Notes under the pieces: generated by a model | Databases searched by the model: none | What the model saw: the letters and a program-made list of their open reading frames with translations, nothing else | Told to the model about the DNA's origin: nothing | Made by a program: the position numbers and the translations under genes | IMG/VR virus record: IMGVR_UViG_3300027887_000560 | Source of the DNA: a virus | Direction: 5' to 3' (one strand) | Length of the DNA: 64,000 bases | Shown here: positions 1 to 64,000 of the stretch, in pieces | How positions within the stretch are numbered: position 1 is the first letter of the stretch | How the letters are laid out: every line of letters begins with the position of its first letter

Positions 1-1
1 C

Positions 2-322
2 GTGTTCCTGGGCACTTACGGCGCGGCGGGCGTCGGGTTGACCCTGACGGCGGCGAGCGACACCCTGCACGTCGAGCGGTCGTGGACGCCTTCCGGCGAG
101 GAGCAGGCGGAAGATCGCTGCCATCGCATCGGGCAGCGCGAGTCGGTGACTTCCTGGTACATGGTGTCGGACGTGGCGATCGACGCGAAGTTCGAGGCGC
201 TCGTCGAGGCGAAGCGCGCGACGATCCGTTCCGTCATGGACGGTGTCGCTCAGGACGACGAGGAGTCGCTCGTCAAGACCCTGGCTTGCGAGATCTTCGG
301 GAAGGATGTGTGGAACCAATGA
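2..322 (+). CDS. SNF2-family helicase, C-terminal fragment (gene starts upstream of window)
   Basis: Helicase-C motif VI region: GVGLTLTAASDTLHVERSWTPSGEEQAEDRCHRIGQ, the classic SNF2 signature; ORF is open at the window start. Confidence 0.6.
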   Translation: MFLGTYGAAGVGLTLTAASDTLHVERSWTPSGEEQAEDRCHRIGQRESVTSWYMVSDVAIDAKFEALVEAKRATIRSVMDGVAQDDEESLVKTLACEIFGKDVWNQ

Positions 323-603
323 CCGCTAGAAGGACGCGCGAGTTGAAGGTCTACGGCGGTCCCATGTTCGTGCTCGGGCATGGTCAGTGTCGTACCGTGG
401 CCATGGTTGCCACGAAGGCGGAGCTGATCGAGGTTTTGAACAAGGCGGGCGGGCGGGTGAACGCGCGCATCGTTCGCGATTACTGGGCCGAGACGGGCAA
501 CGACGAAGAGCTGGCTGCGGCGAAGGCAGCCGGCGCAGGGGTCGTGCTGGCGAATCTGTCAGGGCGGTGGCACGGTGACTACCAGGTGGTGAAAGATGAG
601 TGA
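319..603 (+). CDS. hypothetical protein (94 aa), translationally coupled to upstream helicase
   Basis: ATG overlaps the helicase stop (ATGA); in frame with ORF 82..603; no recognisable motif. Confidence 0.35.
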   Translation: MTARRTRELKVYGGPMFVLGHGQCRTVAMVATKAELIEVLNKAGGRVNARIVRDYWAETGNDEELAAAKAAGAGVVLANLSGRWHGDYQVVKDE

Positions 604-988
604 GCTTGTTGGGTACCGGTTGTACTTCGAGGGCGAGCCCTGGGAAGGTGGGCGCGTGTTCCGGACGCCGATCCCTGCATGGCGGATCTATCAGCGGCAG
701 GTGAACTGGCATCCGCAGCTCCGGGAGCTGTTCGAGGTCAGGGAGCTGGGCACGGACGGCAAGGAGAGGACGCTGGAGGTTCCCGATCTTGTCGCGCTTT
801 TGAAGCCGCCGGCTGGAACGTATTACCAGGTTTTCCTGGACGACAAGCCCTATCGTGATGGACAACGGTTTCGTACAGAGGGGGGAGCCTGGCGGCTTTA
901 CGATCGCGTGCTCGAAAACCGTTGCATCTACGTCAATCGTCTCAACGTGCGTGAGATCTCTCCGGCCGGGGTTCGTATCTTGAAGTGA
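596..988 (+). CDS. hypothetical protein (130 aa)
   Basis: ORF start overlaps previous stop; no motif recognised. Confidence 0.4.
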   Translation: MSELVGYRLYFEGEPWEGGRVFRTPIPAWRIYQRQVNWHPQLRELFEVRELGTDGKERTLEVPDLVALLKPPAGTYYQVFLDDKPYRDGQRFRTEGGAWRLYDRVLENRCIYVNRLNVREISPAGVRILK

Positions 989-997
989 TCCAGGAGG

Positions 998-1492
998 ATG
1001 ATGATGGCAGCCGTCAGAACAAGTCGAAAACCGCCACTCACGGCGAAGGTGGTTCGCGGACTTTTCTGGGTTCACGGGTTCGCGGGAGCAGATCTTGATG
1101 AGGCCAAGCCGGATGATCATGATCCGCCGGGGTGGCTCGATGATGCGCGGCGGGCCGTGCAGTGGTGCGCGCAGATGATGGCCTGGTGGCAGGAGCGGCA
1201 TGGATCCGGGGCGGCGCGACCAGAATCGGACATCGAGCCTGGCGATGAAGATGACGGCGCCCTGGAAGCCATGGAGCAGCAGATCTACGAGCAGGAGCAG
1301 GCGGACGAGGCCCAAAATTCCGAGTACGCGTGCTGCGAGTGTGGCTACATCAACAAGCGCAAGGACGGACACCATCCAGGGATCAAGTGTCCGCATACCG
1401 GCAGGTGTGGTCAGTGCGGGAACGACTGGCCGTGCGAGGAGCACAAGGATCAGGCGCGGGGACAGCGTCGAAGGTCCAAGAAAGGAGACTGA
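998..1492 (+). CDS. hypothetical acidic Cys-rich protein (164 aa)
   Basis: GGAGG-like RBS upstream (aggaggatgatg); C-terminal CCECGY...CPHTGRCGQCGNDWPCEEH cysteine cluster suggests a zinc-binding module. Confidence 0.4.
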   Translation: MMMAAVRTSRKPPLTAKVVRGLFWVHGFAGADLDEAKPDDHDPPGWLDDARRAVQWCAQMMAWWQERHGSGAARPESDIEPGDEDDGALEAMEQQIYEQEQADEAQNSEYACCECGYINKRKDGHHPGIKCPHTGRCGQCGNDWPCEEHKDQARGQRRRSKKGD

Positions 1493-1493
1493 C

Positions 1494-1880
1494 ATGGCGT
1501 ATCGTATCGGTCAGGTTGGAGATCGGATCCTGTATGCGCCGACGTACAGGGATGCCGAGGATGCGCGCAATCTCCTGGACGCCGATCCGCAGTTGCAGCC
1601 CGCGACCTTGACGATGGTGGAAGCGCTAGTGTCCGACCATCGTCCGGTTCGTGCTTTTCGCGCGAGAATGGCACGGAAGCCGAGCTTCTCGCTTGTCGAT
1701 GAGCTGGCCGGGATGCCCGTGCGCCAGGCTGGCGGAGCGGCTTGTCTCAAGGAGAGGAACGTCATGCTGGTCGCCGAGCGGGGCGATGCGGTCATCAAAC
1801 GGTTGCGGGCTCAGGTGCGCCGCTTGAAAGACGAGGTGCGAACGCTGCGTTCGTGCCGGAAGGGGAATGGCCATGCGTGA
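1494..1880 (+). CDS. hypothetical protein (128 aa)
   Basis: AAGGAG RBS 6 nt upstream of the ATG; start placed at internal Met of ORF 1200..1880 because the upstream part overlaps the previous gene. Confidence 0.4.
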   Translation: MAYRIGQVGDRILYAPTYRDAEDARNLLDADPQLQPATLTMVEALVSDHRPVRAFRARMARKPSFSLVDELAGMPVRQAGGAACLKERNVMLVAERGDAVIKRLRAQVRRLKDEVRTLRSCRKGNGHA

Positions 1881-2280
1881 GGCAAAGTTCGAGGTCATCG
1901 GGCAGCTCGATCGCGCTGGCCGGTGGATCAAGGGCAAGGTGATCATCAATCGCGAGCAGGGGCTCGTGACCGTGCGCCCGCATCGCAAGCGCAAGATCTA
2001 CACGTTGCCGCTTCTGACGGTGGCCGCCTGGGTGTGCAAGCCGGCCAACGTGCTCTGCGAGGATGGTGTGCTGCGCGGCTCCCGGTTCCCGGTGGACGGG
2101 AAGCTTGTGCGTGGGGAGGCGGTGCCGGGGGGTACCGTGCTCGTGAGCAGGACGCAGGGTCTCTTCATGGTGCGTCCGTTCCGTAAGCGTCGGGTGTATG
2201 CTCGGAGCTTGACGGACGTGGCAAACTGGATCTGTCGCGCGGTGACCATTGCCGAGCTGAAAGCTCGTCGTTCACGTTAG
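1867..2280 (+). CDS. hypothetical protein with internal tandem duplication (137 aa)
   Basis: Two related halves (GLVTVRPHRKRKIYTLPLLTVAAWVCKPA and GLFMVRPFRKRRVYARSLTDVANWICRA). Confidence 0.4.
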   Translation: MAMREAKFEVIGQLDRAGRWIKGKVIINREQGLVTVRPHRKRKIYTLPLLTVAAWVCKPANVLCEDGVLRGSRFPVDGKLVRGEAVPGGTVLVSRTQGLFMVRPFRKRRVYARSLTDVANWICRAVTIAELKARRSR

Positions 2281-2288
2281 GAGGATGC

Positions 2289-2657
2289 ATGCGTAGCAGG
2301 CGAATCGGAAGTGTGTCTCACCCACGATTGCAAGGGCTGACGCTCACGCAAGGTGACCTGTTGCTGGCCTTGTGTCAACGGCGTGCCGATTCCGAGAAGA
2401 TGGATCTCTCGCGGTGCACGACGTTCGAGAAGCTCGAACAAGAAGGGTACGTGATCGACACTGGATACGTTCTCGGTGTAGATCGCGTCACCTATCACAC
2501 CTGGGAGGTCTTGGAAGACGCTGGGCTGATCGAGCGTATCAAGGTTCCTCGTCGGCAGGTCGATACGCAGTACGACTACTACTTCATGGCTCGCGCCACG
2601 GATAAGGCCATGTGGCGAACGCATACCTGGACGGGCGAACGGCCCCTTGATATGTGA
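2289..2657 (+). CDS. hypothetical protein (122 aa)
   Basis: RBS-like aggaggatgc precedes the ATG; no motif. Confidence 0.35.
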   Translation: MRSRRIGSVSHPRLQGLTLTQGDLLLALCQRRADSEKMDLSRCTTFEKLEQEGYVIDTGYVLGVDRVTYHTWEVLEDAGLIERIKVPRRQVDTQYDYYFMARATDKAMWRTHTWTGERPLDM

Positions 2658-2867
2658 GGTTGATCATGGATACGGGGAAGCTGCGCAAGGTGAACGATCT
2701 TCTGGGGGAGGCAGATTCGGTTGTCGAAGTCTTGATTGCCGAGACTTCCGATCCTGTTTTCCGTCGTCTCTTGGTGACATTGCGACATCATCAAAGACTT
2801 GCTGGTAAGGCGTTGACACGGATCGTGCTTCGCCTGGGTGCTTCGTCCCGGAATCGGTAGGCTTGTC

Positions 2868-3386
2868 ATGCTGGATGCCGCTGATGCGAAGGTTGCTCGG
2901 CAGGCCGATGCTCGGGCGGAGAAGATCGTTAGACAGATCTCCCGGATGGCCGCGAAGCAGGGATTCAAGGATGTGTATGTGCGGGGAAGAGCCCACCGGG
3001 CACCAGGGTACTATGCCGAGCCCACCGGGGCGGTGGTGTTGACGTTCACGGCGCTGTCGAAGCAGGGTACACCGAGAGATCGCACGGTGAACGATCTCCG
3101 AAAGCCGTTCGACCTGGCGAGGATCGTCGGCTTGCTGGTCGAGAAGCACAAGTACGACGATGCCCGCGAGGCTGCGCGCGTGCGCCAGCAAGATCTGTCC
3201 GACGGGTTTGCACGGCAGGTCGTGAAGCTGCGTGCCCGGTTTCCGAGGATGCCGCTCGGGATCTGGTTGTCCTCGGATGCCGGGGGCATCACCCTGGAGG
3301 TGCCTCGACTGACGGCACGGCGGGCCGGTGAGGTTCTCGCCGTGTTGAGAGATCGCTTCCCGGTCGAGGCCAAGGTGTCGGAATGA
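2868..3386 (+). CDS. hypothetical protein (172 aa)
   Basis: Internal Met of ORF 2838..3386 chosen to avoid overlap with the previous small ORF; no motif. Confidence 0.35.
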   Translation: MLDAADAKVARQADARAEKIVRQISRMAAKQGFKDVYVRGRAHRAPGYYAEPTGAVVLTFTALSKQGTPRDRTVNDLRKPFDLARIVGLLVEKHKYDDAREAARVRQQDLSDGFARQVVKLRARFPRMPLGIWLSSDAGGITLEVPRLTARRAGEVLAVLRDRFPVEAKVSE

Positions 3387-4024
3387 CGACCGACGAGGCG
3401 CTCGCGATTCTCCGGCTCAAGGCGCCCACGACCTGGAACGTCGTCAAGACCAGGTACCGGCAGCTCTCGAAGATCGAGCATCCGGACGTGAGCAAGCATC
3501 CGGAGGCCATCGCCAGGTTCGCCCGGCTTTCGGTGGCCATGGAGTTTCTGCGGAAGGATCCTGCTGTCTTCGAGGACTATGGTGGTGTCGTTGAGACCGA
3601 GACCGGTGACAAGCTGGCCGATCTCGGCAAGGGACTCGGGCCGACCACGAACGGTTCGACCTGTGGGGATTGTGACGGGAAGGGTTACCGGGCGGTGGCA
3701 GGCGATAGCTTTCAGGATTGTACGGAGTGCCGGCGTGGGATCTTCGGAGACATCAAGGAGCTTCGTTGTGGGAAGTGCTCGGGTACGGGTGTCTTCATGC
3801 GCGGCGGCCGGCAGGTGGGGAAGTGCTTTGCTTGCGATGGATCCGGCTGGCGGCCAGTGAGGAACTACCTGATGTGGTGCAAGGTTTGTGGCACCAGAGG
3901 CGTGATGTCCGTGCCAGCGAGGAAGCGGTACTACACCTGCGAGAAGTGCAAGGGCTCAGGTGAGCTGCCGATGTGGAATCCCGTGCTCGCCAAGGGGCTG
4001 CTGTCGATCTCCGGGGGTTCGTGA
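3383..4024 (+). CDS. DnaJ-like co-chaperone: J-domain plus CxxCxGxG zinc-finger (CR) domain
   Basis: N-terminal J-domain with HPD motif (YRQLSKIEHPDVSKHPEA); then four to six CxxCxG(x)G repeats (CGDCDGKG, CTECRRGIFG, CGKCSGTG, CFACDGSG, CKVCGTRG, CEKCKGSG) typical of the DnaJ cysteine-rich domain. Confidence 0.75.
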   Translation: MTTDEALAILRLKAPTTWNVVKTRYRQLSKIEHPDVSKHPEAIARFARLSVAMEFLRKDPAVFEDYGGVVETETGDKLADLGKGLGPTTNGSTCGDCDGKGYRAVAGDSFQDCTECRRGIFGDIKELRCGKCSGTGVFMRGGRQVGKCFACDGSGWRPVRNYLMWCKVCGTRGVMSVPARKRYYTCEKCKGSGELPMWNPVLAKGLLSISGGS

Positions 4025-4060
4025 TAGACTTGGTTCGTGCTTGACAGACGATGAGCGAGG

Positions 4061-4372
4061 TTGATCATGTCCAGGAAAAAGCTGGTTGTTCCCACGATTC
4101 ATTTGAACGGATCGTCGCCGGATCGACTCATGGAGGTCATCCGGGAGGCTGCGGGTGGTGTGGACGACGCCCGGAGGAAGTTGCAGGAGTGTGCACCGCA
4201 TGGGCGTGACTATTACGTGCAGCAAGATCCCGAGGCGCTGACCAAGGCCACCGAGCAGCATTTGGCTCGCATGGCGAAGCTCGATGGTGTGTACGATGAC
4301 TTGGCCGCGCTCTACGAAGCGATCCAGGCGCAGGTTGATGAGCGCGAGCAGCGTCGTAGCGGGGGGCGTTGA
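4061..4372 (+). CDS. hypothetical protein (103 aa)
   Basis: ORF with no motif; its stop overlaps the next start. Confidence 0.35.
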   Translation: MIMSRKKLVVPTIHLNGSSPDRLMEVIREAAGGVDDARRKLQECAPHGRDYYVQQDPEALTKATEQHLARMAKLDGVYDDLAALYEAIQAQVDEREQRRSGGR

Positions 4373-4689
4373 TGCCTCGAACAAAGCGTGTTCATGAGGA
4401 TTACGTTTACCGGAATTCGGATGACAGCGTCCGGTTCCGGGTATTCAGGCGTGATGAAGGTGAGCGGCGGGTGAGGGGTTGGGATATCGATTTCTTCGAG
4501 CGCGAGGCGGGGGGATTCACGACCAACTACACTTCCAATGGGGCAGAGTTGCCTTTCAGGACCAAGATCCAGGCATTGCGATACCTGAATGAATGCTTTG
4601 GTGTGCTTGTTTGCATCCAGGTTGACAGGGTGACCGAGGGCTGGGAGTCGTATGGTCTTGGTTACATGCAGGGCAGAGGTGCTTCTTAG
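4369..4689 (+). CDS. hypothetical protein (106 aa)
   Basis: ORF with no motif. Confidence 0.35.
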   Translation: MMPRTKRVHEDYVYRNSDDSVRFRVFRRDEGERRVRGWDIDFFEREAGGFTTNYTSNGAELPFRTKIQALRYLNECFGVLVCIQVDRVTEGWESYGLGYMQGRGAS

Positions 4690-4697
4690 GGCACCTG

Positions 4698-5303
4698 ATG
4701 GATATCGCAGTTCGGTTTGGACAGTACGCTCCGACGCCTCTGTGTGAGATCATGGCTCGTCAGGGGAGCGACAAGGCCAGGACGGGGTTGTCGAGGCGGC
4801 ATAATTATACCCATTACTATTTTCGGTTATTCGAGCACGACAGGGATAGATCACTTCGCGTGCTCGAAGTCGGGATAGGGTCGGGAGCATCGTTGCGCGG
4901 GTGGAAGGTGTTCTTCCCGCGTGCTGAGATCTTTGGTGTGGACATCAACCGCCGAGCGCTTTTTCAGGAAGACAGGGTTTCCACGTTTGCCTGCGACATG
5001 ACATCGCCGGACGATGTTTCTCGGTTGTGGCGGGAGCCGGCGCTGGGAGATCTCATGGATATCATGATTGATGATGGTCGTCACACCATGGCGTCGCAGG
5101 TCGTGTTCTTCGAGAACTCCATTCACAAGCTGGCGCCTGGTGGTGTCTACGTCATCGAGGATGTTCGCACGGAGATGCTTTCCGCGTTTGCGAGCAAGGT
5201 GTCGGAGTGGACCAGTTCGTTGTCGTTGCGGGCGAGAGTCCTATCCTTGAGGCCCGAGGGAAACCTGTACGACAACAACCTGATCGCTTTTCAGCGAATG
5301 TGA
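4698..5303 (+). CDS. class I SAM-dependent methyltransferase (TylF/macrocin-O-methyltransferase-like)
   Basis: Rossmann SAM-binding motif VLEVGIGSGAS followed by FGVDIN and an acidic post-II region; overall layout typical of small-molecule O-methyltransferases. Confidence 0.55.
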   Translation: MDIAVRFGQYAPTPLCEIMARQGSDKARTGLSRRHNYTHYYFRLFEHDRDRSLRVLEVGIGSGASLRGWKVFFPRAEIFGVDINRRALFQEDRVSTFACDMTSPDDVSRLWREPALGDLMDIMIDDGRHTMASQVVFFENSIHKLAPGGVYVIEDVRTEMLSAFASKVSEWTSSLSLRARVLSLRPEGNLYDNNLIAFQRM

Positions 5304-5738
5304 TCAGGGCAGCGAGCGCAGGTGGCCGCGTCTGGGGGGAGGGACGGGTGTGGGTTCTTCGCCCTCGTCGGGCTCGTCGTAGAGTGAGGCCATGTTGAGC
5401 ACGGCTGTCCAGGGGATCATCGTCTTGTGGGGGGAGCGATCGAAGGAGAGCGTGGCCGAGATCCCTTTTTCGTCGATCCGTAGGTCGTGGATGGGGACAA
5501 CGGGATGCAGGGGGTAGTGGAGCACCAGGATGGTCATGTTCATCTTGGTCTCGGAGCCGTCGGCTTGCTGGAGGACGGCCGTGGTGCTGGGGTGCCTGGC
5601 GATGATGTGGTCGGGCAGCCCGACACCGGGAGCCGTGGCGTTGACGGCGATCTTGACGCCACCCTTGGACCACAGCTCGTTGAAGCGAGCGATCAGCTCT
5701 CCGATGAGCTTTTCGGGTGGGGGTGTGGTCATGAACAC
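5304..5738 (-). CDS. possible SspB-like ClpXP adaptor (144 aa)
   Basis: N-terminal LIGELIARFNELWSKGGVKIAVNATAPGVGLP resembles the SspB core (LLRAFYEWLLDNQLTPHLVVDVTLPGVQVP); acidic linker (DEPDEGEEP) then a short basic C-terminal tail, as in SspB. Similarity recalled from memory, not aligned. Confidence 0.35.
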   Translation of the reverse strand: MFMTTPPPEKLIGELIARFNELWSKGGVKIAVNATAPGVGLPDHIIARHPSTTAVLQQADGSETKMNMTILVLHYPLHPVVPIHDLRIDEKGISATLSFDRSPHKTMIPWTAVLNMASLYDEPDEGEEPTPVPPPRRGHLRSLP

Positions 5739-6025
5739 CTCCAGGTCTTGTTCTCGTTGTCGTAGCGCACGAGGTTCCTGATCGATAGCCAGGCGAGCTT
5801 GTGCCGGATCACCGAGCCGCTGTCACCACGACCCAGGCCCCAGGCAACGATGTCGTCTATGGTCATGGCGCCGCCCTGGGCGACGATCTGATCGTGAAGC
5901 GCCCTGGTTTCGATGTCCCAGACGGGGTTTTCCACATTAGGGATATCGGTGGTGAATAGACGTGCAAAGCGACGGGAAGGCACGGGCAGAGGCAGGCAGA
6001 CGTTGGGCATCATGGATGGGGTCAC
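5729..6025 (-). CDS. hypothetical protein, possible winged-helix
   Basis: ORF; segment MTIDDIVAWGLGRGDSGSVIRHKLAWLSIRNLVRY is winged-helix-like. Confidence 0.3.
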   Translation of the reverse strand: MTPSMMPNVCLPLPVPSRRFARLFTTDIPNVENPVWDIETRALHDQIVAQGGAMTIDDIVAWGLGRGDSGSVIRHKLAWLSIRNLVRYDNENKTWRCS

Positions 6026-6059
6026 GGAAAACCCTACCGCCGGGACGGAACGGCATCAA

Positions 6060-6362
6060 TCAGTATTCGACGTAGAGGGAGTCGTCGTCGGGATAGCTGT
6101 CTTCCATGGGCTCGTTGTCCGTGTCGCCGTGTTTCTTGCCACCACGTTCGGCGGCCATTCGCCGCGATTCGGAGAGCTGGGCGAGCGCCGAGCAGAAGGA
6201 CAGTGGTTCTTGGCCGGTGCCGCCACATCGCTTGCAGAAGACGCGCTCGACGTGTCCCGGTGTATCGGGATCGCAACCCGAGCACTGCTTCGTGGCTTTC
6301 CCGTGCGAAGCTTGCAGCTCCTCGTCGTTGGTTTCCTTCACTCTTATGGCGAGTCTTCCCAT
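6060..6362 (-). CDS. small zinc-ribbon protein (100 aa)
   Basis: CSGCDPDTPGHVERVFCKRCGGTGQE: two CxxC pairs. Confidence 0.35.
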   Translation of the reverse strand: MGRLAIRVKETNDEELQASHGKATKQCSGCDPDTPGHVERVFCKRCGGTGQEPLSFCSALAQLSESRRMAAERGGKKHGDTDNEPMEDSYPDDDSLYVEY

Positions 6363-6428
6363 GATGCCCTCCTTTCATCTCGGAGGCTATGATCATGAGT
6401 GTAGCAGACCTGAAACCCTGGCAATCAA

Positions 6429-6800
6429 CTATTTTGTTTCGGTTGTTACCGGGGGAACGGGGGATGTGGATTGTTGATCGGCGGGTTCGCTTGACTCGTT
6501 GGTCGAACCGGCGGACGGTTCTTTTGACGGGGTTTCGTCGTCGGGAAGGGTGATGCTCGCGAAGATGTCGTCGGCCTCCTCGTCGTCGGAGCCGAGTGGA
6601 CCGCCGAGTTCCAGGTTGTCTTCGAGGGCGGCGCTGACGCTGAATCGTAGGGCGTCCAGGCAATCAGCGAAGTCCTCGGGCGCCTGTCGCTTGAGGCGAT
6701 CCAACCTGGAGATCATCTGGTCGGTGGTCGTGACACCCTCGAAGAATGTCAGCACATCCTGAGCGTCCTGAATCAAGTCGAAAATGGCTTGCATCTTCAT
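6429..6800 (-). CDS. hypothetical acidic protein (about 123 aa)
   Basis: Internal Met (MKMQAIFD) chosen so the gene abuts the upstream gene; acidic, Ser/Thr/Pro-rich tail. Confidence 0.3.
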   Translation of the reverse strand: MKMQAIFDLIQDAQDVLTFFEGVTTTDQMISRLDRLKRQAPEDFADCLDALRFSVSAALEDNLELGGPLGSDDEEADDIFASITLPDDETPSKEPSAGSTNESSEPADQQSTSPVPPVTTETK

Positions 6801-7042
6801 TTTACTGTGTCCTCGCGAGTTTCGATTGAGGGTGCCGGTTTGGGCAATGTCGGCGGCGTTGTAATGAGAACTGCTTGGCGGGGTTGAAACCTGATCATGC
6901 AGTCTGCGCAAAGATAGAAGTAGTTGATGATGATCTGAGTCTTGAGGTGTTCTTCGGTTCTTACCACGGTCCAGTTTGTTGCGATCTCGAAGCCGTCCGT
7001 GTCGGGCGGCATCTTGCGATCACAGCACGAGCAAACGAACAT
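6797..7042 (-). CDS. small Cys-rich protein (81 aa)
   Basis: MFVCSCCDRK...YLCADCM: two Cys pairs; locally lower-GC codons. Confidence 0.3.
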   Translation of the reverse strand: MFVCSCCDRKMPPDTDGFEIATNWTVVRTEEHLKTQIIINYFYLCADCMIRFQPRQAVLITTPPTLPKPAPSIETREDTVK

Positions 7043-7046
7043 CCTG

Positions 7047-7364
7047 TCACCATTCGACGACGGTTTCGTTCTTTTCGAGGTCGAGGGCCTCCTCGGGGAT
7101 GGAGGCCATCTGACAGAGTGCCGGTGGTCCCTTGGCGAGCAGGAGCGCGCAGTAGCGACAGCGGGCCTTGAGATCCGGATCGTCATAGGCGTATGGCGAG
7201 GTCCAGAGGATGGGTACGATGCCCAGTCCGGGCAGGTTGATGGTCTTGACGATCCGGCGAGCACCGCGCGTCGGCATGTCGAGATCCGGGCGGGTCGCCT
7301 CGCCCTGGGGGACCGGGATCTCGACGCCTTCGATCAGGATGCCGTTCACGTTGATGAGTGGCAT
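7047..7364 (-). CDS. hypothetical protein (105 aa)
   Basis: Internal Met MPLINV; the upstream part of the ORF looks like antisense-type Arg/His/Gly-rich translation. Confidence 0.35.
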   Translation of the reverse strand: MPLINVNGILIEGVEIPVPQGEATRPDLDMPTRGARRIVKTINLPGLGIVPILWTSPYAYDDPDLKARCRYCALLLAKGPPALCQMASIPEEALDLEKNETVVEW

Positions 7365-7366
7365 GG

Positions 7367-7726
7367 TCACGTCTCGGGTGTGTCTGTTTCGCCCGTGGTG
7401 GCGGTCGGTGTTGCCTGGGCGGGTGTGGCGGCGGGTTGTTCCGCATTGCTTTCCGGTGGTGTGTCCATCTCGTCGGCGCGAGCCTTGAGAGCGGCGCCGA
7501 GGTGCAGCGTGACGGTCTTGAGGCGCGGGAAGATGCGCTCCAGTAGATCGTTGGGCAGCTCCTTCAAGGTCTTGCCCGTGATCAGGGCTTCGCCGAGCTT
7601 CTGTAGATCCTTGCGGTTGCCCTCGGCCCAGTTGGGGGCTTGCAAGGCCGACCACAGGGCACGCATGAGCCAGGCGGTTTCCGCCTTGGAAAGCGGGGAG
7701 GGTTGTTCGGTCGCGGGCGTGGTCAT
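7367..7726 (-). CDS. hypothetical protein (119 aa)
   Basis: ORF; Ala/Thr/Pro-rich C-terminus. Confidence 0.35.
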   Translation of the reverse strand: MTTPATEQPSPLSKAETAWLMRALWSALQAPNWAEGNRKDLQKLGEALITGKTLKELPNDLLERIFPRLKTVTLHLGAALKARADEMDTPPESNAEQPAATPAQATPTATTGETDTPET

Positions 7727-7741
7727 GGGAGCGTCCTTTCG

Positions 7742-8185
7742 TCAGGTGGGCAAACCGTGCGACTTGAGGGCCGATTCGATGATGGCGCGCAGGTCGTTGA
7801 CGGTCTGGTTGCTGTTTCCAAAAAGCAGATGAGCCAGTCGCAGGCCGCTCGTGATCTTGTCGATGAGGGCAACCTTGTTCTGGGGCGTGAGGTTGCCGTG
7901 CGCCTGGCCGAGCATGTCGGAGATGAAAGCCGGTGTGAGAAAGATGCTCTCGATGCCGCCGACCTGGGGGTGCTTTGCCACGTAGTTCTTCACATCAGAG
8001 GCGATCTGATCGAAAGCCGCAATCTTACCGGAGGCCCGGAGGTCATCCCCGGTAAGATGGTAATCGTTCATGATGCGTTTGGCCTGTTTTTCAGCATTGG
8101 CCTTTTCGTTTGGGTTGGCAGAGGGACTTTCTGCCATTGCCAACAACTTGTTCACTTTTTCTATGGCCTGTTCCCTGGTCATCAT
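7742..8185 (-). CDS. DUF2786-like protein
   Basis: N-terminal EKVNKLLAMAESPSANPNEKANAEKQAKRIM matches the DUF2786 signature (kirkLLalAes...nEaeaA..kAqeLm); region appears lower in GC than its surroundings. Confidence 0.5.
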   Translation of the reverse strand: MMTREQAIEKVNKLLAMAESPSANPNEKANAEKQAKRIMNDYHLTGDDLRASGKIAAFDQIASDVKNYVAKHPQVGGIESIFLTPAFISDMLGQAHGNLTPQNKVALIDKITSGLRLAHLLFGNSNQTVNDLRAIIESALKSHGLPT

Positions 8186-8490
8186 GGCAGTGATTCCGAT
8201 AGATAACCGATCTGTTGTCGGATTTCGTTCATCAGGACACTGTGGTCACATGGTGGTTCCATTGCATTTGCAAGCTTGTCAGTAAGTTCGGCAAACAGCG
8301 CGAACAGCCGTATTGTTGTCTGTTTTGGACACGGTGTTGCTTTGACTGTTTTCTGTTGTCGTTCATTGAGAATCATGCGGACGTGCCCGGAGAGGGTACG
8401 ACCTGCACGTTTCGCGTCGCTGACCAGGGCGCGATGTTCCCCGATGGGGAGCTTGATTTGCACGAGGCGGGTGGCTGGCACCTTGGGCAT
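8182..8490 (-). CDS. ribbon-helix-helix (CopG/Arc-like) DNA-binding protein
   Basis: RLVQIKLPIGEHRALVSDAKRAGRTLSGHVRMIL fits a beta-strand/helix/helix RHH module. Confidence 0.4.
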   Translation of the reverse strand: MPKVPATRLVQIKLPIGEHRALVSDAKRAGRTLSGHVRMILNERQQKTVKATPCPKQTTIRLFALFAELTDKLANAMEPPCDHSVLMNEIRQQIGYLSESLP

Positions 8491-8518
8491 GAGGTTACAT
8501 ACTTTCGCATGTTCGTCA

Positions 8519-9043
8519 ATGGTTTCGTGCTACAATCACGGCATGTTCGACAGGGAAATTCGTGATCGCGTACAGGTGTTCGGTCGCCGCTTCTATGCTC
8601 AACCGACCTACCGGGAAGAGCTGGAGCAGGCATTGGGGCGCGAGGTTCTGTCGCCCCGTATCCCGCCGGCTCGTGAGCTGGCATTGATTGACCGCTATCC
8701 CAGGTTGTTTCCGGATGCGTTCGTGGACCGTCGCCGGGAGATGCCTCGTCCGTTCGGCGAGTTCGGTATCGATGTGTTCGTCGGCTGGCTGCCGCTGGTC
8801 GAGGGTGTCCTGGAGAAACTGTCTGGGTACGACGATGTCATCGTCGTGCAGATCAAGGAGAAGTTCGGGGCGTTGACGATCTACGTTGGTGATCCTCGGA
8901 GTCGGGATGAGGTGCATGCGATCACGACGGCCGCGCGCCAGGAATCCGTGCGCATTTGCGAGTTCTGTGGCAAGCCGGGGCAGAATCTTCGTGGTTCCGA
9001 TGGTTGGTTCAAGACGATGTGCGCGACTTGCCGGGCGGGCTAG
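8519..9043 (+). CDS. hypothetical protein with C-terminal zinc ribbon
   Basis: ORF diverging from the RHH gene; C-terminal CEFCGKPG...CATC. Confidence 0.35.
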   Translation: MVSCYNHGMFDREIRDRVQVFGRRFYAQPTYREELEQALGREVLSPRIPPARELALIDRYPRLFPDAFVDRRREMPRPFGEFGIDVFVGWLPLVEGVLEKLSGYDDVIVVQIKEKFGALTIYVGDPRSRDEVHAITTAARQESVRICEFCGKPGQNLRGSDGWFKTMCATCRAG

Positions 9044-10214
9044 GCACGAAATCGGTGGGGGAGATCTTTGTCAGTTCGGGTTGCGAAGGCGGACTGACGG
9101 CACGATCTTCCGGAGCGAGCGGAATGATCTCGTCGGGCTCCGGATCGGGCAGGACGAATTCCCGAGTGGGCAGACGTTGGTTTTCATCCACGATGCCGGG
9201 GATGTGGTTGCGGGCGCCCTGGCAGAACTCGACGATATCCATGCCCAGGCGCTTGGTCTTGGGATCCAGGTTGCTGATCTTGATGGCCAGCATGAGCTTC
9301 TGGGTGCGTTCGATCCCGGATACCGTCCAGAGTTTCTCGGGCTTCCTGGTTGCCGATGGCTTCTTGAGCTGTGCGAGGGCCACGTCGGCGGTGATACGGT
9401 GTTGACCCAACCATCGTCTCAGGTTCTTGATGGCCTCGATGGGGTTCATGACCGACAGCTTGACGAGGATGTCGAGCGGTATCCTGTCGCCGCGTTGCCA
9501 GGATTGCAGCACCTCGGGCGGCAAGCGGTCCATGCATCCCAGCAACCGGTTGATGTAGTCCAGGGTGTGGCTGGACTTGCGCGCGAATTCCTCGGGCTTG
9601 ACGTGAAATCGATCGCGCATCATCTTGGCGGCGTTCGCCAGCTCGTAGGTCGAGAGCTTTTCCCGAGCCGTGTTCTCGATGATGTTGATCCAGTATTCCT
9701 CGGTCTCCGGTGTGTCGATCGGAAGCACGATGGCCGGGATCTCTTGCCAGCCGAGGCGGCGCACGGCGACCGTGCGGCGGAAACCGGCGCGCACATAGTA
9801 GTGCTCGGTCACGGGGGCCTCGACGACCACGATGGGTACCTTCAAGCCTTCGAGGTTGATGCTGGTTTGCAGCTCGCCCAGGCTGACAGGATCCATGGTC
9901 AGCCGGAAGTTCTTGAAGTTCGGATCGTCGAGGATCGTGTCGAGCCGGATGAGACGGGTCTCGGAGAAGTTGCGTGTCGTGCAGTTTTCGCCCTGGGGGC
10001 CGGTGATCTCGATGAGGCGTTCGATGCGATGCTGGGCTTCACGCTTGGCGAGCGCAACCCTTGCCCGGTCGGCCAGGGGGTTGTGCCGGTTGATGGGTAT
10101 GAGATTCTGTGGTTCGGGATCGGGTTCGGCGGGCGCGGTCGTGGGAAGCCCAAGCATCGCCTTCAATTTCTCAAGGGCGATGGTGGGATCGGTCTTGGGT
10201 GAGACGTAAGGCAT
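9009..10214 (-). CDS. ParB/Srx-like nuclease-domain protein
   Basis: ParB N-terminal-domain pattern KVPIVVVEAPVTEHYYVRAGFRRTVAVRRLGWQEIPAIV (GxxRxxA arginine patch), with a roughly 250 aa C-terminal extension; start at internal Met MPYVSP. Confidence 0.6.
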   Translation of the reverse strand: MPYVSPKTDPTIALEKLKAMLGLPTTAPAEPDPEPQNLIPINRHNPLADRARVALAKREAQHRIERLIEITGPQGENCTTRNFSETRLIRLDTILDDPNFKNFRLTMDPVSLGELQTSINLEGLKVPIVVVEAPVTEHYYVRAGFRRTVAVRRLGWQEIPAIVLPIDTPETEEYWINIIENTAREKLSTYELANAAKMMRDRFHVKPEEFARKSSHTLDYINRLLGCMDRLPPEVLQSWQRGDRIPLDILVKLSVMNPIEAIKNLRRWLGQHRITADVALAQLKKPSATRKPEKLWTVSGIERTQKLMLAIKISNLDPKTKRLGMDIVEFCQGARNHIPGIVDENQRLPTREFVLPDPEPDEIIPLAPEDRAVSPPSQPELTKISPTDFVPSPPGKSRTSS

Positions 10215-10245
10215 GGAGTGCTGCCTCCGTGACGGTCGTTGGTTT

Positions 10246-11943
10246 TCAGACGGCGAGCTTGAGCTGCGCGGGTGGTTTGCGCACGAGATCTTGTTCGGGA
10301 TGTCGGTTGAGTACCTTGTCCAAGACATCCTGCTTGGCGATGATTCGCTTGGACATGTTCACGTCGATGGTGCCGTCGAGGACCAGGTGGATGATGTGGA
10401 CCATCTTCTTCTGGCCGATCCTGGCCAGACGATCTTCGGCCTGGCTGACGATGGAGGGGTTCCAGTCCACTTCGACCAGGATGGCGGTCGAGGCTCGGTA
10501 GAGATTGAAGCCCACTGCCGTCTTGAGGCCCCCGATGAAGATGCGCGCGTCGCCCTCCTGGAAGCGCTTGACGGCCTTCTCGCGATCTGGTTTCGAGGTT
10601 TCACCGTGCAGTGTGACGGCCTGTTCGCCATAGTGTTCGGCGAGCTTGGCCAGGACATCCTGGTGGTGGGCGAAGATGACGAGCTTGTCGATCCCCGAGG
10701 CCAACACATCATCTATGTAGGCGATACAGGCGGGAAGCTTGGCGAGAGCCGTCTTGTGGCGGAATTCGCTCATCTCGGTGAAGGCGACGCCGATGAAGTC
10801 GTCGAGGGCCTGGATGGCAGCCTTGTACTCCTCGTTGGTCTTGGCGGCCTCCAGGGCGCCCAGGCGAGCTTCGTAGTCGGCATCGTAGAGCTGCTTCCAG
10901 CGTTGGAAGTCAGGATCCAGCGACCAGTCGATCTCGGAATCTCCGAGCACGACGAGTTGCCGGCGCTTCGGGGGCAGCTCCTTGAGCACGTCGGCGCGTC
11001 GGCGCCGGATCATGAAGCTGGCGCGCAGGCGTTGTTGCAGCTCGCCCAGGTGGGTTGCGCCCGTGTCGATGGTTCTACCGCCTTGCCGGTGAAGGCCGCA
11101 GTAGCGATGGGCGAATTCGATCCAGTTGCCGAACTTGGCGGGACAGATGGCGGCGGCGATCGTCCAGATCTCCTTGGGATAGTTCTCGACTGGCGTTCCG
11201 GTCAAGAACAGGCAACGGTGAGATCGTTGCATGAGGCCGTTTTCGCCAAGTACGGCTTGCGTGCGCTGGGCATTGGGAGTCTTGAGAGCGTGAGCCTCGT
11301 CGCAGATGAGCACGTCCCAGATGCGTTCGAGAGATCGTGTGAGCGGCGATTCCCTGATGAGCTTTTCGTAGTTCACGATGACGAGGAGGTTGTCACGTTC
11401 GGGGATAATGGTTCGCCCCGACTTGGCGATCACGATCTCCCGGTCGTCCACCAACCATTTCTCAGCCTCGTTTCGCCAGTTGAACGATAGCGTGTCCGGT
11501 GCAACGACAAGGACGTTTTTGGGGCGTAGGAGATTCAGGAATCCTAATGCCTGGATCGTCTTTCCCACTCCCATCTCGTCACCGAGCAAGGTGTCCTTGT
11601 GGTCGCGTATGTAAGCGATGCCGGCTTTCTGGAATGGCAAATACGCGAGACCTTGGGGGCAGGGGATTATGATGTCGGCGTCCACCGCCCGAGATCGCTC
11701 CAGCTTCTTGAGGTGCTCCTTCATCGCCGCGAGCGCCAGGGTGTTACAGTAGGATTTGAGTCGCGTGGCCGCCTCGACGCGGTTTGACCAGAAGCGGTTA
11801 CCTATGTTCGCGCGACAAGCCTTGCAATGGCTGTCTTTTCGACACATGGAGGGTTCGTGCAGCTCGAAGCCGGCACGGCGAAGGGCGCCGCGTTCGTCGG
11901 GTTTGTCCACGACGAAGATGCCTTTCCAGTAGGTAATGATCAT
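10246..11943 (-). CDS. SNF2-family DNA helicase/translocase
   Basis: Motif I GDEMGVGKT, motif II DEAH (LICDEAHALK), LFLTGTPVEN, and helicase-C motif VI QAEDRLARIGQ; N-terminal Cys-rich segment (CRKDSHCKAC). Confidence 0.85.
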   Translation of the reverse strand: MIITYWKGIFVVDKPDERGALRRAGFELHEPSMCRKDSHCKACRANIGNRFWSNRVEAATRLKSYCNTLALAAMKEHLKKLERSRAVDADIIIPCPQGLAYLPFQKAGIAYIRDHKDTLLGDEMGVGKTIQALGFLNLLRPKNVLVVAPDTLSFNWRNEAEKWLVDDREIVIAKSGRTIIPERDNLLVIVNYEKLIRESPLTRSLERIWDVLICDEAHALKTPNAQRTQAVLGENGLMQRSHRCLFLTGTPVENYPKEIWTIAAAICPAKFGNWIEFAHRYCGLHRQGGRTIDTGATHLGELQQRLRASFMIRRRRADVLKELPPKRRQLVVLGDSEIDWSLDPDFQRWKQLYDADYEARLGALEAAKTNEEYKAAIQALDDFIGVAFTEMSEFRHKTALAKLPACIAYIDDVLASGIDKLVIFAHHQDVLAKLAEHYGEQAVTLHGETSKPDREKAVKRFQEGDARIFIGGLKTAVGFNLYRASTAILVEVDWNPSIVSQAEDRLARIGQKKMVHIIHLVLDGTIDVNMSKRIIAKQDVLDKVLNRHPEQDLVRKPPAQLKLAV

Positions 11944-11970
11944 GGGGGTGGTGAGTGATTGTAGCGGTTA

Positions 11971-12387
11971 TCAGGGCATGGTCGAGTGACTTTCTGGCTG
12001 GGGGTCATCGTGCAAAGATCTGGATTCGGCGCAGGCTTTTTCAACCTGGACACCGATGTCTACGATGTGTTGAGCCGCCAGGCCAACATGGTTCGATATC
12101 ACAGGATCATCGACCATGCAGTTACTACAGACTGACTGGTTGAACGGGTACACGAACCTGTATCCCTCCGCCCTGGTGTGACCACACACAACGCAGGTTT
12201 CACCAGGCTGCCCCCTGGTTTTCGTTTTGATGTCATTGATCAGTCGTCGTGTGTTCCTGGCAATCCAGAAGGTCTCGATGAGAAACACGATCATTGCTCC
12301 CAGGATTGTGCCCATGGCAATCCCAACCCACCAGTTGAGACAAAGGTCGTTGAGATGTTTCCAGGTATTTAGTTGCCAGTCGTTCAT
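11971..12387 (-). CDS. membrane-anchored zinc-ribbon protein (138 aa)
   Basis: Hydrophobic segment WWVGIAMGTILGAMIVFLI, then CVVCGH...CSNC. Confidence 0.35.
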   Translation of the reverse strand: MNDWQLNTWKHLNDLCLNWWVGIAMGTILGAMIVFLIETFWIARNTRRLINDIKTKTRGQPGETCVVCGHTRAEGYRFVYPFNQSVCSNCMVDDPVISNHVGLAAQHIVDIGVQVEKACAESRSLHDDPQPESHSTMP

Positions 12388-12406
12388 TGCGGTTCGTTTT
12401 GCTATT

Positions 12407-12628
12407 TCAATGTTGTTGTGTGGAGATTTTTTCGATTGCTGCCAAGGTGTGGTGCTTGTTCAAGCATTCCGGCGATTCATTGATGATGTGTTGAAGGGTT
12501 GTGATGTTTGGACGCCCGGCATCGCTATACCTCCCCTTGTAGATGTCGTCCTGGATGATGGGCAGGAGGAGCGCGATGGCGGCGAGCCGATCTTCGGGGG
12601 TCCACCGTCGGGAAATAGCGGTTTTCAT
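12407..12628 (-). CDS. hypothetical small protein (73 aa)
   Basis: Internal Met MKTAIS; 4-nt overlap with the upstream gene. Confidence 0.3.
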   Translation of the reverse strand: MKTAISRRWTPEDRLAAIALLLPIIQDDIYKGRYSDAGRPNITTLQHIINESPECLNKHHTLAAIEKISTQQH

Positions 12629-12822
12629 GTGCGAATTCCCACCTTCTGGCGAGCGCAGCGCACGGCGGTCTTGAGCCGGTCCCGGATGCAGGAGAAGTTG
12701 ATGTTGGTGCCCGGAATGCGGACGCGAGCCTCGTACTTGACCTGTCCCGTGACAGTTGTAACCGGGCGCACGTAGATGCGCACAATGGTACGGGCAGGTG
12801 GACGAACCTTCATTGCCGGCAC
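12625..12822 (-). CDS. hypothetical small basic protein (65 aa)
   Basis: ORF. Confidence 0.3.
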   Translation of the reverse strand: MPAMKVRPPARTIVRIYVRPVTTVTGQVKYEARVRIPGTNINFSCIRDRLKTAVRCARQKVGIRT

Positions 12823-12883
12823 AGTCTAGCACAGTGGTTGGCGGAGCAATACCATCTGTTGAATGCGACATTGAATACGGCAA

Positions 12884-13009
12884 TCAAAGAAATCTTGAAA
12901 AAGATATTGACCGCTCGATTGAGCGCGCGTACCGTGCTCTCGCTGGACTCAAGAGCCAGCAAGCCGGGCCACGGTGGCACCGGTATCACCACCCACAGAG
13001 GAGATCCCT
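12884..13009. promoter_or_regulatory. AT-richer divergent intergenic region, likely promoter(s)
   Basis: About 125 nt gap between divergent genes; noticeably AT-richer than its surroundings, with repeated TTGAAT and a TTGACC hexamer; strong RBS (gaggagat) just before the 13010 start. Confidence 0.3.
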
Positions 13010-13501
13010 ATGGCAGCCAACAACACCAAGTCCGCAACTCCCTCCGTCCGCGCGCCCGAGGGCTTCCGCCGGGTCGGTTCCGCGAGCAATGCTCCGTGGT
13101 TCCACCTGGCCGAAGGCAATCAGATGCAAGGCGTGCTCATCAACGTGTTCGAGCGTCCGGACGAGCGGACCGAGAGCAAGACCTCGAAGTTCTTCCAGGT
13201 CGAGCTGCTCGCGCCCACCAAGGTCCGCGAGGGCAAGGGCGAGAAGGCGGCGGTGGTCGAGGCGTCGGCCGGTACGATCATCAACGTGAACTGCAACGCG
13301 AAGACCAAGGAATTCGAGTCGCTCATCCCCGAGATCGTGCGCGGCGCCGAGTACCAGGTCTTCGTTCACGTCGGCAAGAAGTTCCCGATCTCCAAGGGTC
13401 GTTCGATGTGGGACATCACCGCCGCCGTGAAGCTGGTCAAGCCGGCCATGGCGACCGATCAGCCCGACTTCGCGGATGACGAAGAAGCGACCGTGGAGTA
13501 A
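13010..13501 (+). CDS. hypothetical protein with acidic C-terminal tail (164 aa); possibly abundant
   Basis: Strong RBS, AT-rich upstream region, terminator hairpin downstream of the operon; the C-terminus ends DQPDFADDEEATVE. Confidence 0.45.
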   Translation: MAANNTKSATPSVRAPEGFRRVGSASNAPWFHLAEGNQMQGVLINVFERPDERTESKTSKFFQVELLAPTKVREGKGEKAAVVEASAGTIINVNCNAKTKEFESLIPEIVRGAEYQVFVHVGKKFPISKGRSMWDITAAVKLVKPAMATDQPDFADDEEATVE

Positions 13502-13503
13502 CC

Positions 13504-13716
13504 GTGCCTCGGCCCGTAGTGATACGGGTGAGCTACAATGCCGATGTCGCCTATCTGCTACGACTTTCCGAGGCGTGTGGGCGAGATTCTCGGCAACCCG
13601 AGGCTTGGAAGCGTCGCGAGGTGCGTCTGAACCGCCTTTACGTGCAGCATTTGATGAAGGCCGTTCAAGATTCCGCAGGTGGTCCGAAGAAGAAGCCCGA
13701 GGGTGTCAGGAAATGA
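13504..13716 (+). CDS. hypothetical protein (70 aa)
   Basis: ORF immediately after the 13010 gene. Confidence 0.3.
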   Translation: MPRPVVIRVSYNADVAYLLRLSEACGRDSRQPEAWKRREVRLNRLYVQHLMKAVQDSAGGPKKKPEGVRK

Positions 13717-13740
13717 GTGTAGCTCGCGTGTAAGACAGCG

Positions 13741-13795
13741 GCGAAGCCGGCGAAGCGGGGGTCATCCGTTCCCGTTTCGCCGGCTTTCGTCGGTT
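13741..13795 (+). terminator. stem-loop, candidate intrinsic terminator
   Basis: Inverted repeat cgaagccggcgaagcggg ... cccgtttcgccggctttcg (about 17 bp stem, one mismatch, 11 nt loop) directly after the 13010-13716 operon; no clear U-tract. Confidence 0.4.
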
Positions 13796-13903
13796 ACGTT
13801 GCGCTAGACGCGCCAGTTCGTAGGTTGCCTGTTGTGCTTCCGTGCTTACGGGAGCAGAATTGGCGGCTGCCGTTGCAAGTTCGCCGTTCGCTGGAGGTTT
13901 GCC

Positions 13904-14428
13904 ATGTCCGATACCCCACCCCTGTCAGATGGTGCAAGTCCGGGAAGCGAAGCCAAGGATGATGTTGGACAGCCCGTGGTATGGATCTCGTTCTGTCCAG
14001 AGCTTGGCCTCTATCACTATCACAATGAATCGGATCCAAACGAGGATCCTCTCGACACGAAGTTCACGCGCGAGGGGCTCCTGGATGTCGTAACGGGATT
14101 GATGCAATCCCAGCGCGTGAAGGACGCTCAAGATCTCGCATTCATGTGTGCCTGGGGTCGTCTCTTCGCGCACAAGATCGTGGTGTTCTATACCTCGGGA
14201 ATGTTCCGGGTATTCAATCCGTTGCCAATTCCCGATTCGGAGAAAGAGGAGAGCGCCGACATGCGAGAGTTTCTCGCGGACTGGAAGCGGAAGTACCCGA
14301 CTTCCGAATCGGTGCCCGTGGTCGCCGATTATCCATCGGTGGCAAAACGCAAGCTTGAAGAGGAGGAGAAGTCCGATCAGCAGCTTGCTGCCGAGATCGG
14401 GGTTCAGCATGGAGAAGATCCCAAGTAA
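13904..14428 (+). CDS. hypothetical protein (174 aa)
   Basis: Internal Met of ORF 13832..14428; immediately precedes the ATPase gene. Confidence 0.4.
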   Translation: MSDTPPLSDGASPGSEAKDDVGQPVVWISFCPELGLYHYHNESDPNEDPLDTKFTREGLLDVVTGLMQSQRVKDAQDLAFMCAWGRLFAHKIVVFYTSGMFRVFNPLPIPDSEKEESADMREFLADWKRKYPTSESVPVVADYPSVAKRKLEEEEKSDQQLAAEIGVQHGEDPK

Positions 14429-14437
14429 CCAGGTCGC

Positions 14438-16318
14438 GTGATGATCAGTCGCCGTCTTACGGGTGGATTGTCATCCGGCCGACCGGGTTCTGTTGGACGT
14501 TCGGGGATCGGCCGCTCGTCGGTCGGTCGCCCGACGTTCGATGATGCGGACGAGTCCGTGAATGTCGAGCGCCGGTTGTCCAGGTCGCCGATCTATGAAG
14601 GGAGTGGTCCTTTCACGGGGGCCATGCCTCGTGCACAGCCTCCCAGGCTCCTGCGTGATCAGCTCTACGATCGGATGTGTGACTGGCGAGCGCACACGAT
14701 CGCCGAGATGGAGTCCTGGTTGCCGGGCAACAAGTGGGTGGAGGCCATGATCGATCTCATCACGTTTGGTTTTGCCTTCGAGCGTGAAGTGAGAGCCGAT
14801 GGGTGCCGAGCCTTGCGTCTGCGAAAGCGTGAGCCGTATGAGAGACGCCAGCAGGTGGTGGACATTCTCTCGGGCATGACGTTGCCCGATCGTATCGTGA
14901 CGTTGCCCGGTGCGGTGTTGCCACCAATCACGAGTCGAACCGAGGAGGTGGTCGAACCCAGGGCGAGCAGGGAGTTCGTCGATGAAGGACAATGGACTCC
15001 ACCACCCGATATCGAGCGCATGGTGCTCGATACGAGTGGTGACATTGTGCTCTCGGTGCCCGATCTCGTGACCGATACCATAGGTATCCTGGCTCGTAAA
15101 GGTGCGGGCAAGACGTACCTGGCCATGGTGATCGCCGAGGAGTTCCTGGCGAGCACGTTCTCCATTCCTTTCGTGGTCCTGGATCCCATGGGCGTGTGGT
15201 GGGGGCTCCTGTCCGATGTCGAGGGAAATCCGACCGAGCGCAGACTGGTGGTGTTCGGAGGCGCGCACGGGCACTATCCGCTCACGTCCAGGGATGGTGG
15301 GATCATGGCCAAGATGGTCGTGGCCTGTCGTCCCTTGCCGTTCGTGTTCGATCTGTCGGCATTTCCGCGCGAGGAGCAGCATCGTTTCTGTGCCGACTTT
15401 TCCGCCGAACTGTTCCTGGTCAACAAAGAGCCGTTGCACATTTTTCTCGACGAGGCGGATGGTTTTGCGCCCCAGCGGCTCGAAGGCAAGTCATCGAGGC
15501 ATCAGAAACGATCGCTGGCCGAGATCGACTGCCTGGTGCGCCGGGGACGCGTGCATGGGCTCGGCATGACGCTCATCACGCAGCGACCTGCGGTGATCTC
15601 GAAGAACGTGCTCTCCCAGGTGGGCGCCATGTTCTTCCTGGAAACCGGAGCACCGCACGATCTGCGTGCCATCGACGATTGGTTGCATGACCGTATCACC
15701 GAGGACGTGCGGCGCCAGTGTCGAGAGGAGTTGCCCGTGTTGGGTCCGGGGCAAGCGTTCTACCTGCGTGGGGGCGAGCATTACCGGTTCTGCAAGTTCA
15801 CGGTGCGATCGAAGAAGACCTATGATTCCTCGCTCACCCCGCGTATCGGTGACAAGCGTCCCGTTGCCAAGACCTACGCGCTCACGGATGAAGATCGCCG
15901 GTTGCTGGACGGGGCGATGGCTGCCGCGCGCTCCGGGGTGTTCGTGGCGGCGAATGCCGGTGATCTGTATAGTGATGATCCGGTGCAACGACCATCCGGT
16001 GTTCCGGCTGGTGAATCCAGGGCGAGCACGGACGATCTGTATAGCGACGATCCTGTTCCGGGGGCTGGTTCGGCGAGTGAAGTCGGGAGTGGTGATCCGG
16101 GTGGTGTCGATGATCCCGACAGTGACGCGGATGTTGGTTCAGGTGATGGGGAGAATGACGGCGCAGATAGCACAGTGGATGACGATGCATCGGATGACTC
16201 TTCATCAGATCTCGATGATTCGGATGAATCGGATGATTCGGATGAACCAGATGATTCGGGGGCGTCGGATGATGAGTTCGATGAGTCGTCGCCCGATTCC
16301 GAACAGAGGGATGAATAG
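14438..16318 (+). CDS. HerA/FtsK-superfamily P-loop ATPase with poly-acidic C-terminal tail
   Basis: Walker A GILARKGAGKTY; Walker B HIFLDEADGFAP; HerA/VirB4-type segment LITQRPAVISKNVLSQVGAMFFLE; last roughly 100 aa are Asp/Ser/Glu repeats (DSDESDDSDEPDDS). Confidence 0.65.
   Translation: MMISRRLTGGLSSGRPGSVGRSGIGRSSVGRPTFDDADESVNVERRLSRSPIYEGSGPFTGAMPRAQPPRLLRDQLYDRMCDWRAHTIAEMESWLPGNKWVEAMIDLITFGFAFEREVRADGCRALRLRKREPYERRQQVVDILSGMTLPDRIVTLPGAVLPPITSRTEEVVEPRASREFVDEGQWTPPPDIERMVLDTSGDIVLSVPDLVTDTIGILARKGAGKTYLAMVIAEEFLASTFSIPFVVLDPMGVWWGLLSDVEGNPTERRLVVFGGAHGHYPLTSRDGGIMAKMVVACRPLPFVFDLSAFPREEQHRFCADFSAELFLVNKEPLHIFLDEADGFAPQRLEGKSSRHQKRSLAEIDCLVRRGRVHGLGMTLITQRPAVISKNVLSQVGAMFFLETGAPHDLRAIDDWLHDRITEDVRRQCREELPVLGPGQAFYLRGGEHYRFCKFTVRSKKTYDSSLTPRIGDKRPVAKTYALTDEDRRLLDGAMAAARSGVFVAANAGDLYSDDPVQRPSGVPAGESRASTDDLYSDDPVPGAGSASEVGSGDPGGVDDPDSDADVGSGDGENDGADSTVDDDASDDSSSDLDDSDESDDSDEPDDSGASDDEFDESSPDSEQRDE
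16193..16300 (+). repeat. short tandem coding repeats (gat tcg gat gaa ...)
   Basis: Visible repetition gatgattcggatgaatcggatgattcggatgaaccagatgattcgg encoding the acidic tail of the ATPase. Confidence 0.45.
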
Positions 16319-17361
16319 TGGCCAGGCGTAAAATTCGCTTCAAGACGATTCCGGTAAAGGCGTACTGGAATTACACTGCTGCCGGCGATCGTTATCGTGT
16401 ACCAGCTCACAAGCGAAGGATTGCTGTTCCGGTCGTTGCCAAGGTTCCGGTCAGGAAACCCGTTATCAAGGTTCCACCACGGAAACCTAGCATCAAGGCG
16501 CCAGCACGGAAACCTGTTGTCAAGGCTCCAGTACAAAAACCTGTTGTCAAGGCTCCGGTAAAGAAGACACCAGGTAAGGTTCCGGTCAAGAAACCTGCTC
16601 CCAGGAAACCGGTACGAAAGCCTCCGGTCAAGAGGCCGGAGAAGAAGCCAGTCATCAAGAAGCCGGTCAGAAAGCCTGTCAAGAAACTGGCAGTCAAGAA
16701 GCCTGTCAGGAAACCGGTTGCCAAGAAGCCTGTCAAGAGACTCAAGAAGAAGCTTCCGAGGGGACCAAAGCGAAAGAAGATTAAGAAAAAGTACCCACCG
16801 TTCATTCGCCGGGCGATGGTTGCCGAGAACCTGATTCAAGAGAAGCTGTTTCGCATGTTGAATCACCTTGAGATCACGGATGCCGGGTTACAGATGTCCG
16901 TCCGGTCTTTCATCAACAGCGATTCCACGGTTGATGGCGAGCTGCGCATTTCCAACTTGCCGGATGAATGGCGAACCCTTGAGGGGTTACCGCTCATCAT
17001 CTCGGCCCTGTCGCTCGCCATAGATGCGATGGGTGCGTTCACGCAGGATGAGGCCATGGGGGGAAGGTTCTGGGTGTCCTTCGGTCTGCGGTTCGGTCCG
17101 AAGAATCAGGCCGAGATCGAGGAGATGGCCAAGTTCTACAAGCGGTTCCGGGGACTGTTCCAGGTCGGGGCGCACCATGCTTCGGCGCACGATACGGGTG
17201 CCATCAAGACCAATGCCCTGGCCATCCGTCTGTTCGTCGAGAACATCTGGGCGAAGCGTGATCTGCCACCCGTGCAGATCTTGGTGCGTTTCGTGTGGAC
17301 GCCAACCAAGAAGAATCCAGGTCGCGATGCCAAGGAAATCGGTGGCCGTTATGCCGAGTAG
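16318..17361 (+). CDS. Lys/Pro-rich repeat protein (histone-H1-like N-terminus) plus C-terminal globular domain
   Basis: Residues about 40-165 are KPVVKAPV / KKPVRKPV repeats; about 180 aa non-repetitive C-terminal domain of unknown function. Confidence 0.5.
   Translation: MARRKIRFKTIPVKAYWNYTAAGDRYRVPAHKRRIAVPVVAKVPVRKPVIKVPPRKPSIKAPARKPVVKAPVQKPVVKAPVKKTPGKVPVKKPAPRKPVRKPPVKRPEKKPVIKKPVRKPVKKLAVKKPVRKPVAKKPVKRLKKKLPRGPKRKKIKKKYPPFIRRAMVAENLIQEKLFRMLNHLEITDAGLQMSVRSFINSDSTVDGELRISNLPDEWRTLEGLPLIISALSLAIDAMGAFTQDEAMGGRFWVSFGLRFGPKNQAEIEEMAKFYKRFRGLFQVGAHHASAHDTGAIKTNALAIRLFVENIWAKRDLPPVQILVRFVWTPTKKNPGRDAKEIGGRYAE
16438..16798 (+). repeat. tandem 24-27 nt coding repeats
   Basis: For example aaacctgttgtcaaggctccagtacaaaaacctgttgtcaaggctccggtaaag; encodes the KPV-x-K-x-P repeats. 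Confidence 0.55.
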
Positions 17362-17370
17362 GAGGACCAC

Positions 17371-18021
17371 ATGACCATCAAGGAATTCATGGAGAGGACG
17401 CATGCTACGGCCGTCGCCAAGGGGTGGTGGGAAAGGGACGAGCGAACCGGGGCGCTGAAACCTCGTAACGAGGCCGAGATGCTGGCGCTCATGCACAGCG
17501 AGATCGCGGAGGCCCTGGAAATTCACCGGATGCCGTTGCGAAAGCTCTCGGATCTCTGGATGACGGAGACGGCTGGTGGAGGATCGGTGTCCGACGAGGA
17601 GCTGGCCTGGCTCGTGTCGGGCAAGCGTCCGGAGGGCACGGTCGAGAGCAAGCCGGAAGGGTTCATGGTCGAGATCGCGGATCTGATGATCCGGATCGCC
17701 GACACCTGCGAGGCTATGAAGATCCCTCTCGATGTGGTGCTGTGCAACACCGATGTTTCACGGCTGGGCTGGGGGCGCGAGAAGCTCGGAGCCAATGTGG
17801 TCGAGGCGCTCCAGCACATGAACGTGTGTCTGGTTTATGCGTACAACGGGTTGCAGAACGGTCGCGTCGAGGACACGGTGGCCGAGGCGTTCGCGGAGAT
17901 TTTCCAGACCTGTGGACAGATCGCCAGCGAGCTGGCGAATCTGTCCCTGGAGTACGTGCTCGTCTGGAAGATGCGGTACAACGATACCCGGCCCCATCGT
18001 CACGGCAACAAGAAGTGCTAG
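17371..18021 (+). CDS. MazG-like nucleoside triphosphate pyrophosphohydrolase
   Basis: LALMHSEIAEALEIHR and EGFMVEIADLMIRIADTCEAMKIPLDVVL match the all-alpha MazG/NTP-PPase helices with EExxE/D metal ligands. Confidence 0.55.
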   Translation: MTIKEFMERTHATAVAKGWWERDERTGALKPRNEAEMLALMHSEIAEALEIHRMPLRKLSDLWMTETAGGGSVSDEELAWLVSGKRPEGTVESKPEGFMVEIADLMIRIADTCEAMKIPLDVVLCNTDVSRLGWGREKLGANVVEALQHMNVCLVYAYNGLQNGRVEDTVAEAFAEIFQTCGQIASELANLSLEYVLVWKMRYNDTRPHRHGNKKC

Positions 18022-18027
18022 GTCGTC

Positions 18028-18258
18028 ATGGCCCGGATGTCGAGTTATGCCCTGGGTGACGATGCCGTGGATGGCGGTTTTCATGTTGCCTGGATCAAGA
18101 AGACGAAGGTTGGTTTGAAGCTCGTCGATGAGCGGTACGGCAAGAGGTGGAAAAGTCGTGATGATCTTCTGGGTGCCATGCAGTCGTGGATGTCGCTTCA
18201 TGCTCTGTTCATCAGGGTTGACGGCGACGTGGCGATCTTCGAGCCGAAGGACTACTAG
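18028..18258 (+). CDS. hypothetical small protein (76 aa)
   Basis: ORF between the MazG and PolB genes. Confidence 0.3.
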   Translation: MARMSSYALGDDAVDGGFHVAWIKKTKVGLKLVDERYGKRWKSRDDLLGAMQSWMSLHALFIRVDGDVAIFEPKDY

Positions 18259-18266
18259 GTTTTTGA

Positions 18267-20381
18267 ATGGCTGAATTCGGTCCCATCAACACCGATCGTA
18301 AGCTCCGGAGCTTCGGGGTGCTCGACCTTGAGTGGGTGCCCGGCGAGGTGTTGCCCATGCCGGAGAGCACGGTGCTCGAAATCGATGGCATCCAGACGCC
18401 GCTCATCATCAACCTGCCGCCGGTCAAGACGCGCACGGCTCCCTTGCAGCTCAGGCTTGCCGGGTATTACGACCAGCAGCCCGAGTGCGAGGATGAGGAC
18501 GAGCCTGTGATGGTCGAGCGCTACGAGGTTTTCAAGAGCGTGGCCGAGCTGATTGATTTCATGTTCGTGGGTGCTCATCGGGGCATGTGGTTCTTCGCGC
18601 ATGCCGGGGGCCTGTTCGACATGGAATTCGTGCTCGACGAGCTGCTCAACCAGATCAAGGAGTCACTGGCTTCCCGGCGGCAGCGTTCGCGGACGGTGTA
18701 CGATGCGGAAGGAAGGAAGTGCGAGGAGACCATCACGGCGACGGGGCCGGAGAAGGATGCGCCGACCTGGACGATCAAGGCAGCATTCTCGGGATCGTCG
18801 GCCATCATCATCCATGTCAACAAGGGGAAGAACACCTGGCACTGCGTGGACTCCTACTGGTTGTTCCGGGACAAGCTCTCGAAGATCGGCGAGAGCATCG
18901 GGATCCGGAAGCTCGACGAGGAGAAGCGCAGGACGCCCGAGGAGACCCGGAGATACTACGCCGAGACGCCGCTTGAGACGCTGATCCCTTATAACAAGGT
19001 CGATTGCGAGATCTTGTGGAAGGCCATCGCGGGCTTCGAGAAGGAGGTGCTCGGGCTCGGCGGGCAGCTCCAGCAGACCATCGCCTCGACGGCGATGAAC
19101 CTGTTTCGCCGGGCGTACCTGAAACGGACGATTCACACCTCGGAGATCTTGAATCAGATCGCCGTCAAGAGCTACTTCGCATCCCGTGTCGAGGTCTTTC
19201 AGCGACATGTCGAGGATTTCTTCATTTACGACATCAATTCGTCGTTTCCGTATTCGATGACTTTTCCGTTGCCGGCTGATCTGATCGAGATGGGGACGAC
19301 CATTCCGGAAGACGACGACGATTCGTGTATTTACCTGGCGGATGCCACCGTCGAGGTTCCCGAGATGGCGGTACCGCCATTGCCTTTCCGGACGACGGAA
19401 GACAGTCGTGTGTTTTTTCCCGTCGGCAAGTGGCGCTCCTGGTTCACATCGACCGATCTGCGGCTGGCGTTTCGCGAGGGTTGCACGATCCACAAGGTGC
19501 ACGAGTGTTACCGGTTCGAGCCGTTCGAGGATTTTGGCGAGTACGCCAGGCAGATCTACGCCATGCGCGCGGCGTCGGACAACCCGTTTCGCAAGCTGCT
19601 CTTGAAGTACCTTCTGAATTCGCTGTACGGCAAGGCGGCCGAGTCCCTGATGAAGCAGGAGATGCTCATCAACCCGAGCGAGGACGATCTGGATCGCACG
19701 CAGTTGCAGATGTTGCAGCCGGGGATCTGGTTGCGTGAGAAAGAGGTGGCCATTGCTCATCGTCACGTAGTGGTGTCTTCCGTCATCACGGCATTGTCTC
19801 GCCGACATCTCTATGACTATGCCAAGATGTGTGAAGAGCAAAAGAAACCAATCTATTACTGTGACACTGACAGCGTGGCAACGAGAGCGACATTGCCAAC
19901 CGATCCAAAGAAGCTTGGTGCCTTGAAGCTGGAAAAGAAGATGGACTGGACCGAGTTCGTGGCTCCCAAGATCTACCGGGGAGAGGGTGCCGAGTTGAAG
20001 GGCGACGGCACCTGGAAGGACGTGAAGCTGGCCAAGGCCAAGGGGTTCTCGCTCGGCAAGTTCGACAGTCCCATCGAAGCCCTGGGTAGGATCATCGACG
20101 GCCAGCAGGTGGGGGTCCAGTCGATGGTGCGCATGCGCGAGCTTTACCGCTCGACCACCGAGGAGCACGCGGAAAGCGCGCCTTACGAACGTCTCGTGAT
20201 CAAGGCGCTCACGCAACGGATGCTCTCGAAGCGGTTCTTCTATCCGGACGGGCACACGCGCGCCTGGACGACCGATGAGATCCTGTCGGGCGACTTCCAG
20301 ACCCAGGGCTTCGATTTCAGCGAGGAGTTCATGAACCAGCTCGATACCACGACGCGGGCGATGCTGGAGGCTGCGGTATGA
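18267..20381 (+). CDS. family B DNA polymerase (704 aa; size and motifs consistent with protein-primed pPolB)
   Basis: Exo I VLDLEW, Exo II HAGGLFDMEF, Exo III YNKVDCE, motif A DINSSFPYS, motif B KYLLNSLYGK, motif C YYCDTDS. Confidence 0.9.
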   Translation: MAEFGPINTDRKLRSFGVLDLEWVPGEVLPMPESTVLEIDGIQTPLIINLPPVKTRTAPLQLRLAGYYDQQPECEDEDEPVMVERYEVFKSVAELIDFMFVGAHRGMWFFAHAGGLFDMEFVLDELLNQIKESLASRRQRSRTVYDAEGRKCEETITATGPEKDAPTWTIKAAFSGSSAIIIHVNKGKNTWHCVDSYWLFRDKLSKIGESIGIRKLDEEKRRTPEETRRYYAETPLETLIPYNKVDCEILWKAIAGFEKEVLGLGGQLQQTIASTAMNLFRRAYLKRTIHTSEILNQIAVKSYFASRVEVFQRHVEDFFIYDINSSFPYSMTFPLPADLIEMGTTIPEDDDDSCIYLADATVEVPEMAVPPLPFRTTEDSRVFFPVGKWRSWFTSTDLRLAFREGCTIHKVHECYRFEPFEDFGEYARQIYAMRAASDNPFRKLLLKYLLNSLYGKAAESLMKQEMLINPSEDDLDRTQLQMLQPGIWLREKEVAIAHRHVVVSSVITALSRRHLYDYAKMCEEQKKPIYYCDTDSVATRATLPTDPKKLGALKLEKKMDWTEFVAPKIYRGEGAELKGDGTWKDVKLAKAKGFSLGKFDSPIEALGRIIDGQQVGVQSMVRMRELYRSTTEEHAESAPYERLVIKALTQRMLSKRFFYPDGHTRAWTTDEILSGDFQTQGFDFSEEFMNQLDTTTRAMLEAAV

Positions 20382-20608
20382 CGACGCGGCGGCCCTGTCG
20401 GCTCGACGAGATGATGACGGCCTACGAGCGGCTCGTGATCATGCAGACGCTCGAACGCAACCGGTGGAACCGTGGCAAGGCCGCCCAGGCGCTCGGGATC
20501 TCGCGGCGTCGGTTGCAGTACCGGATGAAAGCCTTGCACTTCGATCTGGGCGCGATCCCCAGGGATGTGCCGGGGCGGCGTCTGCGCGTCGGCAAGGAGG
20601 GTGGGTAG
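20378..20608 (+). CDS. Fis-type helix-turn-helix DNA-binding protein (76 aa)
   Basis: ERLVIMQTLERNRWNRGKAAQALGISRRRLQYRMKAL is a canonical Fis/NtrC C-terminal HTH; start overlaps the PolB stop. Confidence 0.5.
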   Translation: MTTRRPCRLDEMMTAYERLVIMQTLERNRWNRGKAAQALGISRRRLQYRMKALHFDLGAIPRDVPGRRLRVGKEGG

Positions 20609-20950
20609 ATGGTTGACCTGGCGGCGGAGCAGGGTGAGCTGCGATACGAAGTCTGGGCCGAACGACTGGAGCGCGAGTTCTCGTTGCTTCTGATCCCGTT
20701 CATGGATCCCAAGCTCACGACCGAGAAGATCCGGATCATTTCTGCCCGGATGGCCATGCTGGCGGCCAAGCGCGCCAGGCAGGCATCGGCGCTTGACGAC
20801 GACGATGAGCGCGTCGTGAAGTGTGCGAGCTGTCAGACCAAGCTGATCCAGACCGTCTCGGCATCGCTTTGCTGTGGTTGTTTGCGCAGGTTCAAGTTGA
20901 TCTCCGACGACGATCCCAGAGTCCGAGATCTTGCCGATGAAAAAAGTTGA
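20609..20950 (+). CDS. hypothetical protein (113 aa) with C-terminal Cys cluster
   Basis: KCASCQ...CCGCLRRF. Confidence 0.35.
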   Translation: MVDLAAEQGELRYEVWAERLEREFSLLLIPFMDPKLTTEKIRIISARMAMLAAKRARQASALDDDDERVVKCASCQTKLIQTVSASLCCGCLRRFKLISDDDPRVRDLADEKS

Positions 20951-21016
20951 CAGGTTGGTTCGAGAAGTTTTAGATGGTTTCGTCTTGTGGGTGAACAGGT
21001 AGAAAAAGGAGTGCTC

Positions 21017-22036
21017 ATGGCCGAGAATGCTGTTGATACGAAGCACGCATCCCTGATCGACGAGCCCGAGACGGATGCCCTGCCGCCGGTCATGAGCTTG
21101 GCGGATGACGATGCCGTTTCGCCGCCACCCCAAGCAGTGCCGGTGCCGACCGAGGACGTGGTTGCGTGCGCCAAGGCGAAGTGTGCCACCTGCTTCGGCA
21201 AAGGTAAGCTGGTTTACCATGCTCCCGGTGAAACCAAGGCGCGAGCGAAGGTTTGTCTGTGTGCGATTCGCCAGTTCGTGCGTATCCATCGTCGAGAGCT
21301 TTTCATCGACAAGTCGGGACGCTTCTACTATATCCCCGTTCCCGATGATGAGAAGCCCGAGGTGGTGAAGCAGGAGGAGGATTCTCGGGCATCGTCGTCC
21401 GAGTTATCCGATTACAATCGCGAGCGTATCCGTGGCATGTTCGCCCGGATCGCCGCGCACGAGGTCGAGCTGGCCGAACTCGACGAGCGGTATGCACGCA
21501 TGTCCGAGCCCATCGATGTCGAGCTGGTCGCCGCGAAGGATGAGCGGGCCGGCGAGGCGGCGAAGTTGCAGTCCATCGTGGACCGGCATGCGCAACTGGT
21601 GAGCGAGGTCGAGGTGTCCGATCGCAAGATCGAGGATCTGGCGGCCAGGTTGTTCGATGCCAAGCGCGAGAAGTTGAGTCTCGAAGGCAAGGTGGCCGAG
21701 GCGTTGAAGGAGATCGCGGGAGCGGAGGATGCCGCCTTGCCGGGGTTGCGCAAGCAAGCGGGTATCGAGGCCCGGCTTGCCGGTGTCGCGCGCAAGCGCC
21801 AGAAATTCCGGAAGCCCATCGAGCACAGGATCGCTTCGTTGCGCAAGCGCATCGCGCACCTGGCGGCTGTGAATTCGATACCGGACACCGTTCTCGCGGA
21901 GCTGGCGATCCCGGCGGACGATGTTCCCGATGTGGCCGATGAAGCCGCCGACGAGATCGCTGCCGAGGCGGGTGCGGAAGCCGCTGCCGAGGCTGCCGCC
22001 GAGGCTGACGCGGAAGCCGGCGAGATCACCGGGTAG
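21017..22036 (+). CDS. coiled-coil protein with Ala/Glu-repeat C-terminus
   Basis: aaaggag RBS 7 nt before the ATG (internal Met of ORF 20987..22036); long heptad-like segments; C-terminal AEAGAEAAAEAAAEADAEAG. Confidence 0.4.
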   Translation: MAENAVDTKHASLIDEPETDALPPVMSLADDDAVSPPPQAVPVPTEDVVACAKAKCATCFGKGKLVYHAPGETKARAKVCLCAIRQFVRIHRRELFIDKSGRFYYIPVPDDEKPEVVKQEEDSRASSSELSDYNRERIRGMFARIAAHEVELAELDERYARMSEPIDVELVAAKDERAGEAAKLQSIVDRHAQLVSEVEVSDRKIEDLAARLFDAKREKLSLEGKVAEALKEIAGAEDAALPGLRKQAGIEARLAGVARKRQKFRKPIEHRIASLRKRIAHLAAVNSIPDTVLAELAIPADDVPDVADEAADEIAAEAGAEAAAEAAAEADAEAGEITG

Positions 22037-22068
22037 TCCGAAACCGTGTCAGTGCCGAGAGGTACGAT

Positions 22069-22473
22069 ATGGCCAAGGTGCGTGATAGAAAAGATCGGAA
22101 GGTCGCAGATCGCCTGTATGCGCGCTGGCGAGATCATCGGGCCAGTGTCGAGGGGCGCGATAGAAAAGATCGGAAGGTCGTGGATCGCCTGTACGCGCGG
22201 GTGCTCGAAGCGTCGGATCTATCGTTGTCGTCCGTGGATCGCCTGTCGCCCGATCTCGTCGATGCTGTGGCACGACTTCTGTGGGTCGAGCGGTGGGCCA
22301 TCAAGGGCTCGAAACCGACCGATCGTGGTCTCTGGCGCAAGCAGGCCGACGAGGTCAAGGATCCCTGGCGAGCCGTGGCCAGGCGTGCCCTGTCGTTGCT
22401 GTTCGGGTTGAAGGTGTCATCGAAAACCTCGACGGCCAAGTCGCTCTGGATGACGAAGCTGGGGGTGCCATGA
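22069..22473 (+). CDS. hypothetical basic protein with duplicated 15-aa segment
   Basis: RDRKDRKVADRLYAR occurs twice. Confidence 0.4.
   Translation: MAKVRDRKDRKVADRLYARWRDHRASVEGRDRKDRKVVDRLYARVLEASDLSLSSVDRLSPDLVDAVARLLWVERWAIKGSKPTDRGLWRKQADEVKDPWRAVARRALSLLFGLKVSSKTSTAKSLWMTKLGVP
22075..22200 (+). repeat. imperfect direct repeat (about 48 bp, two copies)
   Basis: Copy 1 gcgtgatagaaaagatcggaaggtcgcagatcgcctgtatgcgcg and copy 2 gcgcgatagaaaagatcggaaggtcgtggatcgcctgtacgcgcg, about 75 bp apart, in frame inside the CDS. Confidence 0.55.
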
Positions 22474-22682
22474 GTGTCGGGGGTGATCGCATGGCGTTCT
22501 TCAATCGCCTGGGTGTGCTCAATGTGTCGGTGGCCGATGCCCTGGAGGCCCTGCGGGATCATCTCGGGCTTTCCTGGCCCGAGTTCGAGACGGCGCTCAA
22601 CCGTGGCGATGTCAAGCGGTTGCTCGACGAGCATGACGCCAAGGTGCGGTTGAACGTGCAGTTGTACGGGAGGATGCGATGA
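22470..22682 (+). CDS. hypothetical small protein (70 aa)
   Basis: ATGA overlap with the previous gene. Confidence 0.3.
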   Translation: MSVGGDRMAFFNRLGVLNVSVADALEALRDHLGLSWPEFETALNRGDVKRLLDEHDAKVRLNVQLYGRMR

Positions 22683-23335
22683 TTCGCGAGATCTCCGCCT
22701 GGCCGCTGGTCTGGCCGGTGGGCAGGCCCCGCCGCCCGGCGACCGAGCGTGAAGTGGCACGTTTCGGGCAGGAGCGAGAGCGAGGAGGCGCCGACGGTTC
22801 TCCGGTTTACCGAGCCAAGCAGCCCTTGACCATCGTGGCGGCGCTCGGCAGGCTGCGTGCCGAGCTGGGACGACGGGGCGCCGAGGACGTGGTGATCTCG
22901 ACGAACGTGCCCACGCGCCAGGATGGTTTGCCGTATTCCAGCGCGCGGGAGCCCGACGATCCTGCGGTCGCGGTCTATTTCCGGTGGAAGGGCGAGCTGC
23001 ATTGCATGCCGTGCGACAAGTGGACCAGGGTCGCCGACAACCTGGCGGCCGTGGCGGCGCATCTCGATGCCCTTCGTCGCATCGAACGCTATGCCGTCGG
23101 GGACATCGCGCAAGCCTTTGCCGGGTACAAGGCGCTGCCGGCGGCGGGAGCCAAGCGGAGCTGGTGGGAGGTACTCGGGTTCGAGAATCCTCCGTCCTAC
23201 AAGGTCGCGAAGGAGAAATCTCGCGAGCTGCTTCGCGACCTGCATCCCGATCGTGGTGGTAACCACGTCCAGGCCGCAGAGATCAACGCCGCGCTCGACG
23301 AGGCGGAGCAGTACCATGCATCGAGGAATCCATGA
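22679..23335 (+). CDS. J-domain protein (J-domain at C-terminus)
   Basis: SWWEVLGFENPPSYKVAKEKSRELLRDLHPDRGGNHVQAAEINAALDEA: J-domain helices II-III with an HPD tripeptide. Confidence 0.6.
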   Translation: MIREISAWPLVWPVGRPRRPATEREVARFGQERERGGADGSPVYRAKQPLTIVAALGRLRAELGRRGAEDVVISTNVPTRQDGLPYSSAREPDDPAVAVYFRWKGELHCMPCDKWTRVADNLAAVAAHLDALRRIERYAVGDIAQAFAGYKALPAAGAKRSWWEVLGFENPPSYKVAKEKSRELLRDLHPDRGGNHVQAAEINAALDEAEQYHASRNP

Positions 23336-23754
23336 TCGGGATCTTCTGCTACACGATCCCGTACCCGCGCTACTTGGACAAGGTCACCAGGCGCGCGTTC
23401 GAGGTCGAGAAGGTCGCCGAGGAGCCTGGGAACATCTTGCCGCCGGAGGAGCCAGGGATCTGGTCCGAGGTTCTCATGCCCAGGGGGAGCAAGCTCTTGC
23501 GCGTGGATACCGGGCACACCACGCTGGCGTTCTGGGCGGCGGTGCCGATCGGCGAGACCAGGCTTTGCACGCGCAAGTTCCTGCTGTTGATGGGCGGGGA
23601 AGCCATCGATGACGAGAAGTTTCCGACGTTGCTCTATCGGGGGACCGTACAGATCTACTACGGGGGATTCTTGTGGCACGTCTTCGAGCCCATGGATCAG
23701 GTGTTGGCCGAGGACAACGCGATTGCCACGATTCGCGTGGAGAAGACCACATGA
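23332..23754 (+). CDS. hypothetical protein (140 aa)
   Basis: ORF. Confidence 0.35.
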   Translation: MIGIFCYTIPYPRYLDKVTRRAFEVEKVAEEPGNILPPEEPGIWSEVLMPRGSKLLRVDTGHTTLAFWAAVPIGETRLCTRKFLLLMGGEAIDDEKFPTLLYRGTVQIYYGGFLWHVFEPMDQVLAEDNAIATIRVEKTT

Positions 23755-24410
23755 TGAACCAGTCGGAGCTGTGGGATACGCCGACCATGCGGTGGATGCA
23801 GACCTTCACCGGCAGGGCCATCGACATCGCGAACCCCAAGCCCGAGGACATCGATATCGAGGACATCGCCCACTCGCTCGTGCGGCTTTGCCGGTATGGC
23901 GGGCATGTGGTGACCTGGTATTCGGTGGCGGGTCATTCGCTGGCCATGGGAAGGTTCGCGGAGACCCTGGTCGATCAGGCCATGCTGGAGTGCCTTCTGC
24001 ACGACGCCGCCGAGGCGTACCTGGGCGACACCATCTCACCGGTTCGCAAGTTGCTCACCGACGAAGCCCGGCGCGCGTCGCCCGAGGAGGGAACGAACGC
24101 GGTGAGCATGCTGGAGAGATTGCACGAGCGCTGGAATTCCGTGATCGCTCGACGCTTCGGTCTGCGTGATTCCGTGGCGACCACGGTCCACATGCTCGAT
24201 CGCCTGGCGCTGGTCGCCGAGATACCGCTGGTTTTCAGCTCCCTGTCACCAGCTTTCGCTCGCAATGGTTACGCTGTCGATCTGCAAGATCCGATGGTGA
24301 TCAAGATGCAGAGTCTCGTGCTGGGTTACGTGCGAAACCGCGAGTCTCGCCCCGAGGATCTGGAATCGGAGTTCCTGGCCGCCTTCAAACGTTGGGAGAA
24401 GCGAACATGA
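23751..24410 (+). CDS. HD-domain phosphohydrolase (YfbR/5'-deoxynucleotidase-like)
   Basis: H...HD signature: VAGHSLAMG ... CLLHDAAEAYLGD. Confidence 0.6.
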   Translation: MMNQSELWDTPTMRWMQTFTGRAIDIANPKPEDIDIEDIAHSLVRLCRYGGHVVTWYSVAGHSLAMGRFAETLVDQAMLECLLHDAAEAYLGDTISPVRKLLTDEARRASPEEGTNAVSMLERLHERWNSVIARRFGLRDSVATTVHMLDRLALVAEIPLVFSSLSPAFARNGYAVDLQDPMVIKMQSLVLGYVRNRESRPEDLESEFLAAFKRWEKRT

Positions 24411-25234
24411 CGATGCTGTTTCGCGTGCTGGATATCGAGACCGTGCCCGACATGAGCGTGTTCACGCCGGGCGAGCCCAAGTGGGTGCAGAAGGTGACGG
24501 TCAATCCGGGTGCCGAGGTGCCGGTGGTGACCTGGGTGCCGGAGGAGCCTTTCCCGCCGCCGCAGGCGCACCGGGTGGTGGCGATCTCCTGGTGCGATGT
24601 CGCGATGGAGGCGCCCACGGGCCAGGATTCGCGGGTCTACAAGTTCGCTCACTGTCACACCGATGCCCGGTGGGAAACTCCCCTGGACGAGCGCAAGCTG
24701 ATTGCCGAGTTCCGGCGGGCGCAGCTCGGGGCGCCGGCCACGCTCATCACCTGGAACGGTCGCACGTTCGACCTGCCCGTGCTCGCCATGCGTGCCCTGC
24801 ATCACGGGATCCCGTGGAACTGGTACTACGACGGTCGCGGCTTGCGCTATCGGTACAGCGACGAGGGACACTGCGACCTGATGGACTACCTCGCGGATTT
24901 CGGAGCCTGTCGGCCGATGAAGCTCGGTGACGCTTGCCGGCTCGTCGGTTTGCCTGGCAAGACGGACATGGATGGTAGCAAGGTGGCCGATCTGGTTGGC
25001 GTGAGGGCACCCCATGCAACGGTTTCGGCGAACATGATGAAGGTGGCCAAGTATTGTCTCCAGGACACCTTGCAGACGGCTTTGCTGTTCGTCAGATCGC
25101 GGGTTCACCTGGGATTGCTCACCGTGGCCGGTTACCGAGAATCGGTGGAGTCGTTCAAGTGCACCGATGTCCTGGATGTCATTAGTATCGACTGGGACAA
25201 GCTTGACATCTTCACAGACAAGGAGCGTGAGTGA
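24407..25234 (+). CDS. DnaQ-like DEDDh 3'-5' exonuclease (PolB-exonuclease-related family)
   Basis: Exo I VLDIETVPD, Exo II ITWNGRTFDLPVL, Exo III HCDLMD (H-x4-D). Confidence 0.6.
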   Translation: MTMLFRVLDIETVPDMSVFTPGEPKWVQKVTVNPGAEVPVVTWVPEEPFPPPQAHRVVAISWCDVAMEAPTGQDSRVYKFAHCHTDARWETPLDERKLIAEFRRAQLGAPATLITWNGRTFDLPVLAMRALHHGIPWNWYYDGRGLRYRYSDEGHCDLMDYLADFGACRPMKLGDACRLVGLPGKTDMDGSKVADLVGVRAPHATVSANMMKVAKYCLQDTLQTALLFVRSRVHLGLLTVAGYRESVESFKCTDVLDVISIDWDKLDIFTDKERE

Positions 25235-25719
25235 TGGCGTCTTCCATCGTGCAACCGTTCAAGTACCTCGAAATCGCTGCCGGGGAGATCGGCCAGGTCG
25301 AGATCGCGGGCGAGGCAGACAATCCTCGCATCCTCGAATACTTCAAGACAACGTCATACCAGGCACAACACGACGAGGTTGCGTGGTGCGCGGCTTTCGT
25401 CAACTGGTGTCTCGTTCAATCGGGACTCAAAGGTACCAATAGTGCCAGTGCCTTTTCATTCATGAACTGGGGTATCGAGGTCAAGCCTTGTCTTGGTTGT
25501 GTCGCCGTCATTGATTACGGGAACGGCAAGGGACATGTGGGTTTTCTGGTTGGTTGGAAGGGACCGAGTTTCGTCATGCTGGGTGGCAACCAAAGCAACG
25601 CTGTCACCTATAAGCTGGTTCTTCCGCGATCTATCGCACACTGTCGCATGCCGACCGAGATCCTTCCGGAGCTAGCATCGATCACGGCGGCTTCACTCGA
25701 TTATGCAACGTCGAGATGA
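25231..25719 (+). CDS. TIGR02594-family protein (putative phage-type peptidoglycan hydrolase, NlpC/P60-CHAP-like)
   Basis: NPRILEYFKTT...DEVAWCAAFVNWCL...GHVGFLVGW...VMLGGNQSNAV matches the family pattern (NPRIveY..., WCssFVnWCL, GHVGFy.g, lGGNQsd.V) with a catalytic Cys. Confidence 0.55.
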   Translation: MMASSIVQPFKYLEIAAGEIGQVEIAGEADNPRILEYFKTTSYQAQHDEVAWCAAFVNWCLVQSGLKGTNSASAFSFMNWGIEVKPCLGCVAVIDYGNGKGHVGFLVGWKGPSFVMLGGNQSNAVTYKLVLPRSIAHCRMPTEILPELASITAASLDYATSR

Positions 25720-25786
25720 TCTATTGACAGTTGTGTCCTGGGTGGATACATAAGCTGACACGTTTCGTGGTTTCGTGGTTTCACCA

Positions 25787-26314
25787 ATGGCAAAGAAAGG
25801 GCGACACATGGGAACAAGCAAGAAGGGTAAGAAGGGAAACAAGGAAGCAAACAAGGAAGCGAACAAGGATGACGCCGGGAAGGTCAACCTGCGCACGGCG
25901 GCTCCGGCCATCAGGATCCGGGGCCAGGTCGGCAACGCCACGGAGAAGCTGGAACAGGTCTTGGGTCGGGTGACGGGTTGGCTCGACAGCAGTTCGAGCG
26001 AGGAGCTGTCCGTGGTGTCGAACCAGCTTGGCGAGGTCGTGGAGAGCCTGGGAGCGCTCGACAAGAGCCTGGCCGCGCTCGTGGAGTCGGGCTGGATGCC
26101 ACCGCGCAAGTCGTACACCGCCTCGACCAAGGAAGGCGACACGGTCTCCGTGCTGGACGAGCACCGGCACCGCTACAGCGACATCCTCAAGCCCGAGAAG
26201 CAGGTCGAGCTGAAAATCGTGAAGAAGTACCCTGGACGCGGCGGCGGTCTCGTGGCGGAGTCCAAGGACGGCACCCGGCTCATGGTGTCCACGAGTCACG
26301 TCGTTCGCTTGTAG
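25787..26314 (+). CDS. hypothetical protein with Lys-rich N-terminus
   Basis: Internal ATG of ORF 25775..26314 (the ORF begins with GTG). Confidence 0.35.
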   Translation: MAKKGRHMGTSKKGKKGNKEANKEANKDDAGKVNLRTAAPAIRIRGQVGNATEKLEQVLGRVTGWLDSSSSEELSVVSNQLGEVVESLGALDKSLAALVESGWMPPRKSYTASTKEGDTVSVLDEHRHRYSDILKPEKQVELKIVKKYPGRGGGLVAESKDGTRLMVSTSHVVRL

Positions 26315-26632
26315 AGCCCAGATCGCGGTAGCATACTTGCGGGGCCATGCCTAAACGGTCGCGAGTACGCGAGGCCAGGACCGCCGAGGAGCATCGAGCG
26401 GCGGTGGTTGATCGCTGGCATCAGATTTTCAAGCCAGTATCGCCATCGCCGGTCGATGATCCCGATCGTCCGCGAGTTCCTCGTCCATCCAGGAGGCGTG
26501 GTTCCAGTGGTCATGGTGGCCAGTATTCGCGTCCTCCGGGGTTCGGGGATTTTGATGATGATGACACTGAATGATGCGGCGACGTGCGAACTGTGGTGGA
26601 AATCGATACCGAGATAAGGATTGGAGTAGAGC

Positions 26633-26989
26633 ATGAACCGGAAACTGTATGTGACGAACATTCCATGGAGTGTCACCAACGATGATTTGAAGGCTTGGCT
26701 TGTTGATCGCGGTTTCGTGGTTGACGAGGTCAAGATCATCTTGAGCAAGGAAGACGGGCGTTCGCGGGGGTTCGGGTTCGTGACGTTTCGGACCGATGCG
26801 GACCTGGATCGCGCGCTCACGGAGCTGGAAGGTGCCCTGTATCTCAAGCGACCCTTGCATGTGGCCGAGGCCATGCAAAAACGCGGAGGGGGGCACAAAC
26901 GATCTCCCGAGCGATCGTTCGATGAACCGCACGACGCTCCTCGCAGGGGACATCGTGGCCGGGAGCGTGGCGACTACGACAGGGATTGA
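26633..26989 (+). CDS. RRM (RNA recognition motif) RNA-binding protein with Arg/Gly-rich tail
   Basis: RNP-2 LYVTNI and RNP-1 RGFGFVTF at the canonical spacing; C-terminal RGHRGRERGDYDRD. Confidence 0.75.
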   Translation: MNRKLYVTNIPWSVTNDDLKAWLVDRGFVVDEVKIILSKEDGRSRGFGFVTFRTDADLDRALTELEGALYLKRPLHVAEAMQKRGGGHKRSPERSFDEPHDAPRRGHRGRERGDYDRD

Positions 26990-26992
26990 TGC

Positions 26993-28036
26993 ATGTTCCC
27001 AGCCATTCACAAGGGTATTTGCCTGTTCTGCGGTAAGCTGGACAAGGTGGTTCGGCTCGCCAATACACCGGGAATGGCGCAGGCTTTGACCACGGCCATC
27101 GCTTCCAAGCTGGCTCCAGCCGATGGCATTTGCAATGATTGCTCCTATTCGTTGCGCAACGTCTGGATGACGGAGCGCAATGAGCTGATCCGAGCGTCGT
27201 CTCCCCGGATCGTGCTGACCTATCTGTTGGTGCCGAGCATGCTCGTCGAGCACAGCGATGTGGACATCGCCGCCTACGAGTTCTTGACCGATAGCACGGG
27301 CAATGTGCCCAACATCGATTTCTATGATGACGAGCGCAAGATCTCCAAGATCCTTCCCTGGCTGGAGAAGACCTATGGAATCGTGACCTGGCCGGTGAAG
27401 ATCAAGCGTTGCTATCTCGGTTTCAATCCCATGGGGCTCTTCTCGGAGGTTTTGCTGGTCAGGGCGTGGGGAAAGTCCTACAAGCATGTGGTCGAGACGC
27501 AACAGGTAGGCTTTCTGCGCTTGCTCAATCAGGTGGCGCCGGAGGCGGGATTCTACCTGGGGGTCAAGAGCGCCTTCGAGGCGTTGCTGTGGCGGCGGGA
27601 GGCCGTACCAGCGGGGAACGAGCTGTGCGTTGTGATGCGTGAAGCGGCGATGCGCTACATCGCGTACAAGAGCCAGCAGGAAAAAGTCCCCGATGCCACG
27701 TCTCTGGATCTCTGCTACGGGCTCATGTCGCCGCTGGAGAAGGAGATCGCTCGCGACGTGCTGATCGACATGGCCAAGGCTACGGTCACGACGGTTGTGC
27801 CCAGCCATGAGGTGATCAGGCCGGAAGCTGCGCGTGAGGAGGCCGCGAGGGTGGCGGCTGCCGCGCGATCGATCAACTTCGACGACGATGTTCCCGGTGA
27901 TGCCGATGAAGATGCCGGAGAGTTCGAGCCGGGGGACGAGGCCGAGGATGACAATCGTCCTGCCGTGACTGTCGATGCTCGTAGCGTCGCGCCCGGTTTC
28001 GCGCGCAAGCCGCGTTCTCCGCTTGTTCGTCCCTGA
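26993..28036 (+). CDS. hypothetical protein (347 aa) with N-terminal CxxC pairs and acidic C-terminus
   Basis: CLFCGK...CNDC; no other motif. Confidence 0.4.
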   Translation: MFPAIHKGICLFCGKLDKVVRLANTPGMAQALTTAIASKLAPADGICNDCSYSLRNVWMTERNELIRASSPRIVLTYLLVPSMLVEHSDVDIAAYEFLTDSTGNVPNIDFYDDERKISKILPWLEKTYGIVTWPVKIKRCYLGFNPMGLFSEVLLVRAWGKSYKHVVETQQVGFLRLLNQVAPEAGFYLGVKSAFEALLWRREAVPAGNELCVVMREAAMRYIAYKSQQEKVPDATSLDLCYGLMSPLEKEIARDVLIDMAKATVTTVVPSHEVIRPEAAREEAARVAAAARSINFDDDVPGDADEDAGEFEPGDEAEDDNRPAVTVDARSVAPGFARKPRSPLVRP

Positions 28037-28053
28037 TCTGTTCGGAGGTTCCC

Positions 28054-29322
28054 ATGGCCCTGCCTGTCGTACAAAACATGCCCTTGCCCGAGCTGGATGA
28101 TGCGGATCCCGTGCCAAGCGTCTCGTTGCATGTGCTGGCCAAGAATGCCGAAAGTGTCATCGGGCGGTTGATCGACAACATCGGTCCCTACGTCCAGGAG
28201 ATGAGGTTCATCCTGAACGATACGACCGATCACTCTCGCCGGGTCGTGGAGCGGAAACTCGGGGAGTGGCCGAGGCCGATGTCGTTCGACATTCAGGAGA
28301 TCACGGCGGAGAACCATCCCGAGCTGTACTTTCTCGATGAGGTTTCATCGTATCGTGTGGGCAAGTCGCTTTCCGACGAACAGTTCGAGGGGCCGTGTAC
28401 CGGTAAACCGTTGCTCTGCGACTGGGCGGCGATCCGGAACCTCGGCTGGGAATCGAGCTGTGACTGGCGACTGTTTCTCGATGTCGATGATGTCGTCGAG
28501 GATCCTCGCCGACTGCCGGCGCTGGTGACGATGCTCGACCGGCAACGCGTGGATCTGGCGGCGACGCGCTACGTGTTCGGGCGCAACGATGCTGGCGTGG
28601 CCAACTCGGTCTCGTACCGGGAGCGGCTGGCCAAGAACCTACCGGCCATACGCTGGGAAGGCAGCACGCACGAGATCTTGGTCGGTGGTCTGCGTCGAGT
28701 GCTCATCGAGGATTGCTTCCAGGTCGTGGATCTCAAGGATAACTGGGGCAAGGGAACCCGCGTGCCAGGGCGCTGCTTCAAGGTTCTCTATCGCGAGGCG
28801 AGGATGGCCGGCTGGGATACGGTCACGCCTCGCCATCTGGCGTATCTCGTGCAAGAGAGCCCTAAGATGATGCCCTTGGTATGGGTTACCGGTGTTCTTT
28901 TGCCGTTCTATCTAGCTCGCTGTGTGCATGGTGAAGAAGCGGCCTGGGTATTGTCGATGGTTGCCGAGATGCACGAGCAAGCTGGTGAGTTGCTGAAAGC
29001 CGAGAAGTTGCTTGTCGATGCGTTGAAGCATTACATGGCTTCCAAGGCAGCGTTCCGCCTATGTCGAGTGCGGTTCCTTCTCAATGACTGGCAGGGGTGT
29101 ATCGAGGCTTACAAGATGGGTTTGCTTTATCAGTCGTCGGCGCAGGTGTTGGACATGGGGCCGGTCTATGTGCATTCGAGCAAGCTCCTGGTGGCCCAGT
29201 CGTACTTCGAGCTGGGTGACATGGCCATGGCCAGGGAGACGATCGATGAGGCCGTGACGGCTCTGGGCGATACGGCCACGCCCATCGTCCGGGAGTTGCA
29301 GGCAGCCATTCATTCGGGGTGA
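28054..29322 (+). CDS. family-2-like glycosyltransferase with C-terminal TPR-like helical domain
   Basis: SVSLHVLAKNAESVIGRLIDNI N-terminal pattern, DWAAIRN and DxD (LFLDVDDVVED); paralog of 34709..35818. Confidence 0.5.
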   Translation: MALPVVQNMPLPELDDADPVPSVSLHVLAKNAESVIGRLIDNIGPYVQEMRFILNDTTDHSRRVVERKLGEWPRPMSFDIQEITAENHPELYFLDEVSSYRVGKSLSDEQFEGPCTGKPLLCDWAAIRNLGWESSCDWRLFLDVDDVVEDPRRLPALVTMLDRQRVDLAATRYVFGRNDAGVANSVSYRERLAKNLPAIRWEGSTHEILVGGLRRVLIEDCFQVVDLKDNWGKGTRVPGRCFKVLYREARMAGWDTVTPRHLAYLVQESPKMMPLVWVTGVLLPFYLARCVHGEEAAWVLSMVAEMHEQAGELLKAEKLLVDALKHYMASKAAFRLCRVRFLLNDWQGCIEAYKMGLLYQSSAQVLDMGPVYVHSSKLLVAQSYFELGDMAMARETIDEAVTALGDTATPIVRELQAAIHSG

Positions 29323-29897
29323 ATGTGTCCAGGGATCCGCAGATCTTGACCAAGCGACAGAACTACCGGCTATGGCAGTCGGGGGAGTTTGGTAACAAGC
29401 TGCGGGCGTGGCCTTCGGTCGATGCGTGGCGCGCAAGTGGTTTCACCGGTCGGGTGGTGTTGCGCGCCCTGTTGCCCGTCGGTGGCGGACCATGTCGCTA
29501 CAACCTGGAGCCCGACGAGGTCGAGCGCACAGTTGGTTACTGGCTCGCGGACGGCATGCATCGGGATGCCATCATGGTCAACGAGGCCGCCCCCGATCAG
29601 GCGGCCATCTTGCAGGGCGAGTATCTCAACGGCATCGTTGGCGCCTACTGGAATTGCTTGCACTACAGTCGGGTAGCCGCGCACATGCGCATCGCGCTTG
29701 GTGCCGAGATGCTGTTCGCCAACGGCATGATGTCCGATCTGCTGTTGCGTGAGGCCATGACACCATCGTCCTACGAGGACTGGCGGTTGCTCCTGGAGCG
29801 GTATCCAGGACATGTGCTGGAGGTTTCCATCTACAATCGTTGTGTCGGGGATATTCCCGGTCGCAACGCGCTCGTCTGGGAGGTTCGACGGTACTAG
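29319..29897 (+). CDS. hypothetical protein (192 aa)
   Basis: ORF. Confidence 0.35.
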   Translation: MNVSRDPQILTKRQNYRLWQSGEFGNKLRAWPSVDAWRASGFTGRVVLRALLPVGGGPCRYNLEPDEVERTVGYWLADGMHRDAIMVNEAAPDQAAILQGEYLNGIVGAYWNCLHYSRVAAHMRIALGAEMLFANGMMSDLLLREAMTPSSYEDWRLLLERYPGHVLEVSIYNRCVGDIPGRNALVWEVRRY

Positions 29898-29935
29898 CTT
29901 TCATATCTGGGTCACCGGGAGACAAGGAGAACAGG

Positions 29936-30892
29936 ATGGCAAGACACATCGTACAGGCTGCGGAAGAGTTGCTCGACAAGCGGTTCCCCGTTCTCGATCA
30001 CGGGTTCGTGATCTTGGTCGATTACATGGGCAGTGATGCCGCCATCGCGGAGGCCGCGCGCCAGTCGCTCGCGGGCGAGAACACGCGCAAGGTGTCCGAC
30101 GATCGCGCTCTCATCCGTTACCTCATGAGCCATTTGCACACGAGTCCGCTGGAGATGGTGGAGTTCAAGTTTCACTGCGCCATGCCGATTTTCGTGGCCC
30201 GTCAGTGGATTCGCCACCGCACGGCCAACGTCAACGAGCAGTCGGGACGTTATGGCGAGATGCCCGAGCTGACCTACGTGCCCGAGGCCGAGCAGATCGC
30301 CTATCAGAGTCCCGTGAACAAGCAGGGGCGTGGCGGTCTGGCGACACCCGAGGTTGCCGCCGTTGTGCAAGGGATGTTGCGTGCGTCCAACGTTACGGCG
30401 TTCTCCGACTATCACGAGTTCCTGGGGCACTCCGGGGATGTCAGGCACATGTTGATGGACCATCCGGATGCGGCAAATGAGATTGCCCAGAACGGCGGCA
30501 TCTCGCGCGAGGTGGCTCGCATCAACCTGCCGCTCTCGACCTATACGCAATGGTACTGGAAGCTGGATCTGCACAACCTGCTGCACTTCCTCTTCTTGCG
30601 GCTCGACGAGCACGCGCAGTGGGAGATCCGTCAGTACGCCAAGGTCATGGCCGAGATGGTGCAGGCCGTCTGTCCCATGGCCTGGGAAGCGTTCGTGGAC
30701 TACCGGCAGAAGGCCATCCGGTTGTCGTTGCCCGAGATAGAAGCTCTCCATGTGCTCATCACGCAGTTTCATTTGGGCCAGCCGTCGTCGCTCGAAGGTC
30801 ACGAGACTCGTTTGAACAAGCGGGAGCTGGAGGAGCTTCGTACCAAGCTCGGACCGACGATGCTGGGTCTTGGTTTCCTGAACGGGTTCTGA
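29936..30892 (+). CDS. thyX: flavin-dependent thymidylate synthase ThyX
   Basis: ThyX signature RHR-x7-S-x-R: QWIRHRTANVNEQSGRY; length and flanking FKFHCAMPIFVARQ consistent. Confidence 0.85.
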   Translation: MARHIVQAAEELLDKRFPVLDHGFVILVDYMGSDAAIAEAARQSLAGENTRKVSDDRALIRYLMSHLHTSPLEMVEFKFHCAMPIFVARQWIRHRTANVNEQSGRYGEMPELTYVPEAEQIAYQSPVNKQGRGGLATPEVAAVVQGMLRASNVTAFSDYHEFLGHSGDVRHMLMDHPDAANEIAQNGGISREVARINLPLSTYTQWYWKLDLHNLLHFLFLRLDEHAQWEIRQYAKVMAEMVQAVCPMAWEAFVDYRQKAIRLSLPEIEALHVLITQFHLGQPSSLEGHETRLNKRELEELRTKLGPTMLGLGFLNGF

Positions 30893-31657
30893 ACGAGGTG
30901 AAGCGTGAGCAACGAGAGTGATGGTCGGACACCGCCAGAGGGATCTTCGATCGTGGCAGCCACGGCCGAGACCACCTTGCGGCGTCCCGCCACGCTCGAT
31001 GAAGCTTTCGAGTCGGCGAGCAAGGTGCTGCACGGGCTGTCGATGCACTATGCCACGGGGCTCGATGGTCCTGCGGTCAAGTTGCTGGAAGTCGAAACCA
31101 TTTTCCGCGAGCTGGAGTCGGACGTTCGGCGTCTGGTTCTGGCAGCGCAAGAGCAAGAACAATGAAGAAGGAGAAACCCATGCCCACCACCCCCGATGAC
31201 AAGATGGTTCACAGTGTAACCACCACCACGACACAGTTCACAAAGCAAGATGTGCTCGACATCATCGATCACCTGGTCGCGGGCGCCAGCAAGGTCGCAA
31301 TCGTGTTCGCGCAGATCGAAACGCAGCGGCGTTCGTCCGAAGATCTGCGGGAGGCCGCCAAGATGGCCGGCGGTGAGGGACACAACTAGCCGGGTTTGCA
31401 AGCCGACATGCGGAAGCGAAACGAGAAGATCGATCGATGCTGCCTGGATGAAGCATTCCAGGAGCGGGCGCTTCATGGACGGCAGTGCGATCTGATCGTC
31501 GTGGCTTCACTGTTCGCGACGGGCTGGGTCTTGCCGTCCGATCGGCGCCTGGTGGAAGCCTATGTCCTGCCGATACTGGATGCGCTCGACTTGGCCCAGG
31601 AAGCGTTCATCGACGAGATCATGGCATCGGTCGCGTTGTCGGAAGCGGAGCTGTGAC

Positions 31658-32158
31658 ATGTTGCCGTTCAACGATGCCGCCAGGCAGGCGTTCCTGGCCT
31701 TCTTCACCAAGCCGGCGATCTCCGAGCCGTTGTCGGCCGAGCTGGCGCAGATCCCCGAGATCTATCGTGAGTGTCTGGCAATCGAGGCGTTCTTCATCAC
31801 GCTGGGCGTGGAGCCGGACGATCTATCCCTGGGCGTGACGGCCAGAAATCCGGAAGACGGCGAGGGTAGCGATCTGATCATGGTGGCGAAGCTGGAGCCC
31901 CGTTCGATGGTGATACGGGTCGCGCCCCTGGTGAACGATTTCGATTTCGAGGTCATAAGGGCGGGCTGGACGAAGGCCACCGAGATCTGGAACCGGGCTT
32001 CGCGCGAGGACAAGAACCGGTTGGTCGTGCAGTCGGATTCCTTCGAGGATTTTCCAACCTTCCTGGAGGCCGCTGCTGACAGCAACATCGTGTTTCCGGC
32101 GATGATCGACTACCTGGTGAAATTGCGGAGTCTCCAGTATCGGGGAGCGCGCAACTAA
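31658..32158 (+). CDS. hypothetical protein (166 aa)
   Basis: Internal Met after upstream stop. Confidence 0.35.
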   Translation: MLPFNDAARQAFLAFFTKPAISEPLSAELAQIPEIYRECLAIEAFFITLGVEPDDLSLGVTARNPEDGEGSDLIMVAKLEPRSMVIRVAPLVNDFDFEVIRAGWTKATEIWNRASREDKNRLVVQSDSFEDFPTFLEAAADSNIVFPAMIDYLVKLRSLQYRGARN

Positions 32159-32167
32159 GGGGGCAAC

Positions 32168-33283
32168 ATGGCAAGAATCGTGTTCTGGCTTGGCTCGGCG
32201 TTCGAGTCCTGGGATCCGCGCACCGCGATCCAGAGAGACGGCATCGGTGGTTCGGAAACCGCCGCCATTCGCATGGCGCAAGAGCTGGCGGCGCTCGGGC
32301 ATGCTGTCGAGGTCTATGCGGACATTCCCGTGCAGGATGTGAGCCTGGGGGTTGCCTGGTTGCCGTATCGTCAGGTGTTGACGAGCTTGAGCGCGGGCAG
32401 AAAGATCGAGTGCGACCTGTTCGTGTCCTCGCGGGTTGCCGAGGCCCGGTACCGACTCGCGCCGAACTGTCGTCGAGCGTGGCTCTGGATGCACGATCTG
32501 CACTGCGGTCCCGACTGGGAAAACCTGATCGGCACCTCGTATGACCGGATCCTGTGCCTGTCGGAATGGGCGCGAAACAAGTTCTTGAACACCTATCCGG
32601 GTGTGGATGAGGCGCGTGTGGTCCTGAGTCGGAACGGTGTGGATCCGGTGCGGTTCCAGGAGCACGATGATCTGCGGCCAGGTGCGCAGCATGCTCGCTT
32701 GCTCGCCGGCCGGCAGCCGCTCACGGCGATCTACTCTTCGTCGCCCGATCGCGGTCTCGATCGGTTGCTGGATCTCTGGCCGCAGGTCAGTGCGCTCTGG
32801 CCTGGTTCGTTGCCGGCGGTCTTGAATGTCTACTACGGGTTCGACAACTGGAAGAAGCTGACCACTCGCCGCGACAACGGCTACATTGAGGAGCAGCGTA
32901 TCGCCGTGCTTGAAGCCAGGCTGGCCCGGACACCTGGAGTTGTTGTTCACGGGCGCGTCGGGCAGGTCGAGCTGGCGCGAGCGTTCCTGAATTCGCATCT
33001 GTGGCTCTATCCAACAGAGTTTCCCGAGATCTCCTGTATCACAGCCATGGAAGCCCAGATGGCGGGTTGCAAGATCGTGGCAACCAGGTTCGCGGCCTTG
33101 CCGGAGACGGCCCCGAGCGCCTGGTTCGTCGATCCACCGATCCGAACGTCCAAGTACGAGCAGGACTTCATCGCGGCCGTGCGCGAGGCGCTCGCCGACG
33201 ATACAGCCATTGTCGGCGGTGAGAACCTGTGGAGCTGGGCGCGAGTCGCCCGGCAGTGGGATGAATGGATTGCAATGGGTTGA
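32168..33283 (+). CDS. GT-B glycosyltransferase (GT4-like)
   Basis: C-terminal E-x7-E motif region EFPEISCITAMEAQMAGCKIVAT; N-terminal GIGGSETAA. Confidence 0.6.
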   Translation: MARIVFWLGSAFESWDPRTAIQRDGIGGSETAAIRMAQELAALGHAVEVYADIPVQDVSLGVAWLPYRQVLTSLSAGRKIECDLFVSSRVAEARYRLAPNCRRAWLWMHDLHCGPDWENLIGTSYDRILCLSEWARNKFLNTYPGVDEARVVLSRNGVDPVRFQEHDDLRPGAQHARLLAGRQPLTAIYSSSPDRGLDRLLDLWPQVSALWPGSLPAVLNVYYGFDNWKKLTTRRDNGYIEEQRIAVLEARLARTPGVVVHGRVGQVELARAFLNSHLWLYPTEFPEISCITAMEAQMAGCKIVATRFAALPETAPSAWFVDPPIRTSKYEQDFIAAVREALADDTAIVGGENLWSWARVARQWDEWIAMG

Positions 33284-33777
33284 TCCTGGAGGCAGGAATG
33301 GATGATTTGCGTTTGAGCGATATTCTGAGGCGAAACAGCATGACCGTCACGGCCAGTGCCGTTGCCATCGGCGATGGTGCCTGTGCCGGACCTGGTGAGA
33401 TCGCGCTGTCGGGGCAAGGCAAACAGATCGTCATCTCCAGGACGGGTGTCAGGTGTGCCAGGGGAGGTACCGGGCTCGAAGGTGTGGCGCTGGACAGTGC
33501 CCTGGTCTCGAACGGTGCGCTGATCATGGATCGACTTCGAGACGTGTTCGGTGATCTCGGTGACGCCTCGATCGAGACGCCTGACTGTTCCCTGGCGATC
33601 CGTCCCGACGGCACGGTGCTCATCAACGGCGAGGTGGTTGGTTGCGATCCCAAGATGCCGGGCCGGGCAGCGGGATTCCTGATGCGCATGCTGGGCACAT
33701 CCTTGCAAATACTGTCGGAACAGGTGTCCGGTTTGCACGAGTCCATGTTGCGCAGCAATCCAGGAAACCTGTCATGA
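33265..33777 (+). CDS. hypothetical protein (170 aa)
   Basis: ORF. Confidence 0.3.
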   Translation: MDCNGLILEAGMDDLRLSDILRRNSMTVTASAVAIGDGACAGPGEIALSGQGKQIVISRTGVRCARGGTGLEGVALDSALVSNGALIMDRLRDVFGDLGDASIETPDCSLAIRPDGTVLINGEVVGCDPKMPGRAAGFLMRMLGTSLQILSEQVSGLHESMLRSNPGNLS

Positions 33778-34037
33778 GTTCCCGTCGAACGCTTTCCTTC
33801 TATCTGTTCATGGTGATCTTTCTTGGTGGTTGCCTGAGCAACTTCTGGTTTCTTTGCTGGTGGCTGGCGCTCCTGTCCGACGTGGCTGCGTATGCCGTGG
33901 TTGGCGGGTTCATCAACTGGGTTGGGCAGTTTCATTGTCCCAGGATCGTGCTCTGGTGGTTGCCGATGCTGCTTTTGCCAAAGCTCGACTGGTTGGCGAT
34001 CTTGCGGCTCGGTGGCAAGAAGAAGGAAAAGTCGTGA
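33774..34037 (+). CDS. small membrane protein (87 aa, two TM)
   Basis: FYLFMVIFLGGCLSNFWFLCWWLALL ... WWLPMLLLPKL. Confidence 0.35.
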   Translation: MSSRRTLSFYLFMVIFLGGCLSNFWFLCWWLALLSDVAAYAVVGGFINWVGQFHCPRIVLWWLPMLLLPKLDWLAILRLGGKKKEKS

Positions 34038-34261
34038 AGTCCAGGTGTCCGAAAGGCAAGTCGCGATTCGTGTTCCTGTTGCTCTGGATCGTGCTCATCA
34101 TTTCAGCCGTTTGGCACTACAACGATTGGGTCGCCATCTGGAGCATGGTTGTGACGGGGTATCTGTGGACGGGTTTGTGCATGTGCGGTGTGTGTCGGGT
34201 GGCATCCTGGCGCCTGGTCGTCCTGTGGCTCTACTATCTGCTGGTCGTGCCGGAAAAATGA
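34034..34261 (+). CDS. small membrane protein (75 aa, GTG start)
   Basis: FVFLLLWIVLIISAVW ... VVLWLYYLLVV; GTG start overlapping the previous stop. Confidence 0.3.
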   Translation: MKSRCPKGKSRFVFLLLWIVLIISAVWHYNDWVAIWSMVVTGYLWTGLCMCGVCRVASWRLVVLWLYYLLVVPEK

Positions 34262-34708
34262 GATCATGCCAGGACAGGTGCGTGAGTATGGAGGTCTCAA
34301 ACTCGGGGAGGAGGTACGTGTGCTCGCGCGATCTCTAGCACCGGGGACGGGAAGCCCCTGGATGGTGGCCAAGGTCAGAAGGCTCGGTCCTGCCGGGTTT
34401 CTGGTACGGGGGCTCGCCACCTGTTTTTGCTGGGAAGACGAGAACGTGCGCTGGGTTCGCATCGAAAGGACGGGGCATGATCGAAGACGATGAACCGCTC
34501 GAACTTGTAGCTGTTTCCGGGTATGTCGAGCCGGTCTGCGGGAAGGATATGACCGTGAGCTGTGTGCCGGCGATCTGTCGGAGGGCGCCTGGTCATGATG
34601 GTGAGTGTTCGGTGCTCACCGAGGAGGATTGTCGGATGATCGATGGAGAGGCCAGGGAGATGCTCAAGCGGCTCTTCCCGGATGGTCTGGTTCCATCATG
34701 GTGAGTCC

Positions 34709-35818
34709 ATGCCGCGTCTAGCGCTGAACCTGCTCGTGCTCAACGGTGAGGCCGTGGTACGTCGCTGTCTGGCTTCCGTGGTCGGTGCCATCGATGAGCT
34801 GGTGGTGGTGGATTCCGGATCTTCGGATCGCACGCGGAAGGTTGTCGTCGAGCTGGCCGAATCCATGGCGCTCGACCGGTTTCGTTACGAACGGATGTCG
34901 CCCTTGTCGGACGATTTTTTCACGGATGAACCTGCATCCTATGGTTCCTATGTGCTTTCTGATTTCTCCGGTCGCAGGGTGCTCAAGGACTGGGCCAAGG
35001 CTCGCAACCTGGCGCTCGCCGAGACGAGCGCCGATTACGTTCTCAAGCTCGATGCCGACGACGAGCTGATCTCGCCTCCGGAGAATCTGCGCAAGGCTTG
35101 CGGGTATCTTGACACCTGTCCCGAGAAGCATTTCGTCTTCGCGCCTTATGAGATCTACGACGAGGGCAAGCCGGTTTTCTTGTCGATGCAGTCCCGGCTG
35201 TGGCGTCGGGGCGCGCACACCCGGTGGGTGCAACCCATGCACGAGTATCTGCGCGGCATGCTCGACGATCGGTGCTTGCACGTCGCTCAAGGGATCCGGA
35301 TCCGGGACTGGAAGGATTCTCCGGGGGAGGGTGTGCGCATCCAGCATCGCAACCTCAAGGTGATGCTCTGGCACCACGTCAACCAGCCACGAACCTGGCC
35401 AGGGCACGATGATGCCGTCTGGCTGTTCACCCTGGCAACCGAGGCCGTGGAAAACTTTCCGGCCTGGAGTCGCGAGCTGTTCGCGAGGCTCCTGGCGCGT
35501 TCCGATCATCCGAACCGGACGATGGCCGGAGACTGCTTCTTTCACATCGGCAGGGCGCTCGAAGCCGAGGGCGACCTGGACGGGGCGATGAAAGCGTATC
35601 TCGATGCCGACCTGGCGGGTGTGAGCGACAGGCATCTGCTGGCGCTCATGCGGGCCATTGCCCTGCATCGCCGGCTGGGCACACAGGAATCCGTGGCATG
35701 TCGAGGGCTCACGGAGAAGCTCTTGCAGGTTGCTGGTTGCATGCCTGACGACCCGTTGCCCTTCAATGTAGATCTGCAACCCATCATCGCATTGCGCGAG
35801 GGGTTCAAGAAAGAGTGA
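34709..35818 (+). CDS. family-2-like glycosyltransferase with C-terminal helical/TPR-like domain (paralog of 28054)
   Basis: LLVLNGEAVVRRCLASV...VVVDSGSSDRT, DWAKARN, DxD (LKLDADDELI). Confidence 0.5.
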   Translation: MPRLALNLLVLNGEAVVRRCLASVVGAIDELVVVDSGSSDRTRKVVVELAESMALDRFRYERMSPLSDDFFTDEPASYGSYVLSDFSGRRVLKDWAKARNLALAETSADYVLKLDADDELISPPENLRKACGYLDTCPEKHFVFAPYEIYDEGKPVFLSMQSRLWRRGAHTRWVQPMHEYLRGMLDDRCLHVAQGIRIRDWKDSPGEGVRIQHRNLKVMLWHHVNQPRTWPGHDDAVWLFTLATEAVENFPAWSRELFARLLARSDHPNRTMAGDCFFHIGRALEAEGDLDGAMKAYLDADLAGVSDRHLLALMRAIALHRRLGTQESVACRGLTEKLLQVAGCMPDDPLPFNVDLQPIIALREGFKKE

Positions 35819-36059
35819 TCGTGATGTCGAAGAGCAAGACATTGAAACGGCGAGCAGCGAGATGGCGACGTGCTGCTCTTGAGATCACCTGGCGCTATCG
35901 GCACGGTGTCAAGCTGACAAAGACCATGGAGAAGTTTTTCATGATTGCGTGCCAGTCTTTAGATCTCCTGGAGATTGGCGCCAGGCCCCAGCTCGTGAAC
36001 GACGTGGCGTCCTCGATGCTTTACAGCGATGCCGTGGCCCTGGAAATGGGTTTCCTGCA

Positions 36060-36464
36060 ATGAATGTGAGCTGGCAACATGTTGGAGCCGCGATCTGGTT
36101 TGTCGCAATCCTGGGTCTGGCGGCGACATGGCACTATCACCTGTATCAACAGTATCGGGAGCAGCGGCGCGTGAAGCAACAGGAGAGGCGCAGGGAGATG
36201 GAGGAAGTCTTTCATCGATCCTTGCACGAGGAGATCCCCGAATCTTTCTACCGGGCCATGGTCGCCGAGATCTTGCCCGAACCTTGCCAGGCACCACGAA
36301 CGGAGGAGATCCATGAGCCATCACAAGCGAAAGCGTCCGAAGCATCAGCGAGCCGGCTGCCTCATGTGCAAGCCACAGAAGGACGAGCGAGTCGCCAAGA
36401 GCCCGAAGAACCAGCAACCGAGCGTGCGACGCCGATTGCAGACGACGCGAACCGGGGAGGATGA
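36060..36464 (+). CDS. membrane-anchored hypothetical protein
   Basis: N-terminal TM segment AAIWFVAILGLAA, then a charged region. Confidence 0.35.
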   Translation: MNVSWQHVGAAIWFVAILGLAATWHYHLYQQYREQRRVKQQERRREMEEVFHRSLHEEIPESFYRAMVAEILPEPCQAPRTEEIHEPSQAKASEASASRLPHVQATEGRASRQEPEEPATERATPIADDANRGG

Positions 36465-36467
36465 CTC

Positions 36468-37154
36468 GTGAGTTCGACGGGGCGGGGAGGGAAGCGTTGC
36501 GAGGCTGACTTCTACGAGACGCCCGAGTGGGTGACAGCTCGGTTGCTCGATGTCTGGAAGCCGGGGCGGGACGCCTTGCTCATCGAGCCGGCCGTGGGCA
36601 ACGGCGCCATCATCAAGGCGATGAACAAGCTTCTACCAGATCCCGCTTCGTTCTGGCTGGGTTACGACATCAGGGACATGGCAGTTCATCATCTTTGCCG
36701 CTTTCGTCAGACCGATTTTCTTGCTGACGGTGCACAACTGGCCACGGATCTGACCGAGGTGTGCTGGGGGTTCGCCGAGGAGGGAAAGTCCTTCCGGACC
36801 ATGCATGTCATCACCAATCCGCCGTTCAGCGTGGCGGAAGAGTTCCTGCGCAAGTCGCGGTTGCTCTATCCGACCGCAGATCTGGTGTTCCTGCTCAGGC
36901 TCAACTTCCTGGCGTCGATCGAGCGCTTGCCGCTCTGGCGAGACCTGGGAGTGCCCGACGTGCATGTCTTGCCGAACCGGCCGAGCTTCACGGGTGCGGG
37001 CACCGACTCGTGCGAGTATGCCTGGATGATCTTTCATGCCTGGGCCGAGGTGCCACTCTTGCGCACGCCCAGCCAGGGGTTCTTGACCATCCTACCCGAA
37101 ACGCCGAAGACGGTACGTGCGGCGTGCCGCAAGCACATGATCGAGGATCCATGA
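36468..37154 (+). CDS. N6-adenine/N4-cytosine-type methyltransferase (motif I then NPPF; gamma-like order)
   Basis: Motif I EPAVGNGAII and motif IV HVITNPPFS about 85 aa later. Confidence 0.55.
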   Translation: MSSTGRGGKRCEADFYETPEWVTARLLDVWKPGRDALLIEPAVGNGAIIKAMNKLLPDPASFWLGYDIRDMAVHHLCRFRQTDFLADGAQLATDLTEVCWGFAEEGKSFRTMHVITNPPFSVAEEFLRKSRLLYPTADLVFLLRLNFLASIERLPLWRDLGVPDVHVLPNRPSFTGAGTDSCEYAWMIFHAWAEVPLLRTPSQGFLTILPETPKTVRAACRKHMIEDP

Positions 37155-37540
37155 GCCTGGAGCTGTTGCCTCCTGACCGGGAGCCAGATGCCGACGAGAA
37201 CGATCGGCTGGGCGAGCGTCTGGAGAAGCTCGAAGCCTGCGTCGAGGCCATGAAGGAAGATCTGGTCGATGTTTGCGAGACCTTGCAGGCGTTGCTCGAC
37301 TACCTCGATATCGATCGTTACGAGTACGAGCTGTTCAAGCAGACTGGCAGCCTGCGTTCCTATTCGCGTCGTGTGCCTGGTGCCAGGGAAGCGGAGGCAG
37401 CGAGGCAGAGCGAGGAGCATCGTCTGGAGGCCGAGGAGAAGCAGGTGCGGCGAGATCAGGCGATCGATGAGGCCGTGAAGAAGCTCGACGAGATCATCGT
37501 CGGTATCGTGGCCTTGAATCCCGAGTACGACAACTGCTAG
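37151..37540 (+). CDS. coiled-coil acidic protein (129 aa)
   Basis: ATGA overlap with the methyltransferase; heptad-like sequence. Confidence 0.35.
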   Translation: MSLELLPPDREPDADENDRLGERLEKLEACVEAMKEDLVDVCETLQALLDYLDIDRYEYELFKQTGSLRSYSRRVPGAREAEAARQSEEHRLEAEEKQVRRDQAIDEAVKKLDEIIVGIVALNPEYDNC

Positions 37541-37550
37541 GAAGTGGACG

Positions 37551-38336
37551 ATGCACGAAGGGCAATCGGTTTCGCTGGTCACGGGGGTCATGCGCAGGAC
37601 GCCGAGCTTGCTGGCGGTCCTGCCGACATGGCTTGCGTTGCGAGAGCTGGACGAGATCGTGATCGTGGACTGGGGTGGGGACGCAAGCATGTGCGAAGCC
37701 GTGCGCAGTGCCGGGCTTCGCGATTCGCGCTTGTGCTTCTACAGGGTGCCCGGTGTTTCGTGCTGGGAATTTTCCGCCTGCGCGAATCTGGGGATCAGCG
37801 TGGCCGTGGGCGAGCGGATCCTTCGCACGGATGTTGATGTGGCGTTTGCGCCGGGGTTCTTTGCGGATCTGCCCCTGGTGTCCGATGAATTCTGGACCGG
37901 GTACTGGGGCCAGGCTCGGGATCACAACGAGTGTCATCTGAACGGCACGATCTACACACATCGCGAGAGCTTCCTGGTCGTGAACGGTTACAACGAGCGG
38001 CTGGTCGGCTACGGTTACGACGACGAAGATCTCTATGCGCGGCTCTGTGCCCAGGGATTCGGGCGCCGGTTCCTGGATCACGATCTGATGCGACATCTTC
38101 CGCACGGGGACGATCTCAGGGTGAGCTGTGCTCCGGAGATCCCGATTCGCGAGGACGTGCGGTTGCTGGTTCCATCGGTCGATAACGCAACATGTTCCCA
38201 GCAGCTCGAACGTTCCAACACCTACAACCGCAAGCTGGCGAATGTGCAGCCCTGGACGGTACAGGATCGGAGAGCTATCTGGACCGTGGCTCACATGGAT
38301 GATGGATTCTGGTACTGTCAGAGGCGAGCACGATGA
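37551..38336 (+). CDS. GT-A glycosyltransferase, paralog 1 (Glyco_transf_7C-like C-terminal motif)
   Basis: SLVTGVMRR...LPTWLALRELDEIVIVDWGG; DxD (RTDVDVAF); VVNGYNERLVGYGYDDEDLYARL. Confidence 0.55.
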   Translation: MHEGQSVSLVTGVMRRTPSLLAVLPTWLALRELDEIVIVDWGGDASMCEAVRSAGLRDSRLCFYRVPGVSCWEFSACANLGISVAVGERILRTDVDVAFAPGFFADLPLVSDEFWTGYWGQARDHNECHLNGTIYTHRESFLVVNGYNERLVGYGYDDEDLYARLCAQGFGRRFLDHDLMRHLPHGDDLRVSCAPEIPIREDVRLLVPSVDNATCSQQLERSNTYNRKLANVQPWTVQDRRAIWTVAHMDDGFWYCQRRAR

Positions 38337-39163
38337 TTGACGGGCACACGGTCACGATCGCCACCGGTTCCATGAACCGGCTCGATCATCTGTGCAAGGC
38401 CCTGCCGACCTGGCTTGCCCGGCCCGAGGCCGACGAGATCTTGATCGTGGACTGGGGCTCCGAGCCCTTGCTCGCCGAGTCCTTGATGTCGTTCCAAGAT
38501 CGCAGGCTTCGCATCGCTCGGGTGTCAAATTGTCGGTACTGGGAGAACGCTCGCTGTCACAACCTGGAATTTCGACTGGCCAGGGGCGACCTGCTGCTAC
38601 GTCTCGACAACGACCACCTGCTGCATGACGATTTCTTCGCGCAGCATCCGATGGCTCCAGGGAGCTTCTACGCTGGTAACTGGCGCAAGGTGCCCTTTTC
38701 CGAGAGCGAGAAGCGCAACCTGTCGGGGATCCTGTGGACATGGCGCGAGGCCCTGCGAACCGTGAATGGGTACAACGAACGACTCGTTCATTTTGGAGTC
38801 GAGGACGATGACCTGTACGAGCGTCTGGCGGCATCGGGGCTCGAACGCCGGGACATCTCGATCTGGTCGGCCGATCACCTGCACCATTCCGATGTCGCGC
38901 GCTACCGGAATCTGCGCATCGCGGCCGAGCACCCCGAGATCGTGGACAACAGCAAGCGTTCCTGGGATGAATGCCGGGACGACTTCTCCGTGGCGAAGCG
39001 TCAGATCTTGGAGATCAGCCTGCAAGAGAACGCGCAAAGGCCGTGGACCACACGCGACCGGATGACCCGATGGGTTCGTCGGGATATCGATTCCCGGTTC
39101 GTCATGATCGTTGAAGACTTGCCCGGACGCACTGTTTGTGATGGAGAGGAAGTGATAACATGA
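38333..39163 (+). CDS. GT-A glycosyltransferase, paralog 2
   Basis: TIATGSMNRLDHL...LPTWLARPEADEILIVDWGS; DND; TVNGYNERLVHFGVEDDDLYERL. Confidence 0.55.
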   Translation: MIDGHTVTIATGSMNRLDHLCKALPTWLARPEADEILIVDWGSEPLLAESLMSFQDRRLRIARVSNCRYWENARCHNLEFRLARGDLLLRLDNDHLLHDDFFAQHPMAPGSFYAGNWRKVPFSESEKRNLSGILWTWREALRTVNGYNERLVHFGVEDDDLYERLAASGLERRDISIWSADHLHHSDVARYRNLRIAAEHPEIVDNSKRSWDECRDDFSVAKRQILEISLQENAQRPWTTRDRMTRWVRRDIDSRFVMIVEDLPGRTVCDGEEVIT

Positions 39164-40215
39164 CCGCCGTGCTCGCACCTCCGAAGTTCCTGTTTCCCTA
39201 CGTCAACCTGGAATGCAACCTGCGCTGTCTGCACTGCATGCGCTGGCAAGATTACGATCCCAAGCCGGAGGCGAGGATCACGATCGATCGGATCTGCGAG
39301 ATCACCGAGGAGTTCGCCGAGCTGGCTCCGGGCGCTGGAGTGGTGATCTGTGGCGGGGAGACCCTGCTGGCCTGGGACGACTATTTCCAGCTCTGCGCAT
39401 GCTGTCGTCGGCTGGGGCTTCACAGCTATTCGGTCACGAACGGCATGCTCGTCGATACGACGGACATCGCCGAGTACATGATGTGTGAAGGCCCGGACGA
39501 GATCACCGTGTCGCTCGATAGCCCCGACGAGGTCATTCACGACCGGTTGCGCGGGAAGAAGGGTTCCTATCAGGCGGCGGTGCGGGCGCTGCGCCTCCTG
39601 GTAGCGGCGCGCAGGATGACCGGACATCTCGACGATCGTCGGGTGTATGCCATGGGGCTCATCTGTGACGTGAATTACAAGGACATGGATCGCTTCTACG
39701 ATCTCGTGCTGCGCGACATCGGGGCGGACAAGCTCAAGTGCAACCCCTTGCAGCCCACCTGCGAGATCAGACCTGGTGCCGGAGATCGCTTCTTCGCGGA
39801 GCACGTCCGGGTGCCGCCAGAGGAGTTCATGGAGATCATGCGGGCGTGCGACGTGAAGTACAAGCTCGGGCTCGATCCTGAATGGATAAGGCACATGGGC
39901 GTGTACTTCCGCGCGTTCGAGCGCAATTACCAGTTGCTCGGTGGCTGGGGCGCCGGAGCCAGGACGCGCGAGCACATCTGCAACACTCACGATCGGAACA
40001 TCATGGTGGATCTGAAAGGCACGGCCCGGCTCTGTTTCTCGACGAAGTATCCGGGCATGCCGCTGGTCGAACGGGGCGATCTGCGCCGGTTCTGGGAGCG
40101 TCCGGAGACCGAGGCGCTGCGCGAGCAGATGCGGCAGTGCAACGACGTGTGCGGTGTGAGCCACAGTGTTCGACGCGTGAACGCAACCTTGAAACCCTCG
40201 AAGGTGACACCATGA
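39160..40215 (+). CDS. radical SAM enzyme with C-terminal auxiliary-cluster (SPASM/twitch-like) cysteines
   Basis: CxxxCxxC at residues about 17-24 (CNLRCLHC); GGEtLL (ICGGETLL); C-terminal Cys set (CNTHD..., RLCFSTKY, QCNDVCGVSH). Confidence 0.75.
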   Translation: MTAVLAPPKFLFPYVNLECNLRCLHCMRWQDYDPKPEARITIDRICEITEEFAELAPGAGVVICGGETLLAWDDYFQLCACCRRLGLHSYSVTNGMLVDTTDIAEYMMCEGPDEITVSLDSPDEVIHDRLRGKKGSYQAAVRALRLLVAARRMTGHLDDRRVYAMGLICDVNYKDMDRFYDLVLRDIGADKLKCNPLQPTCEIRPGAGDRFFAEHVRVPPEEFMEIMRACDVKYKLGLDPEWIRHMGVYFRAFERNYQLLGGWGAGARTREHICNTHDRNIMVDLKGTARLCFSTKYPGMPLVERGDLRRFWERPETEALREQMRQCNDVCGVSHSVRRVNATLKPSKVTP

Positions 40216-41204
40216 ACTATCGTTGCAAGCGAGCGCAGGGGTACCTGGAGATCTTTCACGGCGGCGACGTGTGGCTCTGCTGTCCGAACTGGACGGGTGG
40301 GCCACTCGGTAACATCCTGCGGGACGATCTGCTGACCTTGTGGCGCGGACCGCGTGCCCGGCGAATCCGGGAAGGGATCGCCAAGGGCGATTTTTCGTTG
40401 TGCCAGAAGTGCTCGTACTTGCCGGCACCGTTCGGTCCCATCGAGATTGCGGACAGCGGCGTGGTGACCGAGGTCGATCGTATTCCCAACCTGTTCGTGG
40501 CGTTCGATCGAACGTGCAACCTTTGCTGTCCCACCTGTCGTCACGAGATCTGGAAGTATCCCTGGGGCAACGATCGTGAGGTGCGCCGGCTCTACGACCG
40601 GTTGCTTTCGTCCGGAGCACTGGCCGAGGTCGATCGCATACGATTCCTGTCGAGCGGTGATCCGATGGCCTCGTCGCTTTGCCAGGAGACCCTGCGTCGG
40701 CTGCCGTGGCAAAGCTACCCGGTCTTGCGGTTGCATTTCCAGACGAACGGGCTCCTGTTCACGCCCGAGCGTTACCAGGCGATGGGTGAGGCGGCCACGC
40801 GACTCGATTCGGTGTCCGTGTCCATCGACGCCGCTACCCGGCAAACCTACGCCCTGAATCGATCGCGGGGCAACCTGGCTTCCTGGGACGTGCTCCAGGA
40901 GAACCTGCATTTCATCTCCGGGCTCAAGCAATCCGGTGCCCTGCAACACTTCGTGCTGGTATGCGTGGTCCAGGCCAACAACTTCCGGGAGATGGTCATG
41001 TTTGCCGAGCAAGCGTTCGCCCTGGGCGCGGGCGCCGAGTACATGATGATGTTCAACTGGGGCACGTTCTCGGATGCCGAGTTCGCGGAGCGCGCCGTGC
41101 ATTTGCCCGGTCATCCCGATCACGCCGAGTTTCTTGAGGTTCTGGGCAACCCGATCTTCTCGGATCCACGCATCATCATGAGCAATTTCCTGGGACGACC
41201 ATGA
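40212..41204 (+). CDS. second radical SAM-like enzyme
   Basis: FDRTCNLCCPTCRH (C-x3-C-x2-C) about 100 aa in; N-terminal Cys-rich segment CKRAQGYLEIFHGGDVWLCCPNWTGG. Confidence 0.5.
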   Translation: MNYRCKRAQGYLEIFHGGDVWLCCPNWTGGPLGNILRDDLLTLWRGPRARRIREGIAKGDFSLCQKCSYLPAPFGPIEIADSGVVTEVDRIPNLFVAFDRTCNLCCPTCRHEIWKYPWGNDREVRRLYDRLLSSGALAEVDRIRFLSSGDPMASSLCQETLRRLPWQSYPVLRLHFQTNGLLFTPERYQAMGEAATRLDSVSVSIDAATRQTYALNRSRGNLASWDVLQENLHFISGLKQSGALQHFVLVCVVQANNFREMVMFAEQAFALGAGAEYMMMFNWGTFSDAEFAERAVHLPGHPDHAEFLEVLGNPIFSDPRIIMSNFLGRP

Positions 41205-41839
41205 GTGAAGGTGCAATCGAGCGACCATGCACCTGGCAGGACGTGCCGGGCTACTTCGACTTCAACGATCTCTATTTCGAGATGGTCAGCAAGGCGCCAG
41301 CCTCCGGTGCGCGCTTCGTGGAGATCGGGGTGCTGTTCGGGCGCTCGACCATGTTCATGGCCAGCGAGATCAAGCGCAGCGGCAAGCAGATAACGTTCGA
41401 TGCCATCGATCGCTATGCACACGATCGTCAGGCATGGACCACGGAGTTCGATTCCCTGGTTGCCAAGATGTCTCCCGAGCGCGCAGCGGTCGCGCGGAGA
41501 GCGGTTGCACCTGGAACCCTGCTCAACGAGGTTCCGTTCTACTTTGCCCTGAAAGCCGGGCTTCATGACCATGTGAATCTCATCTGCGATCTCGCGCAAG
41601 AGCAAGCTCGTCTCTATGCCGACGGCAGCCTGGATTTCGTGTTCATCGATGACGATCATCAGTATCGGGAGACCAAGGAACTCATCCAGGCTTACTTGCC
41701 CAAGATCAAGGTCGGGGGGATCATCGCCGGGCATGACTTCACCTTCGTCTGGCCTGGCGTGATCAGGGCGGTCAACGAGGTCTTCGGTCGCAATCGTCGC
41801 ATCCGCAAGAATTGCTGGGTTCACGTCAGGGAATCTTGA
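41201..41839 (+). CDS. class I SAM-dependent methyltransferase (Methyltransf_24/CmcI-like), paralog A
   Basis: WQDVPGYFDFNDLY...FVEIGVLFGRST...FVFIDDDHQY...GGIIAGHD. Confidence 0.55.
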   Translation: MSEGAIERPCTWQDVPGYFDFNDLYFEMVSKAPASGARFVEIGVLFGRSTMFMASEIKRSGKQITFDAIDRYAHDRQAWTTEFDSLVAKMSPERAAVARRAVAPGTLLNEVPFYFALKAGLHDHVNLICDLAQEQARLYADGSLDFVFIDDDHQYRETKELIQAYLPKIKVGGIIAGHDFTFVWPGVIRAVNEVFGRNRRIRKNCWVHVRES

Positions 41840-41850
41840 AGGGGGCTGAC

Positions 41851-42084
41851 ATGGTCAAACTGGTTGATGCTAACACGGGGAAAGTCGTCGAGGTCGGACA
41901 GCGGGTGGAGTGTGTCACGCCCTACGAGATCCTGAGTGTGCGCGACCTGATCTTCATCGTCTGGGTCAGGTTGAAGATTTCGGAGGTCGAGCGGTGGGTT
42001 CAGTGCCCGGTCAAATGGTGGCCCAGGCTCACCTATGGGGTGTCCTTCCCCACGAGCGGACGCACGGCAATCATTCCATCCTGA
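41851..42084 (+). CDS. hypothetical small protein (77 aa)
   Basis: ORF following methyltransferase A. Confidence 0.3.
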   Translation: MVKLVDANTGKVVEVGQRVECVTPYEILSVRDLIFIVWVRLKISEVERWVQCPVKWWPRLTYGVSFPTSGRTAIIPS

Positions 42085-42105
42085 AACCCTGGAGTTCGAG
42101 CGGGC

Positions 42106-42840
42106 ATGCACGAAAACTTGCGCGTTTCCCTGGCGACCGGTTGCATGAATCGTCTTGACAGCTTGCGCTGGGCGCTTCCTTCCTGGCTCGCGTTGCCGGA
42201 GATCGACGAGATCGTCATCGTGGACTGGAGTTCGCAGACGCCCGTGCACGAGGCGCTTGCCGACGTGTCCGATCCTCGTGTGCTCTTCGTCCGGGTCGAG
42301 GGACAGTCCTACTGGTGCGCGGCCAGGTGCCACAACGTCGAGGTGCTGGCGGCCACGGGAGATGCCCTGCTGCGCATCGATGCTGACATCAGGGTCAAGT
42401 CGGGGTTCTTTGGAGCCCATCATTCACTGGCCCGCGAGCACGTCTTCTGGAACACCTGGTGGCGGCTGGCGCGTGATAACGAAGATCTGCACCTGGCAGG
42501 CACCATCTACACACGACGCTCGAACTTTCTGCTGGTCGGCGGGTACAACGAGCGACTCGCGTCCTATGGCTACGAGGACGACGATCTGTATCAACGGTTG
42601 CTCATCGCCCGGCGCAAGCGTGGCTTTCTTCGTCGTGAAGATCTGGAGCACCTGCCCCACGCCGATGCGACCCGCATGGCTCAGATCGCGCCCGAGTTCC
42701 GGGGACGGGGGATCCCGATCGAGGGTATCGGCAGGAATCAGCAGATCGCCAAGGACACACCCTGGACGGCGAACGATCGCATGACGACCTGGAGGGTTTG
42801 CAGGGTCGCGCACAATCTCTGGAGATACACACAGGACTGA
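42106..42840 (+). CDS. GT-A glycosyltransferase, paralog 3
   Basis: VSLATGCMNRLDSL...LPSWLALPEIDEIVIVDWSS; DAD; LVGGYNERLASYGYEDDDLYQRL. Confidence 0.55.
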   Translation: MHENLRVSLATGCMNRLDSLRWALPSWLALPEIDEIVIVDWSSQTPVHEALADVSDPRVLFVRVEGQSYWCAARCHNVEVLAATGDALLRIDADIRVKSGFFGAHHSLAREHVFWNTWWRLARDNEDLHLAGTIYTRRSNFLLVGGYNERLASYGYEDDDLYQRLLIARRKRGFLRREDLEHLPHADATRMAQIAPEFRGRGIPIEGIGRNQQIAKDTPWTANDRMTTWRVCRVAHNLWRYTQD

Positions 42841-42842
42841 TC

Positions 42843-43493
42843 ATGCTCACCTGGCAAGACGTTCCCGGCTACTTCAATTTTCAGGACATCTACACTCGCA
42901 TGGTCGCGGAGGCTCGGGACGACGGCGATCACTTCGTGGAGATCGGGGTGCTGTTCGGGCAGTCAACCCTCTTCATGGCCGACGCCATCAGGCGGAGCGG
43001 CAAGCGCATCGTCTTCGATGCTGTCGATCGGATGTCCTCCGAATCGCGTCCGCAGTGGCGGTACGAGTGCTTGACCCTGAGCCAGAAGTTGTCTTCCGAG
43101 GCTGCCCGAGCAGCGGCGCGCGAGGCGATTGCCTCGTCGCCCTGCATGGCAGACATCTCGAAATGGTACGCCAGGGAAACCGGGCTCGATGGGTTCATCA
43201 ACTTTCATGTCGAGTCGGGGCAAGCGCGCTCCGGTGCGTACAGGGACGAAAGCCTCGGCTTCGTTTTCATCGATTCAGATCACTCTTATGTTGACACCAG
43301 GGAGATGATTCAGGCATATCTATCCAAGGTGCGAACCGGGGGTGTGTTGGCAGGTCATGATTACAACCACGGCGAGTGGCCCGAGGTTGTTCGGGCGGTC
43401 AACGAGACGCTCTGGAACAAGTTCAAGATCATCGGCGACTCCTGGATTTCCAGGAAGCAGGGGCCGGTCAGGCGCTTGTATCTTCCATGGTAA
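42843..43493 (+). CDS. class I SAM-dependent methyltransferase (Methyltransf_24-like), paralog B
   Basis: WQDVPGYFNFQDIY...FVEIGVLFGQST...FVFIDSDHSY...GGVLAGHD. Confidence 0.55.
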   Translation: MLTWQDVPGYFNFQDIYTRMVAEARDDGDHFVEIGVLFGQSTLFMADAIRRSGKRIVFDAVDRMSSESRPQWRYECLTLSQKLSSEAARAAAREAIASSPCMADISKWYARETGLDGFINFHVESGQARSGAYRDESLGFVFIDSDHSYVDTREMIQAYLSKVRTGGVLAGHDYNHGEWPEVVRAVNETLWNKFKIIGDSWISRKQGPVRRLYLPW

Positions 43494-43503
43494 GAGGTGG
43501 AAC

Positions 43504-43725
43504 ATGGCACAGATGACTGGCAATGCGCCGTTCACCATCGAGAATGTCGAGGTCATCATGGATACCGACAAGGCGTTGCTCTGTCGAATCGACGGCATGG
43601 GTGGCCCGGAGGTCTGGCTTCCACGCAAGCTGTTGCTCAGTGGCACGACCGTCGAGTTCAGAGGTGATTTTGGCGAGGTGGTCATTCCCACCTGGCTTGC
43701 CGAAGAGCGTCAGCTCTGGCGTTGA
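43504..43725 (+). CDS. hypothetical small protein (73 aa)
   Basis: ORF following methyltransferase B. Confidence 0.3.
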   Translation: MAQMTGNAPFTIENVEVIMDTDKALLCRIDGMGGPEVWLPRKLLLSGTTVEFRGDFGEVVIPTWLAEERQLWR

Positions 43726-44100
43726 CCTGGACAAGTAGGAGGAGATAGCGGATCATGAGAAGCTCGGAACTGCAAGCGAAGATCGCTGCCATGGAGCCCG
43801 AGGCCAGAACTGCCTTTTTGCGTCGCATGGACGAACTGTTCGCCGAGATCGAGGATCTCGACGAGGCTGGTTATCCTCATACCCGAGATCGGATCTCGGC
43901 TGGCGAGGTCGAAGGAGATCTTCGCCCGTGAACCTGTTCGATCGCTTCCTGGCCAACGTCGGATGGTGCCGGATCGGATGGCACCGGGTGCCGAACAAGG
44001 TCGTCACACGCCGCAGGCCGGTGGACGGCAAGCTCGTGTATCCCTTCTGGAACTGGGAGGGCGTGTGTCGTCGCTGCCATCGCATCATCAAGGGTGTCCA

Positions 44101-44346
44101 ATGACCAGGACCGAGGAAAAAGCGTGGATCAACATGCGCCGTCATCGTGATGCTCTTGCCAAGCTGGCGAGCGAGACCAGGACGGGGTTTTTCACGGAGG
44201 AAGATCGTGAGCCGTCCATGCGACTCGCTGAGCGTTTGCAGGGTGCCGCCAACGGGATAGACCTGGAGATGTTGCGTCTGGAGAGCGGAGATCCATCGCT
44301 CACCGAGCTGGATCGTGCGCGAAAGCGGTTTCTGGAGGCGAAATGA
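44101..44346 (+). CDS. hypothetical small protein (81 aa)
   Basis: Internal Met of ORF 43963..44346. Confidence 0.3.
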   Translation: MTRTEEKAWINMRRHRDALAKLASETRTGFFTEEDREPSMRLAERLQGAANGIDLEMLRLESGDPSLTELDRARKRFLEAK

Positions 44347-44924
44347 AGAAACCCGAGATCTACGTGTCCACCGATGTCGAGGCCAACGGTCCGATACCAG
44401 GTTGCAACTCGATGCTGAGCTTCGCGTCGGCAGCATTCCAGGATGGTGTGCCCGAGCCTATCGGTTGCTTCTCGCGCAATCTTCGGACCCTGCCTGGCTC
44501 GTCGCCAGATCCGGACACGATGGCTTTCTGGGGCAAGCACGCGAAGGCTTTCGAGGAGACGCGCCTCGATGTGGTCGAGGCGAAGGACGCCATGCTTGAC
44601 TATGTTGCATGGTTGGAGAAGTTGCCTGGTAAACCCGTGTTCGTTGGTTATCCCGCCAGCTACGACTTCATGTTTGTCTACTGGTACCTGATACGATTCG
44701 CTGGAAAGAGTCCCTTTTCGTTCTCGGCCCTCGACATCAAGAGCTATGCCATGGCCATCCTGGGAACAACGTACAAGGATGCGTCCAAGCGCAAGATGCC
44801 CAAAGATTGGTTCGTATCCCTGCCTAAACATCGACATGTGGCGCTCGACGATGCCATCGAGCAGGGAAAGCTGTTCCTGAACATCATGGCTCACGGACGG
44901 TTGCAAAGGGCGGTGTCGCTGTGA
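44343..44924 (+). CDS. DEDDh 3'-5' exonuclease (DnaQ/Rv2179c-like)
   Basis: IYVSTDVEANGPIPG (D-x-E), YDFMFVYWY, and HVALDDAIEQ (H-x-D) motifs. Confidence 0.55.
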   Translation: MKKPEIYVSTDVEANGPIPGCNSMLSFASAAFQDGVPEPIGCFSRNLRTLPGSSPDPDTMAFWGKHAKAFEETRLDVVEAKDAMLDYVAWLEKLPGKPVFVGYPASYDFMFVYWYLIRFAGKSPFSFSALDIKSYAMAILGTTYKDASKRKMPKDWFVSLPKHRHVALDDAIEQGKLFLNIMAHGRLQRAVSL

Positions 44925-45117
44925 GCGCGGAGCGAAGCACGACTCTGCCACCAGGACCATGGCTCATGCCGCCACGTTTCCGGGGCGGGTGTCATTCCGA
45001 TTCCGACGGTGATTGCGATTGGCCGGATTGTCCCCAGTTGCGTGATGGTGAGCCCGAGAAGACCGGCCGTAGTTGTCCACTCTATCCGTGGCATCATGAG
45101 GGGGATCAGGGGAAGCG

Positions 45118-45888
45118 ATGAAATTCGGTGTCGTCATACCGTCACGACTGGCCCTGCGGCCCGGCGGGCGTGTGCTCGGCAATCACGGCCCCGAGCTGTG
45201 GCTGGACGGTGCCGTCGCGAGCGTGCTCGGGCAGCGTGATTTCAACACCACCGACTGGGAGATCTACATCGGTGTGGATCCGATGGCGGTCGTGCCGGCG
45301 CGGTTCTACGAGCACGCGACCGTGGTGCAGGCCGCGCGAGCCGGGCAAGCGTTCGCCGTGAATGCCGCTGCCGAGCTGGCGGTTTTGCATGCCGACGTGA
45401 TCGCCATTCTCGAAGACGACGATCGCTGGCGGCCTGAGAAGACGGAGGTCCAGCTCACGCATCTCGGGGATGCATCGTTCGTGAGCTGTTCACAGAGGCT
45501 CCACGATGTCGAGGGTCTTGCGACGGGGAACGTGGTCCACTATCCATCACCCTCGGGCTGGCTCATGACGGCCGCGCTCTGGAACGCGTTGCGGGGGTTC
45601 GATCCGAGCTATCGCTGGTTGCTCGACATGGAGTGGCTGGGACGCTTGAACCAGTTGCGAAGACGAAGGGTTCACGTCACGTCGAATCACATTCAAGCCG
45701 GGTACGGGCTCGTGGAGGTGAGTCATTATGCCGCCGTGGCCACCTATGAAAGTCCGCTTTTCCTCGTCGAACGCACAATCAATCCCCAGGGCGGCATGAT
45801 GATGGCGCAGGAGGATCCGGAAGCTGAACGTGAGGCTCGCGACGAGGAAAACAGGATTCTCAAGGCGTTCGGGTACAAGCCCTGGTAG
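45118..45888 (+). CDS. family-2 glycosyltransferase
   Basis: VVIPS...LDGAVASVLGQ N-terminal pattern and DxD (ILEDDD). Confidence 0.5.
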   Translation: MKFGVVIPSRLALRPGGRVLGNHGPELWLDGAVASVLGQRDFNTTDWEIYIGVDPMAVVPARFYEHATVVQAARAGQAFAVNAAAELAVLHADVIAILEDDDRWRPEKTEVQLTHLGDASFVSCSQRLHDVEGLATGNVVHYPSPSGWLMTAALWNALRGFDPSYRWLLDMEWLGRLNQLRRRRVHVTSNHIQAGYGLVEVSHYAAVATYESPLFLVERTINPQGGMMMAQEDPEAEREARDEENRILKAFGYKPW

Positions 45889-45898
45889 GGAGGTCGTG

Positions 45899-46399
45899 AT
45901 GGGTCTTTTCTGCACGAATTGCCGGAACAACGTGCCCGAGGGCACGAATCAGTGTCGTATATGCAACAACGGCTTCGTGCACCAGCTCAAGTGCTCGACC
46001 TGTGGCGAGATCGTGGAGCGCGGCATGGCGATCTGTCTTCGTTGTGCTGGATCTGGGGCGAAGTCCGACCTGTCGCTTCTGAGTGGTGGCGTTGACCGGA
46101 GCCTGACGAGGTTTCTGCCGCCATCGCGGGGCGATGTCGCCAGGTTGCGTTCGCTGGAGCGTGGGGAGCACATCGCCGATGCTGGCATCTTCGGCGCCCT
46201 GTCCGACGTGACGGTGCCCGAGGATGTATCGGGCATGCTCGGTGAAATCTCAAGCACGATCCAGACGGTGCTCAGGCTGGCGACGCATCTCGCTGCCCTG
46301 GCGCCGGCCGATCGAACGCGCGGAACCATTCGAGCGTGTCGAGAGCTGGCCGTGATTCTGCAAGAGGAGCTTGAGAGCCGACGTGGTACCTTGCCTTGA
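45899..46399 (+). CDS. double zinc-ribbon protein
   Basis: CTNCRN...CRIC and CSTCGE...CLRC pairs at the N-terminus. Confidence 0.35.
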   Translation: MGLFCTNCRNNVPEGTNQCRICNNGFVHQLKCSTCGEIVERGMAICLRCAGSGAKSDLSLLSGGVDRSLTRFLPPSRGDVARLRSLERGEHIADAGIFGALSDVTVPEDVSGMLGEISSTIQTVLRLATHLAALAPADRTRGTIRACRELAVILQEELESRRGTLP

Positions 46400-46435
46400 C
46401 GAACATGTGGCGGAACTGGAGAACAGGAGGAACCG

Positions 46436-46777
46436 ATGAGCGCGAACATCGACATGGACGCCGTGTACTGGATCCTGGTGCGCATCGCCGAGACCCAGGA
46501 CACGATGACTTACGACGATCTCTCGATCGCCTACAAGGTCAGGACAGGGACGAACGTGTCGCGCCGGTCGTGGGGGCAAGTGCTCGGCGAACTCAGTGCA
46601 CGTTGCACGAACGCGGGGCTGCCTTCGCTCTCCACCCTGGTCGTCACCACCGACGGCTTGCCGGGCGACGGCTACTGGGGAATTCCCGGCAGTCCGCCCC
46701 GGAAGGATTACGTGGCCTGGACGAAGGTTCGCGATACGGTGTGGGCGGCGAAATGGCCCAAGGTGCTGCCGCCCTGA
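46436..46777 (+). CDS. hypothetical protein (113 aa)
   Basis: ORF. Confidence 0.35.
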   Translation: MSANIDMDAVYWILVRIAETQDTMTYDDLSIAYKVRTGTNVSRRSWGQVLGELSARCTNAGLPSLSTLVVTTDGLPGDGYWGIPGSPPRKDYVAWTKVRDTVWAAKWPKVLPP

Positions 46778-47154
46778 TGATGCGGCGGAATGACTACCGT
46801 GCCGATCTGCTGGTCCTCGCCGAGTTGATTGCCGACGAGTTTGGCGTGTCGAGATTGCAGATCGCCAATGTTCGACCGAGCCGGCATGACCGGGTCGTGG
46901 AGGCCCGGCGGTTCTTCTGCCTGTTCGCGAACATGGTGCATGGAACGCCCTACTACAAGCTGAGCCATTTTCTGCGGCTGTCGAAGGACGGTGCCCGGAT
47001 GCTCGCGCAGGGGTTGCTGGTCGGCGAGGTGTTCGGCGACGCGTACAAGGCAATCTGGGCGCGCGTCGAGACGAAGTTCAAGGCGTATCTGACCGAGATC
47101 GCAAAGCCGGTCGAGGTCGAGATTGCCACCATGGAGGAGGAAACTCGCGAATGA
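46777..47154 (+). CDS. hypothetical protein with possible DnaA-C-like HTH
   Basis: VSRLQIANVRPSRHDRVVEARRFFCLFANMVHGTPYYKLSHFL loosely resembles DnaA domain IV (s.rr.r.va.aRq.aMyL..e.t.lSl..IG); weak. Confidence 0.3.
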   Translation: MMRRNDYRADLLVLAELIADEFGVSRLQIANVRPSRHDRVVEARRFFCLFANMVHGTPYYKLSHFLRLSKDGARMLAQGLLVGEVFGDAYKAIWARVETKFKAYLTEIAKPVEVEIATMEEETRE

Positions 47155-47341
47155 ACGGAAAGCACCGGGCGAAGCTGTTGTCGGATCCCATCTCCGAGTT
47201 GCAGCGTTATGTGAAGCAGGGAAGCAAGCGACCATGTCCCGAGCTGCCGCTGGTCCAGCAAGCCTTGACCAAGCTGTTCGAGGCGCGAGATCTCGCCAAG
47301 GCAAGCGGCGAGACCGAGCCCGACGACGAGAATACCGACGA

Positions 47342-48229
47342 CTAGGGCACGCTCGTCACGCGCAAAGATCGCGTGGTGACGACGCCGCCGGGTCTGGGCT
47401 GTCCGTAGATTGCATCGCCCGTCCGGACGGTGAGGTTGGGAGCGATCTGAACGATCCCCGCGCTGTGCGTGTGTCCGCACAGCACCAGCAGGCTGTTCTC
47501 CGGGTGCCGCTCGGCGAGCCCGATGAGCAGGTCGCCCACGGCCTTGCAGGCGAAATGCGGCAGGTAGTCTTTGCCGCTGATTCGACCTTCGTGCCAGCAG
47601 GCCGCCTCGAAGGGTGGGACGTGCGTGGCGACGATGACGTTCTTCCGTCTTGCCATGGCTTGCACGAGCCGGGGACGCAGGAACGCGGCGGCCTCGTCGC
47701 CCAGATCGTGCAGCTTGGCCAGGCGAGCGGTGCGGTGTTCGAGCCCGGCGAGATCGGAGATCCTGATGTAGTCGTTGAGCACGACACTGGATCCTTGGTA
47801 GTCGCCGAGGCGTCCATCAGCCCAACCTTCATGTCCCACCAGAGCTGTATCTGCATTGAGATGAACAGGTGAGGTTTCCGGCAAGTAATGAAGCCATTTG
47901 CTTTTCTGACAACACAGCGCCGTGCTCTGGCGAGTCGGTGCAATGCTACCGTGATAGAAATCGTGGTTGCCGAGCACGATCCAGGTGGGCAACCGGAGCA
48001 GGTCGTCGAGTTCTCGAAGATGTTCGCGTAGCGTCGGTGCTTCCGAGATGTCTCCCGTGATGACCAGGCCGTCGGGATCCAGACTCCGGATGCGGTCGCA
48101 GAAATCTCGTATGGATGCCGCGAAGTTAAGGTGTGGATCCGTGGCCCAGGCGAGCTGTTCGATGTCGTGTGTCACGCGGTAAAGGTAGCATGCTTGAGCG
48201 GCCAAGAAAATGCTTGAGGCCCCAGGCAT
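47342..48229 (-). CDS. calcineurin-like metallophosphoesterase
   Basis: DPHLN, LVITGDISE, VLGNHDF, GHTHSAG motifs; the upstream 245 codons of ORF 47342..48964 look like antisense of the plus-strand gene and are excluded. Confidence 0.6.
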   Translation of the reverse strand: MPGASSIFLAAQACYLYRVTHDIEQLAWATDPHLNFAASIRDFCDRIRSLDPDGLVITGDISEAPTLREHLRELDDLLRLPTWIVLGNHDFYHGSIAPTRQSTALCCQKSKWLHYLPETSPVHLNADTALVGHEGWADGRLGDYQGSSVVLNDYIRISDLAGLEHRTARLAKLHDLGDEAAAFLRPRLVQAMARRKNVIVATHVPPFEAACWHEGRISGKDYLPHFACKAVGDLLIGLAERHPENSLLVLCGHTHSAGIVQIAPNLTVRTGDAIYGQPRPGGVVTTRSLRVTSVP

Positions 48230-48316
48230 GTGGGTGTACGCTTGCCGACCATGGGATTTCCGTTCGCGGGCACGGCTGAAAATTGCGAGCTGGATCCGGC
48301 AAGCGTGCTGCCTGAC

Positions 48317-49147
48317 ATGCCCGAGCATCTTCGCGAGATGCTGGCGGTGCACCTGTTCGGACGGTTTCTGGGGTTCCGGGAGAAGCAACTTTCGTTTCGT
48401 CTCATAGAAGGTCACCCGGTCCTGTGCATCGAAGGTCCGCCGACCATCCGGATCGCCATGCAGCTCGGTGCGCCGCCGAGCCGGCGAGGATGGACGCAGC
48501 AGATCTTGAAGGACGCCGAGGTGGCGTTGCAAACCTGGCGGGAGCGCGTGCGCGGGCTCTCGCGCGAGAAGAAGTCCAATCTTGCTCATGTGGTCACGTT
48601 TCACAGCAAGATCTGCGCGAGCTTTCCGAAGGTTCTGGCCACGCTGGTCGTGGAGAACATCACCCTTCCCAGGGGCAAGGATCCTGATGTCGAGGCGTGC
48701 GTATCCACCATGCTGCGCATCGCGATGTCGAAGCTGCCGCCCGAGATGTCGTATCTCTCGCTCGTCGATCGCGAAGCCCTGGCGGTCTGGACGCTGCTTC
48801 GCGTGGGCGGGGTTCCCGAGGATCACATGACCGTCAAGGTCGAGACGATCAACGACGAGCGGCTCATGTGTCTCGAAGTGTCCTGGAGGGACCAACACCT
48901 GGCACTGGGGCTGGCGGTGGTGCCGGGCATGATCGCCGACGAGGACGTGCTGCGAAACTGGCAAAGCAGCCTGGCACTCTACAAGCAGGTCTCGTCGGAG
49001 GTTCGCGCGGTGCTGGTGGTGGAGTCGCGGCTGTCGCGCGAGAACGATTTTTCAAGGGCGCTCATCAACACGATAGAGGATGTCGTGGACCGATCGCAGA
49101 TCATCAACTACCTGCAAACCGTCAGGGCCGAGCAAGGGATCTCATGA
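48317..49147 (+). CDS. hypothetical protein (276 aa)
   Basis: Internal Met of ORF 48230..49147 chosen to leave a divergent intergenic region opposite the phosphoesterase gene. Confidence 0.4.
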   Translation: MPEHLREMLAVHLFGRFLGFREKQLSFRLIEGHPVLCIEGPPTIRIAMQLGAPPSRRGWTQQILKDAEVALQTWRERVRGLSREKKSNLAHVVTFHSKICASFPKVLATLVVENITLPRGKDPDVEACVSTMLRIAMSKLPPEMSYLSLVDREALAVWTLLRVGGVPEDHMTVKVETINDERLMCLEVSWRDQHLALGLAVVPGMIADEDVLRNWQSSLALYKQVSSEVRAVLVVESRLSRENDFSRALINTIEDVVDRSQIINYLQTVRAEQGIS

Positions 49148-49359
49148 ACCACACGAAGAACCTGCACGCCGTGGCCCTGGGACGACTCGGTGGCAAGAAG
49201 GGTGGTCTGGCGCGCAAGCGGGCGCTCTCCTCGAAGAAACGTAGCGAGATCGCGCGCAAGGCGGCTCGCGCCCGGTGGAGCAAGCGCAAGAAGCAAACTG
49301 TCGTCGAGGCGGTCGCCATTCCGGAGCAAACGGGAGAGCGAGGCGAGCATGAGGAATGA
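49144..49359 (+). CDS. small basic protein (71 aa)
   Basis: LGGKKGGLARKRALSSKKRSEIARKAARARWSKRKK. Confidence 0.3.
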   Translation: MNHTKNLHAVALGRLGGKKGGLARKRALSSKKRSEIARKAARARWSKRKKQTVVEAVAIPEQTGERGEHEE

Positions 49360-50023
49360 GCCGGCGACCGTTTCGACCACGACCAGGGTGGGTTCCGACT
49401 TCACCGAGGTCGCCATCACCATGTTCTGCCCCAAGTGCTCAGGCTTGCTCTTGATCAAGGGCTTCGAGCATCAGGGCAAGGGCTACATGTTCTTCCTGTG
49501 CTCGAACACCGAGTGCGATTTCTGGCTGCCCTATTGAGGATCCTCGATGTCCGACTACTTCAAGTTTCGTCCCATTCGCATCGCCTCGGTCTTCCATGAC
49601 CTGGGTGTGCAGGAATGGCGGCTCGAACAGTGGCATCGTGGTCTTGGGCCAAAACCGACCAGTGACGAGGTTCGCCCGGCAGATCCCGATCTGGACACCG
49701 GGAAGGAGAGTCGTGAGTAACACATCCGGCGGAGTGAATCTTGTCGATGGACTCATGCTCTACACCTGCAAGATGGGACATTGCTGGGTTGCCAACCCGG
49801 ATAACGGTTTCAGGATTCGGCTTTTTTCAAGCGAATCAGACCGCAACCTGATTGCTGCCAAGGACACCCATTTTGTCGAAACCGGGATGTTGTGTCCCTA
49901 TTGTGTTTGTGAAAAGCTAACAGAGATGTTTGGTGCGGTAACCGGGGTTCCGTACAACCGTTCCGAACAAAAGGTGGACGACAATGTGGTTCCCAATACA
50001 TAACATCTGGAAAATGGTTTGCA

Positions 50024-50539
50024 ATGCATCCTGATTGGCGCAAGGTCATCGAGGGCGACGGTGGTCATTGCCCACATTGCGATCGGTGGGGGAAGATCGA
50101 TCGTCGATCCATGAACGCGAGTCGCGCGCTCGGGCTCATCTGGCTTTTCAAGGCCACGCCGACGCTGGCTGACGAGCAAGGGTTCGTGGATATCCCTCAC
50201 CACGCGCCACATTATGTCGCGCGCAACAATGCCTTGACGGGCACCAAGCATTGGGGGCTGGTCGAGAACATGCACAAGGAGCCCGGCAGGACCAAGGGTA
50301 GCGGGCTCTGGCGGCTGACCGAGAAGGGCAAGGAGTTCGTTCAGGGGCAGTTGTCGGTACCCCGGTATGCCTGGATCTACAATGATTGCCTGATTGAATG
50401 TGGGGGAGATCAGTATTTCATCCGGGATGCCCTGGGCACCAAGTACGACTATGCCGTCGAAATGGCTGCCAGGTATGACGTGCGCAATCACTCAGCCGGG
50501 GCCGATGATTCATCCGGTGAAGAACAACAACAGGTGTGA
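50024..50539 (+). CDS. hypothetical protein, zinc ribbon plus possible winged helix
   Basis: HCPHCDRWG, then LTGTKHWGLVE...GSGLWRLTEKGKEF. Confidence 0.3.
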   Translation: MHPDWRKVIEGDGGHCPHCDRWGKIDRRSMNASRALGLIWLFKATPTLADEQGFVDIPHHAPHYVARNNALTGTKHWGLVENMHKEPGRTKGSGLWRLTEKGKEFVQGQLSVPRYAWIYNDCLIECGGDQYFIRDALGTKYDYAVEMAARYDVRNHSAGADDSSGEEQQQV

Positions 50540-51595
50540 GTCGATGGAATATCTGGAATTCTTGACCAAGGTGGTGGACACCGGCATCGAAGCCGCGAAA
50601 CGGGATTACGCTGCGCCGGGGGACGCGCATCGTCTTGCTGGATCTATCGAGGGCTTCGAGGCGTGTCGGGGCAAGTTTCCCCCGGAGATCTCCGATCTGC
50701 TGACGCAGGCGCGAGCTGACGTTGCCACGGCTTACGGTGGCGACATTGACATCTACTGGAAGCAAGTCTGCCGGGCGGCGGAGATCGAATGGACGGCGAA
50801 CGTGCTCAGCGCGATCTTGCTGATGTCGGGGCAACCGGTCATCGTTCCGCCGACTTACCGGGGCATCATCCACGCGCACCGTTTGCTGGGAGGCAAGACT
50901 CCGTGACGCTTGTCGCGCAACATCCCATCTGGAGGGAAGTTCTCGCGTGCTACGAGGCCCTGCGGCGTGTGGGGTTCACTCCCGACGACCTTTTCCTGTC
51001 ACGCAGTCCGGACGGTCGCATGGGCATGCTGGTGCAGAGCGCGAACTATCTGCTGGTGGCCAATCCTCCCGCCGCCGATCCGTTCGTCTTCAAGACGCGC
51101 ACCGTGGACGAGCTGGAGCAAGAATGGACGAAGCTCGGCGCGCTCTGGAACGCTGCCTCCCAGGGGGAGATGGCGGAGATCTGGGAATCGTCCTCGATTT
51201 GCCATCAAGGCATGGCGCTGCTCATGGATTTGCAGCGACGGGGCATCATGCCTCCGGTGGCCGCCGAGGCTTGAAAGGATCGCCAATGAGCACTCCGATG
51301 ATGAAGGTCGAATGGTTGCGTGTCGATGAGAGCACCGAGGGCATGAACGTGCCTGGCGGCTGTGTGTTTCGATGCTGGAGCGACGAGAACAAGAATGCCA
51401 CGCTGGTCTATGTTCCCATGGTGGCGATCGTGATGATCGACGGTATTGCATACCTAACATCGACATTGCCAGCCGTCATGGGTGAGATGATGAGCAAGGC
51501 TGGTGAAGTGACGGAGAAGATGATAAAAGACATCGAACGCAAGCACGGATAGCTTGCGTTAGGTGGTACTGGAGAACCGGAGAACTGGAGAGCAG

Positions 51596-52729
51596 ATGAA
51601 CTATCAAGGCAAGCACGCCTCCTGCGAGGTGATGATCGACGACATCGACCAGAGCACCGTGCAGCAGATCTACGGCTTTTTGAACTGCGAGGTGTTCGCC
51701 GGCTCCCAGATCCGAATCATGCCGGACGTGCATGCCGGTATCGGCTCGGTGATCGGGTTCACGGCCACACTGGGCAAGAAGATCATCCCGAACGTGGTCG
51801 GGGTGGACATCGGCTGTGGCATCGCGAGCTACTGCCTGGGACGCGGCATGCCGCTCGACTTCGATGCTTTGGACAAGCACGTTCGCGAGAGCGTGCCGAG
51901 CGGGTTCTCCGTTCATGATGCCCGGCCGAAGTTTCCCGGTCTGGCGGAGGATCTGATCTCGCAGGTGGTGCGCGTGGCCCGCGAGACGGAGCAGGACGAG
52001 GCACGCGTTCTCCGGTCGCTCGGCACCCTGGGAGGTGGCAACCACTTCATCGAGCTGGGCAAGGACGGAGACAAACGTGTGTGGCTCACCATCCATACGG
52101 GATCGCGCAACTTCGGGCTCAAGGTGGCCGAGTATCACCAGGGCATGGCGAGCCGGAAGCCCGGCAAGGGCGACGTGCTGGCGTATCTCGAAGGCGAGGA
52201 GGCCGCGCTTTACTACGAGCACATGAAGGTTGCCCAGGAGTACGCGCTCTTGAATCGCGTGCTCATTGCCAGGGCGCTTGTTGGCTTCTTCATGGCGGAA
52301 GCTCGTGACGACTGGGAGCACATGCAGATCGAGAAGGTGGAGAGCATTCACAACTACATCGACTTCGATGATCGGATCATTCGCAAGGGGGCCATCGCCG
52401 CGCATGAAGGACAGCGGGTAGTGATCCCCTGGAACATGCGAGACGGGCTCATCATTGGCCGGGGCAAGGGCAACGCCAACTGGAACTGGTCGGCGCCGCA
52501 CGGTGCGGGGCGAGTCATGTCGCGGGGAGCGGCTCGCAAGAAGCTCGATGTCGCGGACTTCGAGAAGACGATGAAGGGGATCTGGACATCGTGTGTGGGC
52601 AAGGCAACGCTCGACGAGGCTCCCATGGTCTACAAGGATGCCGAGACCATCCGGCAGGCCATCGGGGACACGGTTGATGTCGAGCTGACCGTCAAGCCGC
52701 TCTACAACTTCAAGGCGAGCGATCAGTAA
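51596..52729 (+). CDS. rtcB: RtcB-family RNA ligase
   Basis: MPDVHAGIGSVIG, DIGCGI, GGGNHFIE, NWSAPHGAGR: canonical RtcB metal and GTP-binding motifs; ggagag RBS before the ATG (internal Met of ORF 51563..52729). Confidence 0.85.
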   Translation: MNYQGKHASCEVMIDDIDQSTVQQIYGFLNCEVFAGSQIRIMPDVHAGIGSVIGFTATLGKKIIPNVVGVDIGCGIASYCLGRGMPLDFDALDKHVRESVPSGFSVHDARPKFPGLAEDLISQVVRVARETEQDEARVLRSLGTLGGGNHFIELGKDGDKRVWLTIHTGSRNFGLKVAEYHQGMASRKPGKGDVLAYLEGEEAALYYEHMKVAQEYALLNRVLIARALVGFFMAEARDDWEHMQIEKVESIHNYIDFDDRIIRKGAIAAHEGQRVVIPWNMRDGLIIGRGKGNANWNWSAPHGAGRVMSRGAARKKLDVADFEKTMKGIWTSCVGKATLDEAPMVYKDAETIRQAIGDTVDVELTVKPLYNFKASDQ

Positions 52730-52731
52730 CC

Positions 52732-53118
52732 ATGATTGACGGCAAGACCATTTCCGATCTTCGGATCCGGTTGCTCACGATGCGAGTGGCGGAGTCCAAG
52801 AAGAAGGATACATCCACCAGGAAGCGCGATCTCTTCGTCGAGTCCCTGTTTCCCGCGACATCGGATCGCGTGTTCTACGAGATCTTCTCGCCCGTTGTTG
52901 GCGAGCTTCTGGCCATGGCCGACGGTTTCAGCAAGCTTCGGCGCGTGCGCGAGTTCTGTCTGGATCTGCAAAACGGTGGCAAGGGCTTCGAGCACGGGCA
53001 AGGATTCGACCCGCGCCGGGCGCTCGATGCCGTGTGCGCGGAGGTCGAACGGATCTTCCAGCAGTTCGAGGAGCTGGAGGTTGCCGCGAAGACTTCCGAG
53101 GAGGCGAGTACGCAATGA
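52732..53118 (+). CDS. hypothetical protein (128 aa)
   Basis: ORF directly downstream of rtcB. Confidence 0.35.
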   Translation: MIDGKTISDLRIRLLTMRVAESKKKDTSTRKRDLFVESLFPATSDRVFYEIFSPVVGELLAMADGFSKLRRVREFCLDLQNGGKGFEHGQGFDPRRALDAVCAEVERIFQQFEELEVAAKTSEEASTQ

Positions 53119-53423
53119 GACTGTTATTCTTGCTGCCAGATCTCCTGGTTCCGGTTCTGCTTTTCACCGAGATCGTGATCCCTCTATGGCGAGGCACGAG
53201 GCTCTTTCCCGTGCTCAGGGGAGCGTTTCGACTCGTCACGTACATTTTCACCAACCCCATCAAGACCGTTCTCCACCCCTCCAAGGAACGGTTGCGACGG
53301 GCCGAGGTACGCCTGCAAGCCGCCAAGGCCGATGCCGTGGCGGCCCAGCTTGAACACCAAGCCGAGGCGCTCGAAGACAGAGCCAACCAACTCCGTGAGG
53401 GACGAACAGGAGAGCCGAGATGA
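53115..53423 (+). CDS. small membrane protein plus coiled coil (102 aa)
   Basis: MRLLFLLPDLLVPVLLFTEIVIPLW. Confidence 0.3.
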   Translation: MRLLFLLPDLLVPVLLFTEIVIPLWRGTRLFPVLRGAFRLVTYIFTNPIKTVLHPSKERLRRAEVRLQAAKADAVAAQLEHQAEALEDRANQLREGRTGEPR

Positions 53424-54655
53424 GTGGATACGGACCGCAGAACATGAAACCAGGTCGTGGACGCAAGATCGCCGCACTGATCATCCTGATTGTGGCGGTG
53501 GTCGTGGGGTACCCCTTTGTCGGGGGCATCTTCGAGACCGTGGACGCCGGGGAGATCGTGGTCCGGCAGGGGTTTCTCGACGGCAACTTGACGTTCTGGA
53601 AGGACTCCGGGCCGAAGCTCCAGTGGTGGGGCAAGGTCACGCACTACAAGAAGTCGTCGCAATACTGGTTCTCCTCGAAGAATGACCAGGGACCGGTGGC
53701 AGATCAGTCCATCAAGCTGCGGTTCAACGACGGTGGGCATGGACAGCTCTCGGGCTCGATCCGCTACACCCTGCCGGTCGATGACGCCAGCTTGAAGCTC
53801 CTGCACGAGCGTTTCGGTTCGCAGGATGCCATCGACCAGAGCCTCATTCGGACGGTGATGGAGAAGGCCGTCTATTTCAGCGGCCCCCTCATGTCCTCCA
53901 CCCAGAGCTTCGCCGAGCGGCGCAACGATCTCATCGGTTTCATCGAAGATCAGGCGGTGAACGGTATCTACAAGTCGTCGTCGCGTTGCGAGAAACAACC
54001 GGATCCCGTGACCAAGCAGGACAAGACCGTGTGCATGGTCGAGCTGGAGCGCGACGGCAAGGGACTCATCGTGCGGGTGGAGGATTCGCCGCTCAAGTCC
54101 TACAACATCGTGCTCTCGAACCTGTCGATCAATGACCTGTCCTACGACAAGGAGGTCAACGCGCAGATCCAGGCCCAGCAGAACGCCATCGCGGCCGTGC
54201 AGACCGCCGCCGCCGAGGCGCGCAAGGCCGAGCAGCGCGCCATCACCGTGGCCAAGGAAGGCGAGGCGAACGCCGCCAAGGCCAAGTGGGATCAGGAGGT
54301 CATCAAGGCCAAGATGGTCACCGAGGCCGAGCAGTCGAAGGAGGTGGCGAAGCTGGCCAAGGATGCTGCCGAGTTCACCAAGCAGAAGGAGATCTTGCTC
54401 GGTGAGGGCGAGGCCGCGCGCAAGAAGCTGGTCATGAGCGCCAACGGCGCGCTCGATCAGCGACTCGCCGCCATCGTCGAGATCAACGCGAAGTGGGCCG
54501 ACGCCTACGCCAAGCAGCGTCCGACGCCCGACGTGGTGGTGGGCGAGTCGTCGGGCAGCGGACCGGCGTCGCGCATGAACGATCTGGTGTCGCTCATGAC
54601 CATGGCGGCGGCGCGCGAGGTCGGGCTGCCGGGGCTCGGCGGAGCCAAGAAGTAG
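53420..54655 (+). CDS. SPFH/Band-7 (stomatin/prohibitin/HflK-like) membrane protein
   Basis: N-terminal TM (IAALIILIVAVVVGYPF), SPFH-type core, then a long Ala/Lys/Glu coiled coil (AIAAVQTAAAEARKAEQRAITVAKEGEANAAKAKWDQEV). Confidence 0.65.
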   Translation: MSGYGPQNMKPGRGRKIAALIILIVAVVVGYPFVGGIFETVDAGEIVVRQGFLDGNLTFWKDSGPKLQWWGKVTHYKKSSQYWFSSKNDQGPVADQSIKLRFNDGGHGQLSGSIRYTLPVDDASLKLLHERFGSQDAIDQSLIRTVMEKAVYFSGPLMSSTQSFAERRNDLIGFIEDQAVNGIYKSSSRCEKQPDPVTKQDKTVCMVELERDGKGLIVRVEDSPLKSYNIVLSNLSINDLSYDKEVNAQIQAQQNAIAAVQTAAAEARKAEQRAITVAKEGEANAAKAKWDQEVIKAKMVTEAEQSKEVAKLAKDAAEFTKQKEILLGEGEAARKKLVMSANGALDQRLAAIVEINAKWADAYAKQRPTPDVVVGESSGSGPASRMNDLVSLMTMAAAREVGLPGLGGAKK

Positions 54656-54744
54656 AACAATATCCTTGTTGCGTTTGACTGGCATGTGCATGCCAGTCAA
54701 ACGTGACTGCTTTGGCGCAATTGTGGTTTTTCAAGGGGTGGGAC

Positions 54745-55398
54745 ATGTTGAATGACTGTCAGGACGACGAGGAGCGGGCGATCTACGTCCAGGAGCACGC
54801 GGCCCTGGAGGGTAAGCCGGAGATCGTGCGCGAGAAGCACGCCATGTCTTGCGTCGAGATCTACCGGCGCGAGATGCTGAATCTTCGGTACATGCCCCTG
54901 GTCGAGCGGCGCAAGCAGGCCATGCGTGCCGTGCTGTGCGAGCACGACATGCGCGTGGGCAAACCCACGCTGGGGCGCCCGTCCAAGGCTGCCAGGGCCG
55001 CCAGGACGGTGAGCGTGCCGGCCGACAAGCTGGCCACGGTGCCCAAGCGCATGCCGGACGACGAGCCGGTGCCCGAGGGCATGCCCGCGAACGCCGATCT
55101 CCTGCGCAGCGGCATCCTGGCCTGGGCATGTCGGACGGTGCGAGTCTCGGTTGACGATTTCCATGCCCCGGACAACGTCGGCGCGCGACGGCTTGCCGTG
55201 CTGGCGGGCGTGCTGATTGTGCGCAACCGCCGCCTGACGGCGACGCTCCTCGATCTCGGATTGGCGTCCGTGGGGACCATGTGTACGCGCGCCCGGCCGG
55301 AGGACATCTACATGGCCAGGAGCTTTGCCCGGCGACTCAAGGTCATCTGGAGCACCCCAACCGTCAAGAGCGCGGGTGATCTGAACGCAACTTCTTGA
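54745..55398 (+). CDS. hypothetical protein (217 aa)
   Basis: RBS aaggggtggg before the ATG. Confidence 0.35.
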   Translation: MLNDCQDDEERAIYVQEHAALEGKPEIVREKHAMSCVEIYRREMLNLRYMPLVERRKQAMRAVLCEHDMRVGKPTLGRPSKAARAARTVSVPADKLATVPKRMPDDEPVPEGMPANADLLRSGILAWACRTVRVSVDDFHAPDNVGARRLAVLAGVLIVRNRRLTATLLDLGLASVGTMCTRARPEDIYMARSFARRLKVIWSTPTVKSAGDLNATS

Positions 55399-55432
55399 CA
55401 CCCGTTCGTTGTGTATGCCAGGGTAGCCGACA

Positions 55433-55864
55433 ATGCCGACGAAGCCAACGAGGTCAACAAAACGAGTTCGCAGCTCTCGCGCGAAGCAGCCGAAACTGCC
55501 CACGGTGGAGGAGGTGGCCAAGATCGTCGGCGTATCGAAGACCCTGGGGCAGACCATCCGGGAGCTGCGCGAGCAAAAGGGCCTGTCCCTGCGAGCACTG
55601 GCCAAGGCAGTCGGTGTGTCCGCGCCGTTCCTGTGCGACGTGGAATGGGACAGACGGAAGACCGATCAGCTCGAACCGCTGGCCGTGGCGCTCTCGGTGC
55701 CGGTGGCAACGTTGCGAGCGCTCGACAACCGCGTGACGCCCGATCTCAAGGCGTGGCTCGAACAGAGCCCTGTCTTGCTGGCGGTGCTGCGCAAGGCGCA
55801 GGTATCGGGCACCGTGCCCGATGTTCTCCTGGGAGGTGACAAGTCATGCCGCAAGTCGAGCTGA
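55433..55864 (+). CDS. XRE-family HTH regulator with basic N-terminal extension
   Basis: TIRELREQKGLSLRALAKAVGVSAPFLCDVEWDRR is the HTH_3 pattern. Confidence 0.5.
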   Translation: MPTKPTRSTKRVRSSRAKQPKLPTVEEVAKIVGVSKTLGQTIRELREQKGLSLRALAKAVGVSAPFLCDVEWDRRKTDQLEPLAVALSVPVATLRALDNRVTPDLKAWLEQSPVLLAVLRKAQVSGTVPDVLLGGDKSCRKSS

Positions 55865-56061
55865 CGGTTCGTGCAGTCGGGCAGATCCTCGTGGATGTGC
55901 CCGAGGACAAGCTGAAAGACTTCGAGGCGGCGATGACCTTGCCGTTGCCCATGGATCGCTTGCCAGCCTACGTGGAGTACGATCCGGAGTCCCTGGTCAG
56001 CGATCTGGAATTCTCGGTCGAGGATCTGGAGGTTCTCGACGATGGCGAGGACGATTCGTGA
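55846..56061 (+). CDS. small acidic protein, paralog 1 (71 aa)
   Basis: MPQVELTVRAVGQILVDVPEDKLKDFEAAM; similar to 56384..56602. Confidence 0.35.
   Translation: MPQVELTVRAVGQILVDVPEDKLKDFEAAMTLPLPMDRLPAYVEYDPESLVSDLEFSVEDLEVLDDGEDDS

Positions 56062-64000: not shown

Follow-up and report, generated by a model that had tools for sequence, protein, structure and literature searches.

Motors of the HerA/FtsK superfamily are known from end resection, chromosome segregation, conjugation, anti-phage defence and virus packaging, and the question raised by the locus studied here is what such an ATPase does when its gene lies among the replication genes of a virus. The gene in question is part of a 64,000-nucleotide stretch of viral DNA, which we refer to as the window, and a sequence-only reading of this stretch had assigned its product to the superfamily and had considered it as a packaging or segregation motor. 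We found no description of this clade or ATPase subfamily in the literature. The gene and the parts of its product are as follows.

14438..16318 (+): HerA/FtsK-type ATPase gene (ORF, HerA profile matches, homologues, AF2 and Foldseek)
14438..14632 (+): disordered Arg/Gly/Ser-rich N-terminal arm, aa 1-65 (pLDDT < 50, composition)
14645..14872 (+): winged-helix (wHTH) domain, about aa 70-145 (AF2, alignment A2)
14966..15937 (+): RecA-like HerA/FtsK ATPase core, aa 177-500 (motifs, invariant columns, pLDDT > 90)
15938..16315 (+): disordered polyacidic tail, aa 501-626 (composition, pLDDT < 50)

The superfamily assignment holds, since matches in Pfam (DUF87), PADLOC, the PDB and Foldseek agree. 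Translation from the GTG at 14438 yields 626 aa, and translation from the ATG one codon later (14441), which is the start chosen by public gene callers, yields 625 aa; a protein identical to that of the window (P0001) is present on 6-7 contigs. With 520 homologues at E ≤ 1e-5, chance is ruled out as an explanation of this ORF, which is confirmed as a genuine HerA/FtsK-superfamily ATPase gene. The motifs claimed for the 626-aa protein could all be located, namely Walker A (ARKGAGKT, residues 218-225, nt 15089-15112), Walker B (LHIFLDEAD, residues 333-341, nt 15434-15460) and the TQRP...LSQ segment (TQRP at residues 381-384, LSQ at 392-394, together nt 15578-15619), and G223, K224, D337, E338, R382 and Q393 form invariant columns in an alignment of 50 sequences (A2). 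The Pfam DUF87/HerA central domain passes its cut-off (26.9 bits vs 23.2 bits), the PADLOC HerA models match with a best E of 2e-14, the MADS model mad8 (PADLOC) spans the whole core (E = 5e-9), and a sequence search of the PDB leads to HerA chains (9x1l, E = 1e-6). Comparison of the AF2 model with the PDB by Foldseek matched HerA-NurA, Sir2-HerA and Sulfolobus HerA at E = 1e-11 to 1e-13, with a probability of 1.00 for the core against HerA, Sir2-HerA and STIV2 B204. Walker A, Walker B, TQRP and a RecA-like core fold place the protein among the P-loop pumping ATPases of the FtsK/HerA type, and by homology to HerA it is presumably a hexameric dsDNA translocase, ring formation and DNA translocation being what the superfamily suggests. 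It is, at the same time, a non-canonical HerA; NCBIfam HerA equivalogs score far under their cut-offs (39 bits vs 970), and the anti-phage HerA models of NCBIfam reach 22-23 bits vs cut-offs of 800-850.

Packaging NTPases are also matched by the fold of the core, with TMt values of 0.71-0.75 for STIV2 B204 and 0.72 for the ATPase of Haloarcula virus PH1, and the corticovirus NTPase and NCLDV A32-like proteins are among the structural matches as well. These packaging NTPases are matched almost as well as HerA, an observation that speaks against a replisome role. One PHROG match bears the name 'terminase large subunit' (phrog_2666, E = 7e-13), but its alignment is confined to the core (residues 210-487); since this name is the sole support for a large terminase, all other libraries say HerA and there is no nuclease domain, the identification was rejected. 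Neither of the two features that the sequence-only reading had named as contradicting its assignment was encountered: the C-terminus is a disordered acidic tail in the AF2 model instead of an RNase-H-like nuclease domain, and the hydropathy maximum (1.69 over a 19-residue window) lies inside the ATPase core, so that no TM helix is evident. Membership in the FtsK/SpoIIIE/TraB or type IV coupling proteins was likewise rejected, as there is no PF01580 or TraG/VirD4-type match and the winged helix is N-terminal.

Ahead of the core, the disordered arm contains a short conserved R-x-L-x-x-(S/T)-P-I-Y-E motif (A2) and is followed by the winged helix, which has the topology H-E-H-H-E-E, is predicted with pLDDT > 90 and is conserved in A2. 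The HAS barrel that had been raised as a possible N-domain is absent from the AF2 model, which has only three short strands ahead of the ATPase core and shows the clade-specific winged helix instead. An exhaustive phmmer search of 1.84 billion proteins matched this winged helix in only 10 clusters, all from its own family, and judged by sequence it is private to this ATPase clade. The core closes with a conserved T(F/Y)DSSxTP motif, which is followed by a helix. In a search for informative fusions, no extra Pfam domain was found in P0072 (838 aa) or in the long ORF versions of the IMG/VR loci.

The tail had been described as 100 residues of Asp, Ser and Glu, and residues 527-626 indeed consist to 61% of these amino acids (32 D, 8 E, 21 S, 0 K, 2 R) with a net charge of −38, while the net charge of residues 501-626 is −41. 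Its encoding by short tandem DNA repeats stands for about 80 nt (16177-16259, periods 9/18 and 15), but the remaining tail DNA is low-complexity and non-repeat. The acidic tail had also been called unusual; the last 15 residues are net-negative in 100/105 relatives, and an acidic C-terminus is, at the level of sequence, a family-wide trait, with the longest and most acidic version in the window protein. Tail length does vary between relatives (35-161 aa), but the seven contigs with this allele are identical, so that slippage between strains is not apparent. Slippage of repeats was therefore rejected for the tail and for the basic partner alike, and variation at locus L003, whose DNA is 100% identical to the window, reflects differing gene calls only.

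The closest relatives of the ATPase core are prophage, phage and plasmid proteins annotated as 'helicase HerA-like domain-containing protein' or 'DUF87 domain-containing protein', which we call sister proteins. They carry PF01935 and PF05872, are about 560-620 aa long and are 37-45% identical over residues 200-490, the conserved post-core segment included; examples are UOF77576.1 (Caudoviricetes sp. MW202482), WP_012300357.1 (Clavibacter plasmid pCSL1) and WP_172975570.1 (M. avium plasmid p1-JPH1). About 77 IMG/VR phage contigs of 36-100 kb encode sister proteins, and others occur in many bacterial genomes and on actinobacterial plasmids. The record of p1-JPH1 is flagged linear, and pCSL1, which we take to be linear, reads 'circular' in PLSDB. 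Neighbours of the sister genes are ParB, DnaB, methylase and integrase genes, with ParB (HTH_ParB and ParB_N) upstream in 21 of the about 77 phage/prophage loci, and MW202482, the one annotated genome examined, has terminase, portal and capsid genes besides the HerA-like gene. A domain permutation between the two groups found no support, as the profile of the N-terminal winged helix has no matches in the C-terminal regions of sister proteins.

In the window, the position next to replication genes that had been noticed from the sequence was corroborated, since the ATPase gene belongs to a cluster with an SSB-like protein and a protein-primed DNA polymerase. The neighbouring genes are listed below.

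9009-10328 (−): ParB_N-domain protein (Pfam; conserved in relatives)
10246-11943 (−): SNF2 helicase (Pfam; conserved in relatives)
12974..13501 (+): 175-aa protein, first plus-strand gene of the cluster (alignment A7; upstream of the HerA gene in nearly all loci)
13504..13716 (+): conserved 70-aa ORF (in most relatives)
13904..14428 (+): conserved 174-aa ORF directly upstream of the HerA gene (alignment A8)
16318..17361 (+): gene of a Lys/Pro-rich partner (start overlaps the HerA stop codon)
17371..18021 (+): MazG-like nucleotide pyrophosphatase (phrog_3301 'pyrophosphatase', E = 2e-27)
18267..20381 (+): family B DNA polymerase (PolB), protein-primed type (Pfam PF03175, E = 3e-29; phrog_1907, E = 6e-41)
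20378..20608 (+): Fis-type HTH_8 DNA-binding protein (Pfam PF02954, E = 9e-13; conserved position)

The ParB_N and SNF2 genes form the divergent arm of the cluster (9009..11943, −), and the gene order is ParB (−), SNF2 (−), then the SSB-like protein, the 70-aa ORF, the 174-aa ORF, HerA, the basic protein, PolB and HTH_8, the last of which overlaps the end of the PolB gene. This order is kept in 31 metagenome loci as well as in IMG/VR, ENA, NCBI and GTDB contigs, down to 36% HerA identity, with genes spaced −4 to +12 nt apart. The HerA gene is a fixed core member of this replication cluster and not part of a variable island, and its tightest conserved links are those to the basic protein and PolB. 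The conserved cluster, the close gene spacing and the overlap between the HerA stop and the partner start all argue for a role in replication. Scans for promoters and terminators near the HerA gene remained at background level, and those for iterons or binding sites gave only short chance-level repeats and one hairpin (13744-13786).

Both immediate neighbours of the HerA gene correspond to those named from the sequence. Upstream, the 174-aa ORF ends with a gap of 9 nt; it is kept in most, though not all, relatives, has the invariant residues C31, Y37, H38, H40, E47, D51 and K53 (A8) and lacks a match in Pfam, PHROG, PADLOC or the PDB. The 70-aa ORF has no Pfam or PHROG family match. The 175-aa protein, for which Pfam, PHROG and the PDB gave no match, closes with an invariant P-D-F and then an acidic tip (A7) and is SSB-like by this C-terminus, so that it may serve as an SSB. 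Downstream, the HerA stop codon shares its last base with the start of the gene for the basic repeat protein (TAGTG), and the product of this gene combines a basic N-terminal arm (aa 1-160, 43 K, 18 R, net charge +59) with a conserved C-terminal domain of 190 aa. This Lys/Pro-rich partner, in which a tyrosine is invariant, is a candidate for the terminal protein or for a protein that coats DNA. Among 50,697 phage records, tblastn matches of PolB were limited to Methanosarcina spherical virus, the tectiviruses Bam35/GIL01/AP50, autolykiviruses and archaeal 'protein-primed DNA polymerase B', and its nearest cultured relatives are all non-tailed viruses. In these viruses a single FtsK/HerA-type ATPase packages the genome, which is a point against a replisome role of the window ATPase.

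The cluster sits 8-25 kb from one end of contigs of up to 282 kb, which come mainly from soil, peat and sediment-type metagenomes. The first 158 nt of a 194-kb relative recur inverted at its other end with 94% identity (one repeat on one contig), and this relative also has a tRNA array; the element has at least 19 tRNA genes, and one of its ORFs is common only to jumbo phages of 343-485 kb. We are dealing with an uncultivated virus-like element that is very large and probably linear. In the roughly 115 kb of clade DNA that were read, comprising the window and 1-91 kb and 171-194 kb of the 194-kb relative, we recognised no capsid gene, including none of the double-jelly-roll type, and no portal or terminase gene; the 50.8-90.8 kb and 171-194 kb regions of the relative contain nucleotide-metabolism genes, a toxin-antitoxin-like pair, the tRNA array and ORFans. 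The earlier statement that no terminase is seen in the window was borne out for the ten large ORFs scanned against PHROGs, but it carries little weight, since the genome has at least 194 kb, of which the window makes up about one third. A tail-sheath gene on a 134-kb contig was set aside, because this contig and the clade have only the MVP gene in common, so that the finding is not transferable to the clade.

From among the possible roles we tentatively favour that of a DNA-end or fork translocase of the protein-primed replisome, which we regard as quite possible although short of probable. According to this reading, a ring-forming, ATP-driven DNA translocase of the HerA/FtsK type would have been rebuilt for the replication or processing of the element's own genome, with the private winged helix in place of the HAS barrel and nuclease partner. 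The winged helix would probably place the motor at specific sites of the element's DNA, for example terminal repeats or origins, and the disordered polyacidic tail would be a docking arm, as acidic tails are in SSBs and in the T7 gp4 helicase; for this arm, the Lys/Pro-rich protein, as candidate terminal protein, and/or the polymerase are candidate partners. Co-expressed with the SSB-like protein and the protein-primed-type PolB, the motor would open DNA ends or drive forks along a linear genome that is rich in GC and at least 190 kb long. The protein-primed PolB, the inverted terminal copy in the 194-kb relative and the acidic C-termini of both the family and the SSB-like neighbour speak in favour of a replication role. 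However, the protein-primed systems of phi29, PRD1 and adenovirus need no helicase, since their polymerases displace strands themselves, and HerA enzymes are chiefly dsDNA translocases. The relative P0058 also counts against this reading, because its tail has only 46 aa and a net charge of about −2, yet the basic arm of its partner has about 215 aa, so that acidic-tail length and basic-arm length do not co-vary.

The interpretation given by the sequence-only reading is partly supported, and both of its proposed roles have to be weighed against a replisome translocase. As a packaging motor, a role which we do not favour, the protein would be the ATPase that loads the genome into the capsid of a very large virus; this virus would be tectivirus-like, without a tail and membrane-containing, and its linear genome would be capped by a terminal protein. 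Recognition of the genome end or of the basic terminal protein would fall to the winged helix and the acidic tail of the ATPase while the ring pumps DNA into a preformed capsid; we consider this rather unlikely. The likeness of the core to STIV2 B204, Haloarcula virus PH1, the corticovirus NTPase and NCLDV A32-like proteins fits such a role, but in sequence the core is nearest to phage/prophage HerA-like proteins, with no Pox_A32-type family match, and the known ATPases of that lineage have about 200-300 aa and no DNA-binding domains. A PolB whose only cultured relatives are non-tailed, protein-primed viruses, the probable inverted terminal repeat and the adjoining gene of the candidate terminal protein point in the same direction, and the packaging motors of phi29 and PRD1, which work on terminal-protein-capped DNA, offer a precedent; at least 19 tRNA genes and an ORF common only to jumbo phages are, on the other hand, hallmarks of huge phages. 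The HerA gene lies within a tightly packed replication operon, away from structural genes, and a packaging role is further opposed by the location of sister ATPases among DNA-metabolism genes and by MW202482, where terminase, portal and capsid are encoded elsewhere. That no terminase, portal or capsid gene appeared in the clade regions read would suit a packaging ATPase, but a terminase could lie in the approximately 80 kb of the 194-kb relative outside these regions. Moreover, no prokaryotic virus with A32/FtsK/HerA-type packaging was known at large genome size in a 2021 comparative review (PMC7824862). We also regard it as unlikely that the element is a "jumbo" relative of tectiviruses, which would unite a linear, terminal-protein-capped genome of at least 190 kb and a tectivirus-type PolB with a HerA-like packaging motor that uses the winged helix for the genome end and the tail for the terminal protein.

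An FtsK- or TraB-like pump for segregation, dimer resolution or DNA transfer, whose winged helix would read oriented motifs (cf. the FtsK gamma domain and TraB) and which would move or clear sister linear replicons, perhaps together with the ParB-like protein, seems very unlikely to us. FtsK and TraB, too, couple a motor to a winged helix, but in the window protein this domain lies on the N-terminal side and its sequence has no relationship to the winged helices of the sister proteins; moreover, Pfam FtsK_SpoIIIE is not matched, and the hydropathy profile gives no evidence of a TM helix. The conserved ParB_N protein of the divergent arm, the ParB genes upstream of sister genes in 21 of about 77 loci and the sister proteins on actinobacterial plasmids (p1-JPH1, pCSL1) would be in line with such a pump, whereas the ParB gene of the window is on the opposite strand, 4 kb off and not adjacent, the tightest conserved links of the HerA gene are those to the basic protein and PolB, and the local intergenic regions contain no repeated candidate recognition motif. 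We consider it highly improbable that the protein serves defence or counter-defence as a Sir2-HerA, DUF4297-HerA or MADS-like module, a reading largely refuted by the missing partner and the missing HAS barrel, which is the effector dock of those systems. The best-scoring named profiles are the PADLOC HerA models, with mad8 covering the whole core, and sister genes are often located near DNA methylases; however, the NCBIfam anti-phage models stay far below their cut-offs, and the HerA gene belongs to the fixed cluster. The NurA, Sir2 or DUF4297 partner that had been considered is likewise missing, with no such Pfam domain within 10 kb on either side of the gene in the window and in six relatives, and a PADLOC scan of ten neighbours revealed nothing beyond generic SNF2 helicase similarity.

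The window ATPase represents a subfamily that lacks the usual HerA/FtsK accessories, has a winged helix of its own as well as a polyacidic tail and is fixed in a protein-primed replication cluster. Should it belong to the replisome, it would be the first case of a ring ATPase in protein-primed replication and might explain how this mode scales from genomes of 10-45 kb to those of about 200 kb; should it package DNA, the element would be the first prokaryotic virus in the tectivirus-like lineage to have a large genome. Under either reading, the HerA gene, the overlapping gene of the Lys/Pro-rich candidate terminal protein and the polymerase gene are a compact, testable three-gene system.

Among known systems, the best sequence and fold matches are to HerA proper, which includes the archaeal end-resection motor HerA-NurA (4d2i, 9x1l/9x1m) and the bacterial defence complexes Sir2-HerA and DUF4297-HerA (8wiv, 8xau, 8ziq, 9c1m). 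The RecA-like core with Walker A, Walker B and TQRP...LSQ is common to these proteins and the window ATPase, but the latter has no HAS barrel and no nuclease or NADase partner, and it adds the N-terminal winged helix, the polyacidic tail and the context of a viral replication operon. The sister proteins start with the ATPase and continue for about 300 aa, with what looks like a winged helix at the C-terminal end, whereas in the window ATPase the winged helix comes first; they lack the N-terminal winged helix, the polyacidic tail and a link to a protein-primed PolB. With the packaging ATPases (PRD1 P9, STIV2 B204 4kfr, sphaerolipovirus, corticovirus, poxvirus A32-like) the fold is common, at TM-scores of 0.7-0.75 over small viral proteins, and the protein-primed PolBs of their viruses are related to the PolB encoded 2 kb downstream of the window HerA gene. 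The likeness is structural only, with no Pox_A32 or other packaging-ATPase family among the Pfam matches at E ≤ 1. Packaging ATPases of the FtsK/HerA lineage are single-domain proteins of about 200-300 aa that are encoded with structural genes; the window protein, with 626 aa, a winged helix, a tail and a place within a replication operon, falls outside this small format. Its tail, finally, finds a counterpart in E. coli SSB, T7 gp2.5 and the T7 gp4 helicase, whose acidic C-terminal tails resemble the disordered acidic C-terminus of this family. Replisome proteins use such acidic tails to bind polymerases and partner proteins at basic patches, and the comparison is one of analogy without sequence relationship, the tail of the window protein being far longer with its 126 residues.

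The ORF at 14438-16318 encodes a protein of 626 aa (hereafter the HerA protein, with residues counted from its GTG start). Public gene callers use the ATG one codon further on (14441), and the resulting 625-aa protein (P0001) was found in identical form on 6-7 independent contigs. Walker A and B motifs and a TQRP...LSQ segment had led the sequence-only reading to a HerA/FtsK-superfamily ATPase; all of them are present, and the database searches agree. The protein passes the gathering score of Pfam DUF87 (the HerA central domain), its ATPase core is matched by the HerA models of NCBIfam and PADLOC, HerA chains were the only matches in a PDB sequence search, and Foldseek paired the AlphaFold model with HerA-NurA, Sir2-HerA and Sulfolobus HerA at a probability of 1.00. 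From these motifs and this fold we conclude that the product is a member of the FtsK/HerA superfamily. Its anatomy was derived from an alignment of 50 family members (A2) and the AlphaFold model (mean pLDDT 76, core above 90).

Domains and motifs of the HerA protein.
aa 1-65: Arg/Gly/Ser-rich disordered arm with a short conserved ...PIYE motif inside
about aa 70-145: winged-helix domain (alignment and model)
between winged helix and core: short acidic linker
aa 177-500: RecA-like ATPase core, with a conserved T(F/Y)DSSxTP motif and a helix at its end
aa 218-225: Walker A, ARKGAGKT
aa 333-341: Walker B, LHIFLDEAD
aa 381-384: TQRP
aa 392-394: LSQ
aa 501-626: acidic tail

The HAS barrel, which is the N-terminal domain defining HerA proper and the docking site for partner enzymes, had been considered for this protein, but is absent from the model and the 50-member alignment, and the disordered arm and winged helix are found instead. 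Likewise, no nuclease or defence partner, such as the NurA, Sir2 or DUF4297 proteins envisaged earlier, is encoded among the neighbouring genes of the window and its relatives. Since barrel and partner are both missing, the ORF was rejected as HerA proper. Membership of the terminases, the FtsK/SpoIIIE/TraB translocases and the coupling proteins was rejected as well; a coupling protein with transmembrane helices had been named as one of the cases that would overturn the assignment, and no transmembrane segment is evident, the top hydropathy window (1.69) lying inside the ATPase core. When 1.84 billion representative proteins were searched exhaustively with phmmer, the winged helix turned up in only 10 clusters, all of the same family.

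The gene sits within a tightly packed plus-strand block (12974-20950) and, as had been described from the sequence, in a replication-gene neighbourhood, between a 174-aa ORF and a basic protein with the polymerase gene (PolB) downstream.

Genes of the plus-strand block and its divergent neighbours.
12974-13501, plus strand: SSB-like 175-aa protein, clade-wide, C-terminus with invariant P-D-F and acidic tip
plus strand, after the SSB-like gene: 70-aa ORF
plus strand, directly before HerA: 174-aa ORF
14438-16318, plus strand: HerA/FtsK-type ATPase gene
16318-17361, plus strand: basic partner, 347 aa, GTG start sharing one base with the HerA stop (TAGTG)
plus strand, after the basic partner: MazG-like pyrophosphatase
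plus strand, between the MazG-like gene and PolB: 76-aa ORF
18267-20381: family B polymerase, protein-primed type (PF03175 E = 3e-29; phrog_1907 E = 6e-41)
plus strand, after PolB: Fis-type HTH protein
divergent from the block: ParB_N protein and SNF2 helicase

Comparison of 31 metagenome loci and contigs from IMG/VR, ENA, NCBI and GTDB revealed that this gene order is conserved wherever a relative's contig extends far enough, down to 36% HerA identity. The 175-aa protein has no match in Pfam, PHROG or PDB families, and its acidic tip resembles the partner-binding tips of SSBs. The operon's only sizeable gap (187 nt, between the 70-aa and 174-aa ORFs) holds a strong hairpin at 13744-13786 (16-nt arms, 94% complementary, 11-nt loop). 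The basic partner begins with a Lys/Pro-rich arm whose length varies between relatives; the window version has 160 aa, of which 43 are Lys and 18 are Arg (net +59). A conserved C-terminal domain of 190 aa follows, with 37 homologues, all of them in clade members. This domain has a confidently predicted, apparently novel alpha/beta fold, Tyr274 (in FYKRFRG) is invariant and lies within a flexible loop, and in some relatives the gene immediately precedes PolB. We regard the basic partner as a candidate terminal protein.

The final 100 residues of the HerA protein (32 Asp, 8 Glu, 21 Ser, zero Lys; net charge -38) are predicted to be disordered. The acidic Asp/Ser/Glu tail of about 100 aa reported earlier is thus real, but its proposed origin in tandem-repeat DNA holds only for nt 16177-16259 (periods 9/18 and 15), the remaining tail-coding DNA being of low complexity without repeats. 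An acidic C-terminus is a trait of the whole family, with the last 15 residues net negative in 100 of 105 relatives and a median tail charge of -10; the window protein is the extreme (161 residues past the TYDSS motif, charge -39). Tail acidity does not co-vary with the length of the basic partner's arm, which counts against a simple charge-pairing model.

Orthologues that keep the winged helix are known from metagenomes only, apart from a 9.7-kb contig assigned by binning to an archaeal MAG. On this contig (DATKKG010000049.1, Conexivisphaerales) the ParB, SNF2, SSB-like, HerA and basic protein genes form the same cluster as in the window, and its presence in that bin may reflect either the host or faulty binning. 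The sister group is much larger and comprises proteins of about 560-620 aa with PF01935 and PF05872, whose ATPase core is 37-45% identical to that of the window protein; here the ATPase is N-terminal and an extension of about 300 aa comes after it, whereas the window protein has a winged helix before the core. Sister genes were identified on about 77 IMG/VR phage contigs (36-100 kb), in genomes of many bacterial phyla and on actinobacterial plasmids, among them p1-JPH1 of M. avium (record flagged linear) and pCSL1 of Clavibacter. Their surroundings in the phages include ParB, DnaB, DUF5131, methylase (cytosine or adenine) and integrase genes, with ParB (HTH_ParB and ParB_N) upstream in 21 of the roughly 77 loci. 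These HerA-like proteins are widespread in prophages and on actinobacterial plasmids. No description of the window's HerA subfamily, or of the clade carrying it, was found in the searchable literature. The sole GenBank phage matched by the core, MW202482, carries separate genes for a large terminase, a portal and a major capsid protein, so that the nearest relatives of the core include proteins other than their phage's packaging enzyme.

Related contigs reach 113, 124, 151, 194 and 282 kb, and the window therefore corresponds to no more than roughly one third of the genome. The distance between the HerA gene and the upstream-side contig end was 8.5-25 kb in 16 contigs (20-282 kb), with 11-18 kb as the typical range; this points to a fixed terminus and speaks against random fragmentation. 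The 194-kb relative (IMGVR_UViG_3300031949_000004) has an inverted, 94% identical copy of its nt 1-158 at about 192.15-192.31 kb, which leaves 1.87 kb to the other end, and the last 1.9 kb are free of genes and contain a CCGCAAACCACCAA tandem repeat. Such a copy is the expected assembler product of long inverted terminal repeats; the contig probably has a long inverted terminal repeat with one end truncated by the assembler, and the genome would then be linear.

In the same relative, a 5-kb stretch at about 77-82 kb holds no fewer than 19 tRNA genes (Leu x5, Arg x6, Ile x2, Val x2, Glu x2, Asp, Asn, Thr), followed by a sparsely coding stretch that may hold more; just upstream, inspection by eye suggested a RelE/ParE-like toxin with a ribbon-helix-helix antitoxin (L184:15296-15791, on a stretch of this contig). 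A major-vault-protein homologue, unusual for a virus-like element of prokaryotes, occupies 62271-63998 (plus strand) and continues past the end of the window. Its full-length orthologue on the 194-kb relative has 903 aa (L173:10019-12727; MVP_shoulder 5e-19, Vault_3 5e-10 in Pfam), and two other large IMG/VR contigs carry homologues of 40-46% identity, in one case together with a gene for a 1104-aa tail-sheath-domain protein. A 418-aa ORF at about 173.7-174.9 kb of the relative (L266:16845-18098) has homologues in just two deposited phages, an uncultured one of 485 kb and the Ralstonia phage RsoM2USA of 344 kb, a hint that genes are shared with jumbo tailed phages. Between 26993 and 46400 of the window, a long gene run resembles glycosyltransferases, radical-SAM/SPASM enzymes and methyltransferases (PHROG 'beta-1,4-glycosyltransferase' matches at 28054-29322 and 34643-35818, the others judged by eye) and could be a cell-surface or DNA-modification module; inspection by eye also suggested a ThyX-like gene at 29840-30892 and an RtcB-like gene at 51563-52729.

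The motor role proposed from the sequence, in packaging or segregation, is retained in both forms, ranked below a role in replication or genome processing. Packaging into the capsid of a tectivirus-like virus is the main rival, and we consider it rather unlikely. The PolB matches among 50,697 phage records are confined to protein-primed viruses without tails (Methanosarcina spherical virus, the tectiviruses Bam35/GIL01/AP50, Vibrio autolykiviruses and one archaeal virus), phi29-like tailed phages not being among them; this favours packaging, as do the probable terminal repeats, the adjoining candidate terminal protein gene and the structural similarity to B204- and P9-class NTPases; the operon context, the size and extra domains of the HerA protein and the huge-phage-like features of the element speak against it. 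No terminase, portal or capsid gene was detected in ten large window ORFs or about 64 kb more of the 194-kb relative, with about 80 kb of the latter outside the scan, so that the earlier statement on a missing terminase stands for these ORFs within about a third of the genome. According to a 2021 review (PMC7824862), large genomes are not known from any prokaryotic virus that uses packaging of the HerA/FtsK type, which would make packaging especially interesting if true. An FtsK/TraB-like role in segregation or transfer appears improbable, and a role in defence, for which the locus offers no partner, very improbable.

We tentatively favour a motor that serves protein-primed replication or genome processing of the element, because of the private winged helix, the fixed place with start/stop overlap between the SSB-like protein and the basic protein and PolB, the absent nuclease or defence partner, and the fact that core relatives share at least one phage genome with a terminase. 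The gene is embedded in an unusual, possibly new, type of large and probably linear element. From its superfamily we infer that the protein forms a hexameric ring translocating DNA with ATP. The winged helix might set this ring onto terminal or origin DNA, where it could open DNA ends or drive forks across a GC-rich genome of about 200 kb, and the ring may be held to the polymerase or the basic partner through the acidic tail, a function that such tails have in other replisomes.

Follow-up and report, generated by a model that had tools for sequence, protein, structure and literature searches.

The open reading frame at positions 18267-20381 of the window, the 64,000-nt stretch of viral DNA analyzed here, probably encodes an active, proofreading family-B DNA polymerase (PolB) of the protein-primed lineage, as predicted from its sequence. 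In the explanation that we favor overall, this polymerase is the conserved replicase of large linear elements with inverted terminal repeats (ITRs).

The polymerase and its family

The PolB ORF (18267-20381, + strand) has an ATG start and a length of 704 aa. Its codon-position GC of 0.56/0.40/0.81 is like that of real genes in the window. In an alignment of 28 PolB homologs with 58-91% identity, the catalytic motifs are invariant: ExoI (D20-x-E22, DLEW), ExoII (H112..D118, HAGGLFD), ExoIII (Y242..D246, YNKVDCE), motif A (D322, YDINSSFPY), motif B (K447, KYLLNSLYGK), motif C (D533/D535, YCDTDS), and KxY (K568/Y570, K-I-Y). The predicted motif set is far above chance expectation. The first-pass annotation of this DNA had placed all canonical exonuclease and polymerase motifs within 704 aa, and both its ORF coordinates and its motif assignment proved exact.

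The protein almost certainly belongs to the protein-primed PolB (pPolB) family. PF03175 is the sole PolB family in Pfam that matches it (E=2.9e-29, 102.7 bits versus a cutoff of 25.8) and is present in all listed PolB homologs, whereas PF00136 and PF03104 gave no match at E<=0.01. PolB also matches PHROG 1907 (E=6e-41), and its best relatives in the phage database are all protein-primed PolBs. A profile of the PolB family scored 130 bits against the MetSV polymerase, 90 against Bam35, 46 against PRD1, and 19 against phi29, and at the sequence level PolB appears closest to these tectivirus-type enzymes (MetSV, Bam35, and PRD1). In the PDB, the same profile matched phi29 DNA polymerase (DNAP) as the only polymerase, with an HMMER alignment covering TPR1 and TPR2, and matched none of the RNA-primed PolBs. 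The AF2 fold model of PolB has modest confidence (pLDDT 64). Its top Foldseek match is phi29 DNAP (E=6e-20, TMt 0.62), and RNA-primed PolBs follow nine orders of magnitude behind with about half the TM-score (E~3e-11, TMt 0.33). The earlier preference for a pPolB over an RNA-primed PolB is thus borne out by the PF03175-only match, the profile, and the phi29-like fold. The scenario named at that time as its refutation, an unusually short RNA- or DNA-primed PolB, has nothing in its favor beyond the shared family-B motifs. With no PF00136 or PF03104 match, no RNA-primed PolB matched in the PDB, and the low TM-score, it is refuted by sequence and fold, and we give it practically no weight.

The spacing between motifs A and B is 125 aa in PolB versus 120-135 aa in phi29, PRD1, and MetSV, and that between motifs B and C is 86 aa versus 73-94 aa. 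These spacings match those of pPolBs and therefore leave room for both TPR1 and TPR2. An insertion corresponding to TPR1 is predicted between motifs A and B, where the segment aligns to phi29 residues 261-358 with few gaps (HMMER); the modelled PolB region 339-417 has a pLDDT of 58-91. An insertion, a candidate TPR2, is also present between motifs B and C: 'GIWLREKEV' aligns with the phi29 TPR2 hairpin 'GFRLGEEET', but the AF2 pLDDT is below 50 for residues 454-499, too low to confirm the fold. In phi29, TPR1 is the subdomain that interacts with the terminal protein (PMC5695915).

A primer-independent PolB (piPolB) of the pipolin kind, which synthesizes its primers de novo, would have the same PF03175-type architecture with TPR1 and TPR2. 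Such an enzyme needs no terminal protein, which would explain the missing terminal-protein gene described below. piPolBs are defined by SxTTDG in motif C and by an extended KH-X8-KTRG replacing KxY (PMC5695915). The window PolB has YCDTDS rather than SxTTDG and K-I-Y rather than KTRG, invariant in the 28 sequences, and tectiviral pPolBs are the best-scoring references. Its gene occurs in 2 of 185,579 species-representative genomes, both times on short MAG contigs of unrelated phyla, and is not a typical integrated island. We consider a piPolB very improbable here. The YCDTDS motif also led us to consider the 'PolB_CDTDS' group (Kazlauskas et al. 2020). That label was dropped as uninformative because phi29, PRD1, and MetSV carry the same motif.

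Genome ends and the proposed mode of replication

The genome is likely linear with inverted terminal repeats, a topology read from close relatives. In seven of eight contigs (38-282 kb), the distance from PolB to the same contig end is 14.8-24.4 kb; in the eighth, a 140.7-kb contig (ERZ25039462 contig_36229), it is ~75 kb. Samples with such contigs include JGI 3300031949 and the ENA ERZ250395xx assemblies. An 863-aa SNF2-like helicase (DUF6011+SNF2) is encoded by the first gene inside the predicted left terminal repeat. The window holds the C-terminal end of this terminal helicase (2-322, + strand), and its start codon lies 2,270 nt to the left of window position 1. Four assemblies of distinct relatives stop 36, 39, 161, and ~1,013 nt upstream of this gene, and on the element itself a short-read contig reaches no further than 36 nt upstream of it. 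Since the window's own 67.5-kb contig carries the complete helicase, the left end should be at most ~1.3 kb upstream of the helicase gene.

A 194-kb relative, whose PolB is 90% identical to the window PolB, informs on both ends. Its first 126 nt recur, perfectly reverse-complemented, at a site 1,872 nt from the other end. The 1,872-nt terminal segment is non-coding, and identity falls abruptly beyond the 126-nt repeat. JGI assemblies use k up to 127, and an overlap of 127 nt is expected for SPAdes at k=127. The 126-nt perfect repeat is within one base of this length and so looks like a collapsed ~2-kb ITR, with the one-base shortfall as a point against this reading. The relative shows no direct terminal overlap of the kind that a circle would give, and no fold-back palindrome at the outer end of its contig. 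A metagenome scan with the N-terminus of the terminal helicase returned only this 194-kb contig. The first and last ~45 nt of the window had no exact match in IMG/VR and JGI metagenome contigs, and inverted repeats within the window are chance-level pairs only. The window starts and ends inside genes, not at genome ends, so ITRs could not show in it. The first-pass annotation had expected a linear element with ITRs if priming is by protein; the agreement with this comes from the ITR topology and fixed contig ends of close relatives, not from the window's own contig.

The two arms also differ in coding strand and composition. The window arm is coded on the + strand with positive GC skew (one SNF2-family helicase, at 10246-11943, is listed on the - strand), and the right arm of the relative is all on the - strand with negative skew, mirroring the window arm. 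Hairpin telomeres are also compatible with this topology and skew, as is a circular genome that carries a large inverted repeat and has an origin at the junction.

Protein-primed initiation by the window PolB is somewhat more likely than not. In the proposed mechanism, the genome would be linear with ~2-kb non-coding ITRs. Replication would start at both ends, where PolB would attach the initial nucleotide to a hydroxyl group on a terminal protein, and processive strand displacement would then run inward from each end. The outcome would be protein-capped 5' ends and a GC skew mirrored between the arms. We infer protein priming, the identity of the terminal protein (possibly a 347-aa protein described below), and copying of the whole genome by PolB.

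A pPolB-family replicase of a linear ITR genome could also work with no terminal protein, by hairpin or fold-back self-priming of the poxvirus or parvovirus kind or with a primase encoded beyond the regions examined. At ~2 kb the ITR is unusually long (the annotated phi29 terminal repeats measure 6 nt), the genome far exceeds the known pPolB size range, and ITR topology alone cannot tell protein-capped from hairpin ends. This alternative would also account for the lack of a terminal-protein homolog and of a conserved small gene adjacent to PolB. Against it, the canonical pPolB architecture is strongly conserved, including the inserts aligned to TPR1 and TPR2, and TPR1 contacts the terminal protein in phi29 (PMC5695915). 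The outer end of the 194-kb relative is free of a fold-back palindrome, and neither a primase nor a protelomerase was seen in the regions examined. The search for a primase or a second polymerase covered the window and +/-10 kb around PolB in six relatives and found none. We regard self-priming or such a primase as unlikely, and protein priming remains our preferred reading.

Neighboring genes and terminal-protein candidates

Upstream of PolB, the window codes for a 626-aa FtsK/HerA-superfamily ATPase (14438-16318, + strand; Pfam DUF87, PHROG 2666) with an acidic C-terminal tail, which is kept upstream of PolB in divergent relatives. The packaging ATPase of MetSV is annotated as phrog_2666, the same PHROG, and hhalign of the window ATPase against MetSV, PRD1 P9, and Bam35 ORF14 gave 98.6% (E=8.6e-16). 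Cellular HerA proteins in the PDB are matched weakly as well. By its sequence profile, the window ATPase appears similar to tectiviral genome-packaging ATPases at the level of the FtsK/HerA superfamily. A 175-aa protein (12974-13501, + strand), a candidate replication accessory, is found upstream of the ATPase in divergent relatives, a further small protein (13832-14428) is conserved as well, and the SNF2-family helicase on the - strand adjoins the replication module and is conserved. Between the ATPase and PolB are the 347-aa Lys/Pro-rich protein (16318-17361, + strand), whose start overlaps the ATPase stop, a MazG-like nucleotide pyrophosphatase (17371-18021, + strand; PHROG 3301/9236) occurring in some relatives (the L007 ortholog is 32% identical), and a lineage-specific 76-aa ORF directly upstream of PolB (18028-18258, + strand). 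Downstream, a Fis-type HTH (HTH_8) protein (20378-20608, + strand) overlaps the PolB stop codon and follows PolB in every relative examined. A stand-alone PolB-exonuclease-like protein (PF10108; 24392-25234, + strand) is kept in all relatives examined. No tRNA was found in the window. The window also codes for a homolog of the vault protein MVP and an SPFH protein.

Searches returned no protein homologous to a known terminal protein. Two upstream ORFs had been proposed for this role, and both exist as described at 18028-18258 (76 aa) and 16318-17361 (347 aa, Lys/Pro-rich). The 76-aa ORF was seen only in the relative with the 90% identical PolB, and a BLAST comparison of the ORFs that directly precede PolB in five relatives detected no homology. 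Because it is not conserved in more distant relatives, the 76-aa ORF is a poor terminal-protein candidate, and this part of the proposal is not supported. The 347-aa protein fared better in that it is conserved together with PolB. A Lys/Pro linker resembling histone H1 joins its N-terminal RRDxxGRF-type motif to a conserved C-terminal domain of alpha+beta type, in which S232 and Y274 are invariant. Sequence and profile searches of the PDB with this protein returned low-complexity proteins only, and Foldseek returned nothing significant for its C-terminal domain, which AF2 models with confidence. The best match was to Y-family polymerase fragments (E=0.012, TM~0.3), a resemblance of the model that we judged to be generic ferredoxin-like. 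The alpha+beta domain is unlike the all-helical phi29 terminal protein. The 347-aa protein is possibly a terminal protein or DNA-binding protein and is the only conserved candidate; its modelled fold speaks neither for nor against such a role in priming.

The shared PHROGs raise another explanation, in which PolB, perhaps together with the FtsK/HerA ATPase, was captured from a small tectivirus-like or self-synthesising element. PolB would then be an accessory enzyme (for repair or end maintenance) or non-essential, and another replisome would copy the genome. The two PHROGs that PolB and the ATPase match are also those of MetSV, a virus of 10.5 kb, our survey spans 64 kb of the element and ~29 kb of a relative, and huge phages that have MVP and SPFH genes like those of the window are without this PolB. 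On the other side, PolB is kept at 58-91% identity in more than 100 relatives with invariant catalytic residues, its position is fixed relative to the genome end, and its neighbors are conserved. Its codon-position GC matches that of the rest of the window, and no inverted repeats or duplications flank it within the window. Capture of the module is thus improbable in our assessment, and a replicative role of PolB is preferred.

Scale, distribution, and comparison with known systems

The element is larger than the 64-kb window, and the contigs of its relatives are 112-282 kb. This very large size, absent from the first-pass annotation, is the most unusual point of the system. Protein-primed PolBs are the textbook replicases of small linear genomes, and we know of no precedent for a protein-primed replicon of 100-280 kb. 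pPolBs have been described as restricted to elements <50 kb (PMC5695915) and as replicating 'small linear genomes' (PMC7544198). This <50 kb rule would fall with a catalytically intact, conserved pPolB at a constant place close to the end of 112-282 kb contigs that bear ITRs.

PolB has more than 1,100 homologs in public metagenomes and matched 5,661 cluster representatives at E<=1e-3. The family is common in metagenomes yet nearly absent from curated phage and genome collections, and it is an unrecognised group. A host assignment from the two MAG contigs was rejected, as their phyla are unrelated and they were judged mis-binned. The lineage probably consists of widespread uncultivated large linear dsDNA elements that are probably bacterial viruses, with plasmids as the alternative. 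Among ~60 proteins of the window and relatives, no Pfam or PHROG match to capsid, portal, terminase, or tail proteins was obtained. Bacterial-type features were noted in the Fis HTH, the CHAP domain, and a sigma-70 region 4 protein, the latter coded by a relative.

We tentatively suggest that these elements may form an undescribed widespread lineage of linear, protein-primed bacterial viruses or virus-like elements, ~110-280 kb in size. Of tectivirus-like ancestry, it would have kept the pPolB and the packaging-type ATPase while growing by gene accretion. If true, such replicons would surpass every pPolB replicon known so far by a factor of four to six, and the accreted genes would include the glycosylation cluster, the RNA-repair genes, and the vault-protein homolog. 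In bacteria, the lineage would then mirror how giant eukaryotic viruses are proposed to have grown from small polinton- or tectivirus-like ancestors. This raises the questions of how strand-displacement replication is sustained beyond 100 kb, which protein acts as the terminal protein, and whether tectivirus-like viruses could have large-genome bacterial descendants. Isothermal whole-genome amplification is built on phi29-type enzymes, and polymerases of the window PolB type are of biotechnological interest.

Borgs and huge phages have their large size in common with the window element. The window shares its MVP homolog and SPFH protein with 462-735 kb uncultured phages, but these huge phages do not have this PolB. 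Borgs are archaeal elements whose PolBs reportedly fall with the RNA-primed ('processive') PolBs; an affiliation with Borgs was rejected because of this PolB type and the host domain. The window PolB is also distinct from pipolin piPolBs. Both belong to the same superfamily and have a TPR1-type insert, with a candidate TPR2 insert in the window PolB, but piPolBs do not need a terminal protein and carry SxTTDG and KH-X8-KTRG, whereas the window PolB carries DTDS and KxY. Pipolins are small integrative or plasmid elements.

The best structural neighbor is phi29 DNAP (Salasmaviridae), with an identical motif C (YCDTDS), although the two polymerases share only 17-18% identity and differ in length (572 aa in phi29 versus 704 aa). 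phi29 itself is a tailed phage of 19 kb; its terminal repeats are 6 nt long, and its terminal-protein gene lies next to the polymerase gene. The tectivirus-type polymerases (MetSV, Bam35/GIL16/AP50, and PRD1 P1) belong to the same Pfam family as the window PolB, with PHROG 1907 in common with MetSV, and both sides have YCDTDS, KxY, and similar motif spacings. The identity is only 25-29%, and the window PolB clade has ~100-150 extra N-terminal residues, with most relatives aligning from residue ~165. Tectivirus-type viruses are 10-15 kb in size; their polymerase gene sits 1-2 kb from the genome end and directly follows the terminal-protein gene, whereas the window element exceeds 64 kb, has PolB ~20 kb from the end, and shows no terminal-protein homolog. 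Tectiviridae are further marked by a small genome (~10-18 kb) that encodes the terminal protein and the polymerase at its far left end, an arrangement that differs from the one here, and no double-jelly-roll capsid gene was found among the window proteins scanned against Pfam and PHROGs. The pairing of a pPolB with an FtsK/HerA-type packaging ATPase that marks Tectiviridae/Tectiliviricetes is present in the window, for the ATPase at the level of superfamily similarity.

Polymerase motifs and family

The polymerase gene (18267-20381, + strand) starts with ATG and encodes 704 amino acids, with a codon-position GC of 0.56/0.40/0.81, like the remaining genes of the window. We aligned the protein with 27 homologs of 58-91% identity and found all family-B motifs invariant: ExoI (DLEW; D20, E22), ExoII (HAGGLFD; D118), ExoIII (YNKVDCE; Y242, D246), motif A (YDINSSFPY; D322), motif B (KYLLNSLYGK; K447), motif C (YCDTDS; D533, D535), and KxY (K-I-Y; K568, Y570). 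The ORF call and the 28-sequence alignment confirm the compact polymerase with full exonuclease and polymerase motifs described in the first-pass annotation.

The proposal that this is a protein-primed PolB (pPolB) is also supported at the level of family membership, and all lines of evidence place the enzyme in that lineage. The sole Pfam family matched is PF03175 ('DNA polymerase type B, organellar and viral', E=2.9e-29), and PHROG 1907 matches at E=6e-41. A tblastn search of 50,697 phage records returned only 13 weak matches (25-29% identity), each a pPolB, from Methanosarcina spherical virus (MetSV), the tectiviruses Bam35, GIL16, and AP50, and an archaeal virus with an annotated pPolB. 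A profile built from the family gave bit scores of 130 for MetSV, 90 for Bam35, 46 for PRD1, and 19 for phi29, and the single polymerase that it matched among all PDB sequences was phi29 DNAP (E=0.003). The AlphaFold2 model (pLDDT 64, pTM 0.57) has phi29 DNAP as its best fold match (E=6e-20, TMt 0.62), with RNA-primed PolBs nine orders of magnitude behind at TMt of about 0.33.

The pPolB insertions TPR1 and TPR2 lie between motifs A-B and B-C. The spacings in the window PolB (A to B, 125 aa; B to C, 86 aa) are comparable to those of PRD1, phi29, and MetSV (120-135 and 73-94), leaving room for both inserts, and the phi29 DNAP profile alignment runs from motif A past KxY, spanning phi29 TPR1 (261-358) and TPR2 (398-420). 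The TPR2 region is poorly modelled, however, so TPR2 is treated as present by sequence, with its fold unconfirmed. Primer-independent PolBs carry SxTTDG and KH-X8-KTRG motifs (PMC5695915); the family of the window PolB keeps DTDS and KxY instead, which excludes that identity. As an enzyme, the window PolB adds a new, divergent member to a known family.

The exact protein sits on a 67,544-bp contig. More than 1,100 high-identity homologs occur on contigs of up to 282 kb, and the wider superfamily comprises 5,661 cluster representatives. Among 185,579 species-representative genomes just two, of unrelated phyla, carry this PolB, each on a short MAG contig, and IMG/VR holds two contigs. About one-tenth of the listed homologs are ~400 aa longer (~1,100 aa) and contain an intein (PF14890; e.g., P0028, P0031, P0034, P0042, and P0094). 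The adjoining SNF2 helicase has a LAGLIDADG domain in two relatives (L021 757-3777 and L022 1306-4134), so inteins recur in the replication genes of this family.

Fixed contig ends and probable inverted terminal repeats

The first-pass annotation expected a linear genome with inverted terminal repeats (ITRs). The window itself starts and ends within genes and has no terminal repeats inside, and the expectation finds its support in the relatives. Reading each contig in the orientation of its PolB gene, we measured how far the gene's start lies from the upstream end. The distance is 14.8 kb in the second IMG/VR contig (38.0 kb), 15.5 kb in P0052 (128.9 kb), 17.7 kb in P0008 (112.5 kb), 19.7 kb in the IMG/VR relative (194.2 kb), 20.7 kb in P0022 (129.7 kb), 21.3 kb in P0096 (141.5 kb), and 24.4 kb in P0072 (282.4 kb), with one outlier at ~75 kb, P0069 (140.7 kb). 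If the genome were circular or permuted and broke at random, such clustering would, by our rough estimate, arise with a chance of ~1e-6. The outlier (ENA ERZ25039462 contig_36229, 140,691 bp; locus L021) has normal local synteny; its left arm may be longer, a head-to-head join may run through the ITR, or the contig may be misassembled.

The first gene in the nearest clade encodes a DUF6011+SNF2 helicase of ~860-880 aa, and the contigs of four relatives stop 36, 39, 161, and ~1,013 nt ahead of the helicase start codon. The first 2,270 nt of this gene lie outside the window, which puts the window PolB ~20.6 kb from the break. The window's own 67.5-kb contig has the complete helicase, so its left end lies no more than ~1.3 kb upstream of that gene.

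The repeat topology was read from the 194,181-bp relative, whose PolB is 90% identical and which is syntenic with the window. Its nt 1-126 are the perfect reverse complement of 192,184-192,309, after which identity falls to ~66%; beyond this match the right end extends for another 1,872 nt that carry no genes and are strongly strand-biased. The inverted match begins at the first base of the contig, and its 126 nt differ by one base from the largest k-mer of JGI metaSPAdes (127). That one base aside, this is the expected signature of both unique ends joining outward to one collapsed repeat edge, namely an ITR of ~2.0 kb that was assembled at just one end. Short-read contigs of two other relatives start within 4 nt of the same repeat boundary. 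The terminal 1,872 nt (L005 12739-14610) contain 37% G and 19% C when read from the end inward and include three tandem 14-nt units (L005 13772-13827); the outermost bases are CCCATGGG...

Nearly all genes of the window are on the + strand, and its GC skew is positive throughout. In the right arm of the 194-kb relative all genes are on the - strand with a GC skew of -0.11 to -0.52, mirroring the left arm in both respects. Taken by itself, the GC skew would also fit a circle with its origin at the junction. Contigs with Flye-style names stop at the fixed upstream end too, which, judged by contig naming only, argues for physical ends. The fixed ends, repeat topology, and mirror symmetry together support a linear genome with long ITRs that replicates inward from its ends. 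They fit protein-capped and hairpin ends alike.

Replication module and terminal-protein candidates

Several genes are kept with PolB in divergent relatives. They encode a 175-aa protein (12974-13501), a DUF87 ATPase (14438-16318), a 347-aa protein (16318-17361), a Fis-HTH protein, a stand-alone PolB-exonuclease-like protein (24392-25234), and an SNF2 helicase. In a 129.7-kb relative, IS110-family and DDE transposase genes replace the ATPase/helicase region upstream of PolB (L008 190-5596), so the module can undergo rearrangement.

The 626-aa ATPase matches PHROG 2666. In the MetSV record the polymerase is phrog_1907 and the packaging ATPase phrog_2666, the identical pair. A profile of seven ATPase orthologs matched MetSV/PRD1 P9/Bam35 ORF14 with 98.6% probability (E=8.6e-16) over 171 columns, including Walker A, Walker B, and the TQRP motif. 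Cellular HerA proteins also match weakly, and the safe label is therefore an FtsK/HerA-superfamily ATPase with tectiviral-ATPase-like features. PolB and the ATPase, three genes apart, are two of the three tectivirus-like hallmark genes. Pfam and PHROG scans of window proteins gave no match to the third, which encodes a double-jelly-roll capsid protein.

Two terminal-protein candidates had been named. The 76-aa ORF directly upstream of PolB (18028) is not supported: it occurs only in the 90% relative, and the ORFs that take its place in other relatives share no homology with it or among themselves. The other candidate, the 347-aa Lys/Pro-repeat protein, has 54 homologs, none outside the PolB-bearing element family, and its start and the ATPase stop codon overlap. 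It consists of an RRDxxGRF motif, a histone-H1-like Lys/Pro linker of very variable length (PF07382 matches in homologs), and a C-terminal domain of ~190 aa with invariant S232 and Y274. This domain is confidently predicted as alpha+beta (pLDDT 88, pTM 0.82), unlike the helical phi29 terminal protein, and the model has no significant PDB neighbour. Terminal proteins are not conserved between virus groups, so the lack of a structural match tells nothing either way. The protein might just as well condense DNA as a partner of the ATPase.

Gene content and comparison with known replicons

Outside the replication region, the window encodes ThyX, RtcB, an SPFH protein, a phosphoesterase, methyltransferases, DnaJ-like proteins, and a vault-protein homolog; no capsid, portal, terminase, or tail gene was recognisable within it. 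Fis-type HTH, CHAP, and sigma-70 region 4 domains suggest a bacterial host. A modification cluster (~28000-46000) holds at least seven glycosyltransferases (28054, 32168, 34643, 37551, 38333, 42106, and 45118), two Methyltransf_24 proteins (41201 and 42798), a radical-SAM enzyme (39160), and a SPASM/radical-SAM enzyme (39882-41204). These two radical-SAM ORFs overlap although they are in different frames, so their boundaries need checking. One of the two DnaJ-like (J-domain) proteins (3383-4024 and 22679-23335) has CxxC zinc-finger repeats. The second matches PHROG 9210 (E=5e-50) and 'molecular chaperone' genes of Erythrobacter and Caulobacter phages (34-37% identity) and, over part of its length only, of cyanophages (38-42%). 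An RRM_1 RNA-recognition-motif protein (26633-26989) is kept downstream of PolB in relatives, and a 308-aa protein (60366-61292) matches phage transposase family PHROG 10081 (E=8e-18).

The ORF at 62376-64000 leaves the window end with 541 aa visible. This fragment by itself has no Pfam or PDB match. It is ~40% identical over its full visible length to 809-827-aa proteins of uncultured huge phages with 735-kb and 462-kb genomes (LR756501/LR756503 and LR756500). At full length, these phage proteins match solved MVP structures (E=7e-14) as well as the Vault_3 repeat and the shoulder domain of the major vault protein (Pfam E=1e-28). The window fragment is thus the N-terminal part of a prokaryotic-element vault-protein homolog. 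Genes just upstream encode an RtcB RNA ligase (51563-52729), a metallophosphoesterase (56581-57744), and an SPFH/band-7 protein (53420-54655) that shares 53% identity with one from the 462-kb phage LR756500. In LR756500 (L029, 2660-10435), an RNA ligase, an HD+AAA_33 kinase-like protein, and a Macro-domain protein flank the vault homolog, which looks like an 'RNA repair plus vault-like' neighbourhood common to both.

According to PMC5695915, pPolBs occur exclusively in viruses and mobile elements whose linear genomes are <50 kb; PMC7544198 speaks of 'small linear genomes'. The largest pPolB viruses in the literature that we found have 10-30 kb, and we found no description there of large bacterial pPolB-bearing elements. 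The departure from prior knowledge is therefore the context, a probable pPolB replicon of unprecedented genome size, and not the enzyme. We consider it moderately probable that the window polymerase uses protein priming to replicate a large linear genome. A pPolB replicon of >100 kb would surprise specialists and is directly testable. Borgs share the linear, ITR-bearing, two-replichore architecture seen here. Their PolB ('PolB9') is reported as a processive RNA-primed type (PMC12660748), whereas a 2026 preprint, in conflict with that report, calls the Borg PolB 'protein-primed' (bioRxiv 10.64898/2026.05.22.727314).

Follow-up and report, generated by a model that had tools for sequence, protein, structure and literature searches.

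The DNA stretch that was analyzed (the window, 64,000 nucleotides) is part of IMGVR_UViG_3300027887_000560, a large, virus-like and uncultured element found in wetland sediment, and the same element is also present in wetland metagenomes. The window encodes a PolB of the protein-primed type (DNA_pol_B_2), a HerA/FtsK-type ATPase (HerA/DUF87), ThyX and a CHAP domain, and Shine-Dalgarno-like (SD-like) sites were found. IMG/VR lists one relative, a 194-kb contig with a PolB that is 90% identical. The element is best explained as virus-like, with a prokaryotic host and replication by a protein-primed polymerase, and the lineage, with this PolB and the 194-kb relative, is uncharacterized so far.

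The interval under study (37551-43725) contains, on the plus strand, two GT-A glycosyltransferase genes, two radical-SAM genes (rSAM1 and rSAM2), a methyltransferase gene (MT24a), an ORF of 77 aa (s1), a third GT-A gene, a second methyltransferase gene (MT24b) and an ORF of 73 aa (s2). ORF and Pfam analyses verified this order, which had been predicted originally, and also the overlap of several genes at ATGA, which occurs at four junctions (38333, 39160, 40212 and 41201). Four further glycosyltransferase genes flank the interval (Table 1).

Table 1. Genes of the interval and flanking glycosyltransferase genes
Gene	Position	Strand	Description	Evidence
GT-A1	37551-38336	+	Glycosyltransferase, accessory module	Glyco_transf_7C 2.1e-9 and Glyco_tranf_2_2, above cut-off; DxD
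GT-A2	38333-39163	+	Glycosyltransferase, accessory module	Glyco_transf_7C 7.6e-11 and Glyco_tranf_2_2; ATGA overlap on both sides
rSAM1	39160-40215	+	Radical-SAM with C-terminal four-Cys twitch-like domain	Radical_SAM 67.7 bits
rSAM2	40212-41204	+	Radical-SAM with N-terminal twitch/SPASM domain	SPASM 40.1 bits, aa 5-67; Radical_SAM 27.7 bits, aa 100-222
MT24a	41201-41839	+	Class I SAM-dependent methyltransferase	Methyltransf_24 68.6 bits, 9.9e-19; Methyltransf_3
s1	41851-42084	+	77-aa protein	SD-like site upstream; no Pfam or PHROG match
GT-A3	42106-42840	+	Glycosyltransferase, conserved (core) copy	Glyco_tranf_2_2 and Glyco_transf_7C
MT24b	42843-43493	+	Methyltransferase, accessory	Methyltransf_24 59.4 bits, 7.1e-16
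s2	43504-43725	+	73-aa conserved protein adjoining GT-A3	Weak phrog_8389 match; no Pfam match
GT + TPR	28054-29322	+	Conserved island, outside interval	TPR Pfam matches; PHROG beta-1,4-glycosyltransferase
GT4/GT1-type (GT-B)	32168-33283	+	Conserved island	Glyco_transf_4, Glyco_trans_1_4
GT2 + helical C-terminal domain	34643-35818	+	Candidate protein-priming glycosyltransferase	Glycos_transf_2 1.4e-13
GT2-like	45118-45888	+	Conserved island	Glycos_transf_2 4.3e-4, below cut-off

The three GT-A proteins belong to the inverting glycosyltransferases of the GT-A fold, GT2/GT7-like families (PF10111, PF02709); all of them exceed the Pfam cut-offs and carry a DxD and a GT7-type motif. They are paralogs, as had been claimed, with mutual identities of 38-46%, an invariant D94xD96 and a GYNERL...G.(E/D)D(D/E)DLY motif that is kept in all three, and the intact DxD argues against decayed duplicates. 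Their weak PDB matches are beta4GalT1 and beta4GalT7. The paralogy of the two methyltransferases was likewise verified (47% identity). Both belong to Methyltransf_24 (PF13578), far above the cut-off of 26.3 bits, and share the motifs FVEIGVLFG (motif I), a D(D/S)DH stretch within FVFID(D/S)DH, and AGHD. Weak PDB matches to CCoAOMT-type O-methyltransferases suggest that MT24a is probably a metal-dependent O-methyltransferase.

The radical-SAM proteins fall into the radical SAM superfamily (PF04055), with a CX3CX2C motif, a GGE-type motif and a partial TIM-barrel core. In both enzymes CX3CX2C and the SAM-binding GGE or SGDP motifs are intact, so that a loss of these motifs does not apply. An extra Cys-rich domain places them in the SPASM/twitch subgroup. 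Twitch domains carry one and SPASM domains two auxiliary [4Fe-4S] clusters, and the domain is normally C-terminal. The first enzyme had been described as SPASM-like, but the Pfam SPASM match lies in the second one, at its N-terminus, and rSAM1 has a C-terminal four-Cys twitch-like region that is not called by Pfam. Of the classes that had been considered, SPASM/twitch thus holds; a B12-binding domain was found in neither rSAM1 nor rSAM2, and they are not class B (GenK-like) methylases.

In rSAM1 the CX3CX2C motif starts at residue 19. The nearest solved structure is BlsE (PDB 7vob), with an identity of only 17% and a lead over other structures that is small, as peptide maturases are close in Z (SuiB 19.3, SkfB 19.0, anSME 18.2). 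BlsE is the cytosylglucuronate decarboxylase of the blasticidin S pathway and acts on a sugar nucleoside, whereas rSAM1 represents a distinct and strongly conserved family whose members have about 350 aa. The best PDB profile match of rSAM2 is BtrN (8e-11), the 2-deoxy-scyllo-inosamine dehydrogenase of the butirosin pathway, which has a carbohydrate substrate. Core and twitch both align, including the auxiliary-cluster cysteines, but the N-terminal domain of rSAM2 aligns to the C-terminal twitch of BtrN, i.e., the layout is BtrN-like and permuted. The AF2 model of rSAM2 has a pLDDT of 92, and C23, C24, C64, C67, C102, C106, C109 and G149 are invariant in its family. NCBIfam NF033640 (N_Twi_rSAM), which we take to have the same unusual order of an N-terminal twitch followed by the radical-SAM core, does not include rSAM2 (32.6 bits versus a cut-off of 170). 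Two further twitch radical-SAM sugar enzymes, HygY and NeoN, are epimerases with carbohydrate substrates (see references in PMC10991966).

Comparison with relatives revealed which genes of the interval are variable. The 194-kb relative keeps only GT-A3 and the 73-aa ORF, and therefore GT-A1, GT-A2, rSAM1, rSAM2, MT24a and MT24b form an accessory module within a glycosyltransferase island that is conserved. Together with contig L011 it retains the GT + TPR, the GT4, the GT2 + TPR, one GT-A and the GT2 gene, and has no rSAM or MT gene. A 71.7-kb relative has the complete cassette, with rSAM2 duplicated. The conserved genes have orthologs: GT + TPR in L006 (72%) and L011 (55%), GT4 (72%) and GT2 + helical domain (65%) in the 194-kb relative, and the GT2-like gene in the 194-kb relative (79%) and L011 (47%). 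The locus had been called a duplicated cassette, which is overstated. The DNA repeats are only 60-76% identical and confined to motif-coding stretches, and every GT-A groups with its respective ortholog on other contigs. GT-A1 has an ortholog on the 71.7-kb relative (P0187, 56%) and none on the 194-kb relative, GT-A2 groups with P0184 and P0185 as a separate clade, and the ortholog of GT-A3 (74%) is the sole GT-A of the 194-kb relative. Because the identity among the GT-A and MT paralogs is only 38-47% and every GT-A has an ortholog of its own in related elements, the interval is an accretion of old paralogs and not the result of a recent duplication.

The neighborhoods of rSAM2 homologs repeatedly included glycan enzymes. 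Two records (L041 and L128) contain an ORF of 578 aa in which rSAM2 is fused to MT24 (Rosetta-stone fusion), and both also encode Sulfotransfer_2, FucT, GT-A, rSAM1, MT24 and five rSAM2 copies. Some ten contigs from peat or wetland carry the toolkit as well. A Sulfotransfer_2 (ST2) gene is adjacent to rSAM2 in L122, L125, L128 and L150, and both co-occur on L123; L122 additionally has two GT10 fucosyltransferases, Sulfotransfer_3 and a Galactosyl_T match. A Sulfotransfer_3 homolog is present in 8 of the 45 rSAM2-family loci of at least 8 kb. Cellular rSAM2 homologs lie near GT4 and GT2 (L121), near a nucleotide-sugar dehydrogenase, GT25 and a second GT (a Paracoccus plasmid), and near GT2, a PAPS-synthesis gene (ATP-sulfurylase + APS-kinase) and sulfotransferases (Pyrinomonadaceae). 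Judged by the fusion and the gene neighborhoods, rSAM2 appears to pair with a group transferase that would cap the altered sugar, namely MT24 in this element and a sulfotransferase in its relatives. A point against is that the rSAM2 copies with MT24 partners and those with ST2 partners did not form separate clades.

Based on these results, it is reasonably probable that the interval belongs to a glycosylation island as its variable part with a tailoring role. In this island the conserved glycosyltransferases build a glycan that is likely protein-linked, and the accessory block adds and modifies sugars. The prediction that a mobile, virus-like element carries a toolkit for making and tailoring sugars or glycans is thereby strengthened, by the glycan-enzyme partners as well as by PolB and the HerA/FtsK-type ATPase. 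The conserved set (two GT2 + TPR, GT4, GT-A3 and GT2) would build the glycan, for which a virion or host-envelope protein is the most likely acceptor, and GT-A1 and GT-A2 would add further sugars. MT24a and MT24b would probably O-methylate sugar hydroxyls, and the two twitch enzymes might abstract a hydrogen from a sugar carbon, leading to a redox-neutral or oxidative change. Epimerization, oxidation to a keto-sugar or decarboxylation of a uronic acid can be proposed as outcomes, and the sugar altered by rSAM2 would then be capped by the partner transferase. The analysis shows which genes are present, their intact motifs, the accessory status of the module, the family relationships, the fusion and the recurring neighborhoods; we infer a glycan rather than a peptide substrate, a protein acceptor and the precise radical chemistry. 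For the acceptor, the gene at 34643-35818 is informative: among solved structures it is closest to GmaR (7.5e-10), 7msk and SunS, which are protein or peptide glycosyltransferases, and these matches span only about 50 residues in the N-terminal part of the GT2 domain. GmaR is the Listeria flagellin O-GlcNAc transferase, and the SunS/ThuS-type enzymes are glycocin S/O-glycosyltransferases; presumably they share with 34643-35818 the layout of a GT2 catalytic plus a helical/TPR domain.

Instead of the virion, the same chemistry could target the host cell surface (its S-layer, LPS or capsule) and serve to exclude superinfecting viruses or to mask receptors, which we regard as rather unlikely. Seroconverting phages remodel the host envelope glycan in this manner. 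As expected of host-interaction genes, the accessory module differs among close relatives, cellular rSAM2 homologs lie in cell-envelope-type GT clusters, and no capsid gene is linked to the module. However, the about 70 window ORFs that were scanned include no gene for a membrane GT, a flippase or a Gtr-like protein, and the core GT2 + TPR proteins resemble soluble protein or peptide glycosyltransferases; these points fit virion and host proteins equally. Nucleotide-sugar biosynthesis genes, which had been suggested as a further check, and an identifiable capsid protein were also absent from the scanned ORFs, which, like the lack of a flippase, weighs against our main reading.

A second alternative is that the radical-SAM enzymes modify residues of the protein that the GTs and MTs decorate, by formylglycine-type oxidation, epimerization or crosslinking. 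This is improbable, as neither rSAM1 nor rSAM2 has an RRE-type or other leader-binding domain (rSAM2 begins directly with the twitch), all their NCBIfam scores are far below the cut-offs, and rSAM2 is fused to an O-methyltransferase-type domain and paired with carbohydrate sulfotransferases.

The original prediction had also considered RiPP or glycopeptide maturation, with s1 and/or s2 as precursors. A small ORF does follow each methyltransferase, the radical-SAM enzymes are of the SPASM type, and the core GT2 has a weak match to the SunS family (22.9 bits versus an NCBIfam cut-off of 350). Only the position of the small ORFs stood the analysis, not a shared role: s1 and s2 have no similarity to one another, and their arrangement is a coincidence. 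The s2 ortholog (79%) directly follows the single GT-A of the 194-kb relative, where rSAM and MT genes are absent, and in the 71.7-kb relative, with its whole cassette, no ORF was called between the MT24 and GT-A genes, i.e., s1 is missing. In 80 loci neither was found near other rSAM2-family members. The s1 family is a small folded domain that is found in homologs of 80-98 aa and, repeated in tandem, in larger proteins of 595 and 1106 aa. A protease, a transporter and an RRE were not detected. Because the two small ORFs are neither related to one another nor linked to the radical-SAM genes, which do not qualify as RiPP maturases, this reading is unsupported and very improbable.

It is just as implausible that the GTs, MTs and radical-SAM enzymes hypermodify the viral genome against restriction. 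ThyX and an N6-adenine-type DNA methyltransferase (phrog_799, 3.8e-36) are encoded nearby, and the PHROG matching MT24 carries the label "DNA methyltransferase". However, the 194-kb relative lacks the DNA methyltransferase, and does so independently of the cassette; kinases, hydroxymethylases and base-exchange enzymes of the kind typical for DNA hypermodification did not turn up; and the partners of homologous cassettes are TPR-bearing GTs, GT10 fucosyltransferases and carbohydrate sulfotransferases. That the locus is an ordinary O-antigen or EPS cluster of a bacterial chromosome, misread as mobile, is extremely improbable: its GT, MT and rSAM genes bear a superficial likeness to polysaccharide loci and L041 was binned into an archaeal MAG, but about 64 kb are transcribed in a single direction, most ORFs have no Pfam match, protein-primed PolB and a packaging-type ATPase are present, the relative is listed in IMG/VR, and Wzx, Wzy, an ABC exporter or a priming phosphoglycosyltransferase were not found among about 70 ORFs across the window.

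Virus-encoded glycosylation is present in giant viruses and some phages. The PBCV-1 protein A064R combines two GT domains with a methyltransferase, and chlorovirus capsid glycans contain methylated rhamnose; mimivirus has clusters for fibril glycosylation, and mycobacteriophages glycosylate capsid and tail. The term "virion glycosylation" is used for phages in the literature. The tailoring island described here shares with these systems virus-encoded GT-A/GT-B enzymes and sugar methyltransferases in clusters that vary between relatives, but it has a prokaryotic host. To our knowledge, none of them combines radical-SAM enzymes, sulfotransferases and fucosyltransferases in this way, and radical-SAM enzymes have not been described in virus glycosylation; a literature search turned up no report of such a combination in virion glycosylation. 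In its logic, though with unrelated enzyme families, the putative pairing of rSAM2 with MT24 or ST2 is analogous to heparan and dermatan sulfate synthesis, where a C5-epimerase is paired with a 2-O-sulfotransferase (epimerize, then sulfate): a modifier acts with a capping transferase.

The gene fusion and the recurrent neighborhoods link two uncharacterized radical-SAM families to glycan enzymes and make them concrete candidates for new anaerobic sugar-tailoring reactions. Our reading of the acceptor is a guess. The results suggest modular glycan decoration (methyl, sulfate, fucose) in large protein-primed viruses of wetland and peat soils, which, if true, would matter for the recognition of hosts and for how stable particles are in anoxic sediments. 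As a speculative extension with a low probability, the rSAM2 family might be a new class of glycan-level epimerases or oxidases that act on sugars already built into a glycan, in modify-and-cap pairs with interchangeable methyl- and sulfotransferases, and a new lineage of very large protein-primed prokaryotic viruses (up to about 190 kb) might use arrays of as many as five copies per element to diversify a methylated, sulfated or fucosylated particle coat.

The locus also offers a functional lead for the bacterial family of rSAM1, a widespread one with 198 genome matches and many species, whose members mostly stand alone in Alphaproteobacteria and other bacteria. In 79 of 80 genome loci the homologs had no MT24 or rSAM2 neighbor, a weak GT-A match was seen in only one other locus (L117) among the 80, and of three contexts that were inspected, two had no relation to glycans. 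The cellular role of the rSAM1 family may therefore differ from its role here.

In the segment 37551-43725, nine co-directional ORFs were called, and the calls bear out the predicted order of three glycosyltransferases (GT-A1 to GT-A3), two radical-SAM enzymes (rSAM1 and rSAM2), two Methyltransf_24-type methyltransferases (MT24a and MT24b) and two small ORFs (s1 and s2). Neighboring genes overlap at ATGA at four junctions, and the remaining gaps are 2-21 nt long. A scan for promoters and terminators revealed no such sites above chance expectation, and thus spacing and scan are compatible with, but no proof of, a single long transcript. The GT-A proteins share 38-46% identity, and the DxD as well as the GYNERL...G.(E/D)D(D/E)DLY motif are invariant in all three. 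MT24a and MT24b are 47% identical, and both retain motif I, the acidic D(D/S)DH stretch and AGHD. Also the radical-SAM motifs are intact, and there is no sign of decayed duplicates, which the original prediction had considered. It had furthermore labeled the first radical-SAM enzyme as SPASM-like; the Pfam match was in fact found in the second.

Features of the cassette and of the surrounding window
Feature	Coordinates	Strand	Remarks
DnaJ-like protein	3383-4024		zinc-finger domain
HerA/FtsK-type ATPase	14438-16318
Protein-primed family-B polymerase (PolB)	18267-20381		DNA_pol_B_2
PolB-exo-like 3'-5' exonuclease/nuclease	24392-25234
CHAP-domain peptidase	25231-25719
ThyX	29840-30892		350 aa as listed
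Glycosyltransferase GT2+TPR	34643-35818
N6-adenine-type DNA methyltransferase	36468-37154		NPPF motif
Coiled-coil-like protein (g37151)	37151-37540
GT-A1	37551-38336	+	glycosyltransferase
GT-A2	38333-39163	+	glycosyltransferase
rSAM1	39160-40215	+	CX3CX2C and GGE
rSAM2	40212-41204	+	CX3CX2C and SGDP; Pfam SPASM match N-terminal
MT24a	41201-41839	+	methyltransferase
s1	41851-42084	+	77 aa
GT-A3	42106-42840	+	glycosyltransferase
MT24b	42843-43493	+	methyltransferase
s2	43504-43725	+	73 aa
RtcB RNA ligase	51563-52729
SPFH/Band-7 protein	53420-54655
TSCPD-domain protein	61813-62343

The view that the cassette had been duplicated was not supported. DNA repeats within it are only 60-76% identical and restricted to motif-coding stretches. 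In the GT-A tree each protein clusters with its own orthologs on other contigs, showing that the paralogs are old, and rSAM1 and rSAM2 belong to different families that are related in the core only (hhalign E-value 1e-7, 17% identity). A recent tandem duplication was therefore rejected. GT-A homologs (about 30-35% identity) were also seen on low-GC contigs labeled as giant-virus MAGs (L012, L013, L017 and L020 from IMG/VR GVMAG) and on many other viral contigs, in each case without radical-SAM and methyltransferase partners.

The window genes were compared by tblastn with the syntenic part of a relative, a 194-kb IMG/VR contig with a 90% identical PolB. Orthologs were present for GT+TPR (28054), ThyX, GT4 (32168), GT2+TPR, g37151, GT-A3 (74%), s2 (79%), the exonuclease (44343) and GT2 (45118), and GT-A1, GT-A2, rSAM1, rSAM2, MT24a, s1 and MT24b were all absent from this part. 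The same reduced island was found in a second relative (L011). The complete cassette is present in a 71.7-kb relative, where rSAM2 occurs in duplicate and an ORF between MT24a and GT-A3 was not called. The cassette is therefore an accessory tailoring module within a conserved glycosyltransferase island; the conserved backbone includes s2 but not s1, which is dispensable. The island extends over 28054-45888, and its accessory block over 37551-42084 and 42843-43493.

In rSAM2 the twitch/SPASM domain lies N-terminal to the radical-SAM core. The conserved residues are C5, C23, C24, C64 and C67, followed by C102/C106/C109 and G149. The best match of the family profile was BtrN (8e-11); the cores align, and the N-terminal domain of rSAM2 aligns to the C-terminal twitch domain of BtrN, which indicates a circular-permutation-like rearrangement. 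rSAM2 is not a member of the NCBIfam family N_Twi_rSAM (32.6 bits versus a cut-off of 170). Each of the two radical-SAM enzymes is predicted to hold two [4Fe-4S] clusters.

The rSAM1 family is tightly conserved, with about 50% identity across the full length; besides the SAM-cluster motif, four C-terminal cysteines are invariant. When genomes of 185,579 species were scanned, 198 matches were obtained, in Alphaproteobacteria (Xanthobacter, Rhodoplanes, Erythrobacter), Holophaga, Verrucomicrobiota, Planctomycetota and others; no plasmid homolog was found in PLSDB. No consistent genomic partner in bacteria emerged from 80 loci, in 79 of which neither an MT24 nor an rSAM2 homolog adjoined the gene; a weak GT-A3-like match was confined to one of these 79 loci (L117). 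Among three contexts that were inspected, one was glycan-related (Paralimibaculum, with GT2 genes and a flippase-type protein) and two were unrelated to glycans. In two bacteria, a PF00144 gene (serine beta-lactamase/transpeptidase fold) directly adjoins a radical-SAM homolog, of rSAM2 in the first and of rSAM1 in the second (L007 11047-12024; L040 9127-11037), which could be a coincidence or a further shared partner.

The sole exception among the 80 rSAM1 loci was a 27-kb contig binned in a Conexivisphaerales MAG, labeled as an archaeon (L041, DATKKG010000078.1). A metagenome contig of 151 kb (L128, Ga0335069_10000097) represents the same element. This element encodes GT+TPR, five paralogs of the N-twitch enzyme rSAM2, GT-A, Sulfotransfer_2, FucT, rSAM1 and MT24, and on both contigs rSAM2 and MT24 are also fused in a single ORF of 578 aa, located at 8256-9992 on L041. 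Five other ORFs of L041 were scanned and had no Pfam match. L041 probably represents a mobile or viral element and not an archaeal chromosome. It has nothing in common with the window beyond the cassette genes and the GT+TPR gene.

Another locus, L122, contains GT-A, two GT10 fucosyltransferases, an rSAM1 homolog, Sulfotransfer_3, a Galactosyl_T-like protein, and a Sulfotransfer_2 gene between two rSAM2 genes. When metagenomes were scanned with the rSAM2 profile, additional contigs from peat and wetland were found that carry parts of this toolkit, and in these the adjacencies Sulfotransfer_2-rSAM2 and rSAM2-MT24 recur. Distant cellular rSAM2 homologs also sit in glycan-type neighborhoods: beside sulfotransferases, a PAPS-synthesis gene (ATP-sulfurylase and APS-kinase domains) and GT2 genes in a Pyrinomonadaceae MAG, amid GT4 and GT2 genes in L121, and next to GT25, another glycosyltransferase and a nucleotide-sugar dehydrogenase on a Paracoccus zhejiangensis plasmid. 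A Sulfotransfer_3 homolog was near the rSAM2 homolog in 8 of the 45 loci of at least 8 kb. A split of rSAM2 into methyltransferase-partnered and sulfotransferase-partnered clades was rejected by the tree, in which the two kinds of copies are not separated. The window copy is nearest to the copies flanking the Sulfotransfer_2 gene of L122, and thus the partner transferase seems to be interchangeable.

Both GT10 fucosyltransferases and Sulfotransfer_2 enzymes belong to families specific for carbohydrates. These partners and the MT24 fusion argue that the substrates of the radical-SAM enzymes are sugars or glycans and not peptides. The prediction of a mobile element with a toolkit for sugar tailoring is supported. 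Genes for nucleotide-sugar synthesis were not detected among the window ORFs scanned; presumably, nucleotide sugars of the host would be used and diversified either following transfer or immediately before it. In analogy to BtrN, to HygY and NeoN (both referenced in PMC10991966) and to BlsE, the radical-SAM enzymes would most likely abstract hydrogen from a sugar carbon, leading to epimerization, oxidation or decarboxylation. For HygY, mutants are reported to switch from epimerase to dehydrogenase. Purely hypothetically, the altered sugar would then be capped with methyl or sulfate. Literature searches linking radical SAM to glycans, sulfotransferases and viruses yielded nothing relevant. Viral glycosylation islands are already known; the present one has in addition two uncharacterized twitch-type radical-SAM families, one of which combines a permuted BtrN-like architecture with a fusion link to a methyltransferase.

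The conserved GT2+TPR protein is most similar to GmaR, a flagellin O-GlcNAc transferase, and to the 7msk and SunS entries, which are glycocin-type peptide glycosyltransferases. This similarity makes a protein acceptor for the glycan plausible. The glycan could be destined for particles or for the host envelope, and one of the radical-SAM enzymes might modify the acceptor protein instead of the sugar. Hypermodification of DNA by the cassette is unlikely, in view of the glycan-specific partners in homologous cassettes.

The small ORFs had been considered as possible precursor peptides of the cassette enzymes, i.e., a RiPP pathway. Their distribution contradicts this proposal. s1 and s2 are similar neither to each other nor to the small ORF 3' of rSAM2 in L122, and neither was found in 80 rSAM2 loci. 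In an exhaustive search s1 turned out to be a small domain family, sometimes repeated within large proteins, and the radical-SAM enzymes lack an RRE domain. The precursor idea was therefore rejected. Three to seven tandem repeats of the s1 domain occur in proteins of 595 and 1106 aa (P0244, P0250).

The GC content of the whole 64-kb window is about 60%, and almost all plausible genes are on the + strand. Shine-Dalgarno-like motifs precede most genes, and thus the host is a prokaryote; the CHAP-domain peptidase suggests a host with peptidoglycan. The search for tRNAs in the window was negative. The identical element was found in several wetland-sediment metagenomes. Among isolated viruses, Methanosarcina spherical virus and tectiviruses have the most similar PolB, with only 25-28% identity. 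To our knowledge, the 194 kb of the relative (L006, L010) are far above the size of known protein-primed prokaryotic viruses (tectiviruses, MetSV, phi29-like phages). Most other window ORFs had no family match. Candidate structural ORFs had no Pfam or PHROG matches, so that capsid protein and virus family could not be identified that way, and no capsid, portal or terminase family was recognized. Based on gene content, wetland recurrence, the 194-kb relative and the distant PolB, the element is an uncharacterized virus-like lineage, and this context excludes a chromosomal O-antigen or EPS locus of the host.

In ThyX the Thy1 domain begins at residue 59, and the start differs between gene callers (141 aa versus 318 aa, two assemblies); the protein may be extended at the N-terminus, or its start may be mis-called. 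The DNA methyltransferase just upstream of the cassette matched phrog_799 (3.8e-36) and no Pfam family; it is absent from the 194-kb relative and is found elsewhere in L011. The coiled-coil-like protein directly upstream of GT-A1 had a sub-threshold match to DUF7518 (24.4 bits versus a cut-off of 27) and is kept in the 194-kb relative (52%).
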